A stretch of DNA of 63,845 nt, filler included, from Pelomyxa schiedti (taxonomy: Eukaryota > Protista > Evosea): assembly GCA_020536535.1 (NCBI GenBank). It is 10 parts of 10 records of this genome, joined end to end, with 100 filler letters (N's around TTAATTAATTAA, not from the genome) between each part and the next. Parts side by side here need not be neighbours in the genome. Positions count along the whole stretch, not along the records: positions 28,686 to 58,641 come from JAHLWZ010001007.1; 9 more parts are not named here. One strand, written 5' to 3'. This document shows, in pieces, positions 1-63,845 of this stretch. Position 1 is the stretch's first letter. The number at the start of each line of letters is the position of its first letter. The position numbers and the translations under genes are program-made. A model generated the notes under the pieces. The model searched no databases, was not told where the DNA came from, and saw nothing but the letters and a program-made list of their open reading frames with translations.

Positions 1-1012
1 AAAATAATATTCTCATGTGATGTAGCTTTGGATTTGATCCAGTGATTTCCTGAGCTTCCCATATGAGTGTCTAGCATTCCTGTGCTTAATAGAACACTTG
101 CCGGGTATTGTATGTACAATTTTCACGATTTCTGTGCTAATGTCATTGTAGAGTGCATGCTGGTAGTGCCGGAAATGTCCGCTTAAGTGCTGTAAATGTC
201 AGCTTCCATGCCGGAAATGTCCACTTCTGTCCCCATGGAAACAATGGGGAGTGCCCCCTCCAGATGCCAATGCAGAAGCACATTGTGGTGTCTGCAACAG
301 TAACGACTTAAAACCAAGTTATTGAGTCAACGTCACACTGAGGACAAGTCACCTCCAGAGAGACACTGTGCCATCTCAGTACAGCTTGTTATGGGTGACT
401 ACAACAGCATTGCCATGCACATTTAATGTCCTCTGTGCCTGCTGCATGTGTGTTTACTTCACGAACGGAAAAATAATTCTTTTTTTCTGTGAAGAACGGA
501 TTTTTTTTTTCTGGACCAGGGCACTTTTGGCAAAAAAAAATCCTTTCTCCCTTCAGGGCCCAGAGACCGCTGCAGGACCAAGCACATTTTCTGGTCCACC
601 CTTTGGGCCAGCTAAATCCAAAAGAGCAGATTTTTCCATCCACCCCCGACTGAGAACAACACTCTGATTCATCAAAACGAATTTAGTGTGAGTCCCAAAA
701 ATACAGAAAAGCACGCGATGTTTGCCTGATTCACGTATGGACACGGCACCGAGGCTCACATCAACAAAAGCAGTAATTGGAGAGACAGACGTACACGCAA
801 TAATGGGAACAGCTGCCCTACAGCGGCGATGAAGGAGCCGAGCCCGAGCACAACGATTGGGCGCACGAGTGGAGTGAGGACGAGAAAACACGACGCTACG
901 ACTAGGAGGAGGAAGAGAGGGCGGAGACGACGGCGAGGAGGAGTGGGCAAAATGAGTACGAGGGGGGAATGATGCATCGCCGACGTCAAATTGGTGGAGG
1001 CGCAGGGGCGTC

Positions 1013-2050
1013 GTGCATCAGATAGCCCCCGCGTGCTTCTGTGACACCTACGCCAACGGCGACGGTCGGGGCGACATTATGGGAATGATCATGTATGTGC
1101 ATTGTGTTGCCTGGCAATTTTTTTTTGATACAGAGACTTGGGGTGTGATGCTATACACCTGGGTTAACAAACAAAGAAGGATGCTTAGTTACTCTGGGAA
1201 AGTGCGCATGCGAGGGGAATTGCTGTAGTTCTGAATTGGGTGCCCAACCACACTTCTGGTTCTCACAAGTGGTTTCAGCAGTCAAAGTCTTAAAGGAGAT
1301 TGTACATGTGGGCTGATCCTAGTCCCAACAGTGGGCCTCCTAAGCAACTGGTAACGATCCACTATCAAAATTGAGATCTAATCATCTCAGGAATCCATCA
1401 TTTGCCACAGCAAAAAGTTTCGTGGATGTTTGATCTTGGAACAGGGCAGTATTATATGCACTCGTTCACGCCGGAGCAACCAGATCTCAACTGGAGATGC
1501 CAAGGGCTGGTTCATGCTACGCACGCTCTAATGCACAACTGGATGGACCTTGGAATTTTTGATGGTTTTAGGCTGATGCAATGGGCTTTTTAGTCAAGTA
1601 AACACATCCTCTTTTCAATATTGTCTAAAATATCTATTATGAGATGAATGAATAAACCCAGAATGCAAGCCAGGGGTGATTTCTACTTCAAGACTTCTCC
1701 ATATAGGAACAGAAAATCTCCCTCAGGTCAGGTGTCCTCTGAGTGGGTTGCTGTGTACTGACGTTATAAAGGGATTCCAACGTGTTGTCGCATATCACTG
1801 TGATGGACAAAGTGTTGATGGGTGAGCTATGGTACCCTAACGAGACAGCTATAAGGTTTTATGGTGCTCCGATTGTTTGGCAAGACAAGTGAAAGTTATG
1901 CCAAGTTCTATGAGAACAATTCAGGTGACAGAAGCCGACATTACAGTGCACTATTACTATGATGAATGCCATCTACCCTTGAATATGTCTCTGGTTGATT
2001 CTGTTGTCAACCCATAGAATGTAGAAGCACCAATTGAGGAATATATGCTA
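1013..2050 (+). pseudogene. Degraded GH13 alpha-glucosidase/alpha-amylase family gene
   Basis: GH13 motifs occur in order but across frames and stops: QIAPACFCDTYANGDGRGDIMG (cf. YQIYPRSF.DSNGDGIGDL), VPNHTSGSHKWFQQS (~1240), QYYMHSFTPEQPDLNWR, WMDLGIFDGFRL, DKVLMGELW. Confidence 0.8.
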
Positions 2051-3760
2051 GGTCACAAGAGGTCCATGCCCTAATGTACCCCTCATCCAAGATGGTGATG
2101 AATTTACCCTTCGCATCACTGTTCAGTTGGGCTCGTTTTGTTTGTAGTGCTCGTTGTGGTGTTTGCAGTGCCTTTGAGCCATGGGGATTACTGTGGACAA
2201 AAAAAAACCATTTCTACAAAAATTCTTTTCTACTTCTTCACAAGCAATGATCAACAAACAGGGAAGAGACAACAGGTGACGTCTGTGAACTCTGCCTGGA
2301 TGATAACAGAGTAGATGAGGTGAAAAGTTAGATTGTGTTGGGAGAGTAGTCAATGAAGGAAACCACCGCACATCCCCTTGAACCTGGAGTGCACAGTGCG
2401 GCTGCACTGTGATACCTACTATGGGTTGAATGGAAGGAGGGACATCCTGGAGAACACCCTGTTGTTGACAATGGTGGAATGGAGACCAGAGAAACTCTGA
2501 GTTTCTTTGCGTCAGTGTGTCATCAGCATTTAATCCCTTGCTTAGACAGTATTGTTGAAAGAGTAGATTTCTTGCACAGTGTGCATTTTCTGGGCTGCGT
2601 TTGTGGTTGGCCTGATGGATGTTGTAAGCCCTGGAGTTGTATAAAATTTGCACGTTGTAGAACCGTGGAATCTTGCTCCATATTCAATACTTCACAGTCC
2701 TGGAATGCTGTGTCATTGCTGAAGGGCAAATGGAAATTAGCTGATGTTTGGCAATAGAGTCTTCCCCACCGTTTACGGCAGTCGCCAATGAGTCATGTGG
2801 CACGGTTGTGGGAGATCCATGGCAAATGGAAAGAGGCTTCCATTTCTTCCCTCATTGTGCAGTTCCCTTATTGATGGACTTGGTTGTGACGAGAGGGCAG
2901 CAATGCAATGCCCGACCTTCGCTGTGCTTTCTTGGTATGTTTCAATACAAATTAGTTTGTTCCCTTCCTGAATAGGGTCATTTGAATTAAGTTTGTCAGA
3001 ACCAAAAGGAAAAGATACTGTAGATTTTGTTGGGAACAGCAAGAAATAATACTGATATTCAACTGAGAGACCAACACTCCCACACAGGGTGTTCAAGGTC
3101 TAAATCCACAACAAGAGAATGTCAGAGGATGCAGACGTCATTTTTTGGGCAACTGAGAGATGAGGAATGCCTTAAAGTCACAGCAGAAGCGGAAAAGAGT
3201 TGGGGTGCATCATCTCCCACAACTGTGTCATCGCTTTGGCCTCGCCAACATTAGTTCAACATGCCCCTTGAAGGTTTTTTCCCCCCAATGAGGACAATTG
3301 CGTAGGAAGTCGGTGCTTGATAGTTGTTTCGAGGCATGAATAGTTGCTAGATAAGTGCACTCTTTGTTCTCTCTTGGTTGTGTGTAGCTATCGCCGTTCA
3401 CTGTACTGGAGTTGCTTGTGTCTACCAGGGTTTGTTTCCATTTTCGCTGCTACAGAGGTTTGCAGGTTTTGAAGTGTTTCTTCGGTCCTGATACTAACCA
3501 TTTACTTTCACACCCCCTGCAGCTTACTCAATTTCTCTGCTTTTGCATGCTGGTTTTGAGGTCGGTAATGAAAGACTGGAAGGCTTCTATCTTGGATTGG
3601 GCTGCTTCTTCCTACTGTGCAAAATGGAAGTACTGTTGGAAATTCCAGATGGGAGGCAATCTCACTCTTCTTTCTTCCAACTCTTCTTCTTGTTCGAGCA
3701 TTTCCTTCAAATGCACTTTGACTAACCTTGAGACCATCTGCTTTATCTACAGTGAGCTGC

Positions 3761-4340
3761 TCACTCCAGATTTTTTGAAGCTTGATCCTTGTCTTCAAGG
3801 GTTTTCGTTAGGTTGCTCTCTAGCTCACTGCTTAGCTGTTTTAATTTTTGTTGCAGCTGATCCTCTGTTTCTTCACAGATGAGTATCCTCTTTGGTTGAT
3901 AAATTCCTCCAGTTTGGCTCACTCTAACTCCAACTCGGCGATTTTTTCTTGGAATATTGAAACCCGCTGCTTCAGCTGTGCAATCTCCATTTGCCCCCAC
4001 ATGAGAGGTTTGTTTGCCAATTTTATCTCCTATAATACTAGCACCACCTCTTTCTCGTGATCCAATTCAGTGGCTAGGAGATCCAATCTTTTCTTCCATT
4101 CTTGTTCACCAGCTTGGTGCTCAGCTGTAAGCTCCTCATAATCGTGGTTGACGGACTCTATTTGCAACTTCAGGTCAGCACATCGGGTTTGCAGTATCTG
4201 TTTCTCAGATTCAAGTGCCTGCATTCCCAGAACTGTACTGTCAAGGATCTTCTCAGTTGCACTTCTTTCAGAATCCAGCTTCAGCTCTGAATCAAGGCCT
4301 TTTTGTTGACAAGCCTCAAGTGAACTCTGGGTATTACAAG
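3761..4340 (-). pseudogene. Fragmented coiled-coil ORF(s), function unknown
   Basis: Broken ORFs 4030-4224 and 3761-4000 with E/K/Q/L heptad-like composition, directly downstream of a truncated transposase. Confidence 0.35.
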
Positions 4341-4450
4341 TAGTTTTCTATAGTTCACTCAACTTCTGAACCACAGAGATGGTGGATTTGCTGTCTTCCA
4401 CAAGGAGATTTGTCTCCAGTTCACTTTTTTGGGTGGTCGACAAAGAATTG

Positions 4451-5157
4451 TTAGGTGAAGATAGGATTAAATTGTGGATACCTGAAGAAACTCCCTTTGC
4501 CATGGGGACGAGGAACCAAGATAGGAGTGTGGTCTCCAATGAATCCAATAAAAGATAAGGGGTCATCAGGGTTGGCATGATGAAGGCGGCTTGGGTGACT
4601 CAAGAACCACTTTTGGGTCAACTTGTTGTAGATGTGAGGGTGTACCCTGCTGATAGCATCGCACCCTTGGTCCTCTGAAATACCATAATGTGGGGCCAGG
4701 TGCTTAATGGTACTGCCAGAGGCAAGAAAGTCAAGATAAAAAAGAATTGAGTCAGCAGTGGTGATGACAGGCCTCTTTCCCCTTCGGCCACTCTCAATGG
4801 CAGGCACCAACAAACAGATTCATTGTTGCATCCAATCGATATCAAAGTGATACACATTGTAGAACCGCTGTTAAAAAATGAGAGAGAAAAAAGGAAATTA
4901 TGTAGGATTACCCTGGGGTAGTTTTGAAATGATTGCATCTTATCAAATCTGTTTGTACTTACTGCATGTGGCCTCTCAATTGGAGCATTTGTTAGAAGTT
5001 CAAGTGCACGTTGGCTCCTGTAAAGTGATGAGATTATTGTGTTGTTCCTTGATGTTAACCTTGCAATGGAATCATCTAAGTGTGTATTGGCTGGTTCACC
5101 TGTTAGATCAATTCTAAAGAAGTTCTGGACTGTCCCTCGTTGGAAACTAGGAGTCAT
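4451..5157 (-). mobile_element. Truncated PIF/Harbinger-type transposase (HTH plus first catalytic Asp)
   Basis: DSILFYLDFLASGSTIKHLAPHYGISEDQGCDAISRVHPHI...FIGDHTPILVPRP aligns by eye with the copy at 53313-53588. No downstream D/E motifs are seen. Confidence 0.75.
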
Positions 5158-5493
5158 AATTGAGGCAACTACAATGAACTTAGGAATGAATCAAAAACGA
5201 ATGAGTTAACTAGTTTTAGGATAGGTGGGGGAGGGAGGGAGGAGGGAGTTGGCGAGATACCCCCCCCTCTCCTCTCCCCCCTCCCCCCCTCCCGTCTCTC
5301 GTTGAAGTTGCTTCACATGAGGTGAGAGTGGAAGTAACAGCTCCAGGAGTGAGAATGGATGATGTCATAGCAGAAGTTCCAGAAGTTGCAGTGTATGCAG
5401 TCATAGCCCCAGAAACTGTGGCATTGGAAGTGGCAACACCAGAATTCACATTCGAGTTTGTGCATGAAGTCACATCAAAGAGGGAAGAAACAC

Positions 5494-5593
5494 NNNNNNN
5501 NNNNNNNNNNNNNNNNNNNNNNNNNNNNNNNNNNNNNTTAATTAATTAANNNNNNNNNNNNNNNNNNNNNNNNNNNNNNNNNNNNNNNNNNNN
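5494..5593. other. Artificial contig spacer; the same spacer recurs at 8463-8562, 18254-18353, 20519-20618, 28586-28685, 58642-58741, 60234-60333, 61587-61686 and 62689-62788
   Basis: Identical 100-bp N44-TTAATTAATTAA-N44 block with stops in all six frames. Plain 100-N scaffold gaps also occur at 9112-9211 and 27789-27888. Confidence 0.98.
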
Positions 5594-6282
5594 GCAGATG
5601 GGTTGTCGTTGTGGATTCAGTTTACCTGATCATGTGGAGGCTCTGGGGTGGTGGGCATTTGTTCACTGGGGAGTGCCGTGAAAGTATCAAGCTGGACAGG
5701 TCACCAGTTGGCTGCGCATTACAGGTTCAAGACCCTGATGTCATGCTCCTGGCTGCTGGGAAGCCAAATCACGATTTCAGTGGGTTTTTACTGTGGCATG
5801 TTGACCTGATCGAGAGCTTCAACCAGAGAGTTGTGTTCAAGAAGCCTCCTGTTCGTCTCCCACCTGGCCTGCACCACCACAAAACGGTTCTTGGTGGTGA
5901 CCCAATCTGCACTGTTTCAGCTTCACTTGGCAGTGACACATTCGACATCCACAACACAACCACCAACCAAACTCACCAACTTGAAGGAAGTTTCAGCCCC
6001 CTTGGCAGCAACCTCTTTGCATTGTGCATATTCACAAATGATCTCGTGTACAAGGTGTTCCACACCAGCGAGCTCCACAAGCCCTGCATTGTGCTTCCTC
6101 ACAGGAGGGGAATCCCAGGAGCCAGAGATGGCAGTGTCATGCAAGTAATCAGAATGACCTCTGGTGGGTGTGTTGTGTGGCAGTGTGCAAAAGCAGGTGG
6201 TGGATATTTGGAGAAATACGCCGTAACTGATGCTGTGTCTGACACTCTGCTTGCTTTTGTGTGTTACAACAACCTCGGCTAG
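5594..6282 (+). CDS. 3' part of a lineage-specific beta-rich multigene family member (paralog of 6413-7762)
   Basis: Shares RWVVVDS/LWHVDL, HNTTT, IPGARDGS and YAVTDA..DTLLAF with the downstream ORF. The 5' end is cut by the contig edge. Confidence 0.7.
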
Positions 6283-6412
6283 TACTCAAGCCGATTTGGC
6301 AACGGATGTAAAAAAGAAGTGCAACAGAAGGTGGGTTGTGGTGGATTCAGTCGAACTACGATTTCAGTGGGTTCCCGGGACTCAAAAAAAAAAACACTAC
6401 AGTCTGTTGACG

Positions 6413-7762
6413 ATGGGCAACGCATCCAGCAAACCGACTTCGGCAGCTGCGCCCCCACCCCCGCGACCCACCAACAGGCCCATTACTCTCGACGCCGTGA
6501 TACAAGCCGCGGACCAGTTCGTCGCGTTTGCATGCGGATCAATTGTGTCCAGGACCAGGGCAATGTCGCCGGCCAGGCTCCTCGCCGCGTCGCCGTCGAT
6601 GGTCGAGCAGTTTGGCAGGGAGTGGGTCGTGCGCGCCTGCAGGGACGTGGTTCTGACCGTGAACGTGAACTACATGCCCGAGGTGAGCAAGTACGATCAG
6701 GCGCACGTGTGGATGTCCGTGTCGCCGACCCTTGGTGTCGTGAGGTCGGCCCAGTTTGGCACTTCGGATACCACGGAGCACCAGCTCATTGGTCACATTG
6801 GGTGGGACTGGGAATCGTCGACGACGGCCACAACAGAAGCAGAACTGAGGGCAGAAAACAACAAAGAGCTGCTCGGGGCAGGCAAGAGCGATCGTGGCGG
6901 TGGTGACAGGCTGGTGGCTGTGGAGGGGTTCATTGGTATTTCTATTGATGTTGTGGATGGAAGTGGGAGTGTGGTTGAGAATCTTCGTGAAGCGAGGTTC
7001 AGTCTGGAGGATCACCGCTACTGTTGCACCTCAAAGTGGCTTGTGTTGATCGTGAAAGTGGAAATGACACTGTGGAAGCTCGGCGGCGATGGCACTCAGA
7101 GCACAAGCGTAAAAATAAATCTGGAGGGGCAGGTCCACGATCTGGTGCCACACGAGTGTGACCCAGACTTGATAATCATGCCCTTTTCCAACTCCACAGG
7201 GTTGTTCCTGTGGCACATCGATTTGAAGAACACCTTTGCCCAGAAGGAAATTGTGCTCAGGAGGGATCCCACCCCTCTCCCTTTTACCTACTACCAGTAC
7301 ATCAGGGTTATTGGTTGCGATCCAAACATATGTATTGTTTCCATTGAGGAGGGCCGCGCAGTGTATCAAGTATACAACACCACAACCAAGTGCACCCACG
7401 CCCTCACTCGTTGTCCACTACCAATCAGAGGCCACCTTTTCACACCCCAGATGAGCACCACTGATGAAACAGATGAAATCTTCCACGTGTTCCACACTTC
7501 CAACCCCAGCACTCCCTTCATTTCTGTTCCGTGCAAGAGGGAAATACCAGGTGCAACAGATGGCTCCCAGATGCACTTAACCTTATCCACAGATACACTT
7601 ACCATTATCTCTGATAAGGTTAGTTTTGTCACAGGTGGAGTTGTTGTGTGGGAGTGCATGCGAGTGCAGATGCCAGAAGGGTATCTGCGGCCGTGGCCAG
7701 CGAGGTATGCTATCACTGATGCTGAGACTGACACTCTTTTGGCTTTCCTTGATAACTCCTGA
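6413..7762 (+). CDS. Lineage-specific multigene family protein, intronless, with a possible N-myristoylation start (MGNASS)
   Basis: Long ORF with the family signature AADQFVAFACG...VWMSVSPTLGVV, shared with 9212-10122. Confidence 0.75.
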   Translation: MGNASSKPTSAAAPPPPRPTNRPITLDAVIQAADQFVAFACGSIVSRTRAMSPARLLAASPSMVEQFGREWVVRACRDVVLTVNVNYMPEVSKYDQAHVWMSVSPTLGVVRSAQFGTSDTTEHQLIGHIGWDWESSTTATTEAELRAENNKELLGAGKSDRGGGDRLVAVEGFIGISIDVVDGSGSVVENLREARFSLEDHRYCCTSKWLVLIVKVEMTLWKLGGDGTQSTSVKINLEGQVHDLVPHECDPDLIIMPFSNSTGLFLWHIDLKNTFAQKEIVLRRDPTPLPFTYYQYIRVIGCDPNICIVSIEEGRAVYQVYNTTTKCTHALTRCPLPIRGHLFTPQMSTTDETDEIFHVFHTSNPSTPFISVPCKREIPGATDGSQMHLTLSTDTLTIISDKVSFVTGGVVVWECMRVQMPEGYLRPWPARYAITDAETDTLLAFLDNS

Positions 7763-8248
7763 TGTTACTGATTCTAAACTGTTTAGTACACCATCGAAAT
7801 CTTTTGTCTGTTTTTGGAAAAACAAAAGATTAACCACCCAGTATCGTTGACCTTTAGACAACACAACCACCAACCAAATTCACAAACTTGAAGGAAGCTT
7901 CAGCCCCCTTGATGGCAGCCTCTTGGCAGTGAGCACTCACTGCTGTCTCATTCTGGTAATAGTCCAGATTCGGCTCAGTCCTCAGTCTCTCCAATCCCGC
8001 TAAAGTGCACCAGACTTCAGAGCCTCGCGAGCAAGGCCAAGTTCGTGTACTTTGTGGAAGTACACAGTTGGGAGTGGACAGGGGCACCATCACTGCCTCT
8101 GCTCTGTTCTGGCCTGCCACATTGCCGGCTTAGCACATGTATTCTTTCTCAGTTCTGCTAACCACTGTAGAATCTTACATCACAGCATTCAAGGCTCGAA
8201 AAACAAAACACTTCACACAATTTTCCCCAAAGTCTCAGGAAACCCTTT

Positions 8249-8280
8249 TAACCCTAACCCTAACCCTAACCCTAACCTAA
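8249..8280 (+). repeat. Interstitial (TAACCC)n telomere-like tract
   Basis: taaccctaaccctaaccctaaccctaacctaa: four perfect units plus one degenerate unit. Confidence 0.85.
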
Positions 8281-8562
8281 GTTGAAGAAGCAAGGCTTGC
8301 TAAAAAAAGTCTATCCTGCTTTGGGTAGCCCAAAACATACCCAAAACTTTGATTGAAATCAATGATACGCAACTCATTGGGAAACGATCAAAGCAACAAC
8401 CACCACGTCGACACTCCCAAGGTGTCTCAACCACAGCAGGAGGGCCAACCAGATCCGACCTCNNNNNNNNNNNNNNNNNNNNNNNNNNNNNNNNNNNNNN
8501 NNNNNNTTAATTAATTAANNNNNNNNNNNNNNNNNNNNNNNNNNNNNNNNNNNNNNNNNNNN

Positions 8563-9111
8563 CACCACCCAGCTGTTGTTGTTTGTGCCCCTCGCGTTCG
8601 TGACTGGCGTGTCATCGGCATCACTGGGAATAACAGGTACTAACAATGCCTTCTATCACTCACATCATTGCGTTGTAGTATTAACCCCCTTAGCGCGTAA
8701 CTAACTTCATCATTTGGTTCACACACACAGCGTGGATGTTGATGGTGCCGGTGATGATGGCCAAGGGGTGGCCACTGTTCACGGTGCTGTTTGTTGTTGG
8801 GTGCATGGACTTGGTTACTGGCACTGTGATGTCTTGTGTGTATGTGGGACAGCGGTACATTTGGAAGTGCTGGGTGTGGATGTCTGTCACTGTGCTCATG
8901 CTTGCTTGTGGATCATGCCTCATTGGTGAGTGTTTATATCAGAAGAATGTGAGAATACATACATATAATGCATTAGTAGTATTCATTGTTATCTTGACAC
9001 ATTGTTTTTAGTTGGTCTATTGCATGAGTGGATTTCCAATCACTTGAGTATCTTCCAACAGGGATCTGGGGTGATTGCAATACTGTTTGGATGTGGATTT
9101 GTTGCATTTGG
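8563..9111 (+). CDS. Partial near-identical duplicate of the TauE/SafE transporter gene
   Basis: Matches ~10244-10807 almost base for base; differences are mainly small intron indels. Cut by the contig edge and an N gap. Confidence 0.8.
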
Positions 9112-9211
9112 NNNNNNNNNNNNNNNNNNNNNNNNNNNNNNNNNNNNNNNNNNNNNNNNNNNNNNNNNNNNNNNNNNNNNNNNNNNNNNNNNNNNNNNNN
9201 NNNNNNNNNNN

Positions 9212-10122
9212 GTCGATGTGACAACCAGATTCCCCCGGATGAAGCTTTCTTCCAAGTCAATGAACTCCATAAATCCCGGTGGCCCTACCACCACAACAAC
9301 ATCATCAGACAGTGGTGAGAAACGGATAGTTTGTGCCGGCTTTTCTCGTTTGAAATGGTGCCCCTCCCGCTCTGACAGCACCAGGTTACCATCGCTATCA
9401 CTCCCGACCTTCCAGGCAAACATTTCCAACTGTTGGTACAGGCTCACAATCCAATTCTTGTTGCACAAACTGGAAAAAGGAGCTTCAAGCTCCTCCGCGG
9501 CGCATGTCAAGGTAGAACTACCATCATCACCACTGCCATCACTCACGTCCATAATGTCAAAGTAGTAGAAGCATTCAGGGCTATACGCAATTTTCATCCT
9601 AGTTTGCACCAGCACTGCAGAACCGCGGCCAACACACCCACACACGTAGGACCAATTATCATCGTGCCTGAACCAGTGTGATGACACCAGGCCCAGGGTA
9701 GGTGACACACTGACCCACAGCCAGCAGGTTCCCTCCGTCCAGGCGCGTGGCCTGAGAGCAAACACAGCAGCCTGGGCGGGCCTGAGGACCCACTCACTTG
9801 CCCAGGGCCTCACGAGGGCTGTGTTCTGCACACACGCGACCAAGGACGGCGACACCACTCCACAACGGGAGCCCCCCCCCTGTCGGTTGTTGTCATCGAT
9901 GACGGCGGACGTGGTGGTGGTTTCTTCCCCCACAGCAGCTGTTGGTGGTTGGGGTGCGCCTGGTTCTCTTCGTGCGACGATTGGAGCACAGAGCAATGCC
10001 ATGAGCTGGGATCTGGCGGTTGTGGTGGTTGCGCGGACGACGTGGGAATCCGTAGGCTGTCGCGGTCGTCGGGTTTCAAGTGGTTCTCGTTGCCTCCGCA
10101 GTCGGGGGTGGTGCTGTCCCAT
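9212..10122 (-). CDS. Lineage-specific multigene family protein (3' end lost in gap)
   Basis: ARSQLMALLCA...WLWVSVSPTLGLV...CNKNWIV...FIDLEESF, similar to 6413-7762. Confidence 0.7.
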
Positions 10123-10187
10123 TCTGCTTGTTTTGTTGATTAGCCTGCTTTAGCGGAAAGTGATCGCCTTCTGAGGACTCCTTTTAC

Positions 10188-11528
10188 ATGGATTACAACA
10201 ACACGTCGAGTGGAGAGTGGAGTAGCGGCAACGGCTCATGGGACACCACCCAGCTGTTGTTGTTTGTGCCCCTCGCGTTCGTGACTGGCGTGTCATCGGC
10301 ATCACTGGGAATAACAGGTACTAACAATGCCTTCTATCACTCACATCATAACGTTACGTTGTAGTATTAACCCCCTTAGCGCGTAACTAACTTCATCATT
10401 TGGTTCACACACACACACACAGCGTGGATGTTGATGGTGCCGGTGATGATGGCCAAGGGGTGGCCACTGTTCACGGTGCTGTTTGTTGTTGGGTGCATGG
10501 ACTTGGTTACTGGCACTGTGATGTCTTGCGTGTATGTGGGACAGCGGTACATTTGGAAGTGCTGGGTGTGGATGTCTGTCACTGTGCTCATGCTTGCTTG
10601 TGGATCATGCCTCATTGGTGAGTGTTGATATATCAAGAATGTAAGAATACATACATATAATGCATTCGTAGTATTCATTGTTTGTGATCTTGACACATTG
10701 TTTTTAGTTGGTCTATTGCATGAGTGGATTTCCAATCACTTGAGTATCTTCCAACAGGGATCTGGGGTGATTGCAATACTGTTTGGATGTGGATTTGTTG
10801 CATTTGGAATTATTGATATTGTCAAAACAGTGAGGAGAAAGAAGTCATTCTCAGCCAGCAGCAGTGAGCAAAATCATCTGTGCAATACGGACAGAGTTCC
10901 AAATGGTGATTGTCCTGAGAAGGATGAAGAGGAGCACTCACTGATTGTATCCGCTGTCTCTCCTCCTCTGGATCCTCAGACACAACAACTAAAGAGATTC
11001 CCAAACTCCAAATCACTTGTGGCATTCCTCTTCCAGAAGACCTTTCAAATTAATGGAATTGGAGTGGATGGCAAGCACGAACTTGATGAGGAGGTGAACT
11101 GGATAATATTGCACAAGTTCCACCCACACTGGGTTGTAATGAGGCTGCTCTACATCGTGGCTGTGTTCGTATGCTGCCTGTGTGTTGGCTATTTTGGATG
11201 GGGCAGCGGTGCATTCATAGTAATCATTCTAGGGATGCACACTGACATTGGGCTCAAGAGGGCCACAGGCAGTGGTGCAATTGTGATGGTTCTCAGCACC
11301 ATTGTGTACCTTTTCAACCTGGTTGCATGGGACTTGGTCTGCTGGACAGGTTGCATTGGCGGTGTGTGGCAGACATTGCTGTGCCTTGTGGCCACACAGA
11401 TTGCAGGCAGTGTGGTTGGCACAGTGCTGCTACTCCACATCCCAGTGACTGTTGTGAAGCTTGTCATAGGCATGGTTCTTCTCTTGGTGGGCATATTTGC
11501 CACATCATCATACTACATCATGACCTAA
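10188..11528 (+). CDS. TauE/SafE (TSUP) sulfite-exporter-like membrane protein, 2 introns
   Basis: Two hydrophobic halves, FVTGVSSASLGITAWMLMVP and VGYFGWGSGAFIVIILG...ATGSG, separated by a hydrophilic loop. GT-AG introns restore the frame. Confidence 0.7.
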
Positions 11529-11674
11529 TTCACTGGGTCCTGAGCAGTACCAAACAGGAAAACTTTTGATCGTTCAGCGAACCACTATTCCAATTTATAA
11601 TGAAATTTAATTAATTTAATTGAAAATAGTCTATTGTCATATTTTAATAGTACCACACTATTGTCACCGATATT

Positions 11675-13803
11675 ATGTCCGCAACAAGTAGTACAAGTTC
11701 TACGTCATCAACAACGACGACGAGTTCGGCTAGTAGCACCGCGACGTCGTCGGATGGAGAACACCGCATGTGTCTATTTCTTATTTCAGTAATGATGAAT
11801 TAATGAGTTGGTTGTTGTTTTGTGGTGGAGAGAATTAATTATAACACCATTAAAACAATGCTTCTCAAACTCTGCAACGATGTAGTGTTTAAGCCGATTG
11901 ACGCTGACGAGACCTCGGGTGAGGTCACAGAAATGGAGTCCCTTTGTATGAATTGTGAAGAGCAAGGTGTTACTCGTTTGCTGTTAACAAAAGTTAGTAT
12001 CCCCACTTACTGGCACAGTGCGGCAGTCTTATCTTGCATTTTTCAACAGGTGCCGTTCTTCAGAGAAATAATACTAATGGCATTCTCCTGTGAACACTGC
12101 GGATATGAAAGTACAGAGGTGCAGTACGGCGGAGAAATTCAGCCAAAGGGCGTGCGGTATACACTCAATGCAACTTCACCAAGGGTAAATTGTACTTCTT
12201 CTCTTTCCATTTCCAAGCTTGTTCAGGATTGCAATAGACAAGTTGTGAAATCTGACCTGGCTTCAATATTGATTCCGCACATAGAATTCGAAATCCCTGC
12301 AAGTACTCAAAAGGGAAGTCTCAACACAGTTGAAGGGTTCCTCACAAATGCTTCTGTTGCCCTTAACCATGATCAACCTTTGAGACGAGTATGCGATACC
12401 CTGTTCCTCACAGTGCTTAACAGTCTGAAGATAGAAAATCCTGAGGTAGCAGAGAAAATAGATGCAGTGATTCATGAACTGGAAGAGTGTGCACAAGGTG
12501 CACATCCGTTTTCATTTGTACTCGATGACCCAGCTGGAAATAGTTTTATCCAAAACCCGTAATCTACCCGCAATATTTTTTGAGACTAAAACTTGGTCTA
12601 CACAGTTCCGCTCCCGCCGAGGATCCTCAGTTACTTGTGGAACACTACACTCGATCAGAAGATCAGGATCGAGCACTATGCATTAATGTTGCTTCAAAGA
12701 AGAGTGCTGCAGAACTTGTACCTGAACACAAAAATGCATCTTCCACTATAAGTGCGCATCTGTAAATTTGGGCTATGATGCACTTTACATTCCTCTTTTA
12801 GAGGGTCTTGGTCTTCCCGGAAACCCTGAGGCTGTTGATGTTACACCTGAAGAAGTTGCCGTTATGGAGCAGCACTGTGCAATGTGCGGAGCAGTAGGCG
12901 AGCTTCGTGCAATTCTCGCAAGTAGATACCTCCTTTTTGCTGAAATTATAACTCACCCTTTACAGAAATCCCGTTCTTCAAAGAAGTCACTATCATGGCC
13001 TACACCTGCAATGAATGCGGTTACAGAACCAATGAAGTAAAGTGTGGCGGTGCCATATCTCCCAAGGGAAGGAAACTTACCCTTCAGGTAAGGGGGAAGG
13101 CTGACCTTGACCGATCCTTCTTAAAGGTAAAGCAACTCTCACAATATCAATTTTTTTTCATTTTCCGGTCTAGTCCGACACCGCATCACTCAGAATTCCG
13201 GAAGTTGATCTGGAACTAGGAGAAGGCTCTTTGGGTTAGTGTTACTTTTTTACCATCACCAAGAGTGCTCACGCTTTTCAAGGCGGGAAGTTTACCACTG
13301 TGGAAGGTATTCTCACGGACATTCTGACCCAACTTGAGAACCTCCCATTCGTCGGCGGCGACAGCGCCGAGGCTCCCACACGCGCCCGCATGCAAAGCCT
13401 GCTTGCTTCGATGAAGGAGTTCCGCGACGGAACAGCTCCGTTCACTCTTATTGTGGATGACCCTCTCGCCAACAGTCACATCCAGAGGCTCGACGTTGAT
13501 GACTCGGAGCCGTCTTCGTCTTCGTCATCATCAACAACAGAACCCACATCGGCTACTCCTTCCACCACAGTGGTATCACGAGACTCCAATTTCGAGGTGA
13601 TAGACTATGAGCGGTCCATGGATCAGAATGACAGGCTGGGGCTTCTTGACATGAACACTGAGAACTACACCAACAACCCCGCGACTGACACCGCGTCGCA
13701 CCAACCAGATACCGCGGCCACCACGGTATCTGCCTCAGCAACCACACAGCAATCAACAACCGCTAGCAGTACCACAACAACACCAGGCCAGCATCATGAA
13801 TGA
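11675..13803 (+). CDS. ZPR1: Zinc finger protein ZPR1 (multi-exon)
   Basis: Two ZPR1 modules: ESLCMNC...PFFREIILMAFSCEHCGY...TVEG...LDDPAGNSFI and CAMCG...IPFFKEV...CNECGYRTNEVK...GKFTTVEG...DDPLANS. Confidence 0.95.
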
Positions 13804-13979
13804 GAATCAAAAACGATCATCAAAATTCTTGTTAGTGGAAAGACACAAACGCAGCAAAAAGGGTCCAAGTCAAGTGACGCGGTTGTTTGTTTGTTAAAAA
13901 AAAAAAAACTCAAAAACATGTGCTGACCCTTTCTCGCAGGAGTTGGTTGATAAAAACACATTTTATTCTACCAGCACCA

Positions 13980-15477
13980 ATGATGGAAGGGGACAAGCAA
14001 ATTGTGTTCAACACTCCCTCGGGGATCGATGACGATGGCGGCCCGGTCATTCACTTCTGTGACCCAACTACAAACAATTCAATGCCCGATGTTGTTGTAA
14101 GTGCTGCTGTTAGTGACTCCAGAAGTAGCAGTGCACTCCTCAGTGGGATGCAAGAATCTGCTTGCACCGTGCCAGTAAAGCGGTACAAGACTGCATACAT
14201 ACTTTTCCATGAACAGAAGAGGGATGAGGTCAGAAAATACCTTGGGCCAAACGCTTCATTCGCAGCAGTTGCAAAAGCGATAGCACAGAGGTGGAAAGCC
14301 CTCTCTGAACCCGAAAAACGGGTGTGTGTAAGGTGATTTTACCGCATTTCACTTTCGTTCTTATATTGTCATTCCTTTTCAGCCATTTGTGCTCATTGCA
14401 GAAGAACAGAAAAGGGCCTATTTGCAACAAAAACAAAACTCTGCAACCAAGATTACCAACAATTCAGCTGAGGCACACCCTGAAGAAGATACTATTCTCG
14501 GAGTCCAGAAGCGGCCAATGAATAAATACGCATATTTCCTATTTGCACGTGAAAAAAGAGATGAAGTCCGAAAATCCCTGGGCCCTTCGGCACGAGAATA
14601 TGCGGTTACACAGCACCTTACCAGACTGTGGAAAGAAATGTCCGCACTTGACAAGAAAGTACAATTTCTTCTCATTTAAGTTGTATGATTCTCACAACTT
14701 CACCAGCCGTTTACGGACCTTGCTGAGCAACAGAAAAATCAACTTCCAGCACAAAGTCCCAAGGCCGAACCTATCAAGGAGGATGCAGAGTCCTCTGAAG
14801 AAGAGAGACCAACAAAACCAACAAAAAGACCACCCTTGAGAGTCACAAAGGACCCCAACCACCCAAAGAGGCCCAAGCCAGCCTATCTCATCTTCGTGGG
14901 GGACAGGAGGCCGGGCTTTGTTGCAGCCACACCAGGAATGAGGCCTGTTGAATACATGAAGAAACTTGGGGAAATGTGGAAGTCCATGTCACCAGAAGAC
15001 AAACAACCCTTTGTTGCCAAGGCTGAGGCTGAAAAGCAGAGATACCAGAAGGACATGGAAGAATACAACCTCAACTTGGCAAACAAAACAGAAGAAAGAA
15101 CAACAACTACTTGTGCAGCAACTGTTCCCTCAAAGAGAATAGGAGTGGAGGAACATTCCTCTGAGTCTGAAAGTTCACAATCCTCATCGGACTCAGAGAG
15201 CGACACAAAGGAAAAACCAATCAGAAAGCACATCAAATTGGACCCTCTCCAACCAAAGAGGCCCAAAGCAGCCTTCATGTTCTTCTGTGAGCACAGGATC
15301 CTGCAAATGAAGGCATCACATCCCACAATGAATGTGTGTGAGCGCCTCAATACCATCAGCACAGAATGGAAGGACATGCCACCACAGCAAAAACAACCAT
15401 TTGTTGACCAGGCACAAGCTGACAAGCTGAGATACGAACACGACGTTAAAGCATACAAAGCTTCCCAGAATCACTAA
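13980..15477 (+). CDS. HMG-box protein with four HMG boxes
   Basis: Repeats KRYKTAYILF..WKALS, KRPMNKYAYFLF..WKEMS, PKRPKPAYLIF..WKSMSPEDKQPF and PKRPKAAFMFF..WKDMPPQQKQPF; two introns. Confidence 0.9.
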
Positions 15478-15527
15478 CCCGTACGGTTCCGCTTCTTTTC
15501 TATTTTCTCTTTCTTTAAAAGCCGGGA

Positions 15528-16760
15528 ATGAACAATCGCGCAGGCAAAATCGTCACTGTCGGTAACGACTTGGGCCGACCGACCAGGATGAGGGACCAAG
15601 TTGGCGCGCTGGCCGCGGGTGTGCACGCGAGGTGCGGCGCGCGGTGTCCGCTGCGCCTGATTTCGGCGATTATGGGAGGCGGTGGTTGTGGTGGTGGTAG
15701 TTGCGGCGGGGACGGGACTCTGGTCCTGAGGCTGATGTGGTTGTGGTTGATGGAGACGTCGAGGTTCTATTCTGTGGAGTGGGTGAATGTGAGTAGACAG
15801 GCAGTGATGATCACGTTCGGGGTCTCGTTGGTGCTGCTGACTCTCACCCATGAAGTGAGGTGGTGGGCAAAGGCGCGGAGGGAAGTTGTTCTGCTTGCCG
15901 CGAACGAGGCCTACTTGCTGGTGGAAGGCTGGTCAGAGTCCTGCCTCGACAGGTCGGTTTTCAGCCTGCAGGACAGAGCTAGTGGCATGAAGATACCGCT
16001 GTTTGCTGGCGAGGTGTGGAGGAGCGCAGCAAATTGGAAATGGTTGGTGGTGTTTGGAGGTGAACCGAGAACGATGACAGTTGTTGAGATACCAAGGAAG
16101 GGTGGTGTGCGGAACATCAAGAAGCCAACTGTTGTTTCACTTGACAGTACGTGGGGAATTGGTGAACTAGAGTTTGTGGGCCCTGATGAGAACCACCTGT
16201 TGTTTCGCTGCTCTCCTGGGGATAAGCTGACCGTGGGAAGCCTGAAACTTGTGTTGGTTGATCTTGAGAAAACTTGTGCATCAAACAAGATCGTTGTGGT
16301 GAGCTCCACTGATCCAATTTTGGATGGTCACCCTCGCCGGTACGTACTGCGTGGTGAATACTTTGCATTTCGCAAGGAGAGTGGTTCCCATTGTTTCATC
16401 AATCAGAGAGGTAATAAACCTGCTTTTACAATTGAGGAGGGAACTGGCAAGTCAACACCAACATTTCCAAAAGCCATGGAAGCTAATTTTCGTGTGTCAC
16501 AGATGAACCAGTCACAGTTCTGCACGCTTGGGGCCTCTTGTGACACCTATGAAGTGTGGGATGTGAATGACACAACCAAGCCAGTGAGGACACAGAGTTG
16601 TATCGCAACCAAGCACTCTTTCGTTGAAGGTGGCCTGCTGTTCCAGACAAGTGCCTCCCTCAAGGAGATGCACGTGACTGAGGAGTCCTCTGGTGCCCAC
16701 GTCATCACCTTCAATTTGTTCAGACCACTTCGTGTGATCATCTGGCATTTCTCCATGTGA
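15528..16760 (+). CDS. Lineage-specific multigene family protein, tandem paralog 1
   Basis: 410-aa intronless ORF with MRDQVGALAAGVHARCG...GPDENHLL...VEGGLLFQ...EESSG; highly similar to the next ORF. Confidence 0.8.
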   Translation: MNNRAGKIVTVGNDLGRPTRMRDQVGALAAGVHARCGARCPLRLISAIMGGGGCGGGSCGGDGTLVLRLMWLWLMETSRFYSVEWVNVSRQAVMITFGVSLVLLTLTHEVRWWAKARREVVLLAANEAYLLVEGWSESCLDRSVFSLQDRASGMKIPLFAGEVWRSAANWKWLVVFGGEPRTMTVVEIPRKGGVRNIKKPTVVSLDSTWGIGELEFVGPDENHLLFRCSPGDKLTVGSLKLVLVDLEKTCASNKIVVVSSTDPILDGHPRRYVLRGEYFAFRKESGSHCFINQRGNKPAFTIEEGTGKSTPTFPKAMEANFRVSQMNQSQFCTLGASCDTYEVWDVNDTTKPVRTQSCIATKHSFVEGGLLFQTSASLKEMHVTEESSGAHVITFNLFRPLRVIIWHFSM

Positions 16761-16870
16761 AGCACTTTCAATTCTGTTTCTTTCCTGAACCTTTGGAACA
16801 GTCTTGGGAAAGAACCAATCACATCTTTTTCTCGTTTGACTTTGGTGTAATTTTCTCCTTTCTGATTTTG

Positions 16871-18130
16871 ATGGTTTCGGTGAATTCGAACAACAAAAAA
16901 ACGCAACGCACCGGCAAAGTCGTAACCATCGCACCCGGCACTCCGGCGACGAGGATGAGGGACCAAGTTGGTGCCCTGGCCGCCGGTGCCCACCCGCGGT
17001 GCGGGGCGCTGTTCCCCCTGACCAAGATGATCATTATGGGAAGCGACGGCACGCTGGTCCTGAGGGTGCTGTGGGCGTGGCTGATGGCCAGATCGAGGCT
17101 GCACTGGCTGAGGTGGACGAACGAACAAGGCCAGGTGGTGATGATCGCGTTCGGGGTTTCGTCGGATCTTCTGTCACTGACACGCGACGCGAGGTGGTGG
17201 GTCGAGCGGCCCGGGGAGCTGGTGTACGGCGCGTATCGGGACTACCTGGCGTGGATGGAGGCCGGCGGGCTTTTCGGGCTGCAGGACAGAGCAACCGGCG
17301 AGAGGGTGCCGCTGTTCGTCGGCGACGGGTTTGGGCACACGTCGAATGGGAAGTGGCTTGTATCGCTGTGCATCCCGCGGATGGTGGTTGTTGAGATACC
17401 GAGGAAGAGCACGTGCGGCGGTGGCGGCGGCTGTGGTGTGGGAAACAACGGCAGGAAGCCAACTGTTGTTTCAGTTGGGAGGAGGTGGGAGTTTTGCAAA
17501 CCTATGTTTCTGGGCCCTGATGAAAACCACCTGTTGCTTCGGTGCTCTGATCTGGGGGAGACTTACTTTGAGCTTGTCTTGGTTGACCTTGAGCAGTCTT
17601 GTGCCTCAAACAAGCTGGTCGTGCTGAGCTCAACCACCCCAAGATTGGATGACTTGCCTTTGGCGGGTAACTCCTTTAGATTCCTCTTGACTGCCAACTA
17701 CCTCACCTTATGCAATGTGAGTGGTTCTCGTTGCTTTATCATGGCGCCAGGGGTTGATCACGCCATTGTTTCAATTGAGGAGGGAACTGGCAAAACACTG
17801 TTTCGAAAACCCACTGAACCTTTGAAGTACCATGTTTCACAGTTGAACAAGTCACAGTTCTGCATTTTTTGGCACTGCTCCCCTTCCTATGAAGTGTGGG
17901 ATGTGAATGACGCAACCAAACCGGTGCGCACTCAGAGTCTCCTGAGTGGTTGCAGAGCCCAGAATGCCGTTGTTGAGGGTGGCCTTCTGTTCCAGATGAG
18001 TGAGTCTATGAAAGAGATGCATGTGACTGAGGAGTCCTCTGGTTCCCACATCGTCACTTTCCACTTGTTCAGACCTTTATTGGGAATCACCCGCCACTTC
18101 TCCTCCCCTCTCTCACCCTCTCTTTCATAA
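16871..18130 (+). CDS. Lineage-specific multigene family protein, tandem paralog 2
   Basis: Same motif series as 15528-16760. Confidence 0.8.
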   Translation: MVSVNSNNKKTQRTGKVVTIAPGTPATRMRDQVGALAAGAHPRCGALFPLTKMIIMGSDGTLVLRVLWAWLMARSRLHWLRWTNEQGQVVMIAFGVSSDLLSLTRDARWWVERPGELVYGAYRDYLAWMEAGGLFGLQDRATGERVPLFVGDGFGHTSNGKWLVSLCIPRMVVVEIPRKSTCGGGGGCGVGNNGRKPTVVSVGRRWEFCKPMFLGPDENHLLLRCSDLGETYFELVLVDLEQSCASNKLVVLSSTTPRLDDLPLAGNSFRFLLTANYLTLCNVSGSRCFIMAPGVDHAIVSIEEGTGKTLFRKPTEPLKYHVSQLNKSQFCIFWHCSPSYEVWDVNDATKPVRTQSLLSGCRAQNAVVEGGLLFQMSESMKEMHVTEESSGSHIVTFHLFRPLLGITRHFSSPLSPSLS

Positions 18131-18353
18131 TCACGGTTCTGTGTTTTTGGGCACCACCTTGGTTCCTATGACGTGTGGGACATCAATGCGATCATCTGGC
18201 ATTCCTTGGAGAGAGTTGCCACCCATTTCTCTTTCCCTCTTTCTGGTCCCCATNNNNNNNNNNNNNNNNNNNNNNNNNNNNNNNNNNNNNNNNNNNNTTA
18301 ATTAATTAANNNNNNNNNNNNNNNNNNNNNNNNNNNNNNNNNNNNNNNNNNNN

Positions 18354-18354
18354 A

Positions 18355-18388
<34 letters not shown>

Positions 18389-19038
18389 TGGTGCCATTTT
18401 CGGGCCACTCGCTCACACACAAACCTCTGATGCTCGTCTAGCGCCTTATCAGCGGGGCTCCCATAATTGCCATCAGCCGCCCCGGTTCCCCCCTCCCCGC
18501 CCCCGCCCCCGTCCCCGCTGCCCCTGTCGCCGCCGCCACCACTCGCATTAGCATTAGCATCCGCATTAGTATCAGTAGGTTCGCCGCCGCCGGCGGTCTC
18601 CCCTTGGTGCGTGGCTGCGGCCCCCCCCTCGCTCTTTGGATCCACGCCACCACCACCACCGCTCGCTGCGGCCCCCCCGCACACCTGCTGCTGTGGGTCC
18701 TCGATGTCGGGAGTATGTGCACAAGCGGTGGGGCGTCTTTTACGGAACACTCGCGTGGGTTTGATGCGGGGCAGAGCGGTGGTGCTGGTGCTGGTGCTGC
18801 TGGTGCTGCCCGGGGCGACTGTGCCTGTAGCTGTGCTTGTGGTTGCGGTGGCTGGGCGATCAGGGGGTGCACCACCACAGCTCGCCGAGGGTGTCTCCGC
18901 GGCTGGTGGTGGTTCCTCCTCGTGGTGATGTCGTTGGCTTGGGGCACATGGGGGACGAGGGTCCTGGTCCTGAACCGAAGGGCTGCTGCTGGCCAAACTA
19001 CTAGGAATAGTACGCCCTAGGTCCCGGTCCACCATCAC
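18354..19038 (-). CDS. N-terminal low-complexity portion of an unknown protein
   Basis: GC-rich ORF rich in S/T/G/P that runs into a probable intron and the contig edge. Confidence 0.4.
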
Positions 19039-19415
19039 ACTCCAGAAACAAACAAATCGGAAGAGAAAATTTCTTTGGAGTGCCTTTGTAGTTGTAGTCT
19101 ATGCGGAGTGCTGTTGGGTAGTTTCTCAAAGAGAAACTGAAGAACAGGAAAGATAGAAGATTGGATGATGATGAGCCAGTACCGTAACATCACTCGAGTA
19201 AGGAGCAAAAGAAAAAAACCCTGGCTCTCTCTCTTTCTCACAGACAGAAAAAGGGGAAGAAGCCAAAGCATAACTCAGTCACACATCCCACACCACTTGG
19301 TGGAGGCTGAGTGCGAGGTGGGTAGTGTTGCAAGCCACCCACATTTCAGATTGTGGTGAACCCAACGGTGTTATGTTTTTTTTTTTTTTTTGGATGGTTG
19401 TGTGCAGGTAATGCA

Positions 19416-19694
19416 TTACGTGGTAGTTCCCAATCCATTTAGTTCTATTTGTTGGAAAGCATCGTCCCGTTCTTTCTTAAGAGCAAGATTCTCCCTCCGC
19501 AAATTCGCGATAGTAGCAGCCATTTGCTCATTCGCTGTGCGCGCCACGCTCAAACATCCAATAGCTTCCTCACGTTGCCTCAGCACCTCCATTTGCGCAC
19601 GCTGTAGGTTCCCAATCCTCAACGCCGTATCGCGCTCCTCCAATGCAATGTTCAACTCGTGCTCGAGTGCATCGATCTTCCTGTGGCGACTCAT
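19416..19694 (-). CDS. Small coiled-coil hypothetical protein (possibly a first exon)
   Basis: ATG-started ORF with helical E/R/L/A heptads. Confidence 0.4.
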   Translation of the reverse strand: MSRHRKIDALEHELNIALEERDTALRIGNLQRAQMEVLRQREEAIGCLSVARTANEQMAATIANLRRENLALKKERDDAFQQIELNGLGTTT

Positions 19695-19895
19695 GTTATG
19701 TTGTAGAGGATGTTGTGGTATTTGGATCTTGCGTGCTATGTGTGTTGTGTGTTGGGAGTTATTTAGTTATTTTTTTGTTTTTGGATCTTGTGTGCCATTT
19801 ATTCTGGCATAATCCCCGGACGCGACGTCGTCTGGGACATTTGAATTTTAAATTTCCCTTTCTTCGTGTTTTGAATGATGGTGCACGGACGACAC

Positions 19896-19985
19896 TCCTG
19901 AGACTGAGGAAAAATGGACCTACCATAGAGGCCACAGAACTCCTGAGCTGAGGAAAAATGGACCTACCATAGAGGCCACAGAACT
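19896..19985 (+). repeat. Two-copy ~45-bp tandem duplication
   Basis: tcctgag(a)ctgaggaaaaatggacctaccatagaggccacagaac occurs twice. Confidence 0.9.
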
Positions 19986-20062
19986 TCTTGCCTCCGGGAG
20001 AAACAACTTGATTGGTAAGAATCCCATCACATGAGACATCAAGGGCTGGGTTGGTGTTGTCA

Positions 20063-20518
20063 TCAAGGGAGAAGGGCACAGCTTGAATAGCTGTCAGTGG
20101 AAAAATCAACAGTGAGTATTGGCAAGTCAGACGGTGAAGACAACACGTCAGTCACTTCGAAGTGAGTGTTGGACTTGTGGAAGAGGAACCCAGAGTTGGC
20201 TTCCACCTCTGTGCATCCCTCCCTGTGCTTGGATGCCCTCACTTTGCCACTGTTGCAGTCCCAGAGCTCAAAGCAGTCGGGCATAGACACGCAGAACTGT
20301 GACATGCTCACTTGGGAGATACATTTGCAGGCATACGATGGTGGCTTGATTTGTTTGAAGGAGCTGGTTCCTTCTTGAAGCTCCAGAACCTCCCCGTGCT
20401 GTCGAGGGTAAAACACTCTGGCAATGACATAACGTTGGCCATTGTTCTTCTGTACAATAAAAGCAGAGCAAAGAGTGCAGAAAGTGGGGAACTGAGTGGA
20501 ACTCTTCACAATAAGGGT
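20063..20518 (-). CDS. 3' part of a lineage-specific family member
   Basis: ELQEGT...ISQVSMSQFCV...FELWDCN...ANSGFLF resembles the C-termini of the 15528 and 16871 ORFs. Confidence 0.65.
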   Translation of the reverse strand, partial: TLIVKSSTQFPTFCTLCSAFIVQKNNGQRYVIARVFYPRQHGEVLELQEGTSSFKQIKPPSYACKCISQVSMSQFCVSMPDCFELWDCNSGKVRASKHREGCTEVEANSGFLFHKSNTHFEVTDVLSSPSDLPILTVDFSTDSYSSCALLP

Positions 20519-20618
20519 NNNNNNNNNNNNNNNNNNNNNNNNNNNNNNNNNNNNNNNNNNNNTTAATTAATTAANNNNNNNNNNNNNNNNNNNNNNNNNN
20601 NNNNNNNNNNNNNNNNNN

Positions 20619-20739
<121 letters not shown>

Positions 20740-20909
20740 CTGTTGTTGGTGATGGTGGTGGTCGTTGTGTTGGGCAGCGTGTCTGGGGGGATGTGTCGTA
20801 GTGTTGTTGTTGTGCCTTTTCGTCTTGCGGCCGTCGTTCTTGTGTTCCTGCATTTTTGACCTTTTCGAAGCACCACTCTGGGCCGAAGTCTGGGGAAGGT
20901 TCAGATCTG

Positions 20910-22235
20910 ATGGTGAGTGGGTCGCATTTCCGGGTTGTACGATGGGGGGTAGGGTACCAGTTGTTGGCACGTACTCACCAGGCACACCGCACACACTACA
21001 CTGCAGGTGAACTTCTTCTACCTGTCGGCGAGTGCACGTGAGGGGGCATCGTGGTACAACGACAACCACGTGGTGAAAATGGGGCTAGAGGCTGTGCAGG
21101 TGATGTGGACGTGCGTGCGTTTCGTGCTCGAAGATGCCGACGACATTATCGCAAAAGTACGCTTCCTTTCTGTTATTATTATTGATTCGGGGAGGGAGGA
21201 GCCACACGCACACAAAGGGAGTGGAAAGTTCCTCTTGAATGAATACAGCTGTAAACTGTTTTTTTTTTTTTTTTGTTTCAGTTTGAATTGGAAACGGGAA
21301 AGAAGTCTATGAACGCACTGCATCATGCTAAACACCCTGTGGTTATGTGGTGTTGTTGCTCTCACGCAAACTTTTCTTTGCTTCTTGAATATGCTATTGC
21401 AATATTTGAGGAGTACACTGCACGCTTCCACAAAGTTCATGTGAGGTTCACACCAATCACTAACCATACAGACCGGTAATGTTAAAAGGCAACTTGATGC
21501 GGAGTTCTTTGCAAGGAATCACAAACTCTTTGTCTTCAATAACCCTAAATATACTGCTTGGCACTCTGCATCAATGAAGTGGGTACTTTCTGGAAAATCG
21601 ACTACCATCAAGCCGACCTGGTGGAGTACCTGTGGGATTCCTTCTGGAACTAATCCAGACACAGTACAATCCAGTTGTAATACGAATGGAAAACTAATTC
21701 TCAATAGTGCGGTGCTACCCCTCCGCCGCAGTGTGTACTTCCTCAGGACATGGTAGAAGGTGACACCATCCAAGCATACAAAAATTGCTATGTGTCCAAA
21801 TCGTCCACCATGGCCAAGATGAGGTATTACCACTCGGAGCCGCCTTCCTGGTTACCACAACCGCTACGGGAATCTCTGATTAAAGACAGAATCCAATTCC
21901 AAACCAAGTCAGGTAAGAAATCAAAATCAACAACATCATCCAGTACGGCAGCAAGCACTACAACCACAACACCTTCAAAAAAGCCCACCAAACGCACAAA
22001 GAAGCCTGCGAAACCAGTGAAGTCCAATACCACAACAAAGAGTCACCATTCATCGTCGTCATCAGACGGTGACAGCAGTGATTCTAACAGTGGCAGCTCT
22101 GCAAGTGAAAGTGACAAAACCACAGGCAGTAGTAGTGAGAGCGATTCTGATGATGTTATTCTCCCTGTCAAGACACCCAGCAAAAGCAAATCCAAATCAA
22201 AAGCGACACCAAAGAGACCAAAGAAAAGTGGGTAA
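20910..22235 (+). CDS. Pyrimidine-dimer DNA glycosylase/endonuclease V-like protein (phage/bacterial type) with a basic/Ser-rich tail
   Basis: Spliced product M|VNFFYLSASAREGASWYNDNHVVKMGLEAVQVM...HAKHPVVMWCCCSHANF...EEYTARFHKVH...TPPPQCVL...DTIQAYKNCY...PSWL matches the recalled consensus MNIFYLD..A..H.DKHVVKM..E..Q / HP...W...S..NY / EYT.RY.K.H / D.V.AYR.YY. Confidence 0.8.
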
Positions 22236-22437
22236 CATAAGAACAAGAAACCCCTTTTATGTGGTTTTTTCCCTTTTCTTTGCTTTGTGGGTAGTGTTGG
22301 GGGTTGTTGTGTTCTCTTGGCAAAGCCAGCCCTTGTCGGTGGGTTCTTTCCACAGTGCAAGTCCTAGTGCACTGTTTGGAAGAGTCTCCAAAAAAAGGTG
22401 GTGAGGGAGTTCTGTTTTGGCACTCTACACGAGTATT

Positions 22438-23486
22438 TAAAGTGCGTCAATGAGAGAGCTGCGCATTTCTTTCACAATGTGGCTTGGTTGAGCATCACCA
22501 AGCTGTATGACGAGTAAGAATCTTTGGAGAGATGCTAGAAATGCCAACCTTAAAGATACTTTCAATTACGGAAATTTCAGTGGCGGTTGTGTCCATTCCG
22601 CAGAATGCAATCCAATCGTTAACCACAAGACCGGCACCAATAACATCGCTTCCCCTGTAGAAAGGTGAGATTTAATGCGAAAGGTCTCCATTGATACCTG
22701 TTGACGGTTCCTGCAACTACTGGTACTTGAAGCAAAGATGCAAGTTCGTCCTGCTCTTCAGAAGTGGTGGCCGGGTGGACAAGAGCCCCTTGGTTTGAAA
22801 CAGCGCAATATGTACCAACCAATACATTGCTTGCTACAGTTTGTCGGAAAACTTCAACTCCAAGAACATCGGCAACGATCTCTTCGGTTTCCTGTTTCAT
22901 GTCAGAGGTAAACAATAAACAAACTCATGAACCTTGTCAATATCTGGGTGAACAAGTGCAACATAGTCATTGGTGGCTATTACGTTTCCAAGTGCGGAAA
23001 GTCTTTCTTCAACGCGCTGCACGACAACAGCTTCTGGCATAGAGTTTTTAATATGGAGGAGCTCCTGATCAGTAGTAGTATTAGGTACTAAGAGACCCTT
23101 TCGATTGCCTTTTAGAAGAGAAGGGAGAGGAAAGGGTTTGAGTTTTTGGTTGGTTTTTTTTTTTTTATTTATTGAGTAAGAAGTATTTATTACCTGCAGT
23201 CAATCTGCCTACAACACGGACACCAGCGATGGAGGTGGTGATAACAGGAACATGTTCACCGAGCTCAGACTCGAAGACTACAATCAAAGTTAAACGAAGC
23301 TGGGCTTTTCAAAAAAAGTAATAAAAACCTTTGAAGTGAGCAGAACCACCATGAGCCACAAGACAATACGCGTTGGTCAACTTACTGAACACGCCAATTT
23401 CGCTACTGTTCTCGAACTGAGCCCCTGTTTCGCGGTGAAAATGATAAGAAACAAAGCACAGGAAAAAGTTACGCACTGAGAGCCAT
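22438..23486 (-). CDS. EIF6: Eukaryotic translation initiation factor 6
   Basis: [26 protein letters not shown]...[14 protein letters not shown]...SNQGALVHP...[12 protein letters not shown]...MRSSLIDAL*. Confidence 0.97.
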
Positions 23487-23747
23487 TGTACTATCAAGAA
23501 GAAGAGATCTTGGACAAAGTGCGGTACCGGTGCTGCACACCTACGCTTCCTGTCTTTTTTGTTTTTCAGTATAATTCTGTTATTCCGAATCTGGATCCAT
23601 GAAACCGAGACATCCCACTGAGGATCAGAATACTGAATGAATGCACGTACAATTCACATCTTCTCCACCAGCATTCCTCATTCACTCTGCCCCTCCTTCA
23701 TCACACTTCGTAGCAAACGAAAAACACACAAAAAGAAAAGACCGAAG

Positions 23748-24484
23748 ATGGTGAGCGAGGGGACACTTTTTCGCCTTTTTTTCTACATGCATGAAAAACA
23801 CTCCTTGTTGACCCACAATAGTCAGGAGGAGGAATCTGCCAGCCTGTTGAGGAGGTTTTAGCCGCCTACAAGAAATTCAAAGCCGCAAGGAACCTATCTG
23901 ATGCCGCATTGATAAGTTATAAGTACCTCTAATTTTATTGCCATCACTATCAAATCACAACTTTAGTAGTTTGTTTAACTAAAAGATGGTTTTGTGTTAA
24001 GTCTTGATGGTTTTAAAGTATTTGTCTACGTATTATAGAACGCTTGTAACAACTGCTTAGTGAAAATTGACATCAAGACTCTTAAAATCATTTTGGATTG
24101 TGAGTTGAATCCTGTTACCCTTGAAGAGCTACGTGAATCCCTCCCTGATGCCTCCCCACGATACATTGCCTATGTGTAAACCATCCCAAAAACACACAAA
24201 ACCCAAACATTGACACGCTTCAAGGTACAAACAGGTGCACGGTGATGGCCGAGTGTCATATCCCATGATGTTCATTTACTACGCTCCACCGCAGCTCCGC
24301 CCTGACATCGCTATGATGTACAGCAGCTCCCTGCAGCCGCTCTACACGAAGCTTGCAATTCAAAAGGTACTTCTGCTTGGCTTACCTTCCCAATGAATGA
24401 TCGATAATATAGGTTTTTGAGCTTCAGACCCCTGAGGAACTTACAGATGAATGGATCCGAGACAAGCTCGCTATTTTCGGATAA
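23748..24484 (+). CDS. GMF: Glia maturation factor (ADF-H family)
   Basis: KIDIKTLKI...LEELRESLPDASPRYIAY...HGDGRVSYPMMFIYYAP...MMYSSS...EELTDEWIRDKL across short exons. Confidence 0.9.
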
Positions 24485-24555
24485 AAAAAATAAACCTGAT
24501 TCTATCAGAGTATCACTCTTTCTCTTTAACAACAAACTCTCAACAATCCAACAAA

Positions 24556-26930
24556 TCAAGAGGAGAACAAGTGAGGGGGAGGGGGTGATGGAGGGGGAGG
24601 TGGGTTCTTCTTAGTCTTCGCCTGAGGCCATGTATAATCCTTGCTTGTGTACACAAACCCAGCCTCACTTGCCATCTTGTCAGCTTCTGGTGGTCCGCGT
24701 GATCCCCACTGGTACTCTAATGGCTTGATATGTTTCTCCTCAAGAGTCATAAGCAGAGGTGTGAATATCTATTTTCGTGTTTAGTCAAGGTTTTGGTATT
24801 TAGGACTTATTCCGAAGCTCGGAAGTATTTATAATAGTTGAGAGTAAGAACCTTCCAAGCAGCCTGGAGCTCATCAGAGCGCACAAAGAGACTGTGATCA
24901 CCACGCACAACATCGCGAAGTAAGTGTTCATATCTGTTGTAAATTACGTGAGGTGCAGAAAACGCTGTAGGTTCTACTCACGCGTCGGGAATTATTCCTT
25001 GGTCAAACCGGGTCTGGTAGCTCAAATCAAGTTCACTTTGAACAAGACCACCACCAATTCCGGGTACCTGCCGGTTTTTGGTATGGAAAAGGAGTTGTTT
25101 TTTGGTTACCTTAGTCATCAGTTTCACATAGATTGCTGGTAATAAGGGAAGTAAGTATGCAGTCTATAAAAGAGAATCACCTTCATTGGGCTGGATGCGA
25201 ATGACGAGCTCATTTGGTAAAGCGTTGTTATCAAATAAGAAAGTTGCTGATGGTAAAAATTGTACTCGAATTTCCGCTTTCCTCTCATTCAAAGCCTATT
25301 TTAGTCTTGTTAGCTGCAAGAATAGAATGATATAAACGGACCTTGCCACATTTGAGAATCCAAGGAACACCTGCCCAACGCTTATTTTGAACACAAAGCT
25401 TACATGCAGCATAGGTGGGTGTAACACTATTCTCGGTAACACCTGGTTCATTGCAATAGTTTTCATATCTTTGTTGAGTGTGTTACATGAGGGTAAAAAA
25501 GACAGTTGTACTTACTGGCCCAAAACTGTCTCATTTACAGATATAGGAGGAATGCAGCGTAGAACTTTCAATTTTTCATCCCTGAAGTCGTTTGCTGAAA
25601 GGCACACAGGAGGTTCCATTCCGATAAGTGCTGCAACCTGCTGCATTGTTAGGTTTATCGATACACCTGTTCCCATCTTTCCTGAATTAAGTGGTTCTGC
25701 ATCACCTACAACACGATTAGGAATAACATTTTACGAGAACTGTAGGAACATCTCTAATGATTCCGTAGTTGTCAAAATATCTTTGAGGTGTTAAAGCGTA
25801 TTGCGTAGAAAAGCAGAGTGATACCCAGCTCTGCCCTCTATTCCGATTTTTTCCTTGAAACTGATGACAATGGCTTTGATGTAATGTCTATTCCAGAGAG
25901 GTTCAAATATAGTGTTCGCGAATCTACATAAACTATCATTAGTTGATCGGATCGAGTGAGTTCTCTACCTTAAAGTTAACAAGTTCATCACCATTTCTTT
26001 ACCAAGGTAGTGATCAATGCGAAAAATCATGTCTTCATCAAAGAATTGCGACAATTCCTTCTGTAAGGCATTACTAGAGTCCTCATCACTTCCAAATGGT
26101 TTCTCAACAACCACACGATTCCACCCTGAAGCAATTATGAAGAGGAAGGAAAGGATTTCACCAACGAACCTGATGTCGAAAGGAGATGCGAACCTATTTG
26201 CTTGGAAACAACTGCATACACTGAAGGAGGCAAACTAAAGTAGAACACCCTGTTTGACTTCACTTCACTCGAAGTCCTGCTTTTTGCTTTCTCCAGTTGG
26301 TGCAGGTATTGATGTTGCTCAATCTGTCCTATCTCTTTTGCAAGCCTCATAATATCACTACTGGAGGCGTAATCGCCAATCACATAATGGACTTTGCTCA
26401 GAAACGCCAATGTGGTGGGTATGTATGGAATCGAATTGTCTGCAGAAAACTGTAGGAGAGTGGATGACAACAACTCCCTGAATTGCTGGGAGTCGTAATG
26501 CGTCCTTCCGAACCCAACAAATTGAATAGTCCTCGGAACCAAGTGGTGGTGCTGGAAGGGGTCAGGTTCAAGGTATTCAGCATAAACGGACACACAAAGA
26601 GACTGAGAAAAGCAGGGAAGAGTTTGCGCTTGGCTAGGTCACCAGAGGCACCAAAAACAGTAATAGAATAAACTACGTTTGGTTCCTCTCCATCCCATTC
26701 GTGAGGGTCACTTGGACCAAATCCATCCCCAAGGTTACCTTTTTCTGCCACTCTGCAATATATACAAGTCAAATTTATCCAAACGATGCAAATAATTAAT
26801 AATTAAACCTTAAGAAAACCAAATAACATAGGAAAATGCTTCAAGAAGTACCTATGGGTGACCCCAAAACAAGCAGCTTGACATGGTTGTTGCTCTCCTC
26901 CAGTTGGTACTCCTATTGCTACAATGGAAG
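24556..26930 (-). CDS. G6PD: Glucose-6-phosphate 1-dehydrogenase (5' end uncertain)
   Basis: [53 protein letters not shown]. Confidence 0.95.
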
Positions 26931-27341
26931 CAAGGAAAAAAAAAAAAAAATTCATCCGTATTAGAAAATAGCCATAAATTACAAAAGCAGACGATTACCC
27001 GCGGAGATCATCGTCTATTGGTCTTGTTGTTAAAATATTCTGGCCCAATATAAATGGTCGTTTCCGGATATGACGACATAGTCACAGCGCACCCCTCCAA
27101 CAGCCACTTTCGCGAATTGACTGTTCAATCAAAGAGTTCCAAGTTGGGTTTCCCCAGAAATATCCTCTGAGGACTTTCCAGTCCCCTCCTACTGTCAGTA
27201 CAGTTCCACACCACGCCTAAAAAAGACACAACGACTTGGGGCAAAAAATGGTACTATTTGTACAATGTATATGGCATATTCACATGATTGGGATGTGGGT
27301 GCCTTGGGCAGTGGTACTTGATTGGGGGGGGGGGAGGGGAA

Positions 27342-27656
27342 TGTCTCATTGTGACCAACAGGCTGCTGCGCAGTGGGGGGTTTTGCACGAGAATCAGAAT
27401 TGGGGTGGCATTGAATGGGGGATTGCAGCTGGATTACCCCACGAGCACCCACCCAACAACCCCCCGTTTACACCCAGTACTCCGCGGGGGATTCCCAGCC
27501 CAGTTGGGTTTGGTCTGGGAATTGTTTGGGGTTGCCAAAGACCCCCGCGGTACTTGGGTGACAACAGGGGAAGGGTGCTCATGGGAGCCGACCCTCCAAT
27601 TCTGAATTCTCTTTGGGGGTGTGTGCAAGCGGTAGCCATTTGAAATGGTCAAGACA
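27342..27656. ncRNA. Candidate structured RNA or decayed foldback element (nested long-range stems)
   Basis: Six nested complementary segments closing on two terminal hairpins; no convincing ORF. Details are under findings. Confidence 0.35.
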
Positions 27657-27695
27657 CGGCTGGAGATTACCACCGGGATTGATAGCATTGGACCA

Positions 27696-28200
27696 GGATG
27701 GATTTTGCAGGCAGAATTCGCTTTGGGCACCCATGACCGCACTGTGAAATTGTGAGTTGGGAGAAAAAACCACAGCTGTTCATTTAAANNNNNNNNNNNN
27801 NNNNNNNNNNNNNNNNNNNNNNNNNNNNNNNNNNNNNNNNNNNNNNNNNNNNNNNNNNNNNNNNNNNNNNNNNNNNNNNNNNNNNNNNGGATGGATTTTG
27901 CAGGCAGAATTCGCTTTGGGCACCCATGACCGCACTGTGAAATTGTGAGTTGGGAGAAAAAACCACAGCTGTTCATTTAAAATACCTTGTGTTTTGTGGT
28001 CGAGTCACCAGAATATGTCATGTGAAAAACTGCTTTGCCACCCCGAGGAAGTATCAATTTCCGGGAATCGATCGGGTAAAAACCGTGCGGTTAAGAGCGA
28101 AAGAGTTCCCTGAGCCGGCTGTGAAATTGTGAGTTGGGACAAATAAGCGCAGGTGTGTTCATAACAATACCTTGTGAGGTGCCTTTTAGAGTCACCTGGC
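27696..28200 (+). repeat. Direct repeats sharing the core CTGTGAAATTGTGAGTTGGGA
   Basis: Core at 27742, 27935 and 28119. The first two copies are identical over ~90 bp and flank an N gap. Confidence 0.75.
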
Positions 28201-28697
28201 TGCTGCAGAGATATCTCTTTGTATTACATTGGATCAAAACCCCAGTTTGTAGTTGTAGTAGCAGTAGAATGTGAGCGCTTGCTAGCTCCCTCGGAGAGGC
28301 AATTCTTCGTCGCCGGGAATTTGACCGCCGAAAGTAGATTTTGTTCATTGGTTGTCAAGACGACTGTTGATTGGGGTGAGTTGGGATAAGAACCACGAAA
28401 CTGTGCAACAGTACCTTGCGCGGTGGCGGTACAAGAACAGCCCAACATCCGGCTGGACACAACGCGGTGATTTCTTTGTGGATGTGTGAAATTGCCTCTG
28501 CACAATATAATCATCCGCCACACTCGACGCAGTGTGGAATCGGCAAGATGATCACATAGAGAGCTACGTAATATTTGTTTTCTCGNNNNNNNNNNNNNNN
28601 NNNNNNNNNNNNNNNNNNNNNNNNNNNNNTTAATTAATTAANNNNNNNNNNNNNNNNNNNNNNNNNNNNNNNNNNNNNNNNNNNNCCGATTTGACTG

Positions 28698-28794
28698 CAA
28701 AAAGTGCATCATCACCGCCCAAAATCACCGCCCGGGCGGTGATTTTGGGCGGTGATGATGCACTTTTTGTAGGGAAAAAAATCACCGCCCACTG
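28698..28794. repeat. Perfect 72-bp palindrome with ATCACCGCCC subrepeats; possible end of a hAT-like MITE
   Basis: 28698-28733 is the exact reverse complement of 28734-28769. A further AAAATCACCGCCC precedes a terminal CACTG. Confidence 0.7.
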
Positions 28795-28834
28795 ATCCAG
28801 ATATGTTCGCCGATCCCCAAGGGGTCCAATCCAA

Positions 28835-31800
28835 ATGAGCACCACGCCGACCAGCACGACGCCCAGCAAGCGACCAGCGGTCATGTGCCCCTACTGCGTC
28901 AGCGAGCGCAGGGCACGCGAGAAGCGACTCCGCAAGAGCAGCGCCGGGTGCAGCCCCGCCGCGGCGGCTGCGCCACCCCCGCCCCCGGTGGGGTGTCCTA
29001 TTGTCATAATAGACGACGACGACGACGAGGACGAGGACGAGGTGGACAAGGAGGAGGAGGAGGTCGGTGGCGCGGTGCACGACGGACACGAGAAGCGCAG
29101 GGCGGCGCAGGGCACGCGGAGCAAGAAAGGCGGGCAGGGCGAGGCTCCCGTAATCGTGATCAGCAGTAGCAGCGAGGGCGAGGAGGAAAGCGAGGCTGCT
29201 GACATTGGCAAGAGCGGGGCCAGGGGCGGAGCGGCAATGGGGACGGACAAGGTGCAGGCTAGCGCGGCAGCAGTTATGGGAGCGAAAGAACCGCAACCGG
29301 CAGTGGTGGCAGAAGTGGCAGTGGTGAGGGCAGATGACTCAACCAAACTTGTGGGAGAGGTGGTTGATAATCCACAGGAATGCGAACGAGAACGAAGCAA
29401 TGCAGCCACAAACGTTCCAGGGGAGGAAAATGCAAACTCAAAACCAAACCTTAGTGAAATTGACACACATGAAAAATCTGAACAAGACACTATTACCACT
29501 CCATCACCATTTTTGCCCGTGCCACAAGCCTATGATTCCTTCAATGACACTGATTTCATTTTTGATGAAAGCATCCTGGACGATACTTTCGCTGCAATGT
29601 CAAAGCAGTCTAATCACACTACTGAAACTACTTCTACCTCTACCTCTATTGAAAATACAAGTTGTGGGAACCCAACAACAAACCCTGACACAAACTCTGC
29701 ATCAACAGCAACCACTGATTGTAGAAACAGTAATTTAAATGTGTCTCAAAAACTAGATGTTGTCATACCACCCTGCCGAAGTCCCCTTGTGTCACCTTCA
29801 AAACCCTCTTCAAGTTCACTGCTAAGTGATCTGTCTCCCTCAGAGATTGATGCTCTGAATGCCATGGCCGAAGAACTTGCCTGCATGCCAAGTGAAAATG
29901 TAATTACCGTGCACCCCTCTCATTTTTCTTACGTTGTTACTATATACCAGCTTTTTACCACTGGTTCCTTACAACAAACAAAGTATGTAGCCTTTTAAAT
30001 CGAGTGACTAACTCGAACAAGATTTTTACAAATTCGGGTAAACGAAATCACAAGAGAGGGAGGAGCAAGTGTTACTGCCTTCACGGGAACCTGTTGCAAT
30101 GTGGATGGCAGAGTCGATTTGCAACTCCCTGTCACCATACAGCTGGAGGGCATATGGCGCCTTTCGCCAATTGAGGTGTGTTCTCTCTAACTTCAGCTTT
30201 TTATAAAAATCCCCAGAATGGCTCTGTGGTTCATGTCATTGGCGGGCACCATTCAGCGTACAGTGTGATCACTCTTCAGGACTCCGAAGGGATTATCAGT
30301 AACTCCACCTGGTACTAGCGATCATAATTAATTTGCTTTACAGTTGTGCACCCTGAGATTTTAATATCAGCATCACTTCTGGGAGCTACCTCTCCATGTC
30401 TCAGGCAATCAGTTCTACGGAATACCGTTAAGGTGACACTTGTTACACTGTTTCCCAGACTTAATGGTTGAGCCGACTGATGCTGTCTCTTTAGAACGTT
30501 GGTACTACAAAAGCATCACTGATTGGTCAGATTAGTCATTCAATATTTGAAGAGGCCCTAAGTAGTTCTTCATTTACTGAATCTACAGTAGCTAAAGCCA
30601 TGGATGATGTAGTTTTCTTGTTCTGTATCTGGCTCTAATATAATCACAAGATTATCCAAGACAATATTCCCTCTCTCTTTGCTGTTGGGCTCACTGACCA
30701 AGCAACCCGATCTTCCCTTTTACCAACAATTGCAACTATTTCGAAATGGGCTTCCACGTTTTTACCTACAATAACGCACCTAACCAAATCTCTGGTAATA
30801 TTCTTCACAGTTGAGTTATCTCCAACAAACATACTAGGGTTCTTGCCCACCAGAAGTTTATTTTGGACATGAACGGAAAACTGTGAAGATTACCTCTGTA
30901 CTAGGAATTGAAGAGGGCATTTGGTCTTTGATGTATGGTGTGAAAGGTACATTCCGAAGTACATGACAATCCACACTTAATCGCTCAGGCATTCTGGATG
31001 CACATATTAGAGCTGAAGTGGATGGAGTTTCTTCTGAAATTCCCCTGGAATTGAAAACAGGAAAACCTCATACAGACCACAAAGCACAAGTATGAAAATG
31101 GTTTATTTCGCACTTCTATAAACTCTTGTAGGTGCTACTTTACATGCTCTTAATGTCCGAACACTTCAGTACCCTTCCTTATTGTTTTCTTTTTGTTTAA
31201 CGTCACTAAGAAACTGAAACCAGCAAGGGCTTGTTGTATTACATGAACGGCCGTGCGAGTCCCGTTTTTTTGAAGATTAAATTATTCCATTTTTGAACTA
31301 AACACTAATAGATAACAGATTTGGTATTGGTAATATGATGGGCATATCCTCGTCATGTACAGAGGTTTTTCCCCTGTTGCCTAACTGCTGTAATGACACC
31401 TCTTCCAAGTTAGCAGCAATTCTTCACCAGAGGAACATGCTTGCTACTGCTCTATCGACACACATTTTACCACCTACTTGCCTCTCAAGCGAGTGTTCCT
31501 CTTGCTCCAACTCGTTTACGTGTGCCCTTTTTAACAAGGTGCTCCAACATGAACTTCTTTTATTCGGACACTGAAACTAATACAGGCCTTTGAGCAAGGA
31601 GACCTGGTAAAAGTTAATCCTCTTGTATCCCACTTACTGCCAGCGCACTTTCTTTTTTTTCGAAAATGGAGTCGGCTCATCTCGCTCGAGGCACAAAGTG
31701 GGCACCAGGTGTTCTTAGACCTAATATCCAAGACCCCATCCAAGAGAGAGTTATCTGGAAGGTAATTTATTGTTTTTTTTGAATTCACTTTAATGTGTAA

Positions 31801-34267
31801 CCGCTGCTCCAGTTGCTTGTGCAATTTGACTCTCCATACCTCACTTCGCCAGGGGTTTCATTACTTTCATACTTTTTTTACACAAAATAGTACTGTAGTG
31901 CCCTTGTCTTTCAACGATTTTTATTTTAAGCTTTTGTGAAACAGAAATATTAAAAGAAATAGGTAACCCCTACTTTGGTGTTGGAGACTCGGTTCTTATG
32001 ACTCATACCAAATGCGTAGCCATTGTTTATCGCGGGCGTATTGTGGAAGTTGATTCTAAGAAAATAGTTGTTCAATCTGATTCACTCGTATAAGCTCTAT
32101 GTAATAGGAATGAGCAAATGACTTCAAATTAGTTAAGAGGTGGCCAGCTGGATATTGAAGATATGGCATCACATATGTCATGGAATATTGACAAAGAAGA
32201 CGAAACATCCAGTTTTCCTCATATGCAGGTTATTGCAGTAGTTCTGCTAAACTAAATCTCATATTTCCCAGTCGAACCTGTGTGCTCTCTTCGAGAATAA
32301 CCCTACAGCAGCAAAAATTCGAAGCTTATTGATTGATCTTGTCACTCCACGATTTGACACTGTTCCAGAGTCGGATGAAACCCTTTCTCAGCAGTGAGTT
32401 TATGGGGTAAAAACACCTTATTTTATCTGTTCTCTATAGACTATTTCCGCTCAGTCAGAGCCTCAGTTACAATAATTTGAATGTTCAACAAAAGTTTGCA
32501 ATCAAGCGGGCACTAGCAGCAAAAGATTATTTACTCATCCATGGAATGCCAGGAACTGGAAAGACTACAACCATTGCATACCTTGTATGGAAAAATGTGA
32601 TTTTGTACCTAACTCCTCCAGGTCCAAGCACTTGTCCATAGAGGAAAACGAGTTCTGATAGTTGCCTATACCCACAATGCAATTGACAACGTTCTACTGA
32701 AATTAATAGATCTTAAAATTCGCTTTTTGAGAATAGGACGGCCTGAAACAGTTAACAGAGCCAATTATCAATATTTCTCTCATTAATTGTAGGTGCATGT
32801 CAAAGTAAAACCCTACGCAACTGAAGAAAATAAATCCCTCACAATTGATGCACTAAAAGGTTCCTGCTCAATATATTTTCAAATCTCATTCCCTTCTTAG
32901 CCCTTCTGGACTCCACCCAAGTTATTGGAGCAACGTGCCTTGGTGTCAAGAATGTTATTGTCAAGAGTCAACACTACGACTGTTGTATTGTGGACGAAGC
33001 AAGTCAAATAACTGTGCCGGTTTGTTTGCCCCCTATCATGCTTTCGAGCCGCTTCATTCTCGTGGGTGATCACATGCAAGTTTGTCGTTTCTGAAAAAAT
33101 ATTTAAACTAACCGGCTCAAGCTCCCGCCCCTTGTGAGAAGTGAGCCGGCAAAGCAGGAAGGATTCGACAAAAGTTTATTTTTCCTTCTTTCAGAATCTC
33201 ACCCGGAGGTAGTCATCAGTGAGCTCAAAGTGAGCTAAAAATATACCAGGCTGTGATCGAGCTGTACTTACAATACAGAATGAATTCTGACATCATGCTT
33301 ATTGCCAATAAGCTTGTTTACTCTGATAAGCTCAAGTGCATTGACACCACCGTCGAAAACGTATACACCCATTCATGTTTAAGGTTATCACGCTATTAGG
33401 CAAAGCTTGATGTTCGAAATCATAGAGCGACTTCCCCTCGTTGGGTCTATGAGTGCCTTGAACCAAGGTAAAATAAAAGTAAAATAGTAAAGTCTGCCTG
33501 ACCACCACAGTCGGAAGGTTATTTTCCTGGATACAGATAATGTTCCAGCACAGGAATTTCACTCTGGAGGTTCCGTCTGGAATGACACAGAGGCATTGAT
33601 CGTTTGTATGGTAATAATTTCCCTCCTGTATGAAAGAAATAGTAACCACACGTATCTCAAAAAACCACCAGATTATTTCTGAGCTGGTTTCTTGTGGAAT
33701 ACAATGCCAGAGCATCGGAGTCATAACACCATACAGAGGACAGACAAGGTGCATAGCCGCGGCCCTTAAGCAAGAGCTACGAGCACAACCGCAGGCCGTA
33801 GGGGAAGTTGAAGTTCATACAATTGACAGTTACCAAGGAAGGGACAAAGATTGCGTAATATTTTCCATGGTCTGCAGCAACCCGGAACTCAGGGTATTTA
33901 TTTGTTTTTATCTATCCCTATCACATCCGTACCCTCCTTCTAAATCTAAAGTCTAATTCACACCAACCCTAAGGTTGGGGACCTTTTGGAGGACCTCAGG
34001 AGGATCAATGTTGCCTGCACTCGAGCTAAAAAGAAGCTTGTGTTTGTAGGCTCCCGTCGCACAATGGATCAAAGCGGAATCTGGCAACAATTCCTTGCAC
34101 TAGCACAATCCAGAGGCTGGGTAAGGAATCATTATTTGAATACCAAACAAAACACAAAAACACATGAGCAACCAACTTTCGTCTCACATACTATATAGAT
34201 TTACTCCATGCCACCCCGTCCCCAGAGCCTCCCTAACAAACCACTCCACGTCGGCGACCTACCTTAA
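28835..34267 (+). CDS. DNA2: DNA replication helicase/nuclease DNA2 (many short exons)
   Basis: Nuclease motifs [27 protein letters not shown] and a CxxCx5C Fe-S cluster motif; helicase motifs [34 protein letters not shown] and [14 protein letters not shown]. Confidence 0.93.
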
Positions 34268-34392
34268 AAAGAAATAAATTCCGCTAATTGAACCCTTCTC
34301 GTTTGGCATCTGTGCAGGTGAAATGAGTAACGGTGACAGCGTGAGGCATCGAGTAGGCAAGAGTTTTGAGTACCGAAAATATGCAAGCAACA

Positions 34393-36013
34393 ATGGGTGG
34401 GACTGTTTCCAAAGACAGCAACAAATGGGACAGCGATGGACCACAAAGGGCATTAGATCTAAGTACCTACGCCGCAACGTCGACAAGTGATGAATATGTA
34501 CGGGGATGTGGTAGTTGCGATGGATGCGTCGCTCAACAGGCGGCGCGACAGGATTGTGGGTTTACAGAGAGCGGCGCCGAAGCGGTGATTCTACGCGACG
34601 AACGAACAAAGGGAGAAAAAGTTGGCTCTGAGGGTGCCAAAGATGGTGTTGGTGCTTTGAGGACTGACTGGTTTGTACTGGTGAACACGAAAAGTGGTGG
34701 GAGGCACGTTGGGCACAGACTGCTTGTCAAGTTTGCCAAAGTTCTTCCAAGCAACCAGGTATTTCGGAGCAGTTGCTTTTGTTTTTAATTCGTGTGTGCA
34801 GGGGAAACACTTCGTGTATTAAAAATTAATAAGTTAACTTCAACGAAAAGTTGTCCTACAGGAGACTCTTTCTCACACTGTGTAGGTTTGTAACCTTGCA
34901 GAGTATGGCAGCCTGGAAGGCATTTTGCCTCTCATACAGAGAACTCCAAATGCCAAAGTACTTATCGCTGGGGGGAATGGAACGTCTCAAACTGTTATGA
35001 CGGCACTGGAACACCTTGATGGGCGGAACGGCGTTACCGTTGGTCTTGTGCCAATTGGTGTGGGGAACGACCTCGGACGAGTCTTTGGGTGGCTTGGTGC
35101 TGCAAAGTTAGACAATGCTGTAGATATTCTGCATCTTTTGGATGGTGCACAGCTTCAAATGTTGGACAGGTGGCAAGTATCAAGTGTTTCACATGTATCT
35201 GGTAAAGCTCAAACTATTTTGAAGAAGTCTAATACGGACTCTAGCAAAATTGGATACTATCCTGTCTTCATTTACTGCCCAAAACTTGAACTCCAGCAGT
35301 AATCCTGTGAATCAGGATTGCAATGAAGTTCGAGGTTACACAATGAGCAACTACTTCACTATAGGACCTGATGCCCGTGTAATTAAACTCTTTGACTCAT
35401 GGCGTAGTCGGCATCCCTCTTTATTCTTCAGCCGCCGTATAAACATGTGCATGTACTTCTTGTTTGGGTTTGGTGTTGCACTCTCGCATAAAATACCCCC
35501 GCTGAGAGAATATGCTTCTATTTTCCTTGATGACTCTCCATCCCCACTTGCACTTCCTTCCAACGTGTGCGGAATCATTGTATCCAATCTCCCTTCAATC
35601 TTTGGAGGAATAAAACCGTGGGGAAAATGGGATGATTCCTCCACTGGCACCACATTCAGTTATGAGGTAATACTCCCTTCTCAATTGCCAACCGATTCTC
35701 TAACACATAAAAGCCAGTGTGTGATGATGGCTTGTTTGAAATCACTGGAATCAACAATGTATGGCATCTGGGCAAACTTCTTCTTGGATCCCAAGCAGTG
35801 CGACTAGGACAGGCAAGGAAAATGCGGATAGTAACAACCACCCCCACCGACGCCCAGATTGACGGAGAGCCTGTGCCACTTCCGCCATCAGTTACCACTA
35901 TCAGCCATAAATCACAACAAAGGCTTCTCTACCGGCCTCACACCATATCCAACAGGGTTTGCCCCAGTGGTGCCTTACCCACCCTCCTACTACAATCTTC
36001 ATCCAGCACATAG
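34393..36013 (+). CDS. Diacylglycerol kinase family protein (DAGKc plus DAGKa), MGxxxS start
   Basis: LVNTKSGG, IAGGNGT, PIGVGNDLGR, LDRW, NYFTIGPDA, DDGLFEI, QIDGEP. Confidence 0.9.
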
Positions 36014-36135
36014 TAAACCCTACCCCAGTACACCGAGATATCGCACCATGGACAAAACTAATACTTGTTTCCGAATTCTCCTTATTGTTCTTTTACTACC
36101 ATCACTCTACGAAGGCACAAAAAATCCCCCCAGCG

Positions 36136-37348
36136 ATGGCGGACGTTGTTTTAGTCAAGGGAACGCCGGTAGCGCAAGAGATAACCGAGTCCGTAAAAAG
36201 ACGAATAGAGGCAGTGTTGGCTGCAGATTCGGGTGCTAATGCTGCCACCGAAACTGCTTCGACAAGTACTCATGGGAGAAGACACCCTGGCCTGGCGACT
36301 GTGTGTTTTACTCACCCCCTTATTATTTGCCTTCTTCGGCATTATGGGTGAGGAGACAACTAGCCAGGTTCAACTGAGTCCTACATTGTTTTTATTTTGT
36401 GATTGTTGTGTTTGTGAAAGATAGATAGCTGTTGGGGATGAAGATGGAGCAAGGACTTATGTGGGAATGAAAACTAAGGCTTGTGCTTCATGTGGGATAG
36501 AAGCTTTCCCTGTATTGTTGCCAGAGGCTACAACTCAACAAGAATTGCTACAAGCAATTAACACGCTGAATTCCGACGAACGGGTGGACGGCATTTTGTT
36601 GCAACTGCCACTTCCTCGCCACTTGGATGAATTCGCGGCTGTGGAAGCAATATCCCCAAAGAAAGATGTGGACGGACTGACAACTACCTCTGCAGGATTG
36701 ATGGCTGTAGGTAGGTATGTCTTGGAAGAACTTGTGCAAAATCTCATTTGTGCCAAAACAAGGAAGGGAAGATGGATTTATCACATGCACTCCGGCAGGC
36801 ATTTTAGTACTACTTGAAAAAGGTGGATGCACCCTAAAGGGTGCCAATGCTGTGATTATCAACCGAAGCCCGTTACTTGGCAGGCCTCTGTCCATGCTCC
36901 TTCTTAACAAAGGTGCCACTGTTACTGTCTGTCATGAAGAGACTCCAGACTTGGGATTACATACACTTACAGCCGGTATTAGAGTAATAAGATGGAATCG
37001 TTCTAACCATCTCCCCAGATATAATAATTACTGCCGTATCCAAGCCAGGACTGATAACAGGTATCCATCCCCCACCTACAAACAACATCTCAACACAACA
37101 CATCCACCCAAATACCCGCAATCACCAATCATAACACAGGATCAATGGTGAAGGAAGGCGTGGTAGTAATTGACGGAGGATACAGCCGCGTCAATGGCAA
37201 AGTGTGTGGGGATGTTTCCATGGAACAAGTTCAGCCCAAGGCCCGGCGCTACACACCTGCCGTGGGCGGAGTTGGCCCATTGACCATTGCAATGCTCCTT
37301 CAAAACACACTCAAAGCCTGGGAAAGGAACCTGCCTCAGAACCACTGA
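36136..37348 (+). CDS. folD: Methylenetetrahydrofolate dehydrogenase/cyclohydrolase
   Basis: HPGLAT, YVGMKTKACASCGI, VDGILLQLPLP, KDVDG, CTPAG, YTPAVGGVGPLTIAML. Confidence 0.95.
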
Positions 37349-37477
37349 GAGTCTCAGGCTGATCCTTTGTCAACCCCAGTCATTTCCTGTACCTCCTCCT
37401 CTTTGTGCACAGAACTTTCGTTGGAAGAGAATTTAAGATGTGTGTCTGGTCTTTTGAGATGTGACATAAATTTAGAC

Positions 37478-37991
37478 ATGTCATCGTTATTGCGGACTTA
37501 CAAAGGTACAAAATTCAAAAAAAAGTAAAAGCGAGATCTCGTTGTGTCGCGTCGCCACATCGAAATGCAACCGTATTCATGTGCGTCTGGCCTGGTGTGT
37601 ACGCCCAGTATTGCGTTCTTTTGCCAATCTTGCGTTTTCCAGGAGGCTGTCACAGAGAGCGAAGCACCTTCAACAATCACTTCCGCAGATCTAAAGGGTA
37701 CGCGCCTCTCGCTATTGCTCGGCACTCACTTTTTCGTGCTTTGTACAGATTTCATCGTAAATGAGCTTGGGCCCTTCTGCGGAAAGCAAAGGTCGCACGT
37801 AACTCGCCTGATGTACGAGGTGATTGACGTGTGGGAAAAGACTCAAGCACTGGATCTCAGTCAGGATTCCGCGTGGAACGATCTGGATCACGTGATTGAG
37901 AGGTTCATGGAGTCTGGTATATTGCTCCATACACAGTTCTTTCTCCAATCCTAACAGCACAGTTAGACACGGCATCATTATCACTACCTTG
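37478..37991 (+). CDS. Small hypothetical spliced protein
   Basis: Protein-like ORF 37544-37954 with intron-like segments; no family recognised. Confidence 0.3.
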
Positions 37992-38079
37992 AAAAACAAT
38001 AGTGCTATGGTACTGGCTGAAAATGCTGTGTTGGATGTAAAAAAAAGAAAAGAAAAGATTTCATCACCCAGAGTGAGAT

Positions 38080-38535
38080 TTATGTTCGATAGCCCAATGT
38101 TACAAATATAAGTTGTTGCAAGAGTCTCCTCATAGCCTGGGCACATTGAGGCGTTGCAGACTTCTTCAGTGCGGCTTCTATTTGGTCTGCACTGATAGAT
38201 GGGGGGTCGTTTGCTCCAGCGAGGTTGAGAAGAGCATGGCACATGCACAGCATGTGAAATCCGCAATCGGTACCATTTTTCTGTAGTGGAGTAGTAACAG
38301 ACACAACAGACCTAGTTTCCTCACTATTTTATAAATGTAAGTTAAACATGAAATTTCAAACGAAAAATGTGTAAAATGCAAATCGGGCACTACATACAGC
38401 TTCAGGAGTGAAGAGAACTTCCTCGCAACACAACATGCGGCGCTGTAGTTCAGAGAGCCCATTGAGTCCATGTGGTAAAATGTCCGTGTGGCCTTGTCAA
38501 AAGCCAGCAGTGACCAGTGCGTTCTGCGAATGCGT

Positions 38536-38568
<33 letters not shown>

Positions 38569-39112
38569 CTTGGTTTAGGCAAGCAAGAAAAATTGGCCAC
38601 ACACATCACGAGGCACGCAGCATACAACGAAGACGAAGGAGACGAGACGGCAACGGGGCCGATGGTGAAGGAGAAGAAGAAGGAGAGCGCGAGGGCGGGA
38701 GACGCGGGGCGGGAGACAACCCTCCGACGCGCGACGAGTCCCTGTTGTTGTTTACGGGCAGAAGCAAGACGCCGGCGCCGCGCATCCGGTCCGCGGCCAC
38801 GCACTCGCTCACGTCGAAGTCGGCCGAGACCACGAGGAACACCACGCCGGGCTGCACGGCCACGCAGCCGCCGCCCCGCACGGAGCGGAGCGCCCCCTCG
38901 CCGAGGGCAACGGCGCCGCCCCCCGAGGCCGCGAGCAGGGCGGACGTGTCGGGGTCGCCGGCCGCCGCGCGCTCGAGGCACTCGAGGGCGAAGGACGCCG
39001 CGTTGTCGTTGAGCCACTGGCCATCCATTGTCGAGTGAACATCCGCAACCCTCATGGTCACGTCACCAAAAGTCCCTACGATGTCGTCCTCCCGTGTGGG
39101 GTTGGTGGCCAT
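38080..39112 (-). CDS. SENP8: NEDD8-specific protease (Ulp1/C48 family, SENP8/NEDP1-like)
   Basis: WLNDN, LPVNNN, THWSLL, HMDS and QKNGTDCG, giving a His-Asp-Cys triad. Confidence 0.88.
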
Positions 39113-39797
39113 TGTTTCGTAGTTATTTACACACCCAATCACTGGAGCGCTTTTTCACTCTACTTTCCGGAACCCAAACAGTTGTTGCACAGAGGGTTGT
39201 TGATGATATCCTTCAGAATGGAAACTATCTGAGTCTCCGTCTCCATCGTGTGTTCATCAACTTCAGCACCCTTGTCCAATGCTGCTGAACAGCTGTTTTT
39301 TTTGGTTTTGGTGGATCCTTCCTGGCACACAAAAACTCCAGTACTCCTTTCACCTGATTTGGCCATTCTTTCACTCTATCACATAGAACACAAAAAAAAT
39401 ACGGATCACACACAAGGAGGTGAATGAATTGAAGCTGGTCATCGCGGGGATATTGCCGATTGTTTCCTTCGTCCTCCGTTAGCCCAAGCTTGCCATTCGA
39501 CGCGGAATCCATGTTTTTCGTTTTCCTGTACCTCGCGGGTTCTCTCCGACGGTTCAAAGATGGGTTTCACAAAGGTTCTGTAGGCCTCGGCATTTATGCC
39601 AGAAATAAAAAAAAAAAAAAAAAAGGGAGCAGCCGAAGCTGGAATTCACGGGGACATTGGCGATTGTTTCCTTCGTCATCCATGAGCCCCAGCTTTTTCT
39701 TTTCTCTCTAAATTATTTTGCACCCTTAGCTTCATTCAATGAGAATCCCTGGTTTTCTGTTTCCTGTACCCTGCGGAATTCCTCCGAACGATCAATT

Positions 39798-41060
39798 ATG
39801 GGTGGGGGCGGCAACAGTGAACGGGCACGGGGACGGGCCCGATCAGGAGCAGCAGAAGCAGGAGGGCGACTATCACGTTCCAGATCGAGACGGGGGCGAC
39901 GAGGCCCAGGGGGGCGCACGGGGCTGCGCACGGGGCTGGGCCCAGGCCTCGCCGCCGACGAGGAGTTTGATGAGAGGAAGAAACCGCTCACTAGTGACGG
40001 CGATCAACTGGAAGTAGTTGATGATTGCTTCGTCAGCCGGGTGTCCAGTACAAGAGGATCCGCGCTGGCGGAGCTGCACCACCTGGGTTTTGACCCGAAG
40101 AAACTGGTCGCTGTGATGCCTCTTGGGGACCTCAAGAGGCTCAAGAAACTGGTTCGGCACAACGACGACCACAACAATGGCGGCAAGGGCCGGAGACGGT
40201 CTGTGGGACTGGGTGTGGCTGGTGCCCCAGCCGCGGCGCCGCGGGCGCCACCACTGCGGCCACGCAGCCTCGCCCGCGGCGATGTCCCCAAAGCAAGCGG
40301 CGGCGCTGTTCCCGCTCCGCAGGGCGGCGTGCAGGGCACTGGTGGCGCACTGCCTCAAGTGGCACATGGCGCTGCGGGCCGCGGCGGAGGCTGGCAGCGC
40401 ATCGTGCGTTGCCTGGCTGCTGACGACCAGGAGGAGCAGGAGGTTCGAAATCAGGGACCCGTTGTGGAATATCTTATCTTGGCACGGGAGGCAGGAGGCG
40501 CCAAGGCACCGCATCTCCTTTCCAGTGTGTGCAAAGGAATGCCTTCTTTCGGCAGAGGATCAGCGGGACTAGTGGCTCCTTGGTCACTTGGATCTCCACG
40601 GTCACTCCCCAGCAGATAACGCAGCTTGTTGTGGACAGCGAGGAAGACAATATGGAAAATTTCAAGTCGTTGCGAGCTGCAGTCCTCCTGATTGAGAAGT
40701 TCCAAGCGATGATCCCCGAAGAAAACAAGATGGAGCTCCTCTGCCCTGAAGCATTGACAGCGATCCTGAGCAAGTACACAGCTGACTACATAAGAATTCT
40801 AGAATCCTTATGAAACGATGTCAGTTGGATAAGAGTGCTGCGCAGAGTGGCTCATCAATAAGTTCCACATCAGCTTTTATGAGCTGCCTCTTACGTCAGT
40901 CTGGAAGGGGGGCCTGGCACAATGAAGATTTTGGTGGAGGTGTTCCCAGGCATCACAGCCACCAACATCAAGGAGAAGCTCCTTGCCCTGGTAGTCGCCA
41001 ATCACTGCACAGTTCACACTGAGGAACTTCCCTGAAGTGACACTAGAGGACATTGCTTGA
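39798..41060 (+). pseudogene. Frameshifted helical/ankyrin-like repeat family sequence
   Basis: Protein-like segments (ALRAAAEAGSASCVAWLL; NFKSLRAAVLLIEKF) are spread over several frames without clear introns. Confidence 0.4.
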
Positions 41061-41635
41061 TTGTGCTCCACTTCTGAGTTGGCTCACCCTCACGGTGCTT
41101 AAAAAAAAGATGATAACAGTTCATCTGAATCCAGAAATCATCAAAGAACTCATTTTCCGCTTTCTTTTCTTGGTATTTTGACAGGTGAGATGGAATACAT
41201 CTCCTGGCGGAATAAAAAAAACACCAGACCGCGAAGATAACGAAAATTACAGCGTTCCGGTCCGTTGAGTATTTTATTCAGCCTCCTACTGACCAATTCT
41301 CGGCACGGTTACAGAGTCCCAATTAAAAATAAAAAACAGATTCAGTGAGACTAGTCAATCTACACCATCATTAAGACTGGGGCGACAACGTATCATCATA
41401 AAAGGATCATTTGATTGTTGTTTAGCCAGGGAAATTTCCTATTTCCTCCCGGCACCGAGTCTCTTTTACTTGTGGGATTCGGACAAAAAAGATACAGATA
41501 TCCTAGGGTTCCCCCAGTGCCCCTTCCCTCGTTCGTGCAGTGCCACTTGAGCTCAATTCCTCGGAACCGGACCCCTCTCGACCTGAATGCAGAACTGGAG
41601 TGTACAGCCAACTTTCTTTTCTTTCTTCATCAATC

Positions 41636-42258
41636 ATGACCTCCGCACCAATTACCACGAGCGCGAGTACGTTGAGTACGTCCAAGCCCACAGCGCCAGC
41701 AGATCCACACGAGCAAGGTTTGTTGTTGTTTTCAAGTACCCCCGCCTTGTAATGTGTTGTTGTGGTTGATGTGGTTGGGCATTTTGGGGAGGCATGGCAT
41801 GGCCCATAATGCATTTATGGATCAGTTCTGTTGCGTTTGGAGTCTACACCCGGCACCCCTGGCCTGAAGAAAAAGGAATTTAAGCTGAGGACCAATGCGC
41901 CAATTAGCACGGTAACAGATTGGCTGCGGAAGCAACTGCAAGTGCCCCCTGAGTCTCCAGTGGTATGTATTTCCATTTATTATTTATGTGTTTTGGAAAT
42001 GAAACAACTCTCCTTTGAGGGGTTGGATATTTCTGTGTGTAACTATAATAACAAAATCTTACTCTAGTTCTAACTTGTTTGGCAGTATATCTTTTTGAAT
42101 TCTGCCTTCCAGCCCTGCGCTGATGAGCTTGTAGGTGATTTGTTCAAGGTACTCCTACAACCCGTTCACTTTAAAAGCACTTCCTAAACCGAAAATAGTG
42201 TTTCCAGCTGAATGGCAAACTCATTGTTCACTATGGAATTAAGGAGGTGTGGGGCTAA
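41636..42258 (+). CDS. ATG12: Autophagy ubiquitin-like protein ATG12
   Basis: LKKKEFK...WLRKQLQ...YIFLNSAFQP...VGDLFKCF...LIVHYGIKEVWG* with a C-terminal Gly; 3 introns. Confidence 0.92.
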
Positions 42259-42446
42259 TGGTATTGAGTTTTGTGCACTGTACAGTACCTAATAAATACC
42301 CTCCCGATTGTACTTTTTCACCAAAAAAAATTGCAGTCAAGAGGTTGTTGCCTCGTATAAACCTCCGTAACGGACGTGAAGGCAAATCCTTTATTACACT
42401 ATTGTACAGAGCGAGGGAAAATAATTCTATGTCTTGTGACTGGCAC

Positions 42447-45400
42447 TATCACAAGTGGCTGGGGTGTTGTACTGTGAAACTCTTTCCAAGAGAAGACAAG
42501 CGGGTGGGTAGGCGCATGCCAAGAAGCCCAGCTGGGACTGTCCCCAGTGTAGTGGAGGACTGCCTCTGGCTGGGAAGAACTGCATAGATGTGTGATGTGA
42601 CAGTGATTAGATACAGGAACGAGTGAAATGGGTTGTGGACAAACTTTGTAGGTTGAGGGACTTCAGGGCGGGATTCTGCTGGATGGCGATAATTAGTGCT
42701 TGGGTTCCAGTGTTTCCGATGTTATTTTCTAGGTGAGAACACCGTGTTTTACGGGTTTTTAACGAACGAGAGAGAGAAAGTACAAACTTGATAGATTGAG
42801 GTAAATGCATGGTGATGATGGCTGATCTGCAGTTAAAATCGGTGCTTTGAAAATGTTAGGCAGGTAAATGGAGGGAACATACAAAATACTGTGGTTGGCA
42901 CAGTTCTTTGAAGTTCTCTGGCGATTGCTTCCGCTGAATTTTCATACTCGTTATCTGTATGTTGTTGATACAGATTTCTTACAAAGCGAACTACATGCTA
43001 CGGTAACATCTAGTATTTGTTGCGACTTGATCAGTTCGGCAAGTGCTTGTGCTCCAGCATCATTAATACCATTCTCTGCGTTTTTAGATTATTATGATGT
43101 ATATAGTCAAAAGAAAGAAGTATGTGAACCAGAACAGTCGAGATGGAAAGCTTTGTCAACAAAACAGGGTTCTTTGCCAACTTTTTCTTCAAAGAAATTA
43201 AAAACAGAAAAATTAATAATTATAACCAAAATACCAAAAACATTAATTCTAGGGATCACAGATTTTGCCAATTGGGTAATGATGTCTGGGCTACCAATTG
43301 GATTACCTGCAGAAACTCAGAAAGGAATTTTTTTTTGATGAAGTTGTTACCAGAAAGGATAATTTTTATACAAGGTATAATTTGCAGAGCTTGGAGGAGA
43401 TACCGTAGTCCATCAGATTCGATGTTATTGGCTGAGGGCAATGAGTGAGATTTTTGGAAAAAGAGTAACCTCTGAGATCTATGTTTGACAAGGTAGTGTT
43501 CTCTTTAAGGTATTTGGATAGAGCTTGGGCACCAAAAGGACCGATGCTATTTTCTGTACGCTATTATTTACTGCCTCAAATTATTTCCCACTCCATACGT
43601 TTCAAGTCAAGGATTCGCAGTGACGAGTTATGTGATAGTGCGTGCCCAACTGCAGTGGCACCAAGGTCCCCAATGTTATTTACTAAACAAAGTAACATAT
43701 CGATTACATGTTATCGTTATTTTTTACCTCCTAAATGAAGTTCTCTGATAACGTTGTTGACTGCAAGTGTCTCAGCAATAAATGAACAGGCTGAACCTTG
43801 AAGAGTCCCTTGAAAAAAATTATTGGTTTTTAGGTGGCTAACTTCGAACCTTCCATTTTCAAAACAACTACTCCCAAATTCGATTTCAAGGCTTCAGCAA
43901 TAACTTTCCCTCCAGGTTCCAAGATTTTGTTATCTGCAGATGTGTAAATACTTAATAGCAACAGTACATAGGATAAAAAAGTACAAGAAATATCTATCTC
44001 GGTGATTGTGGAATTCTGTACAAGTACTTCAGCAATCGACTGTGCCCCTTCAGCACTAAATAAATTCTCTGGAGTCCTGTTAGTTCTGAGAAAATCAAAA
44101 AGCCAACCTCTTAAGTTGAGATTTCTAATAGACACGTTTTTTCGCAATGCTTTAGCAATTGGTTTTGTACCTTCATCTCCAATTTTATTCACTACCAAGG
44201 AGTAAATATTTCATTCTCAATTGGAAACTACCAGAAAGGTTAAGATCTGTTATAGAGGAAGTCCTTTTAAGTGCTTTTGCAATGGTGAAGGCACCAGAAT
44301 CACCCAAATATCCTACTATACTTATAATATAAGCTGGCTGTAGATTCTTGGATACTTACATTCATTGACAACAAGGCTCATCAAGGCATTGAAGGCTGTT
44401 TGCTGAAATTGAGTCGAATTGGGGTATGTTTTAGTTGAGGAGAGCAGATATTCCACAGCGCCGTTTTGTAAAAGATACAGTCGGTTCGCTACCATGCTTA
44501 AGAGTCATGGATTTTAAGACTAACCAACATTTCTCTTTTCCAATGACCCCAAGTGCCGAGGCTGCACTTTCGCACGCTTCAAGTGACAAATTGATATGTT
44601 CTTTAAGTGTTAAAAGCACTGCTGAAACTCCACCAATTTCTCCGATGAATCTCTTGTCTATTAAGATTGGAGTGAATAGGAAAAACGGTTGAGGTACTCT
44701 GATATGACTGTGCTGCTTTTGTTAGTGCTTTGCAGGCCGAAATTGCAACTGGCTCAAGGTGAAAAAAAGACTGCAATTTTTCAATTATTGCTCTTAAGGA
44801 GTCCTGTGTTCCAATTTCATTTTCAAAGTTGCATTTCACACCTAACAGACATTAAAGAGCCGATACATGGAAAGGGGTACCTTCGACTACACCCTTTAGG
44901 ATTGAAGGGCAGTGTTGCATTTCCATCTCAACCACAATGAAGCCCGCGGTGAGTACGCTCACTATATGAAATTCAACCCATGGTTCTAGTAGTATCTCTG
45001 AGGAAGACTAAGTAATGAAACAAGGGGGAAAAAAAACCTTGGTTCCCTGGAGAAAATGAGAAAGGTTGAATATTGTAGCCCCAACAATTGCGAATAACAA
45101 ATAAGGTACCAGAGGTTTCGCTCAGCAGTTGTTTGGTGCTGCTAATGTCTGTCGTGGTTGATGTGAAACAGTGCCATGTGAGAGTTTGGCCCACAGATAT
45201 CTCGGAAGTGGGGAGCCGCCTGGTTACTCCTCTATACAAGACACAATTGTGCCCAACTCTGGGTAACTTTCGAAGGGCTAATAGGAGAAGATAAAGAAGT
45301 CCACGAACACTTCTAATCTTTTCCTTATTTCGTTCCTGAAGGCATTGATTTAATAGAGTCGATGGATTCTTGGAGACCAATTCAGGAGAAGCTGGCGCGA

Positions 45401-48400
45401 GTCAGGGTTTAATGAGAAATAAGAACATACAGAATTCATATGTATATACAATCAATCCAAGGGCATCCTCAAGTGAGAGGAAACAACTTTCTTGGAAGTG
45501 TTTTGGAAGGATATTCTTGAGAAACTGAGTACAGGATTGAAGTACAAGCTCAATCTGCGGAATTCCCGCCTCTGTCAGAGCTTCCAGCAGAGTGGGCTTG
45601 GTGTAAATCGGTTCAAATAGCCTACATGATATAAACAGACCAGAAAAGGTGATAATCCACAATACGTGGAAAATTCACAGGCCGTATTGAGTTTCTGGCT
45701 ATTTTCTTCTAATAATTCACTTGGAGTGCTATTATTAGGCACTGTACTATCAATAGGGGGCTTGTCATCCAAATTTCTGCACTGCATTAACATACAATAG
45801 AAGGGGAAAAAAAGAACGTGGGAGTGCTATCACTAAAGTCAAGAGTAAGCCGACTTGGCATACTTTCGAAGGATTCATTCCTGGAAGGAGTGAACCTGAG
45901 GTTGGTTTAGTGAGAAATATATCCCTCTCAAGTGCCATACTGAGTTTGTGATACATCATTGGACAAATCGTCAGTGAACCGGGATGATGTAAAGGTGGTT
46001 CCATCTACAGAAACAGGTCCATTTATTGTCGTATGTGTTGCCGTTTGTTCCAGTAATGGAGCTTCATCGCCTGTGATCTGTTCCGCAAGTGTATCATGTT
46101 CCTTGGTTGGTATAGGCTCCACATCCAAAGAGAGCAACCCATTTGTTGTAACTTTATATTGATCAATTCCAGAATAGTGATATCTTCCTACCATCAAGAA
46201 TTACTGTCGAGTAAGGGTGGGATTGGAGTGCGGTGAAAATAGATTCTCGACCAGCAGATCCAATCAGGTTACCTGGTAATTGGTAGGTTTACTCATGGAA
46301 AAAGTACAGCACACAAGATAAATTCATTTTAACACCTCCCTTCCTTCCAAGTACTGCTGCAATTTCCTTGGCAGCGGAGTCACCAATCTTATTACCTATG
46401 GATATGAGAGGTGGCAGGAATACTCATATTAAGCTACCAGACAGGTTCACATCATGGAGTGTACCATTACACTGTAACATTTCGGTGAAAGAACAAGCAA
46501 CATCATCAATTTCATTGACTAAAGCGGTGGGTTGAAAAAGAAAAAAAGGAAATATACCAGAAAGGTCTAGTTCTGTGAGACTTGTGTTTAGTTTAAGGGC
46601 TTCAAAAATTTCCTGTGCCCCTTTTGACCCAATATGATTTGCTTTTTCCCATTTGGTTAAAGGATAATGGTGCATATACATTGTGGTACCTTGGAGGCTT
46701 AGGCTTGTAAGTGATTGGCTAGTTTTCAAGGAATTGGAGAGTACAGAAGCACCTGCATCTTGTATTTTATTTCCTAGGTTTTTTTTATTTTTTTTTTTAG
46801 AAATAAGAGGGGAAGTGAATAAAATAGTGTGGAAAACCAGAGAGATTAAGGTGAACAACTTTGCACAATATTTCCGCAATTGCTGGTGCGCCTTCAGGTC
46901 CCATACCGTTTCCTAGAGGAAAAACAAATCACAATTAAACACTGCACTTTATCAAGGGTACTTTACCAGAGAGATTAACTGTTTTCAGACGACTTTTATT
47001 GTGAAAAGCACAAGCAATTGAGAAAGCACATTCATCACCAATCAGTTCGCTTTGCTTTTTATTATCTGTATGCCCTAAATTTTTTGTACATCATTGCATT
47101 CCCATACACATAAAATTTAGTTCTTGAATAACTGTATTAAGACTGAGAGCTTGTTCGATATAAAACATAATCATTCCATCACAGAAAATTCCTTGAGAGT
47201 GTAAGTAACGGAAGAAGATGTTGACCTAACCATTCAATGCTACTTTGGTTATAGAGTGATGCAATTTCAATGCATCAAAGAGAACTCTAGCTGCACTGTC
47301 ACTCAGTTTAATATCTTTTTGGTGAACATTGAGAAAAAGTATTTAAAGGTCGAAACAACTTTCAAGATTAAACTCGGTAATTGCAGAGTTTAGCTTAAGT
47401 GATTCCGAAATAGTAACTGCATCCGAGTCAGATATCTCCCCATCTTATGAACAATGAATCTCATTGGGAATACTTCTCATTACCTTCTCTTACTGCCATA
47501 GTTATAAGGGTGTTGAATGCAGTTTGTTGAAGAAGAGGTTGGCTCATGTGTTTTTTCATTGCTTCAAATACAATTTCTGAACCATGGCGTCGGGAAATTT
47601 GGGTCCGATTCTCTACTCCCACCAGTTAAATGTGATTTTGGGACCAAAGTTTTAACCTTTAGTCTTAGCAAGTATACCCAGCACTATACATACATACTCA
47701 CAAACTTGTGGTAATTCATTGTGCTCCTTGAGTGTAGAAACAACCACATCTGTCCCACCATGCGCACTTATTATCCTCCTATCTTCCCCAAAATATTAGA
47801 GATGAGGCATAAACATTTTCAAATAACTTGTATCTGATTGGGCAATCTTGGCCAATGCATCCAAGGCAGATAAGGCTACACTTTCAAAATGGGAGAAAAA
47901 CTTCAGCTTCGTGATTACTGATGTGATAGATTCAGGATCTTGTCTTGAGATTTCGGATTGAAATTTGTACTGGAAGTCTAGTTCAGTTAGTGGTAAAGAG
48001 AGAACAGTTGAACTATGCCTCCAATTATGTTGTGAAGAAGCATTGGGCAGGTACACATTTCAAGTTCAATTATGATAAAATAAGAATCCAGAACACTGGC
48101 AACCTGGAATTCAATCCCGGGTTCCAATAAGATCTCTTTACAAATGATAAATACAGCTAAATTAGAGACAGCAATTAACCTCTTTCACCCGGCAGGTAGG
48201 AAAAGGGTTGGACATCATAACCCCAACAGTTTCGAAGAACAAAGAGGGTACCAAAACCAGTTGAGGGAGAACATATAAATTGCTTTGTAGTTCCCATATC
48301 AGTGGTAGTTGATGTAAATCCATGCCATATGAGGGTCTTCCCAACAGGATAATCACACAAGTTGACCTGCTTTGTAATTCCTCTGTAAAGCACAACATCC

Positions 48401-49457
48401 TTGCCACCAACACGTGGTAACTTCCGAAGAGCTGCCAGGAGAGAGTGAAGAAGACCCATTATTGGCTTCAATTTTGACACTGTTTTGTCTTGAAGGCTTT
48501 GGTTGATAATTCTGTAGGGGTTTTGATTACCCATGCTAGATCCTTGGGCTATTTAGATGACAAAAATAGATTCTAAATACCAAAGTCATAGGTATACAAG
48601 GTAATGGCAGTGGCGTCATCAGGAGACAAGAAGAAGCAGTTGTTCCAAGTAGTTTTGGAAATTCTTGGTAATACAGATTGACATGCTGCAATAACATCCT
48701 CAGCCATAGGCACACCGGCACAACATGTTGCTTCCAACAGTGTCGGTTTACTCCAATCGTTAGGATATAACCTTTAATTGGTGTTGCTATAGTGCTTTCG
48801 AAGATGGTTAAAACCTCTCTATCTCACTAATATGTTTAAGTGTAGGCTCTTCTGACAGTTCAGCCCTGTGATCGTGTGATTATACAGGGATTGTGCAAAA
48901 AAAAAAAAAAGAGACATACTTTGTGGATTCTATTTTCTCTATTCCAATTGCACTTAGTGGAGCCCAAGTGGCATGCACATTTACTACCATGGAACTCTAC
49001 TTGGGTTAGAAGGAATGGAATGAGGAAAGCTACCTGAGAAAGTGGAAAATGTTCTTTGAAATCACCAGGAAGCGGATTAGTAAACTCAATTCTCACAGTC
49101 CCAGCATGTGCTCCAAGTTGATCCTCCATGAATTAAATTAACCTAACAAACAAATTGCACCTTACCCTGACATCCAGCACAACACAAGAAGGAGCCATTG
49201 TCAAATGAAACTCTAGTGTATTATTCTGCCAATTTTGTTTTTTTTCCCCGAAGGTAAATAACCACAGGTATACAAGCAATTCTAAACATACCCCTCCAGT
49301 AATGATTTTTGGTGGCACTTCAGTACCAACTCCCACAATCACAGAAAAACCTTCACAACAGTTAGAGCCTCGGCGGGGTTCAAAATCAAAAGGGACCTTC
49401 GACGGCAGCGCCCCCAGCAGCTTCCCCAACACCAACTTGGATGTGCAGTGTCCCCAT
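42447..49457 (-). CDS. Large multi-exon protein: N-terminal domain followed by two [mono-ADP-ribosyltransferase / helical ARM-like / RI-type LRR] modules
   Basis: Two R-S-E ART domains (LYRG...FTSTT...EILLEP) at ~48100-48750 and ~44950-45620, each followed by NxIGxxGAxxIAxAL leucine-rich repeats. The linker can be spliced in frame with GT-AG introns. Gene ends are approximate. Confidence 0.8.
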
Positions 49458-49770
49458 TGACTCTACGTGGCCGACGCAACGCCAGGATAACGTTGAATAT
49501 TAAGCGAATTTCGAAAAATCGCTTATAAAAGCAGGGAAATGACTGATGGCTTTGAAAACAGTTCATTCATCATCGAGGATTTCAAGGAACCATTCTCTGT
49601 CAAGTTGGTAAGAAACAGAAGATCAACATTATGCTCAGGAAACCCAGGGAGTACTGGTCCGGGAATTTGGTGGTACCCGTACAAAAGGCTGATCAACAGA
49701 AATCATGCAATAACAAACAATAAAACACGAATATTGTTTGTTCATTTGGATGAATTAGCACTTGGGTCCC

Positions 49771-51556
49771 TCACCACGATAAACAATTTGTTACCGGTGG
49801 CGTGGCCGCTTTCAGAGCAGCAGCTTTCTCCTCAGCCGTCTCCTTGCAATACCAGCAGTTAGGGTCCCCAGAGAAAATCGAGCCCCTCATGGCATAGGCA
49901 ACCCCGCGGCACCCTCCGCACTGGTGCAGCCTCGAGCACCTCCCACAATTGCCCTGGAAGTTGTCCCGCGAGCGCAGGTGCTGCATATCCTCGCACTCCC
50001 AGGCCTTGTGCAGAGCCTGCAGGAAGTCTCCGCCGCATTCCTCAGAGTGCAGGTTGCCCACGACGTAGCCCATGCGGCGGCAAGCGAGGATGTCTCCGTT
50101 CTGAATGACACAAATGCCATTCTTGCCAACGCTGCACCCGCAGTTGTGTTCAAATGCCAGTTGCATCCAAAGAGGGTCCTTGGTGACAAACTGTGTCTGA
50201 GTTCCGTATTTGTCCTCTGGGAGGAAAGTGGTGAGTGCTGGATAGTGACTTGCTTTTTTTTTGAAAAGGTTTTTTTTTCTCTTACCTAGAGCGCTTAGAA
50301 GGAGATAAGCCTGCTCGAGCTCATCTGGCCGGAGAACATCTTCTTCCAGTGCTTCACCTGTTCCCATGGGCACTAGCCTGCCCACAGCAAATCGCGTTAC
50401 TTCATGGGCCACGCATAGCTGAACAATTTGTTCTAACTCAGCCACATTCTAGTTGGGCATTAGAGAATGAGGCGATCAACTATGAAGGAGACTTTTCTGC
50501 TTAAAGTGAGCATAACGGCTGTTGTAATTCCAACCACGCGGGCAATGTCAAGTGCTTCAATTGCCCTTTTGAAGGCTCCTGGTCCCCGGAATGAATCATG
50601 AGTTGCCTCTACTCCATCTATGCTTACCTAAAGAGTAATTAAACCCCCGCAAGAAAAAAAAACATGCAGCACTTGTAGAACACCAATTCTCGCATCAAAT
50701 AACTTCAGGGCCAGAGGAATTGTTAACATGGTTCCGTTAGATAGAACTCTCGGGAAGATTCTAAGCTTGCGAGCTTGGCGTATGTAGTCACACAACTGTG
50801 GTTCCAGCAGAGGCTCTATAGGGCCCTAGGATTAGGAGCTTATTCAAATTCCCTCCCCAGTACCAAATTACCTCCGCCAGTATAATAGATAGTTCCGTCA
50901 CAATCCATTTCCTTCAGAAAAGCACTGAACGCCAAAAGTAGTTTGGTGACATCACCAGGAGTCATTGACATTCCTCCCCTCTTGCTCTCCTGATAGCAAT
51001 GTGTGCACCTCAAATTACACGTGTCCGTCAAATGCAACTGCAAAAAGAACTGCTTCCTTCGAAGCACAGGTCGCTGCCGCCTTCCCATAACTGAGTTGGC
51101 CACGCTCGAGTGCCCTCTGCAGCTGTGGTCGTGATGGTGATGGTGGTGGTGATGAGGCCCATCGCTCCCATCACCAACCAAACGGTCGTGCTTGTGACAC
51201 GCGCACGAGCAATCTTCCTCGGAGACTACCGGGGGAGTAGCCGTTGTCCTGAGTTGGAATGAATTGTGGGAGCTTGTGCTTGTGTCCTTTCCTGTGCCAG
51301 AGCTTGAACTCCCCGTCGTACTACTAGTAGCAGAAGTCGTAGTCGTAGTAGTCGTCGTTGAGACAGAAGGTTGTAGAGGCCTCCCGGTGGTTCGTATCAC
51401 GAAGGGGTCGTCCAGAGTGGGCTGGGCGTCGGCCTCGTCCCCGCTGCTGGGGCACTCGCATTCGCACTCACAGGCGCCGTCACACTCGCTCTGTATTTCG
51501 TCGTCATCGCCGTCTACGTTGTGTTCATCCGCGAAAATAGTGCCTTCGTCGCACAT
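49771..51556 (-). CDS. Radical SAM/SPASM domain protein with a Cys-rich and His-rich N-terminal extension
   Basis: QLHLTDTCNLRCTHCY (Cx3Cx2C), YTGG|EPLL split by an intron, LSNGT, VSIDG and HDSFRGPGAF; SPASM GCSVG...GDILAC...VGNL...CGRCSRLHQCGGCRGVAYA...GDPNCW. Confidence 0.92.
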
Positions 51557-51940
51557 TGTTTTGTTTTGTGTGTTTTGTTTGTTGTTCTGGCATCTGAAAA
51601 GTCTGGTGCTGTGATCATCGGGAATTTCTCAAGAATCCACATTGTTCACATCAGCCAGGTTTCTTGCTAGTTCAGGCAACACTATTGATTATAGCTCCTG
51701 CCCCGTGCTGATGCCTGCCCTAAAATTCTGTGTAATCCACACACAAAGGTGAACAGAACTGTATGCACACTTGGGTTCCAGGCACACATTATACTGGCAA
51801 ACTCAGCAAAACACACAATTTTCACCCTGGACCCATTCCCTTGCTTTGATTTCCGCAATAATGGACCAAATATCTTTTCGATTAGTTAATTCAAGTTACC
51901 GGAAACCAATCTCAAAGGACCGGCCCCCGCACTGCTTTTA

Positions 51941-54867
51941 GGGGGGGGTCCAAGGAGTACGGAAAATAATTGCAAAAAAACACAAATAATTTCGAATTTT
52001 TGTAAAGGACTTATTGTTTTGCCCTTCAAAAAAAATTGATTTTGTATTTAAAAGGAGCCGCTTGTGGCGTTGGCATTTTACAAAAAAAAAACACGTTAAC
52101 ACCACCCCTTTTACAGAGTTTATTTGTGGCTGTAACCAAAGCTGGCATCTGTGGCTTTTACTTCGATTCACACCCCTCCACAGGAGGGACAGTCAGGAAT
52201 TACCTTGCACTGGTATTGTGACTTGTGGCTAGTGGATACATTGGCACAGTGCCCCCGAACCATGCACGAGAGTCACCTCACAACCCAGTGCACAAGCCTT
52301 GACTTATCTGTTGAAACTGGCGTTGGTGTGTAGACAACACACAATTCTGGTGGTTCTTGTGCTTGTTGTTGGCCCTTCGGAGGGTTTCAGTGGAAGTTTC
52401 CAAGAAAGAAAACTGATGGTCGATGTAAACGGACTCAGGAAGGAGGTACTTTTACAAGCCTTTCACACACAGAGAACTTGGGCAAGCAACACTCAATTGA
52501 AACAAAATCCACAACCTTCAACACAATAAATCAACTTTTGGTTTTTTTTTCCTTTCGGGTTGATCATGTGGTGGTACAAACCGAACGAATGGAAAGTTTA
52601 GGCAGTTGTGGGCGGTTGTACGTTCCTGCAAAACGGTCAAGCAGGAACTGCCGGAAAAACACACTCCTTTTTGTTAATTTCAGTTCGGGTTGGTTGTGAG
52701 GCCTTTGCACGCCAATGGTGTGTTGTTTTGCAGTGTGCTGTTTACAATTGGTTTGCAAACCAAAAGGATATAGGACTCTTACTCGAATTTGTCTGGTTCT
52801 GATGGTTCTTTGTACTCTCAACCCCCTTTTGTTGATTTCTTGACGCCACAAGCACAACACCTACCAATGCAACAACTACAACAACAAGTGCCATCACAAT
52901 CACAACTACCGTTATTGCAAATGCAACCATCACCTCCCCAGTCAGAGCCGCAACAGCTACAACACATACAGCAACTACAACCACAACTTCCACAGCCACA
53001 ACAAACACTACTGCAACAGCAGCAACTACTACCACCATCCCAACAACAGTTACAGCTTCTTCTGCAACCACCACAGTCCTTTCAACAAGGAGTTCTTCCT
53101 CCTTGTTCGTTTGCATCCACAACATATCCAGCAGTCCCACAGGCCTTCACAATGGGTCCACCTGCAATGGTGCCCTACAATGACCTTCTGCAGCTTTGTG
53201 TGGTCTGGTTTAAGTAGGTTTTTTTTTCCCCTTTCTAACCAGCTATCAGAGTTTACAAAGACAGTTGGCAAGCCAGCCAACCCAATTCTTTAAAGAGTGA
53301 TACTGACCTTGCTTGAGCACTGGTACCCCTGTATCACGGTTGTGTGTAAGGTATGGAATGACTGAGAGCCAAGGATTAGGGGCAGTGCAACGAGTCCGGC
53401 CATACATCCATCGTGAACTTTGCCAGTATTGGGACCGTCCCTTCATCCACAAAGTGGATCCAGAAGACCGATTTTCATACATCGCTGTGGTTGGAGACCA
53501 CACACCAATCATGATTAACAGACCCTATTGCCCTACCAATTCATTTGCGTATGGAAAGCAGGTACACACTTTCAAAAGTATTTCATAACTTTTTAAAAAT
53601 CGACTGCACAGACATATGATAAACACCATGGCATGTATGCTCTTAAAAAACATGTTGTTGTTTCAGCCACTTCACCCTATTACGCTGTGGCATGGAATTG
53701 TGCCAGTGAAGGCTCATGCCATGATATGAAAGATCTGATCTTAACATGGCAAAACATGTACCCCCATTTATTGGCAAAAAAACCTGAGGATGCCCATCTT
53801 TTCCCTCAGCAGCCCACATGGGCAGTGTTGTTGGATAGCGGCTATGTAGGACCAGAGCCTTATGGGTATGCCAGCTTGCCTTTTTCGTGAGATCTAACAT
53901 TCCCCAAGTTTAAATAAAGTGGTTATACCGAAGCCTTCAAGCCGGACCACATTTAGTTCTCAAGATGTGAGTGACCTAAAGAAAAAAAGGTCTGACTTCC
54001 TCCCAGTCACCTCATCTTGTCTTACAAACCTCAGAGTTATTGTTGAATGCTTTTTCGGGAGAATGACTGTACTATGGAGGTGCCTACTCTCACCTTATCT
54101 TTTTGATAAGGCCTATTTGGACATGGATGTTGAAAATATGATTATGTTGACTAACTCACACATCGAGTAGTTTTTCCGCTATTTGCCGCTTACTTATTGA
54201 ACACAGAGAACATCAGAAAAAAGAGCCTTTGGGCCCAAGTGATGCCAAGAAATATGTGGACTTTGTAAACCTGTGGAAGCAAGCACAATCTAAAGACAAG
54301 GAGATATATGCAAGAAAAAATGCAAAGGCAAAAGAATCAGCAAGTAAAAAGGCTCGTGTGCTTGCACAATATACTACAGAAGCTTCCTCTGATCTTCCAC
54401 CATACATCCTAACTCCATGGCGACACCCACAACCCTCATTATTACCACCACAAAACCAGCAGCAGCAACCTCTGTCCCTCCAACCAACTTCACCACCACA
54501 AAACCAGCAACAGCAACCATCAATGCCAGGAGTGCCACAGCAGCATGGACAGACACGGACACAACCTGCAGTTCTGGAACAACCAATTCCCAACCAACTG
54601 TCCCAGAGCACAGATACTCATACACCATGAGGTAAAAACCCCTCAATACCCAAAACAACAAAAAAAAAAAAATAACTTACAGCACAAACAGACACAACTG
54701 AACACTGGGATGGAATAACACACAAGGAAGCTGCAAACACCTGGCAAAGAACCACGACGCAGCACCAACTTGTAAATAATGAAATTTCTGTTAATTCGAA
54801 GTTTCATAGAAATTTCCTTTTTTTTTGTCCACTGCTAGTGGTATGCCACTAGGAGTTGATCCCCCCC
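51941..54867 (+). mobile_element. Putative PIF/Harbinger-type DNA transposon (boundaries tentative)
   Basis: Contains a DDE transposase. Possible short imperfect TIRs are GGGGGGGGTCCAA after TTA and TTGATCCCCCCC; the right-hand TSD does not match. Confidence 0.45.
52789..54630 (+). CDS. PIF/Harbinger DDE transposase with introns and Gln/Pro-rich ends, possibly disrupted near 53290-53312
   Basis: HTH LSTGTPVSRLCVRYGMTES and the triad VGDHT / WAVLLDSGY / RVIVECFFGR. Confidence 0.85.
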
Positions 54868-55150
54868 AAAATTGATAATTGCCCCCGGCCAAATGACTTT
54901 TGGATTCCCAGATCCCTTTTCCATTCCCACTACCAATTCAGGGGGCAACAATTAAAGTGGGAGGACACAAGCCTTTTTGGTCCAATAACAAAAATAATTT
55001 TTCTTGGTAGACACTATCACACACGTCTCAAATGGCAACGAGAGCTGGATGTTTGGAAGGCTGACTCTCGGGTTAAGTCACAAAATGAAGCCTCCAAAAT
55101 TAAACTTGGGGGAAAATTAAAATTAACATTTTGAAATTGGTGGTTGGAGA

Positions 55151-56833
55151 ATGATCAGTGTGATGTCTGTCAGTTTATTCTTCCGGCAGAGACCTGTGCA
55201 AAAACGACCGAACAAAAGAACCCCCCTTGTGGACCCTCCCAAGAAACCAATAAAATCAAAACCATGTCGATGTATTGGTGTATTGGCGGCTGTGTTTATC
55301 ACTACACTGTTTCTGCTTGCAGAGTACCTTTCCTCAAGGTGCGATTCCTTCACAACTAAATGAAAATAATTTTCGATCTTTATAAGGCCGGCCTACATAC
55401 CTGCCCCAGCTGAATTTCCAAGTGCAAGTGTGCCCATTCAAGGGAGAGACTCCACAGTTTCCGTTAATATCGATCTCAATCTCTTCTCGCTGGTTGTACC
55501 ACGCTATCTAGACAATTGGTTGAATGAGGGTGACTGGAGCTTTCACTATTTGCTGAAAAGTGATGGGTCTCCCCAGGGAACAACAGTGGAAATAGTACAC
55601 TTCAGTGGCAAGGACGGACATATCCACCTTGACAATGGGCATGCCAGCTGCATTGTGAGTGGTGTGTCCTCTCCCAATCCAGGCACTGTCAAAGTGGACA
55701 TCTCTTTTTGGGGGGCAGTGAAATTAAGAAGGAGGGTTGTTACTTCACTCGAGAAAACGAGCGATTTTGCAGGCACGTTATCTTGCACTGTTCCAATCAG
55801 CCTCACAAATGACTGGCATATTATTAGCAATCCATCAGTGCAAGTGTCAGTAATCCGAGCCAAAACATTTTTTGGGTGGTCATGGGAGCCACGGCTTAGA
55901 GCTGGGATGGAAAAAATTTTAATCCCAAAAGTGAGCTTATAATTCAATCCTTTCTGCTGACTCAAAATCCAGATTTTGGAACTGGTGTCACAAGTCCCCA
56001 GTTTATGTGAGAAATTTAACTTGATGTGGCAACATCTCCATGACGCTATGCTGATACCCACCGTGGAGCTGCAAGACTATAAAGTTGAAGATGTGTGGCT
56101 GCAAATAAATCCAAACGCATTGTCTATGTCTCCACTCACATTCGCTGGAGAGTGGATGCATGTGTCAATTGGCCTTTCCTGTAAACCGGTAATTTCAGTT
56201 GGTTATTATCCAGCCTCAAGCTCTCCTACGATGGAGTGCCCAAGCTTCTCCACCATGATCGCTGATCAGGGAATTGATACAGAACTGACATTCCATCTTC
56301 CTTTCACTGTATTAAACACGGAAACATTGAGACTTCCACCGACAGTAATCACAATTTGGGGAGTACAAGTAGAAGTAAAATCTGTGCAGTTTTACGCATC
56401 AGAGAGAACTCTTGTTGCTGCAGTGGTGACACAGAGCATATTTGGCAATGCCACGATTTATTTATGGGGCGAATTACAATGGAACTCAACGAACAGTACA
56501 CTTTCTTTTTCAGTTGTCGACTTCCACCCAGAACCTCGGAACTACCTCTCAAAGATGGCTTTGTTCACTGCTGATTGGTTGTTCCATGGCCATGTAAAGG
56601 AGCTTATCTCACGCAAACTACATTGGAACCTTGGTGCACACCTTGAAAACCTCCGGCAGTATATCAGAGACAGCCACAGATCTGACCACTGGGCGGACTA
56701 CAATTTTGTGATGCAGACATTGGATATTCAGAGTGTTGTTGCTGAGGCCTCTGGAATCACTCTTGTAGGTTCCCTCACTGGCCAAGGTTCAGTTTCTGTC
56801 AAGTCTGACCTAAAACTGACTGACTTAACATAA
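55151..56833 (+). CDS. DUF4403-like (bacterial-type) protein with an N-terminal membrane anchor, 2 introns
   Basis: Hydrophobic anchor then DSTVSVNIDL...WQHLHD...WLQINP...ATIYLWG.L.WNST..TL...DF...RNYL..TADWLFHG, resembling the recalled DUF4403 pattern. Confidence 0.65.
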
Positions 56834-56874
56834 GTGATTTCCTCAACAAATCTTTTTTCCTACAATTAATTACC

Positions 56875-57500
56875 CTGCACCTGTCGAGGTAATCAACAGA
56901 AACAACACAGGAACAATGGCTGCCTCACAAGCAGCTTGCCTGTTGTGTGGGTTTTTGCCAGATCAATGAATAACATAAAATCCACAGACAGACCTCATCA
57001 TCGTTATTCATCCCTGCCCACTTGAACCCTTCTCCCACATCCACAACAATGCTCACTCCCTCCCAGCTGGCCAGATACAGAAAGGAAGCGCCAGTTCTGT
57101 GACAACCCTCAGGCCTAAGTACATCAGGCCTGCTCCCGTACTTAAGACCCCGGCCGTTTCCAACCCACAATGTTGCCACACACCCCCTACGCGTCCCACC
57201 AAGCGTGATCGACACCCCAACAAACAACGCCCGCCACGGCATACGTCGACCATCGGCGTAATGAAACATTTTGTCGCTGCGTACTACAACGCTCCGACAA
57301 AGTTGGCTCCGATGTCGTCTACGACGACGTTCAGGGGAAGAACCGCGAGCGGGCTGCGCGCGCCGCAGCGAGGCACCGCGACGCACACGGCCAACGCAAC
57401 GAACTGGTCGGGAGCCCACAAAACGTGATGGACACGCACCCAGAGCGGCCTCTGTTGCTGTACTCGTTGACTCACTCCTCTCTTACAATGCCCTTGGCAG
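56875..57500 (-). pseudogene. Degraded member of the lineage-specific family
   Basis: APDQFVALAVCVAVPRCG and ALFVGVSITLG motifs lie in different frames. Confidence 0.6.
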
Positions 57501-58777
57501 CTTTGTTGCCATCTCCTACAGAAAGCCAGAAAGCACTGTGAACAAGAAAACGATCTGCTAGCATCTGCTGGTGCAGCTAGCATAAATGCCAGCTGCACCA
57601 GAACGCGCTACAAGCGCGGGAACATGCTAAAAGCGTTTTTTGGGGTAAGTCTAATAGATTCAGACAGTGCATGTCAGGTACTGGAAACATGTGGGCTATC
57701 CTATGGGAAAAGATACCAATTTGGAGAAGGTGTGCTGAACTGCTGCATTTTTTTTTTTTTTGCCTGAAGTCGAAAATCGACTTCAGGCCAGGGCACATCA
57801 GGGGAGAAGTGGACTCCAGTGTGGCTGTTCAAACACCTATTAAAACAATAGAGCTCACTATTCAGTTGCATCTGCACACTAGCTCCTCAACAAGAGAATA
57901 GCGGATCTCGCTGCATCTGGCAGGTAGGGGCCAAGTGAGGAAGGTCTTGGAAATGCCGCAGACCCGTTTCAACACAGTTTGAATGTGGGAAAAAAAAACC
58001 TGTGAGTGGAGGTGAGGCCATACTGGGGTACAATGAAAGTGAAAACCTGAGCATATCAGAGCTGCACACATTCTTCTCAGTCTGGGGGTACCTATTATGT
58101 TTGAGTGGGGTGACGATGAAAAGGGAGAGGAGGATTTACCATGGTACAAGTAGGACAAGGTGAAACACGGAAAAGCAGAAACATACCGCGGCCAAGCTGC
58201 TGGAAGTCAAAGGGTACTGATGCCAGCACTCTCACTACATACAGGTTGAGTGTGGGAAAGGATCTAGAGATTGGAGGTGAGTATACTGGGTAACTCTAAG
58301 AAGAGGAATACCGCTGGTATGGAGCCGAGCTGCACACATTCTTTTGGGTGTGTGCCCGCTTCTGTACTCAGGTCTCATGAAACACCAGCATAGTGGATCC
58401 AAACCACAGATTTTTTTTGAACAAAAAAAAAATGGAACGGGACCGTGAGCTCCCCAAAGCACAAAAAAAAAACAACGGGATGTGTGGCGAGGTGACTTCG
58501 CGTCGCTGTAGTTCTAAGTAGGTTCTAATCACTGATGGATTTCTGGGAAAACTACCGCGAATCTGTTGGGACCCTGAGGGAGATCCAGGCGACACCTAGA
58601 ACTGATTCTAGCGCCTTTATAAGGCGGGAACAACACCATCGNNNNNNNNNNNNNNNNNNNNNNNNNNNNNNNNNNNNNNNNNNNNTTAATTAATTAANNN
58701 NNNNNNNNNNNNNNNNNNNNNNNNNNNNNNNNNNNNNNNNNTTTCTTTTCTTTTCTTTTTGCTCCAGACTAATAATG

Positions 58778-60021
58778 ACATGGTTCAGAGGAAAAAAGAG
58801 AACGCGACAGCAGCTTGAAGTTGTTCATGCTGGCACACGTTTTACTTGGCCTCACACTCTCCCAACAGTACGGGTCATGGCCGTTCACTGATGAAACAAA
58901 GAGCATGGAGCGCACATCAAGACGGCGGCCGACGGTGGCAACCAAATGGCGCAGTACTGGCTGTATCTTAAGCGGCCCAGAGTGGTGGTGGTGAGCATAC
59001 CCACTTGGAGTACTTGCAGCGGTCTGCATCACAGGGGTTCTGCCTTGCCCTCCATCAACTGGGTGCGATGTACCGCAACGTCAGCTCGCCAATGGGGGTG
59101 GCTTTGAACCGGGAAGAGGGCCTCAGGCTGCTTCGAATCGGATTCCCGAAAAGGGGGACTCATGGTGCCAGTTTCAAATGGCGCGGTCTGTGGCCGAGGA
59201 AGGAGACCCAGCCAAGAAGCACGCAGCAGTGGCTGAGGTGGCTCAAGCTCGCCTGTGACCAGGGATTGCCAGGTGCACAGTACTCCATGGCACTGGAACT
59301 TGGCAACACTGACTGCTGCGGTGGGAAAGGGAAAGAGAACCACCAGGTGGAATCGCTGCGGTTGTTCAAGCTCGCTGCTGCTCAAGGAATGGCTGCGGCG
59401 CAAAGCGAACTCAGCATGCTTTACCTGAAAGGAAATGGTGGTGTGGAACAAAGCCACCAAACAGCCGTCAAGTACCTGTCACTGGCTGCCAAACGAGGGA
59501 ACCCAGAGGCACAGGTTTGTACAACTGGCGCAATACTACCTGGAGGGAGGAAAGGGAGGAGTCGAAAAGGACGAAGCGAAAGCATTTTCTCTGGTTCAAA
59601 GGGCTGCCAAGTCTGGGATGGCAGGGAGCCACGTAACAATGGGGGTCATGTACCTACGCGGAAGCAGCGCCACTCCCAGGGACCTGGTCAAAGCCAGTCA
59701 CAATTTTCGCCTCGCCCTCAAGGAGGACTGCAACTGCACACAGGCCGCCTCTTTGCTCAGCAACCTCATCTTCCGCGGTGGTGTCCCTGGCACCCAGCGT
59801 GAGAGGCGATGGACCTTCTTCGCATGTCCACCGAGTCCATGATGCCACAGTGCTTTTTTAAACTTGCTGAGGTGTATTCGCGTGGTGTTGCGCTTGGGGA
59901 GGGGGGAGAAGGCATGCTACGAACCAAAAGTGAGGTGTTACAGGCTCGCTGCCACCTCGCCATCACCGCCATCTTCTCTGCCAGTGGCACTTTTGCACTC
60001 CAGACTTACAACATCAGTTGA
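58778..60021 (+). pseudogene. Sel1-like repeat protein, frameshifted
   Basis: Repeats YLQRSASQG, WLKLACDQGLPGAQY, FKLAAAQGMAAAQSELSMLYLKGNGGVEQ and LAQYYLEG, broken over several frames. Confidence 0.75.
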
Positions 60022-60333
60022 GAGATGTTGAGAAACAACCAAGTGGGGTGGTTCCTTTTCCTTTTTTCGTCGTTTTTTTTTTTTTTCGGCTCTGGAGCCT
60101 CCTGGAAACACACTTGGGACTGCCCAAACTTTTTCGGTGTGCACACGATCAAAAAACGAGCGTTTTTCTGGGAAAACAGTGTGCACACAGTTTGCAGCAC
60201 GCCAACGGCCAACAGACACACCAATGTGCTTCCNNNNNNNNNNNNNNNNNNNNNNNNNNNNNNNNNNNNNNNNNNNNTTAATTAATTAANNNNNNNNNNN
60301 NNNNNNNNNNNNNNNNNNNNNNNNNNNNNNNNN

Positions 60334-61356
60334 CTCCAGCCAGTGACCGAGAATGAACACACTGCCCCTACCAAGACTGTTCAAATTGCATCTGGTAGCA
60401 GTTCCATTTCACTGAGTGCATCCATTGTAGAACGGGAGGCACACCCCAAAAAAGTCGGCCAACAGCGAGCACCACCAGCCAGCCAACAGCAACTGCCACC
60501 ATCCAGCCAACAGCAACCACCTCCTCCCCCGCAAATCTTTGATTTACCGGCTTTTGAGGAGGGCAACCTCCTAAGCAACATCCCTCGGCAAGACGTTCAT
60601 CAACATTCCCACACGAAATCCAGAGAACACAACCACCACCACAAAGTGGCTCAACAAGTACAAGGTCAGAGGCCCACCCACCACACCCAGCCCAAAGCAC
60701 CCCAGAAACACCAAATTCCGCCGTCACAGAAGCATCAAAGTAAGACCACACGCCCTCTTGAAGGAAACATCGGGTCTCCTCAGCAAAAAGACACACCCTG
60801 CCCTCTGCCCTATTTGCAGCAAATACAAAGCCAAAAACCAGCCCAAATCACACCCCAGTTGCAGCCAGACCAATTCGCAGCCCCTCATACAACCCAAGTC
60901 CCCCTACTCCCGCAAACAGATGTGATCTGGGAGCTGGACCAGGTCGAACCACTTACGCAGGAACTCCCAGACCCTCCTCCGCTTCCCCAGAGAGACAAAC
61001 ACGCTCGCAAGCCCAATCCCATGCACCAACGCAAACTGCATCCAACAGAACCCGAGCACAATCTCATGCGCCAAAGCAGGCGGCATCCAACAGAACCCGC
61101 ACAGTATTCCAGGGATCCAACAGGTACAGAGCTGGCTTTCGACAAACGACCGGTGGCAGACCAAATGCTCCGCTTCAGACTAAAGATGACGCCAAGATAT
61201 ACCATTCCCCCACATCTGCTAACAACTATTAGCGGGAGCAACAAGAGCCGCCACCATCATCATCACCATCACAGACACACTCACGGCAACCACAACCAAC
61301 CCAGTCCCCAGCCCGACATCATTGATGACTTTGAAGACCCCAACAGGCCTGCCTAA
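60334..61356 (+). CDS. 3' part of a Q/P/H-rich low-complexity protein
   Basis: 337-aa open frame running from the contig edge to a stop codon. Confidence 0.55.
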   Translation, partial: LQPVTENEHTAPTKTVQIASGSSSISLSASIVEREAHPKKVGQQRAPPASQQQLPPSSQQQPPPPPQIFDLPAFEEGNLLSNIPRQDVHQHSHTKSREHNHHHKVAQQVQGQRPTHHTQPKAPQKHQIPPSQKHQSKTTRPLEGNIGSPQQKDTPCPLPYLQQIQSQKPAQITPQLQPDQFAAPHTTQVPLLPQTDVIWELDQVEPLTQELPDPPPLPQRDKHARKPNPMHQRKLHPTEPEHNLMRQSRRHPTEPAQYSRDPTGTELAFDKRPVADQMLRFRLKMTPRYTIPPHLLTTISGSNKSRHHHHHHHRHTHGNHNQPSPQPDIIDDFEDPNRPA

Positions 61357-61686
61357 AACCTTATGGGAGTGAGGAATAGTTCTGGAAGTCCTTTCACATT
61401 GTACAGTTGTGTGGAAAAGAAAATAAAATGTCTCGTGAAAACATTATTATTTGTGGAGGATTGTAATGCAAGGTTCTTTTAAGTTTAGGAAGACTTCTTC
61501 ACCAAGGCAATCATACTGAAGCGAAGTTCTTCACCTTCTAGCGCTATCATGGCCTTAATAACACGGGCAGTGTCCTGTTACAAAGTNNNNNNNNNNNNNN
61601 NNNNNNNNNNNNNNNNNNNNNNNNNNNNNNTTAATTAATTAANNNNNNNNNNNNNNNNNNNNNNNNNNNNNNNNNNNNNNNNNNNN

Positions 61687-61800
61687 GTGTAGAATTTCAA
61701 GGAACCGTCGCCGTGATTCAATACGACGTGGAATTGTTCCCATTTTGAGCCGCTGGACTTGACTTCCAGCCAACCCCGCAATTCCCCTGCACCATAACGT
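61687..61800 (-). CDS. Exon encoding the start of a PH domain (gene truncated by contig edge)
   Basis: LRGWLEVKSSGSKWEQFHVVLNHGDGSLKFY fits the PH beta1-beta3 pattern. Confidence 0.65.
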
Positions 61801-63122
61801 GCCTGTGTGCGCGTACACATACATCCCATTAGTGAAGAGAAGAGCAACCCTCATTAATGAGGGAGGAACATGAGGGTTTAATCACCTGCGCGCTACTCAT
61901 TTTGCTCACTTCGGGTCGCACCACAAAGTTCTCCTCCGAAATCGGTTTCTCACCAAATGCAAGTTTGGGGACAAACAAAGTACTCTGCCAATCACCATCA
62001 ACACCCTCGCCCTGAGTGTTGTCCTCCTATGCACAGAAAACTGGACGACCTCTCGAGGTTTCTCTGAGACTCAGCACGAGAAAAAGATTTCTTCGGTGAA
62101 AAATTGTACAAACAAAACGGTTTTAATCGGGGAGTAGTGTCAACACGACATGGCAGCTGTTGGCGTGTCACGTGTAGCAAAGGAATTCCAGGCTTCTTTC
62201 GGAAAAGTGCGCGCTTTCTTTTTTCTTTCTTTTCTCGGAGGCGCATTTGTTTAATCACAAGTTTCCTATCAATAGGTCCAGGGGTTGCCCTACAAAGAAC
62301 AGGCATGCTTTTTTATGAATGCATTTTGGGCCGACTGTGCCCCTCAAGTCGAGACAATTTGGCAGAATGTGGGTTATTCTCGCTGTTAATTACCTTTAAT
62401 TATTTTTTTTAAATTGTAGTATATTAAGGGCAGTATCTTTCACATAATTTTAACTTGGTATGTGAAGGTTGCTAGTTTGTGTAAATTGGACGAAAACGGT
62501 GTTGCAGGGCACTCTGTTGACGAGGTTTGGTTTTTGTGGGCGAAGTTCCTTTTATCTAACATGCTTGCTCCTAGTTCAATGCTCACAGATTCCTTGAAGG
62601 ACTTGGGGAAACTCTCACAGCAATCCAGTTACGTGAGAGATTGCGTCAAATTGATGTTGATGCCGATAAGCACATGTCTTTCCTTGAANNNNNNNNNNNN
62701 NNNNNNNNNNNNNNNNNNNNNNNNNNNNNNNNTTAATTAATTAANNNNNNNNNNNNNNNNNNNNNNNNNNNNNNNNNNNNNNNNNNNNCGCCGCTGATTT
62801 CATCCCGCACCTGCCACAACAACGTGGCGGCGTCGTCGGTGTGCATGCGAGCGCGAGGGCGCCGACTTGACCGCGGACCAGCTGGCCAACCACGTGGCAT
62901 ACAAGAGGTGGTGGCAGGCTTTGACCCAGCATCGGGTTTGGAAGCTTCCGTGGGTCGATCAGCTCAGCTTTTCCAACAGTGTGATGTCCCAGTCTCTGAA
63001 CACCAGCACTCCACAGTCCGCAGGGGCGTCTGTGGTCTACAACTCAGACATCACTCCATTCCTCTTAGAGTTTTGATTCACTGAACGGGAAACCACAAGA
63101 ACGATCTGCAGCGGGAAAGACG

Positions 63123-63845
63123 ATGACGAACACACAGTGGCGACAGACGGTGGCGCTGACGGTGGTCGGGCCAGCAACAAAAACAACGAAGAAAAACTGG
63201 GAGTGATGCTGGAGATCTCACGTGTTGTGTGGCACGGAATCGTACTTTGGGTTGGAGTGCGCAGCGGCGGCCGGGGGTGGTGCTGGCGAGAGGGCGAGAT
63301 GTGCGGCTCCCCCCAGGCGGCGTTGTTTGCGACTGGGCACAGAGGGCGATGGCCTCAAGATGGGGGTGCTGACATTGAGATCCATCAGGAGAAGTATGAC
63401 CCCTGGTCGTACTGCATTGGCACTTTTGTGTGATGTGTGTGGGAACGGCCACCTGAACGCGGCCAAGTGGCTGGTGGAAAGGTTTGGAATGAAGGAGTGG
63501 GAACTGTTCGAGCCGTTTGCTGAAGCATTCAGAGGCGGGCACATTGAAGTTGCTGAATGGATCACAAGAAACGTGGATGATGTCATCATGTTCAAGTCGT
63601 TGATTGTGAAGCACTTCTACTCTGCAGAATTGGCGGGACACAGTGGAAAGCTTGCTGTGGTGAAGTGGTACTTTGGAATGTTTCCTCCCTCTGGTGATGA
63701 TGCCCTTGCGGTGATGTCCAGTTGGGTCAGTTTCCGAAAAACAAGCAGTTATGAGTGCATTGAGGGGTGCAAGTGGCTTGTTGCACAGTTCCCATCACTC
63801 AAATTGAACTGTTTCAGTGGTTGTAGGCACAAGAAGACTCTGAGA
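63123..63845 (+). pseudogene. Ankyrin-like repeat family sequence, apparently frameshifted, running off the window
   Basis: VCGNGHLNAAKWLVERF, AFRGGHIEVAEWI and SGKLAVVKWY repeats; frame break at ~63430. Confidence 0.6.

Follow-up and report, generated by a model that had tools for sequence, protein, structure and literature searches.

Pelomyxa schiedti carries, in its nuclear genome, a spliced gene for a radical SAM/SPASM protein that is likely to be a functional cytosolic enzyme of Asgard archaeal descent, drawn from a family that forms a two-gene module in prokaryotes and probably modifies Cys-rich segments. A membrane protein with a Cys-repeat tail is encoded next to the enzyme in archaea and anaerobic bacteria. 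In the amoeba, the substrate is probably not the enzyme's own N-terminal Cys-rich extension.

The gene lies on the minus strand of the window, the whole stretch of 63,845 nucleotides (filler included) that we analysed. Its five exons give a coding sequence of 1572 nt, from an ATG at 51556 to a TGA at 49773-49771, that specifies 523 amino acids (Table 1). A search of representative proteins returned an identical P. schiedti sequence, P0122 (NCBI KAH3743251.1); full-length analyses used this database record, and the exon pieces were also searched singly. None of the top NCBIfam matches backs the name under which the protein was deposited, "7,8-dihydro-6-hydroxymethylpterin dimethyltransferase". 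Introns 3 and 4 are precisely spliced out in single-cell RNA contigs; intron 4 is in frame and stop-free, so that a mechanical open reading frame runs straight through it. In the run X1 contig, the A-run at the junction is one A too long, probably through a homopolymer error. Homology is continuous across introns 1 and 2, and the one known eukaryotic ortholog has introns at both same places. No contig among the single-cell RNA contigs covers exons 1 and 2, so that these data give no direct RNA proof that the N-terminal extension is transcribed. An earlier, sequence-only reading of this DNA had described a spliced gene with a CDGACECECEC element ahead of the catalytic domain; its coordinates for both were reproduced exactly.

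Table 1. Features of the radical SAM/SPASM gene, numbered along the window.
Feature	Position	Strand	Detail
Whole gene, radical SAM/SPASM protein, deposited as KAH3743251.1	49771..51556	-	5 exons, 523 aa
Exons	51556-50872, 50815-50673, 50627-50493, 50448-50286, 50216-49771	-	GT..AG at every intron
Intron 3, RNA-confirmed	50449..50492	-	44 nt skipped by run X1 contig
Intron 4, RNA-confirmed	50217..50285	-	69 nt skipped by contigs of runs X2 and X3
Eukaryote-specific N-terminal extension, aa 1-165, predicted disordered	51062..51556	-	pLDDT <50, residues 1-152
Cys cluster 1, CDGACECECEC (aa 25-35), the "core" of the sequence-only reading	51452..51484	-	Cys spacings 4, 2, 2, 2
Thr/Ser-rich low-complexity linker (about aa 60-107)	51236..51379	-	sequence composition
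Cys cluster 2 and His run, CSCACHKHD ... H8 ... C (aa 116-146)	51119..51211	-	sequence
Met156, archaeal start-codon position	51089..51091	-	alignment; 13 aa before FFLQLH
CX3CX2C radical SAM cluster motif (C180, C184, C187)	50996..51019	-	invariant columns; Pfam and NCBIfam matches
SPASM auxiliary-cluster Cys: C403 ... G-x4-C421, C466-x2-C-x5-C-x2-C478, C496	49855..50142	-	pLDDT >90
8-aa insertion SEECGGDF, common only to the two eukaryotic orthologs	50023..50046	-	alignment A2
C-terminal tripeptide L-S-W	49774..49782	-	fits CIA targeting motif [LIM]-[DES]-[WF]-COOH

The cluster motifs of the catalytic domain are intact. The CX3CX2C motif is accompanied by GGEP (residues 227-230) on invariant columns, as in the radical SAM superfamily PF04055, and the seven Cys residues of a SPASM domain (PF13186), which serve two auxiliary 4Fe-4S clusters, are present as C403, G416-x4-C421, C466-x2-C469-x5-C475-x2-C478 and C496. 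All of these Cys residues, C180, C184 and C187 included, and the GGEP motif occupy invariant or near-invariant columns of the family, and the earlier description of an intact CX3CX2C and a full SPASM motif thus holds at every Cys. The Pfam score for SPASM was weak with the last exon alone; full-length NCBIfam alignments cross the SPASM region. AlphaFold modeled residues 160-516, the partial TIM barrel included, with pLDDT >90. The top Foldseek matches of this model were peptide-modifying enzymes, namely sacti-/ranthipeptide maturases and related SPASM or twitch maturases: SkfB (6efn), CteB (5wgg/5why), SuiB (5v1s/5v1q/5v1t), anSME (4k36-4k39) and PqqE (6c8v), which have the same fold and cluster layout (E values of 1e-13 to 1e-18) but share only 15-22% identity with the amoeba protein and have other substrates and other genomic contexts.

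The amoeba protein passes none of the NCBIfam cutoffs. Its best model is TIGR04340, the ACGX-system radical SAM enzyme, which it matches at 179.7 bits; the cutoff of 400 is reached by no member of its clade. TIGR04340 is itself an uncharacterised predicted maturase of Cys-repeat peptides, and the resemblance spans the whole model (residues 169-497 aligned with profile positions 2-338), extending to a single-domain layout, a predicted Cys-repeat partner and the lack of an RRE, which had been noted before, was borne out here and is shared with anSME. The two differ, however, in that the score is below the cutoff and in that neither the extension nor the prokaryotic partners gave any match to ACGX-repeat peptide models; no adjacent ACGX-repeat peptide was present within the window. 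The second-best model was SbtM (TIGR04082), a thio(seleno)oxazole-forming radical SAM maturase, at 130.2 bits over profile positions 195-515 only. SbtM is the top model for the bacterial tail-associated members, acts on Cys and forms a product class that is also that of MNIO enzymes related to those associated with TIGR04222 tails. Scores for SbtM nevertheless lay between 130 and 206 bits, below the cutoff of 350, and its N-terminal domain of about 190 amino acids is unmatched here. By its place in the tree, the amoeba enzyme belongs to a clade of Cys-repeat-tail-associated radical SAM/SPASM enzymes of Asgard archaea and anaerobic bacteria.

In the Asgard clade and its relatives, the gene directly upstream of the enzyme encodes a DUF2207/TIGR04222-like membrane protein with a C-terminal tail of the form (Cys-Gly/Ser-Gly/Ser)n, usually ending in ...CGGCGG. 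Such a gene was found at 34 loci, compared with 12 of 10,073 background ORF ends, and at all seven Asgard-clade loci that have upstream DNA; the tail detector as finally set takes in Asgard loci L003, L005, L006 and L086 and the Magnetobacterium group. Of the 263 intervals between Cys residues in the tails, 203 have a spacing of 3, and CGG-COOH forms the terminus of 33 of the 48 tails. The sequence-only reading had asked whether the closest prokaryotic homologs neighbour Cys-rich peptide genes; Cys-rich candidates are indeed present, as tails of the protein encoded upstream. Conservation of the module is limited to these two genes. Given that the partners are mostly membrane proteins of 280-630 amino acids (with weak matches to TIGR04222, PF09972 and PF20990) and that the module includes neither protease nor exporter, the label "RiPP", applied earlier to the amoeba system, is a loose one. 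The tail partner is sometimes merely a membrane-anchored peptide. An independent proposal makes the Cys tails of TIGR04222 proteins the substrates of Cys-modifying enzymes of the MNIO type (PMC12452194), and the tails on the prokaryotic partners here are of the same kind. That pairing, however, involves an oxygen-dependent MNIO, whereas the enzyme encoded beside the tail protein here is of the radical SAM/SPASM type, belongs to anaerobes and does not depend on oxygen. The open literature that we searched contained no description of an association between such tails and radical SAM/SPASM enzymes, and searches on ACGX, on DUF2207 with radical SAM and on SPASM in protists returned nothing on the gene or the module.

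Peptide-type models as best matches, together with Cys-tail neighbours, support the earlier proposal of a Cys-directed peptide or protein maturase. In such an enzyme, SAM would be reductively cleaved at the CX3CX2C cluster, and the 5'-deoxyadenosyl radical, with two auxiliary clusters, would yield modified Cys, or modified adjacent residues, in a flexible Cys-rich segment. For the archaea and anaerobic bacteria, in which the enzyme is encoded directly downstream of the membrane protein, the tail is predicted to be cytoplasmic. The formation of Cys-derived heterocycles of the SbtM thiooxazole type is the leading candidate for the chemistry, somewhat short of an even chance; thioether crosslinks are a plausible second, and some other reaction is rather improbable.

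Just two eukaryotic sequences of this family were found among 1.8 billion representatives, that of P. schiedti and an ortholog from an uncultured eukaryote (locus L002), which we assessed from exon ORFs and the fragment P0001 with the exons unjoined. Scans of JGI metagenomes gave no further eukaryotic orthologs, the single-protein scan being empty and the alignment scan returning prokaryotic loci only. The two orthologs share three intron positions, the 8-amino acid insertion, an N-terminal MCDE and an SCxC motif located 17-50 amino acids ahead of the catalytic domain. At the other end of the protein, the ortholog terminates in TDW, and archaeal homologs in the alignment have no C-terminal extension. 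A C-terminal [LIM]-[DES]-[WF]-COOH tripeptide is described for clients of the cytosolic Fe-S assembly (CIA) targeting complex (PMC10245660), and the amoeba enzyme may use the CIA machinery by way of its predicted LSW tag. The three shared introns, the shared insertion and the LSW tail have the appearance of signs of domestication in a eukaryote. In the explanation that we favour, the introns, the LSW tag and the disordered N-terminal extension, which holds two Cys clusters and a His run, would all have been gained by the gene in the amoeba.

Archaeal homologs begin about 16 amino acids ahead of the first strand in the alignment. Met156 aligns with their start codon and is probably the ancestral start, in which case all sequence 5' of it would be a later addition. 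The frame of the extension is open over 165 codons, and stops interrupt both alternative frames here, 3 in one and 7 in the other. An independent second DNA assembly, which spans the whole gene, differs within the extension by two synonymous changes, one L102P substitution and one in-frame Ser codon, and by nothing else; three of these four differences fall within the Thr/Ser linker, the Ser insertion is at codon 39, and the sole indel seen between the two assemblies is thus in frame. Similarity to the ortholog is weak in this region (shuffle p of 0.05-0.28), the best match being that of PVVSEEDCSCAC, from the region of Cys cluster 2, with PEISENEHSSCGC (shuffle p of about 0.05). In the one ortholog compared, the N-terminus keeps MCDE and the proximal SCxC motif but few of the other Cys residues, and it has no His run.

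The sequence-only reading had proposed that this N-terminal segment is the enzyme's own substrate, in which case the 3' end of an upstream tail gene would have become fused to the maturase, as in borosins. We regard this explanation as the strongest rival, and as unlikely. In donor lineages, no more than 52-190 nt separate the end of the tail from the codons for CX3CX2C on the same strand, so that loss of one stop codon would fuse the two genes, and an in-frame fusion of tail and enzyme occurs naturally in P0248 (metagenomic locus L083, one contig). With Met156 at the ancestral start, the extension occupies the very position expected of a fused tail, and the N-terminus bears Cys in both eukaryotic orthologs. 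A separate partner was also not found: the window holds no upstream same-strand gene ending in a (C-x-x)n tail, and a homology search of limited sensitivity with the Asgard tail protein matched only archaeal and bacterial hypothetical proteins, and none from a eukaryote. Two Cys-dense minus-strand frames (52821-53081 and 54216-54617), considered as a separate precursor, were rejected as the antisense of Gln-rich plus-strand ORFs.

Against self-modification, the amoeba motifs are acidic and N-terminal with a Cys spacing of 2, whereas the tails mostly have a spacing of 3 and a CGG-COOH end, and no sequence similarity between the N-terminal segment and the tail proteins was detectable. For the check suggested earlier, conservation of the core in related protists, a single ortholog was at hand: CDGACECECEC is absent from L002, the one other eukaryotic sequence, and the N-terminal match to that ortholog is otherwise weak. 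The Cys segments were predicted by AlphaFold to be disordered and undocked in the full amoeba protein as well as in residues 470-851 of the natural fusion P0248, a result that is uninformative about docking, and the Thr and His runs resemble ordinary amoebozoan low-complexity growth. With this Cys spacing, an ortholog that lacks the core and no docking in the models, the proposal as it was originally made is not supported. Borosins of the OphMA type offer the concept of a maturase bearing its own core peptide, and P0248 is such a fusion; they are, however, SAM methyltransferases with a C-terminal substrate, and self-modification in the amoeba system is hypothetical. The fuller scenario, in which the Asgard module entered the amoeba as a fusion and the enzyme retains an N-terminal substrate remnant that it modifies in cis, is less probable still. 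With regard to the substrate in the amoeba, another Cys-rich protein modified in trans approaches an even chance, the enzyme's own N-terminal Cys motifs in cis appear a minority prospect, and other possibilities make up the rest.

The extension might instead be a metal-binding or regulatory appendage on an enzyme that acts in trans, which we consider improbable. The extension has metallothionein-like CxC repeats and eight consecutive His residues, both of them typical metal ligands; an N-terminal Met-Cys can form an oxygen-sensitive Cys2 N-degron, and both eukaryotes keep the Met-Cys-Asp-Glu start on an enzyme that requires three oxygen-labile clusters. The extension, however, has no homology to any metal-binding family, and in the ortholog the His run is missing, as are most Cys residues.

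As to origin, the two eukaryotic sequences paired with support of 100/99 in the maximum-likelihood tree and were nested within a 17-row Asgard clade (100/99), in accord with the prokaryotic source and anaerobic eukaryotic host proposed in the sequence-only reading. The gene most likely descends from an Asgard archaeal gene through lateral transfer into an ancestor of the amoeba and one related uncultured eukaryote, with the direction of transfer probably from archaeon to eukaryote. Vertical inheritance from the Asgard ancestor of eukaryotes followed by near-universal loss is an improbable alternative. The order within the Asgard clade is unsettled (78/42), with the eukaryotes inside or beside Loki/Hod/Sigyn sequences, and oxygen-sensitive enzymes are readily lost in aerobes; on the other hand, the Asgard sequence P0017 branches below the eukaryotes, and the family is confined to two eukaryotic sequences among the representatives, with none in the JGI metagenomes. 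Lateral transfer and vertical descent are not rigorously separable with just two eukaryotic sequences known.

That the protein is a tetrapyrrole cofactor enzyme of the AhbC/AhbD/NirJ kind with an incidental extension is very improbable. Such enzymes share with it one broad SPASM subgroup, and their models gave moderate scores of 96-127 bits (NirJ2, 127; AhbD, 124); the NirJ2 and AhbD models are just 50-55 bits lower than the best one, so that non-peptide chemistry is still conceivable by sequence score, and for a sister clade that lacks tails the top match, below threshold, is AhbD. All of these scores are nonetheless far under the cutoffs of 500-650, the amoeba gene has no heme-gene context, and the conserved neighbour in prokaryotes is a Cys-tail protein rather than a heme gene. 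In the tree, which included named NirJ, NirJ1 and AhbC sequences and left out PQQ enzymes, bona fide AhbD and bona fide NirJ2, the named sequences formed a separate, distant outgroup clade (support of 100). The nesting among heme or PQQ enzymes that would have spoken against a peptide maturase was thus not seen for NirJ and AhbC, and the PqqE model, whose cutoff is 381, reached only 77 bits. Symbiont contamination or an assembly chimera is effectively refuted: Pelomyxa does host archaeal and bacterial endosymbionts (PMC10579272), but the gene has four spliceosomal introns (two confirmed by RNA), shares three intron positions with a second eukaryotic contig that also bears Sec6 and radial-spoke genes, is flanked by eukaryotic genes and is spanned by the independent assembly.

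The preferred reading, of an Asgard-derived enzyme that modifies Cys-rich segments, has implications for both the amoeba and the enzyme family. SPASM-type radical SAM maturases are, to our knowledge, a prokaryotic speciality, and here the nuclear genome of a eukaryote encodes a SPASM enzyme whose gene has introns, whose C-terminus bears a putative eukaryotic Fe-S delivery tag and whose nearest relatives are Asgard sequences. It would represent a clean case of gene flow from an archaeon to a protist or, less likely, an Asgard relic. The pairing of a (CGG)n-tail membrane protein with a dedicated radical SAM/SPASM enzyme is widespread in anaerobes, and we found no description of it; it supplies a concrete candidate substrate for an uncharacterised enzyme clade and may do without oxygen what the MNIO/TIGR04222 pairing does with it. 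If modification in cis were true, the principle of an enzyme that carries its substrate would extend from borosins to radical chemistry; and if the fusion reading were true, the amoeba would be the first eukaryote with a radical SAM/SPASM system that modifies peptides, and that system would also be the first autocatalytic one among eukaryotes.

The radical SAM gene of the window comprises five exons on the minus strand (Table), and all of its introns are of the GT..AG type. An exhaustive representative search retrieved a 523-aa protein, P0122 (NCBI KAH3743251.1, automatically named 7,8-dihydro-6-hydroxymethylpterin dimethyltransferase), whose length equals the gene model exactly and which matches the query stretch at 100% identity. 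Its source, Pelomyxa schiedti, is a free-living anaerobic archamoeba. Full-length analyses rest on P0122, with the exons having been searched singly. Introns 3 and 4 are confirmed because single-cell RNA-seq contigs of the Pelomyxa study skip exactly those stretches, and the spliced gene that the sequence-only reading placed at 49771–51556 was borne out. In one of the RNA contigs the A-run where exons 3 and 4 meet is longer by one A, which probably reflects a homopolymer error, and none of these contigs reached exons 1 and 2. The gene is covered in full by a second DNA assembly, and the only differences in the extension (residues 1–165) are a pair of synonymous changes, L102P and a single in-frame Ser codon. 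The 165-codon extension frame is open, and the other two frames contain three and seven stops. The TTGTT/TGTTTTGTG microsatellite that abuts the ATG differs in length by 9 nt in the second assembly. The Pelomyxa genome paper does not mention the radical SAM gene.

Features of the radical SAM gene, its surroundings and homologous loci
Feature	Contig	Position	Strand
Exon 1	window	51556-50872	minus
Exon 2	window	50815-50673	minus
Exon 3	window	50627-50493	minus
Intron 3	window	50449-50492	minus
Exon 4	window	50448-50286	minus
Intron 4	window	50217-50285	minus
Exon 5	window	50216-49771	minus
Extension part 1: acidic start, MCDE...	window		
Extension part 2: Cys cluster 1, CDGACECECEC	window	51452-51484	minus
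Extension part 3: Thr/Ser run	window		
Extension part 4: Cys cluster 2, CSCACHKHD, then eight histidines	window		
5' UTR microsatellite	window	51557-51583	
Gln/Pro-rich open frames	window	52789-53217; 54229-54630	plus
Antisense Cys-dense frame (rejected)	window	52821-53081	minus
Putative DUF4403-related gene (ORFs 55430-55942, 55976-56833)	window	55430-56833	plus
Diacylglycerol kinase accessory domain ORF	window	35250-35807	plus
LRR_6-type gene	window	43369-46912	minus
LRR_6-type gene	L002 (ortholog)	10560-11746	minus
Extra ortholog intron	L002	9248-9292	plus
Tandem Cys-tail paralogs	L001 (Asgard clade)	4362-9155	plus
Small downstream peptide	L103	2221-2373	plus
Small downstream peptide	L112	2342-2527	plus
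Small downstream peptide	L113	6311-6463	plus

An AlphaFold model of the full protein showed a confident radical SAM/SPASM fold at residues 160–516 (pLDDT mostly >90) and disorder at residues 1–152; the top structural matches in Foldseek were SkfB, PqqE, BlsE, SuiB, CteB and anSME. In a 43-sequence family alignment, C180, C184 and C187, GGEP and all SPASM cysteines occupied invariant or near-invariant columns. The intact Cx3Cx2C and full SPASM motif, the exact position of CDGACECECEC and the lack of an RRE in the amoeba protein were all read correctly from the sequence. Met156 aligned with the start position of archaeal homologs, 13 residues ahead of the FFLQLH strand, and these homologs end immediately past the last SPASM cysteine.

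The best NCBIfam model for P0122 was ACGX-system rSAM TIGR04340 (179.7 bits versus a cutoff of 400), followed by SbtM (130), NirJ2 (127) and AhbD (124); no member of the wider clade passed the NCBIfam cutoffs. The Asgard-clade protein P0002, with 39% identity over the C-terminal query stretch, served as proxy for the homolog search. Its closest full-length homologs were from Promethearchaeota (Loki), Hodarchaeota, Sigynarchaeum, Odin, Thor and Njord, and the next, after Asgard, from Anaerolineae, Nitrospirota, Spirochaetia, Elusimicrobia and others. A quick tree of 99 rows and a careful tree of 64 rows (LG+C20 PMSF; most tail-less Dehalococcoidia and Nitrospirota rows left out) agreed in picture: the amoeba sequence and a fragment from a second eukaryote formed a pair (support 100/99) inside a 17-row Asgard clade (100/99), which upholds the proposed prokaryotic origin of the catalytic domain. 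An AhbC/AhbD/NirJ-like cofactor enzyme had been offered as an alternative and appears improbable: the named NirJ, NirJ1 and AhbC sequences were a distant outgroup in both trees, whose rows comprised no curated AhbD, NirJ2 or PQQ enzyme (PqqE). The sub-threshold AhbD and NirJ2 model scores speak for this alternative.

The second eukaryote provided the only other eukaryotic sequence among 1.8 billion representatives, and two metagenome scans yielded no further eukaryotic orthologs. Its 333-kb ENA contig also encodes Sec6, radial-spoke and RRM genes. The ortholog has introns at amoeba positions 1, 2 and 4, and both eukaryotic proteins share an 8-residue insertion, missing from all archaeal sequences, and a C-terminal extension with a terminal Trp. 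Pelomyxa intron 3 is missing in the ortholog, and Pelomyxa is missing an extra 45-nt in-frame ortholog intron within CX3CX2C, between CNLR and CAHCY. The ortholog frame also begins MCDE, with only ~36 residues ahead of the first strand, among them SSCGC, which aligned best to amoeba PVVSEEDCSCAC (shuffle p ~0.05); its N-terminus contains no CDGACECECEC core, Thr run or His run. Given MCDE and SSCGC in the ortholog, a short Cys-bearing N-terminus would be old in the eukaryotic lineage, and given that CDGACECECEC is absent there, the flagged core would be Pelomyxa-specific, not being retained in the sole ortholog. The C-terminal residues are L-S-W in the amoeba protein and T-D-W in its ortholog. 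The motif [LIM]-[DES]-[WF]-COOH is described as a mark by which the targeting complex of cytosolic Fe-S assembly knows its clients (PMC10245660); the L-S-W end may be read as an adaptation to eukaryotic cluster delivery and would support a cytosolic, active enzyme.

An LRR_6-type leucine-rich-repeat gene adjoins the radical SAM gene on both eukaryotic contigs, in differing relative orientation, a weak, repeat-driven sign of shared locus ancestry. Elsewhere in the window, a diacylglycerol kinase accessory domain (E 3e-19) marks an ORF as an ordinary eukaryotic gene and so confirms that the contig has a nuclear context. Two ORFs resemble exons of a single gene, the second matching DUF4403 (E 1e-28), a domain known mainly from bacteria; they may represent another gene of prokaryotic origin, lying ~4 kb from that of the radical SAM enzyme.

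Immediately upstream of the P0002 gene (L001, a contig of assembly GCA_040961035.1) are three tandem paralogs of a membrane protein (593, 634 and 300 aa), each with a (CGG)n end. They precede a single maturase, a member of the Asgard clade in the tree, so that several substrates may share one enzyme. Such a tail gene, defined as a same-strand ORF with its stop 52–190 nt before the CX3CX2C codons of the enzyme and a Cys/Gly/Ser repeat at its end, was present at 34 of the fetched loci versus 12 of 10,073 other ORF ends, so that the proposed check whether the closest prokaryotic homologs neighbour Cys-rich genes gave a positive answer. All Asgard-clade loci having upstream DNA had one (L001, L003, L004, L005, L006, L085 and L086), and no locus of a large sister clade (Dehalococcoidia, Nitrospirota, Deltaproteobacteria) did. 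The top model was SbtM for tail-associated bacterial members and AhbD, sub-threshold, for the tail-less sister clade. Of 263 intervals between tail cysteines, 203 had a spacing of three, and CGG was the end of 33 of the 48 tails. Partner proteins were mostly 280–630 aa, with weak matches to DUF2207 and TIGR04222, a few being membrane-anchored peptides of 53–57 aa; since basic residues follow the last hydrophobic segment, the tail is predicted to be cytoplasmic. Only the tail and enzyme genes were conserved in the neighbourhood, which has no protease or exporter. In a 2025 survey, oxygen-dependent MNIO enzymes were proposed to act on the Cys tails of TIGR04222 proteins, and a third of genomes with such genes were noted to have no MNIOs (PMC12452194); our literature searches found no papers linking these tails to radical SAM enzymes. 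Distant homologs at L103, L112 and L113 have a different small downstream peptide ending in ...FCVQCSGCHGCR, probably a separate Cys-rich RiPP family.

Modification of the extension in cis, as a self-substrate fused to its own enzyme, appears rather doubtful. The amoeba motif is unlike the family tails in spacing, charge and position, its core is not conserved, and it shows no similarity to tail proteins, even though the donor gene order puts a fusion one stop codon away and one metagenomic contig (L083) encodes such a tail–enzyme fusion (P0248, 851 aa, in frame: partner, Cys repeat and enzyme). The ancestral Met retained at position 156 also favours a cis substrate, as does the failure to find a separate partner in the window or, in a search of limited sensitivity, the protein database. 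In AlphaFold models of P0122 and of P0248 residues 470–851 the Cys segments came out disordered and undocked, which is uninformative here. Antisense to open frames rich in Gln and Pro, the window reads as very Cys-dense peptides; these antisense frames, one of them with 11 Cys in 20 aa, mimic a precursor gene and were rejected.

Two hints point to Cys-derived heterocycles as possible products of this family: for part of the clade, no characterised enzyme is a closer relative than SbtM, and similar tails pair elsewhere with MNIO enzymes, close relatives of which make thiooxazoles. The fold and sactipeptide relatives would point equally well to thioether crosslinks. The origin, enzyme class and Cys-peptide link of the sequence-only interpretation thus stand, but self-modification stays putative. 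The amoeba gene adds a new, eukaryotic variant to an enzyme kind already known, and it led to a substrate–enzyme module of which we found no description in the literature searched.
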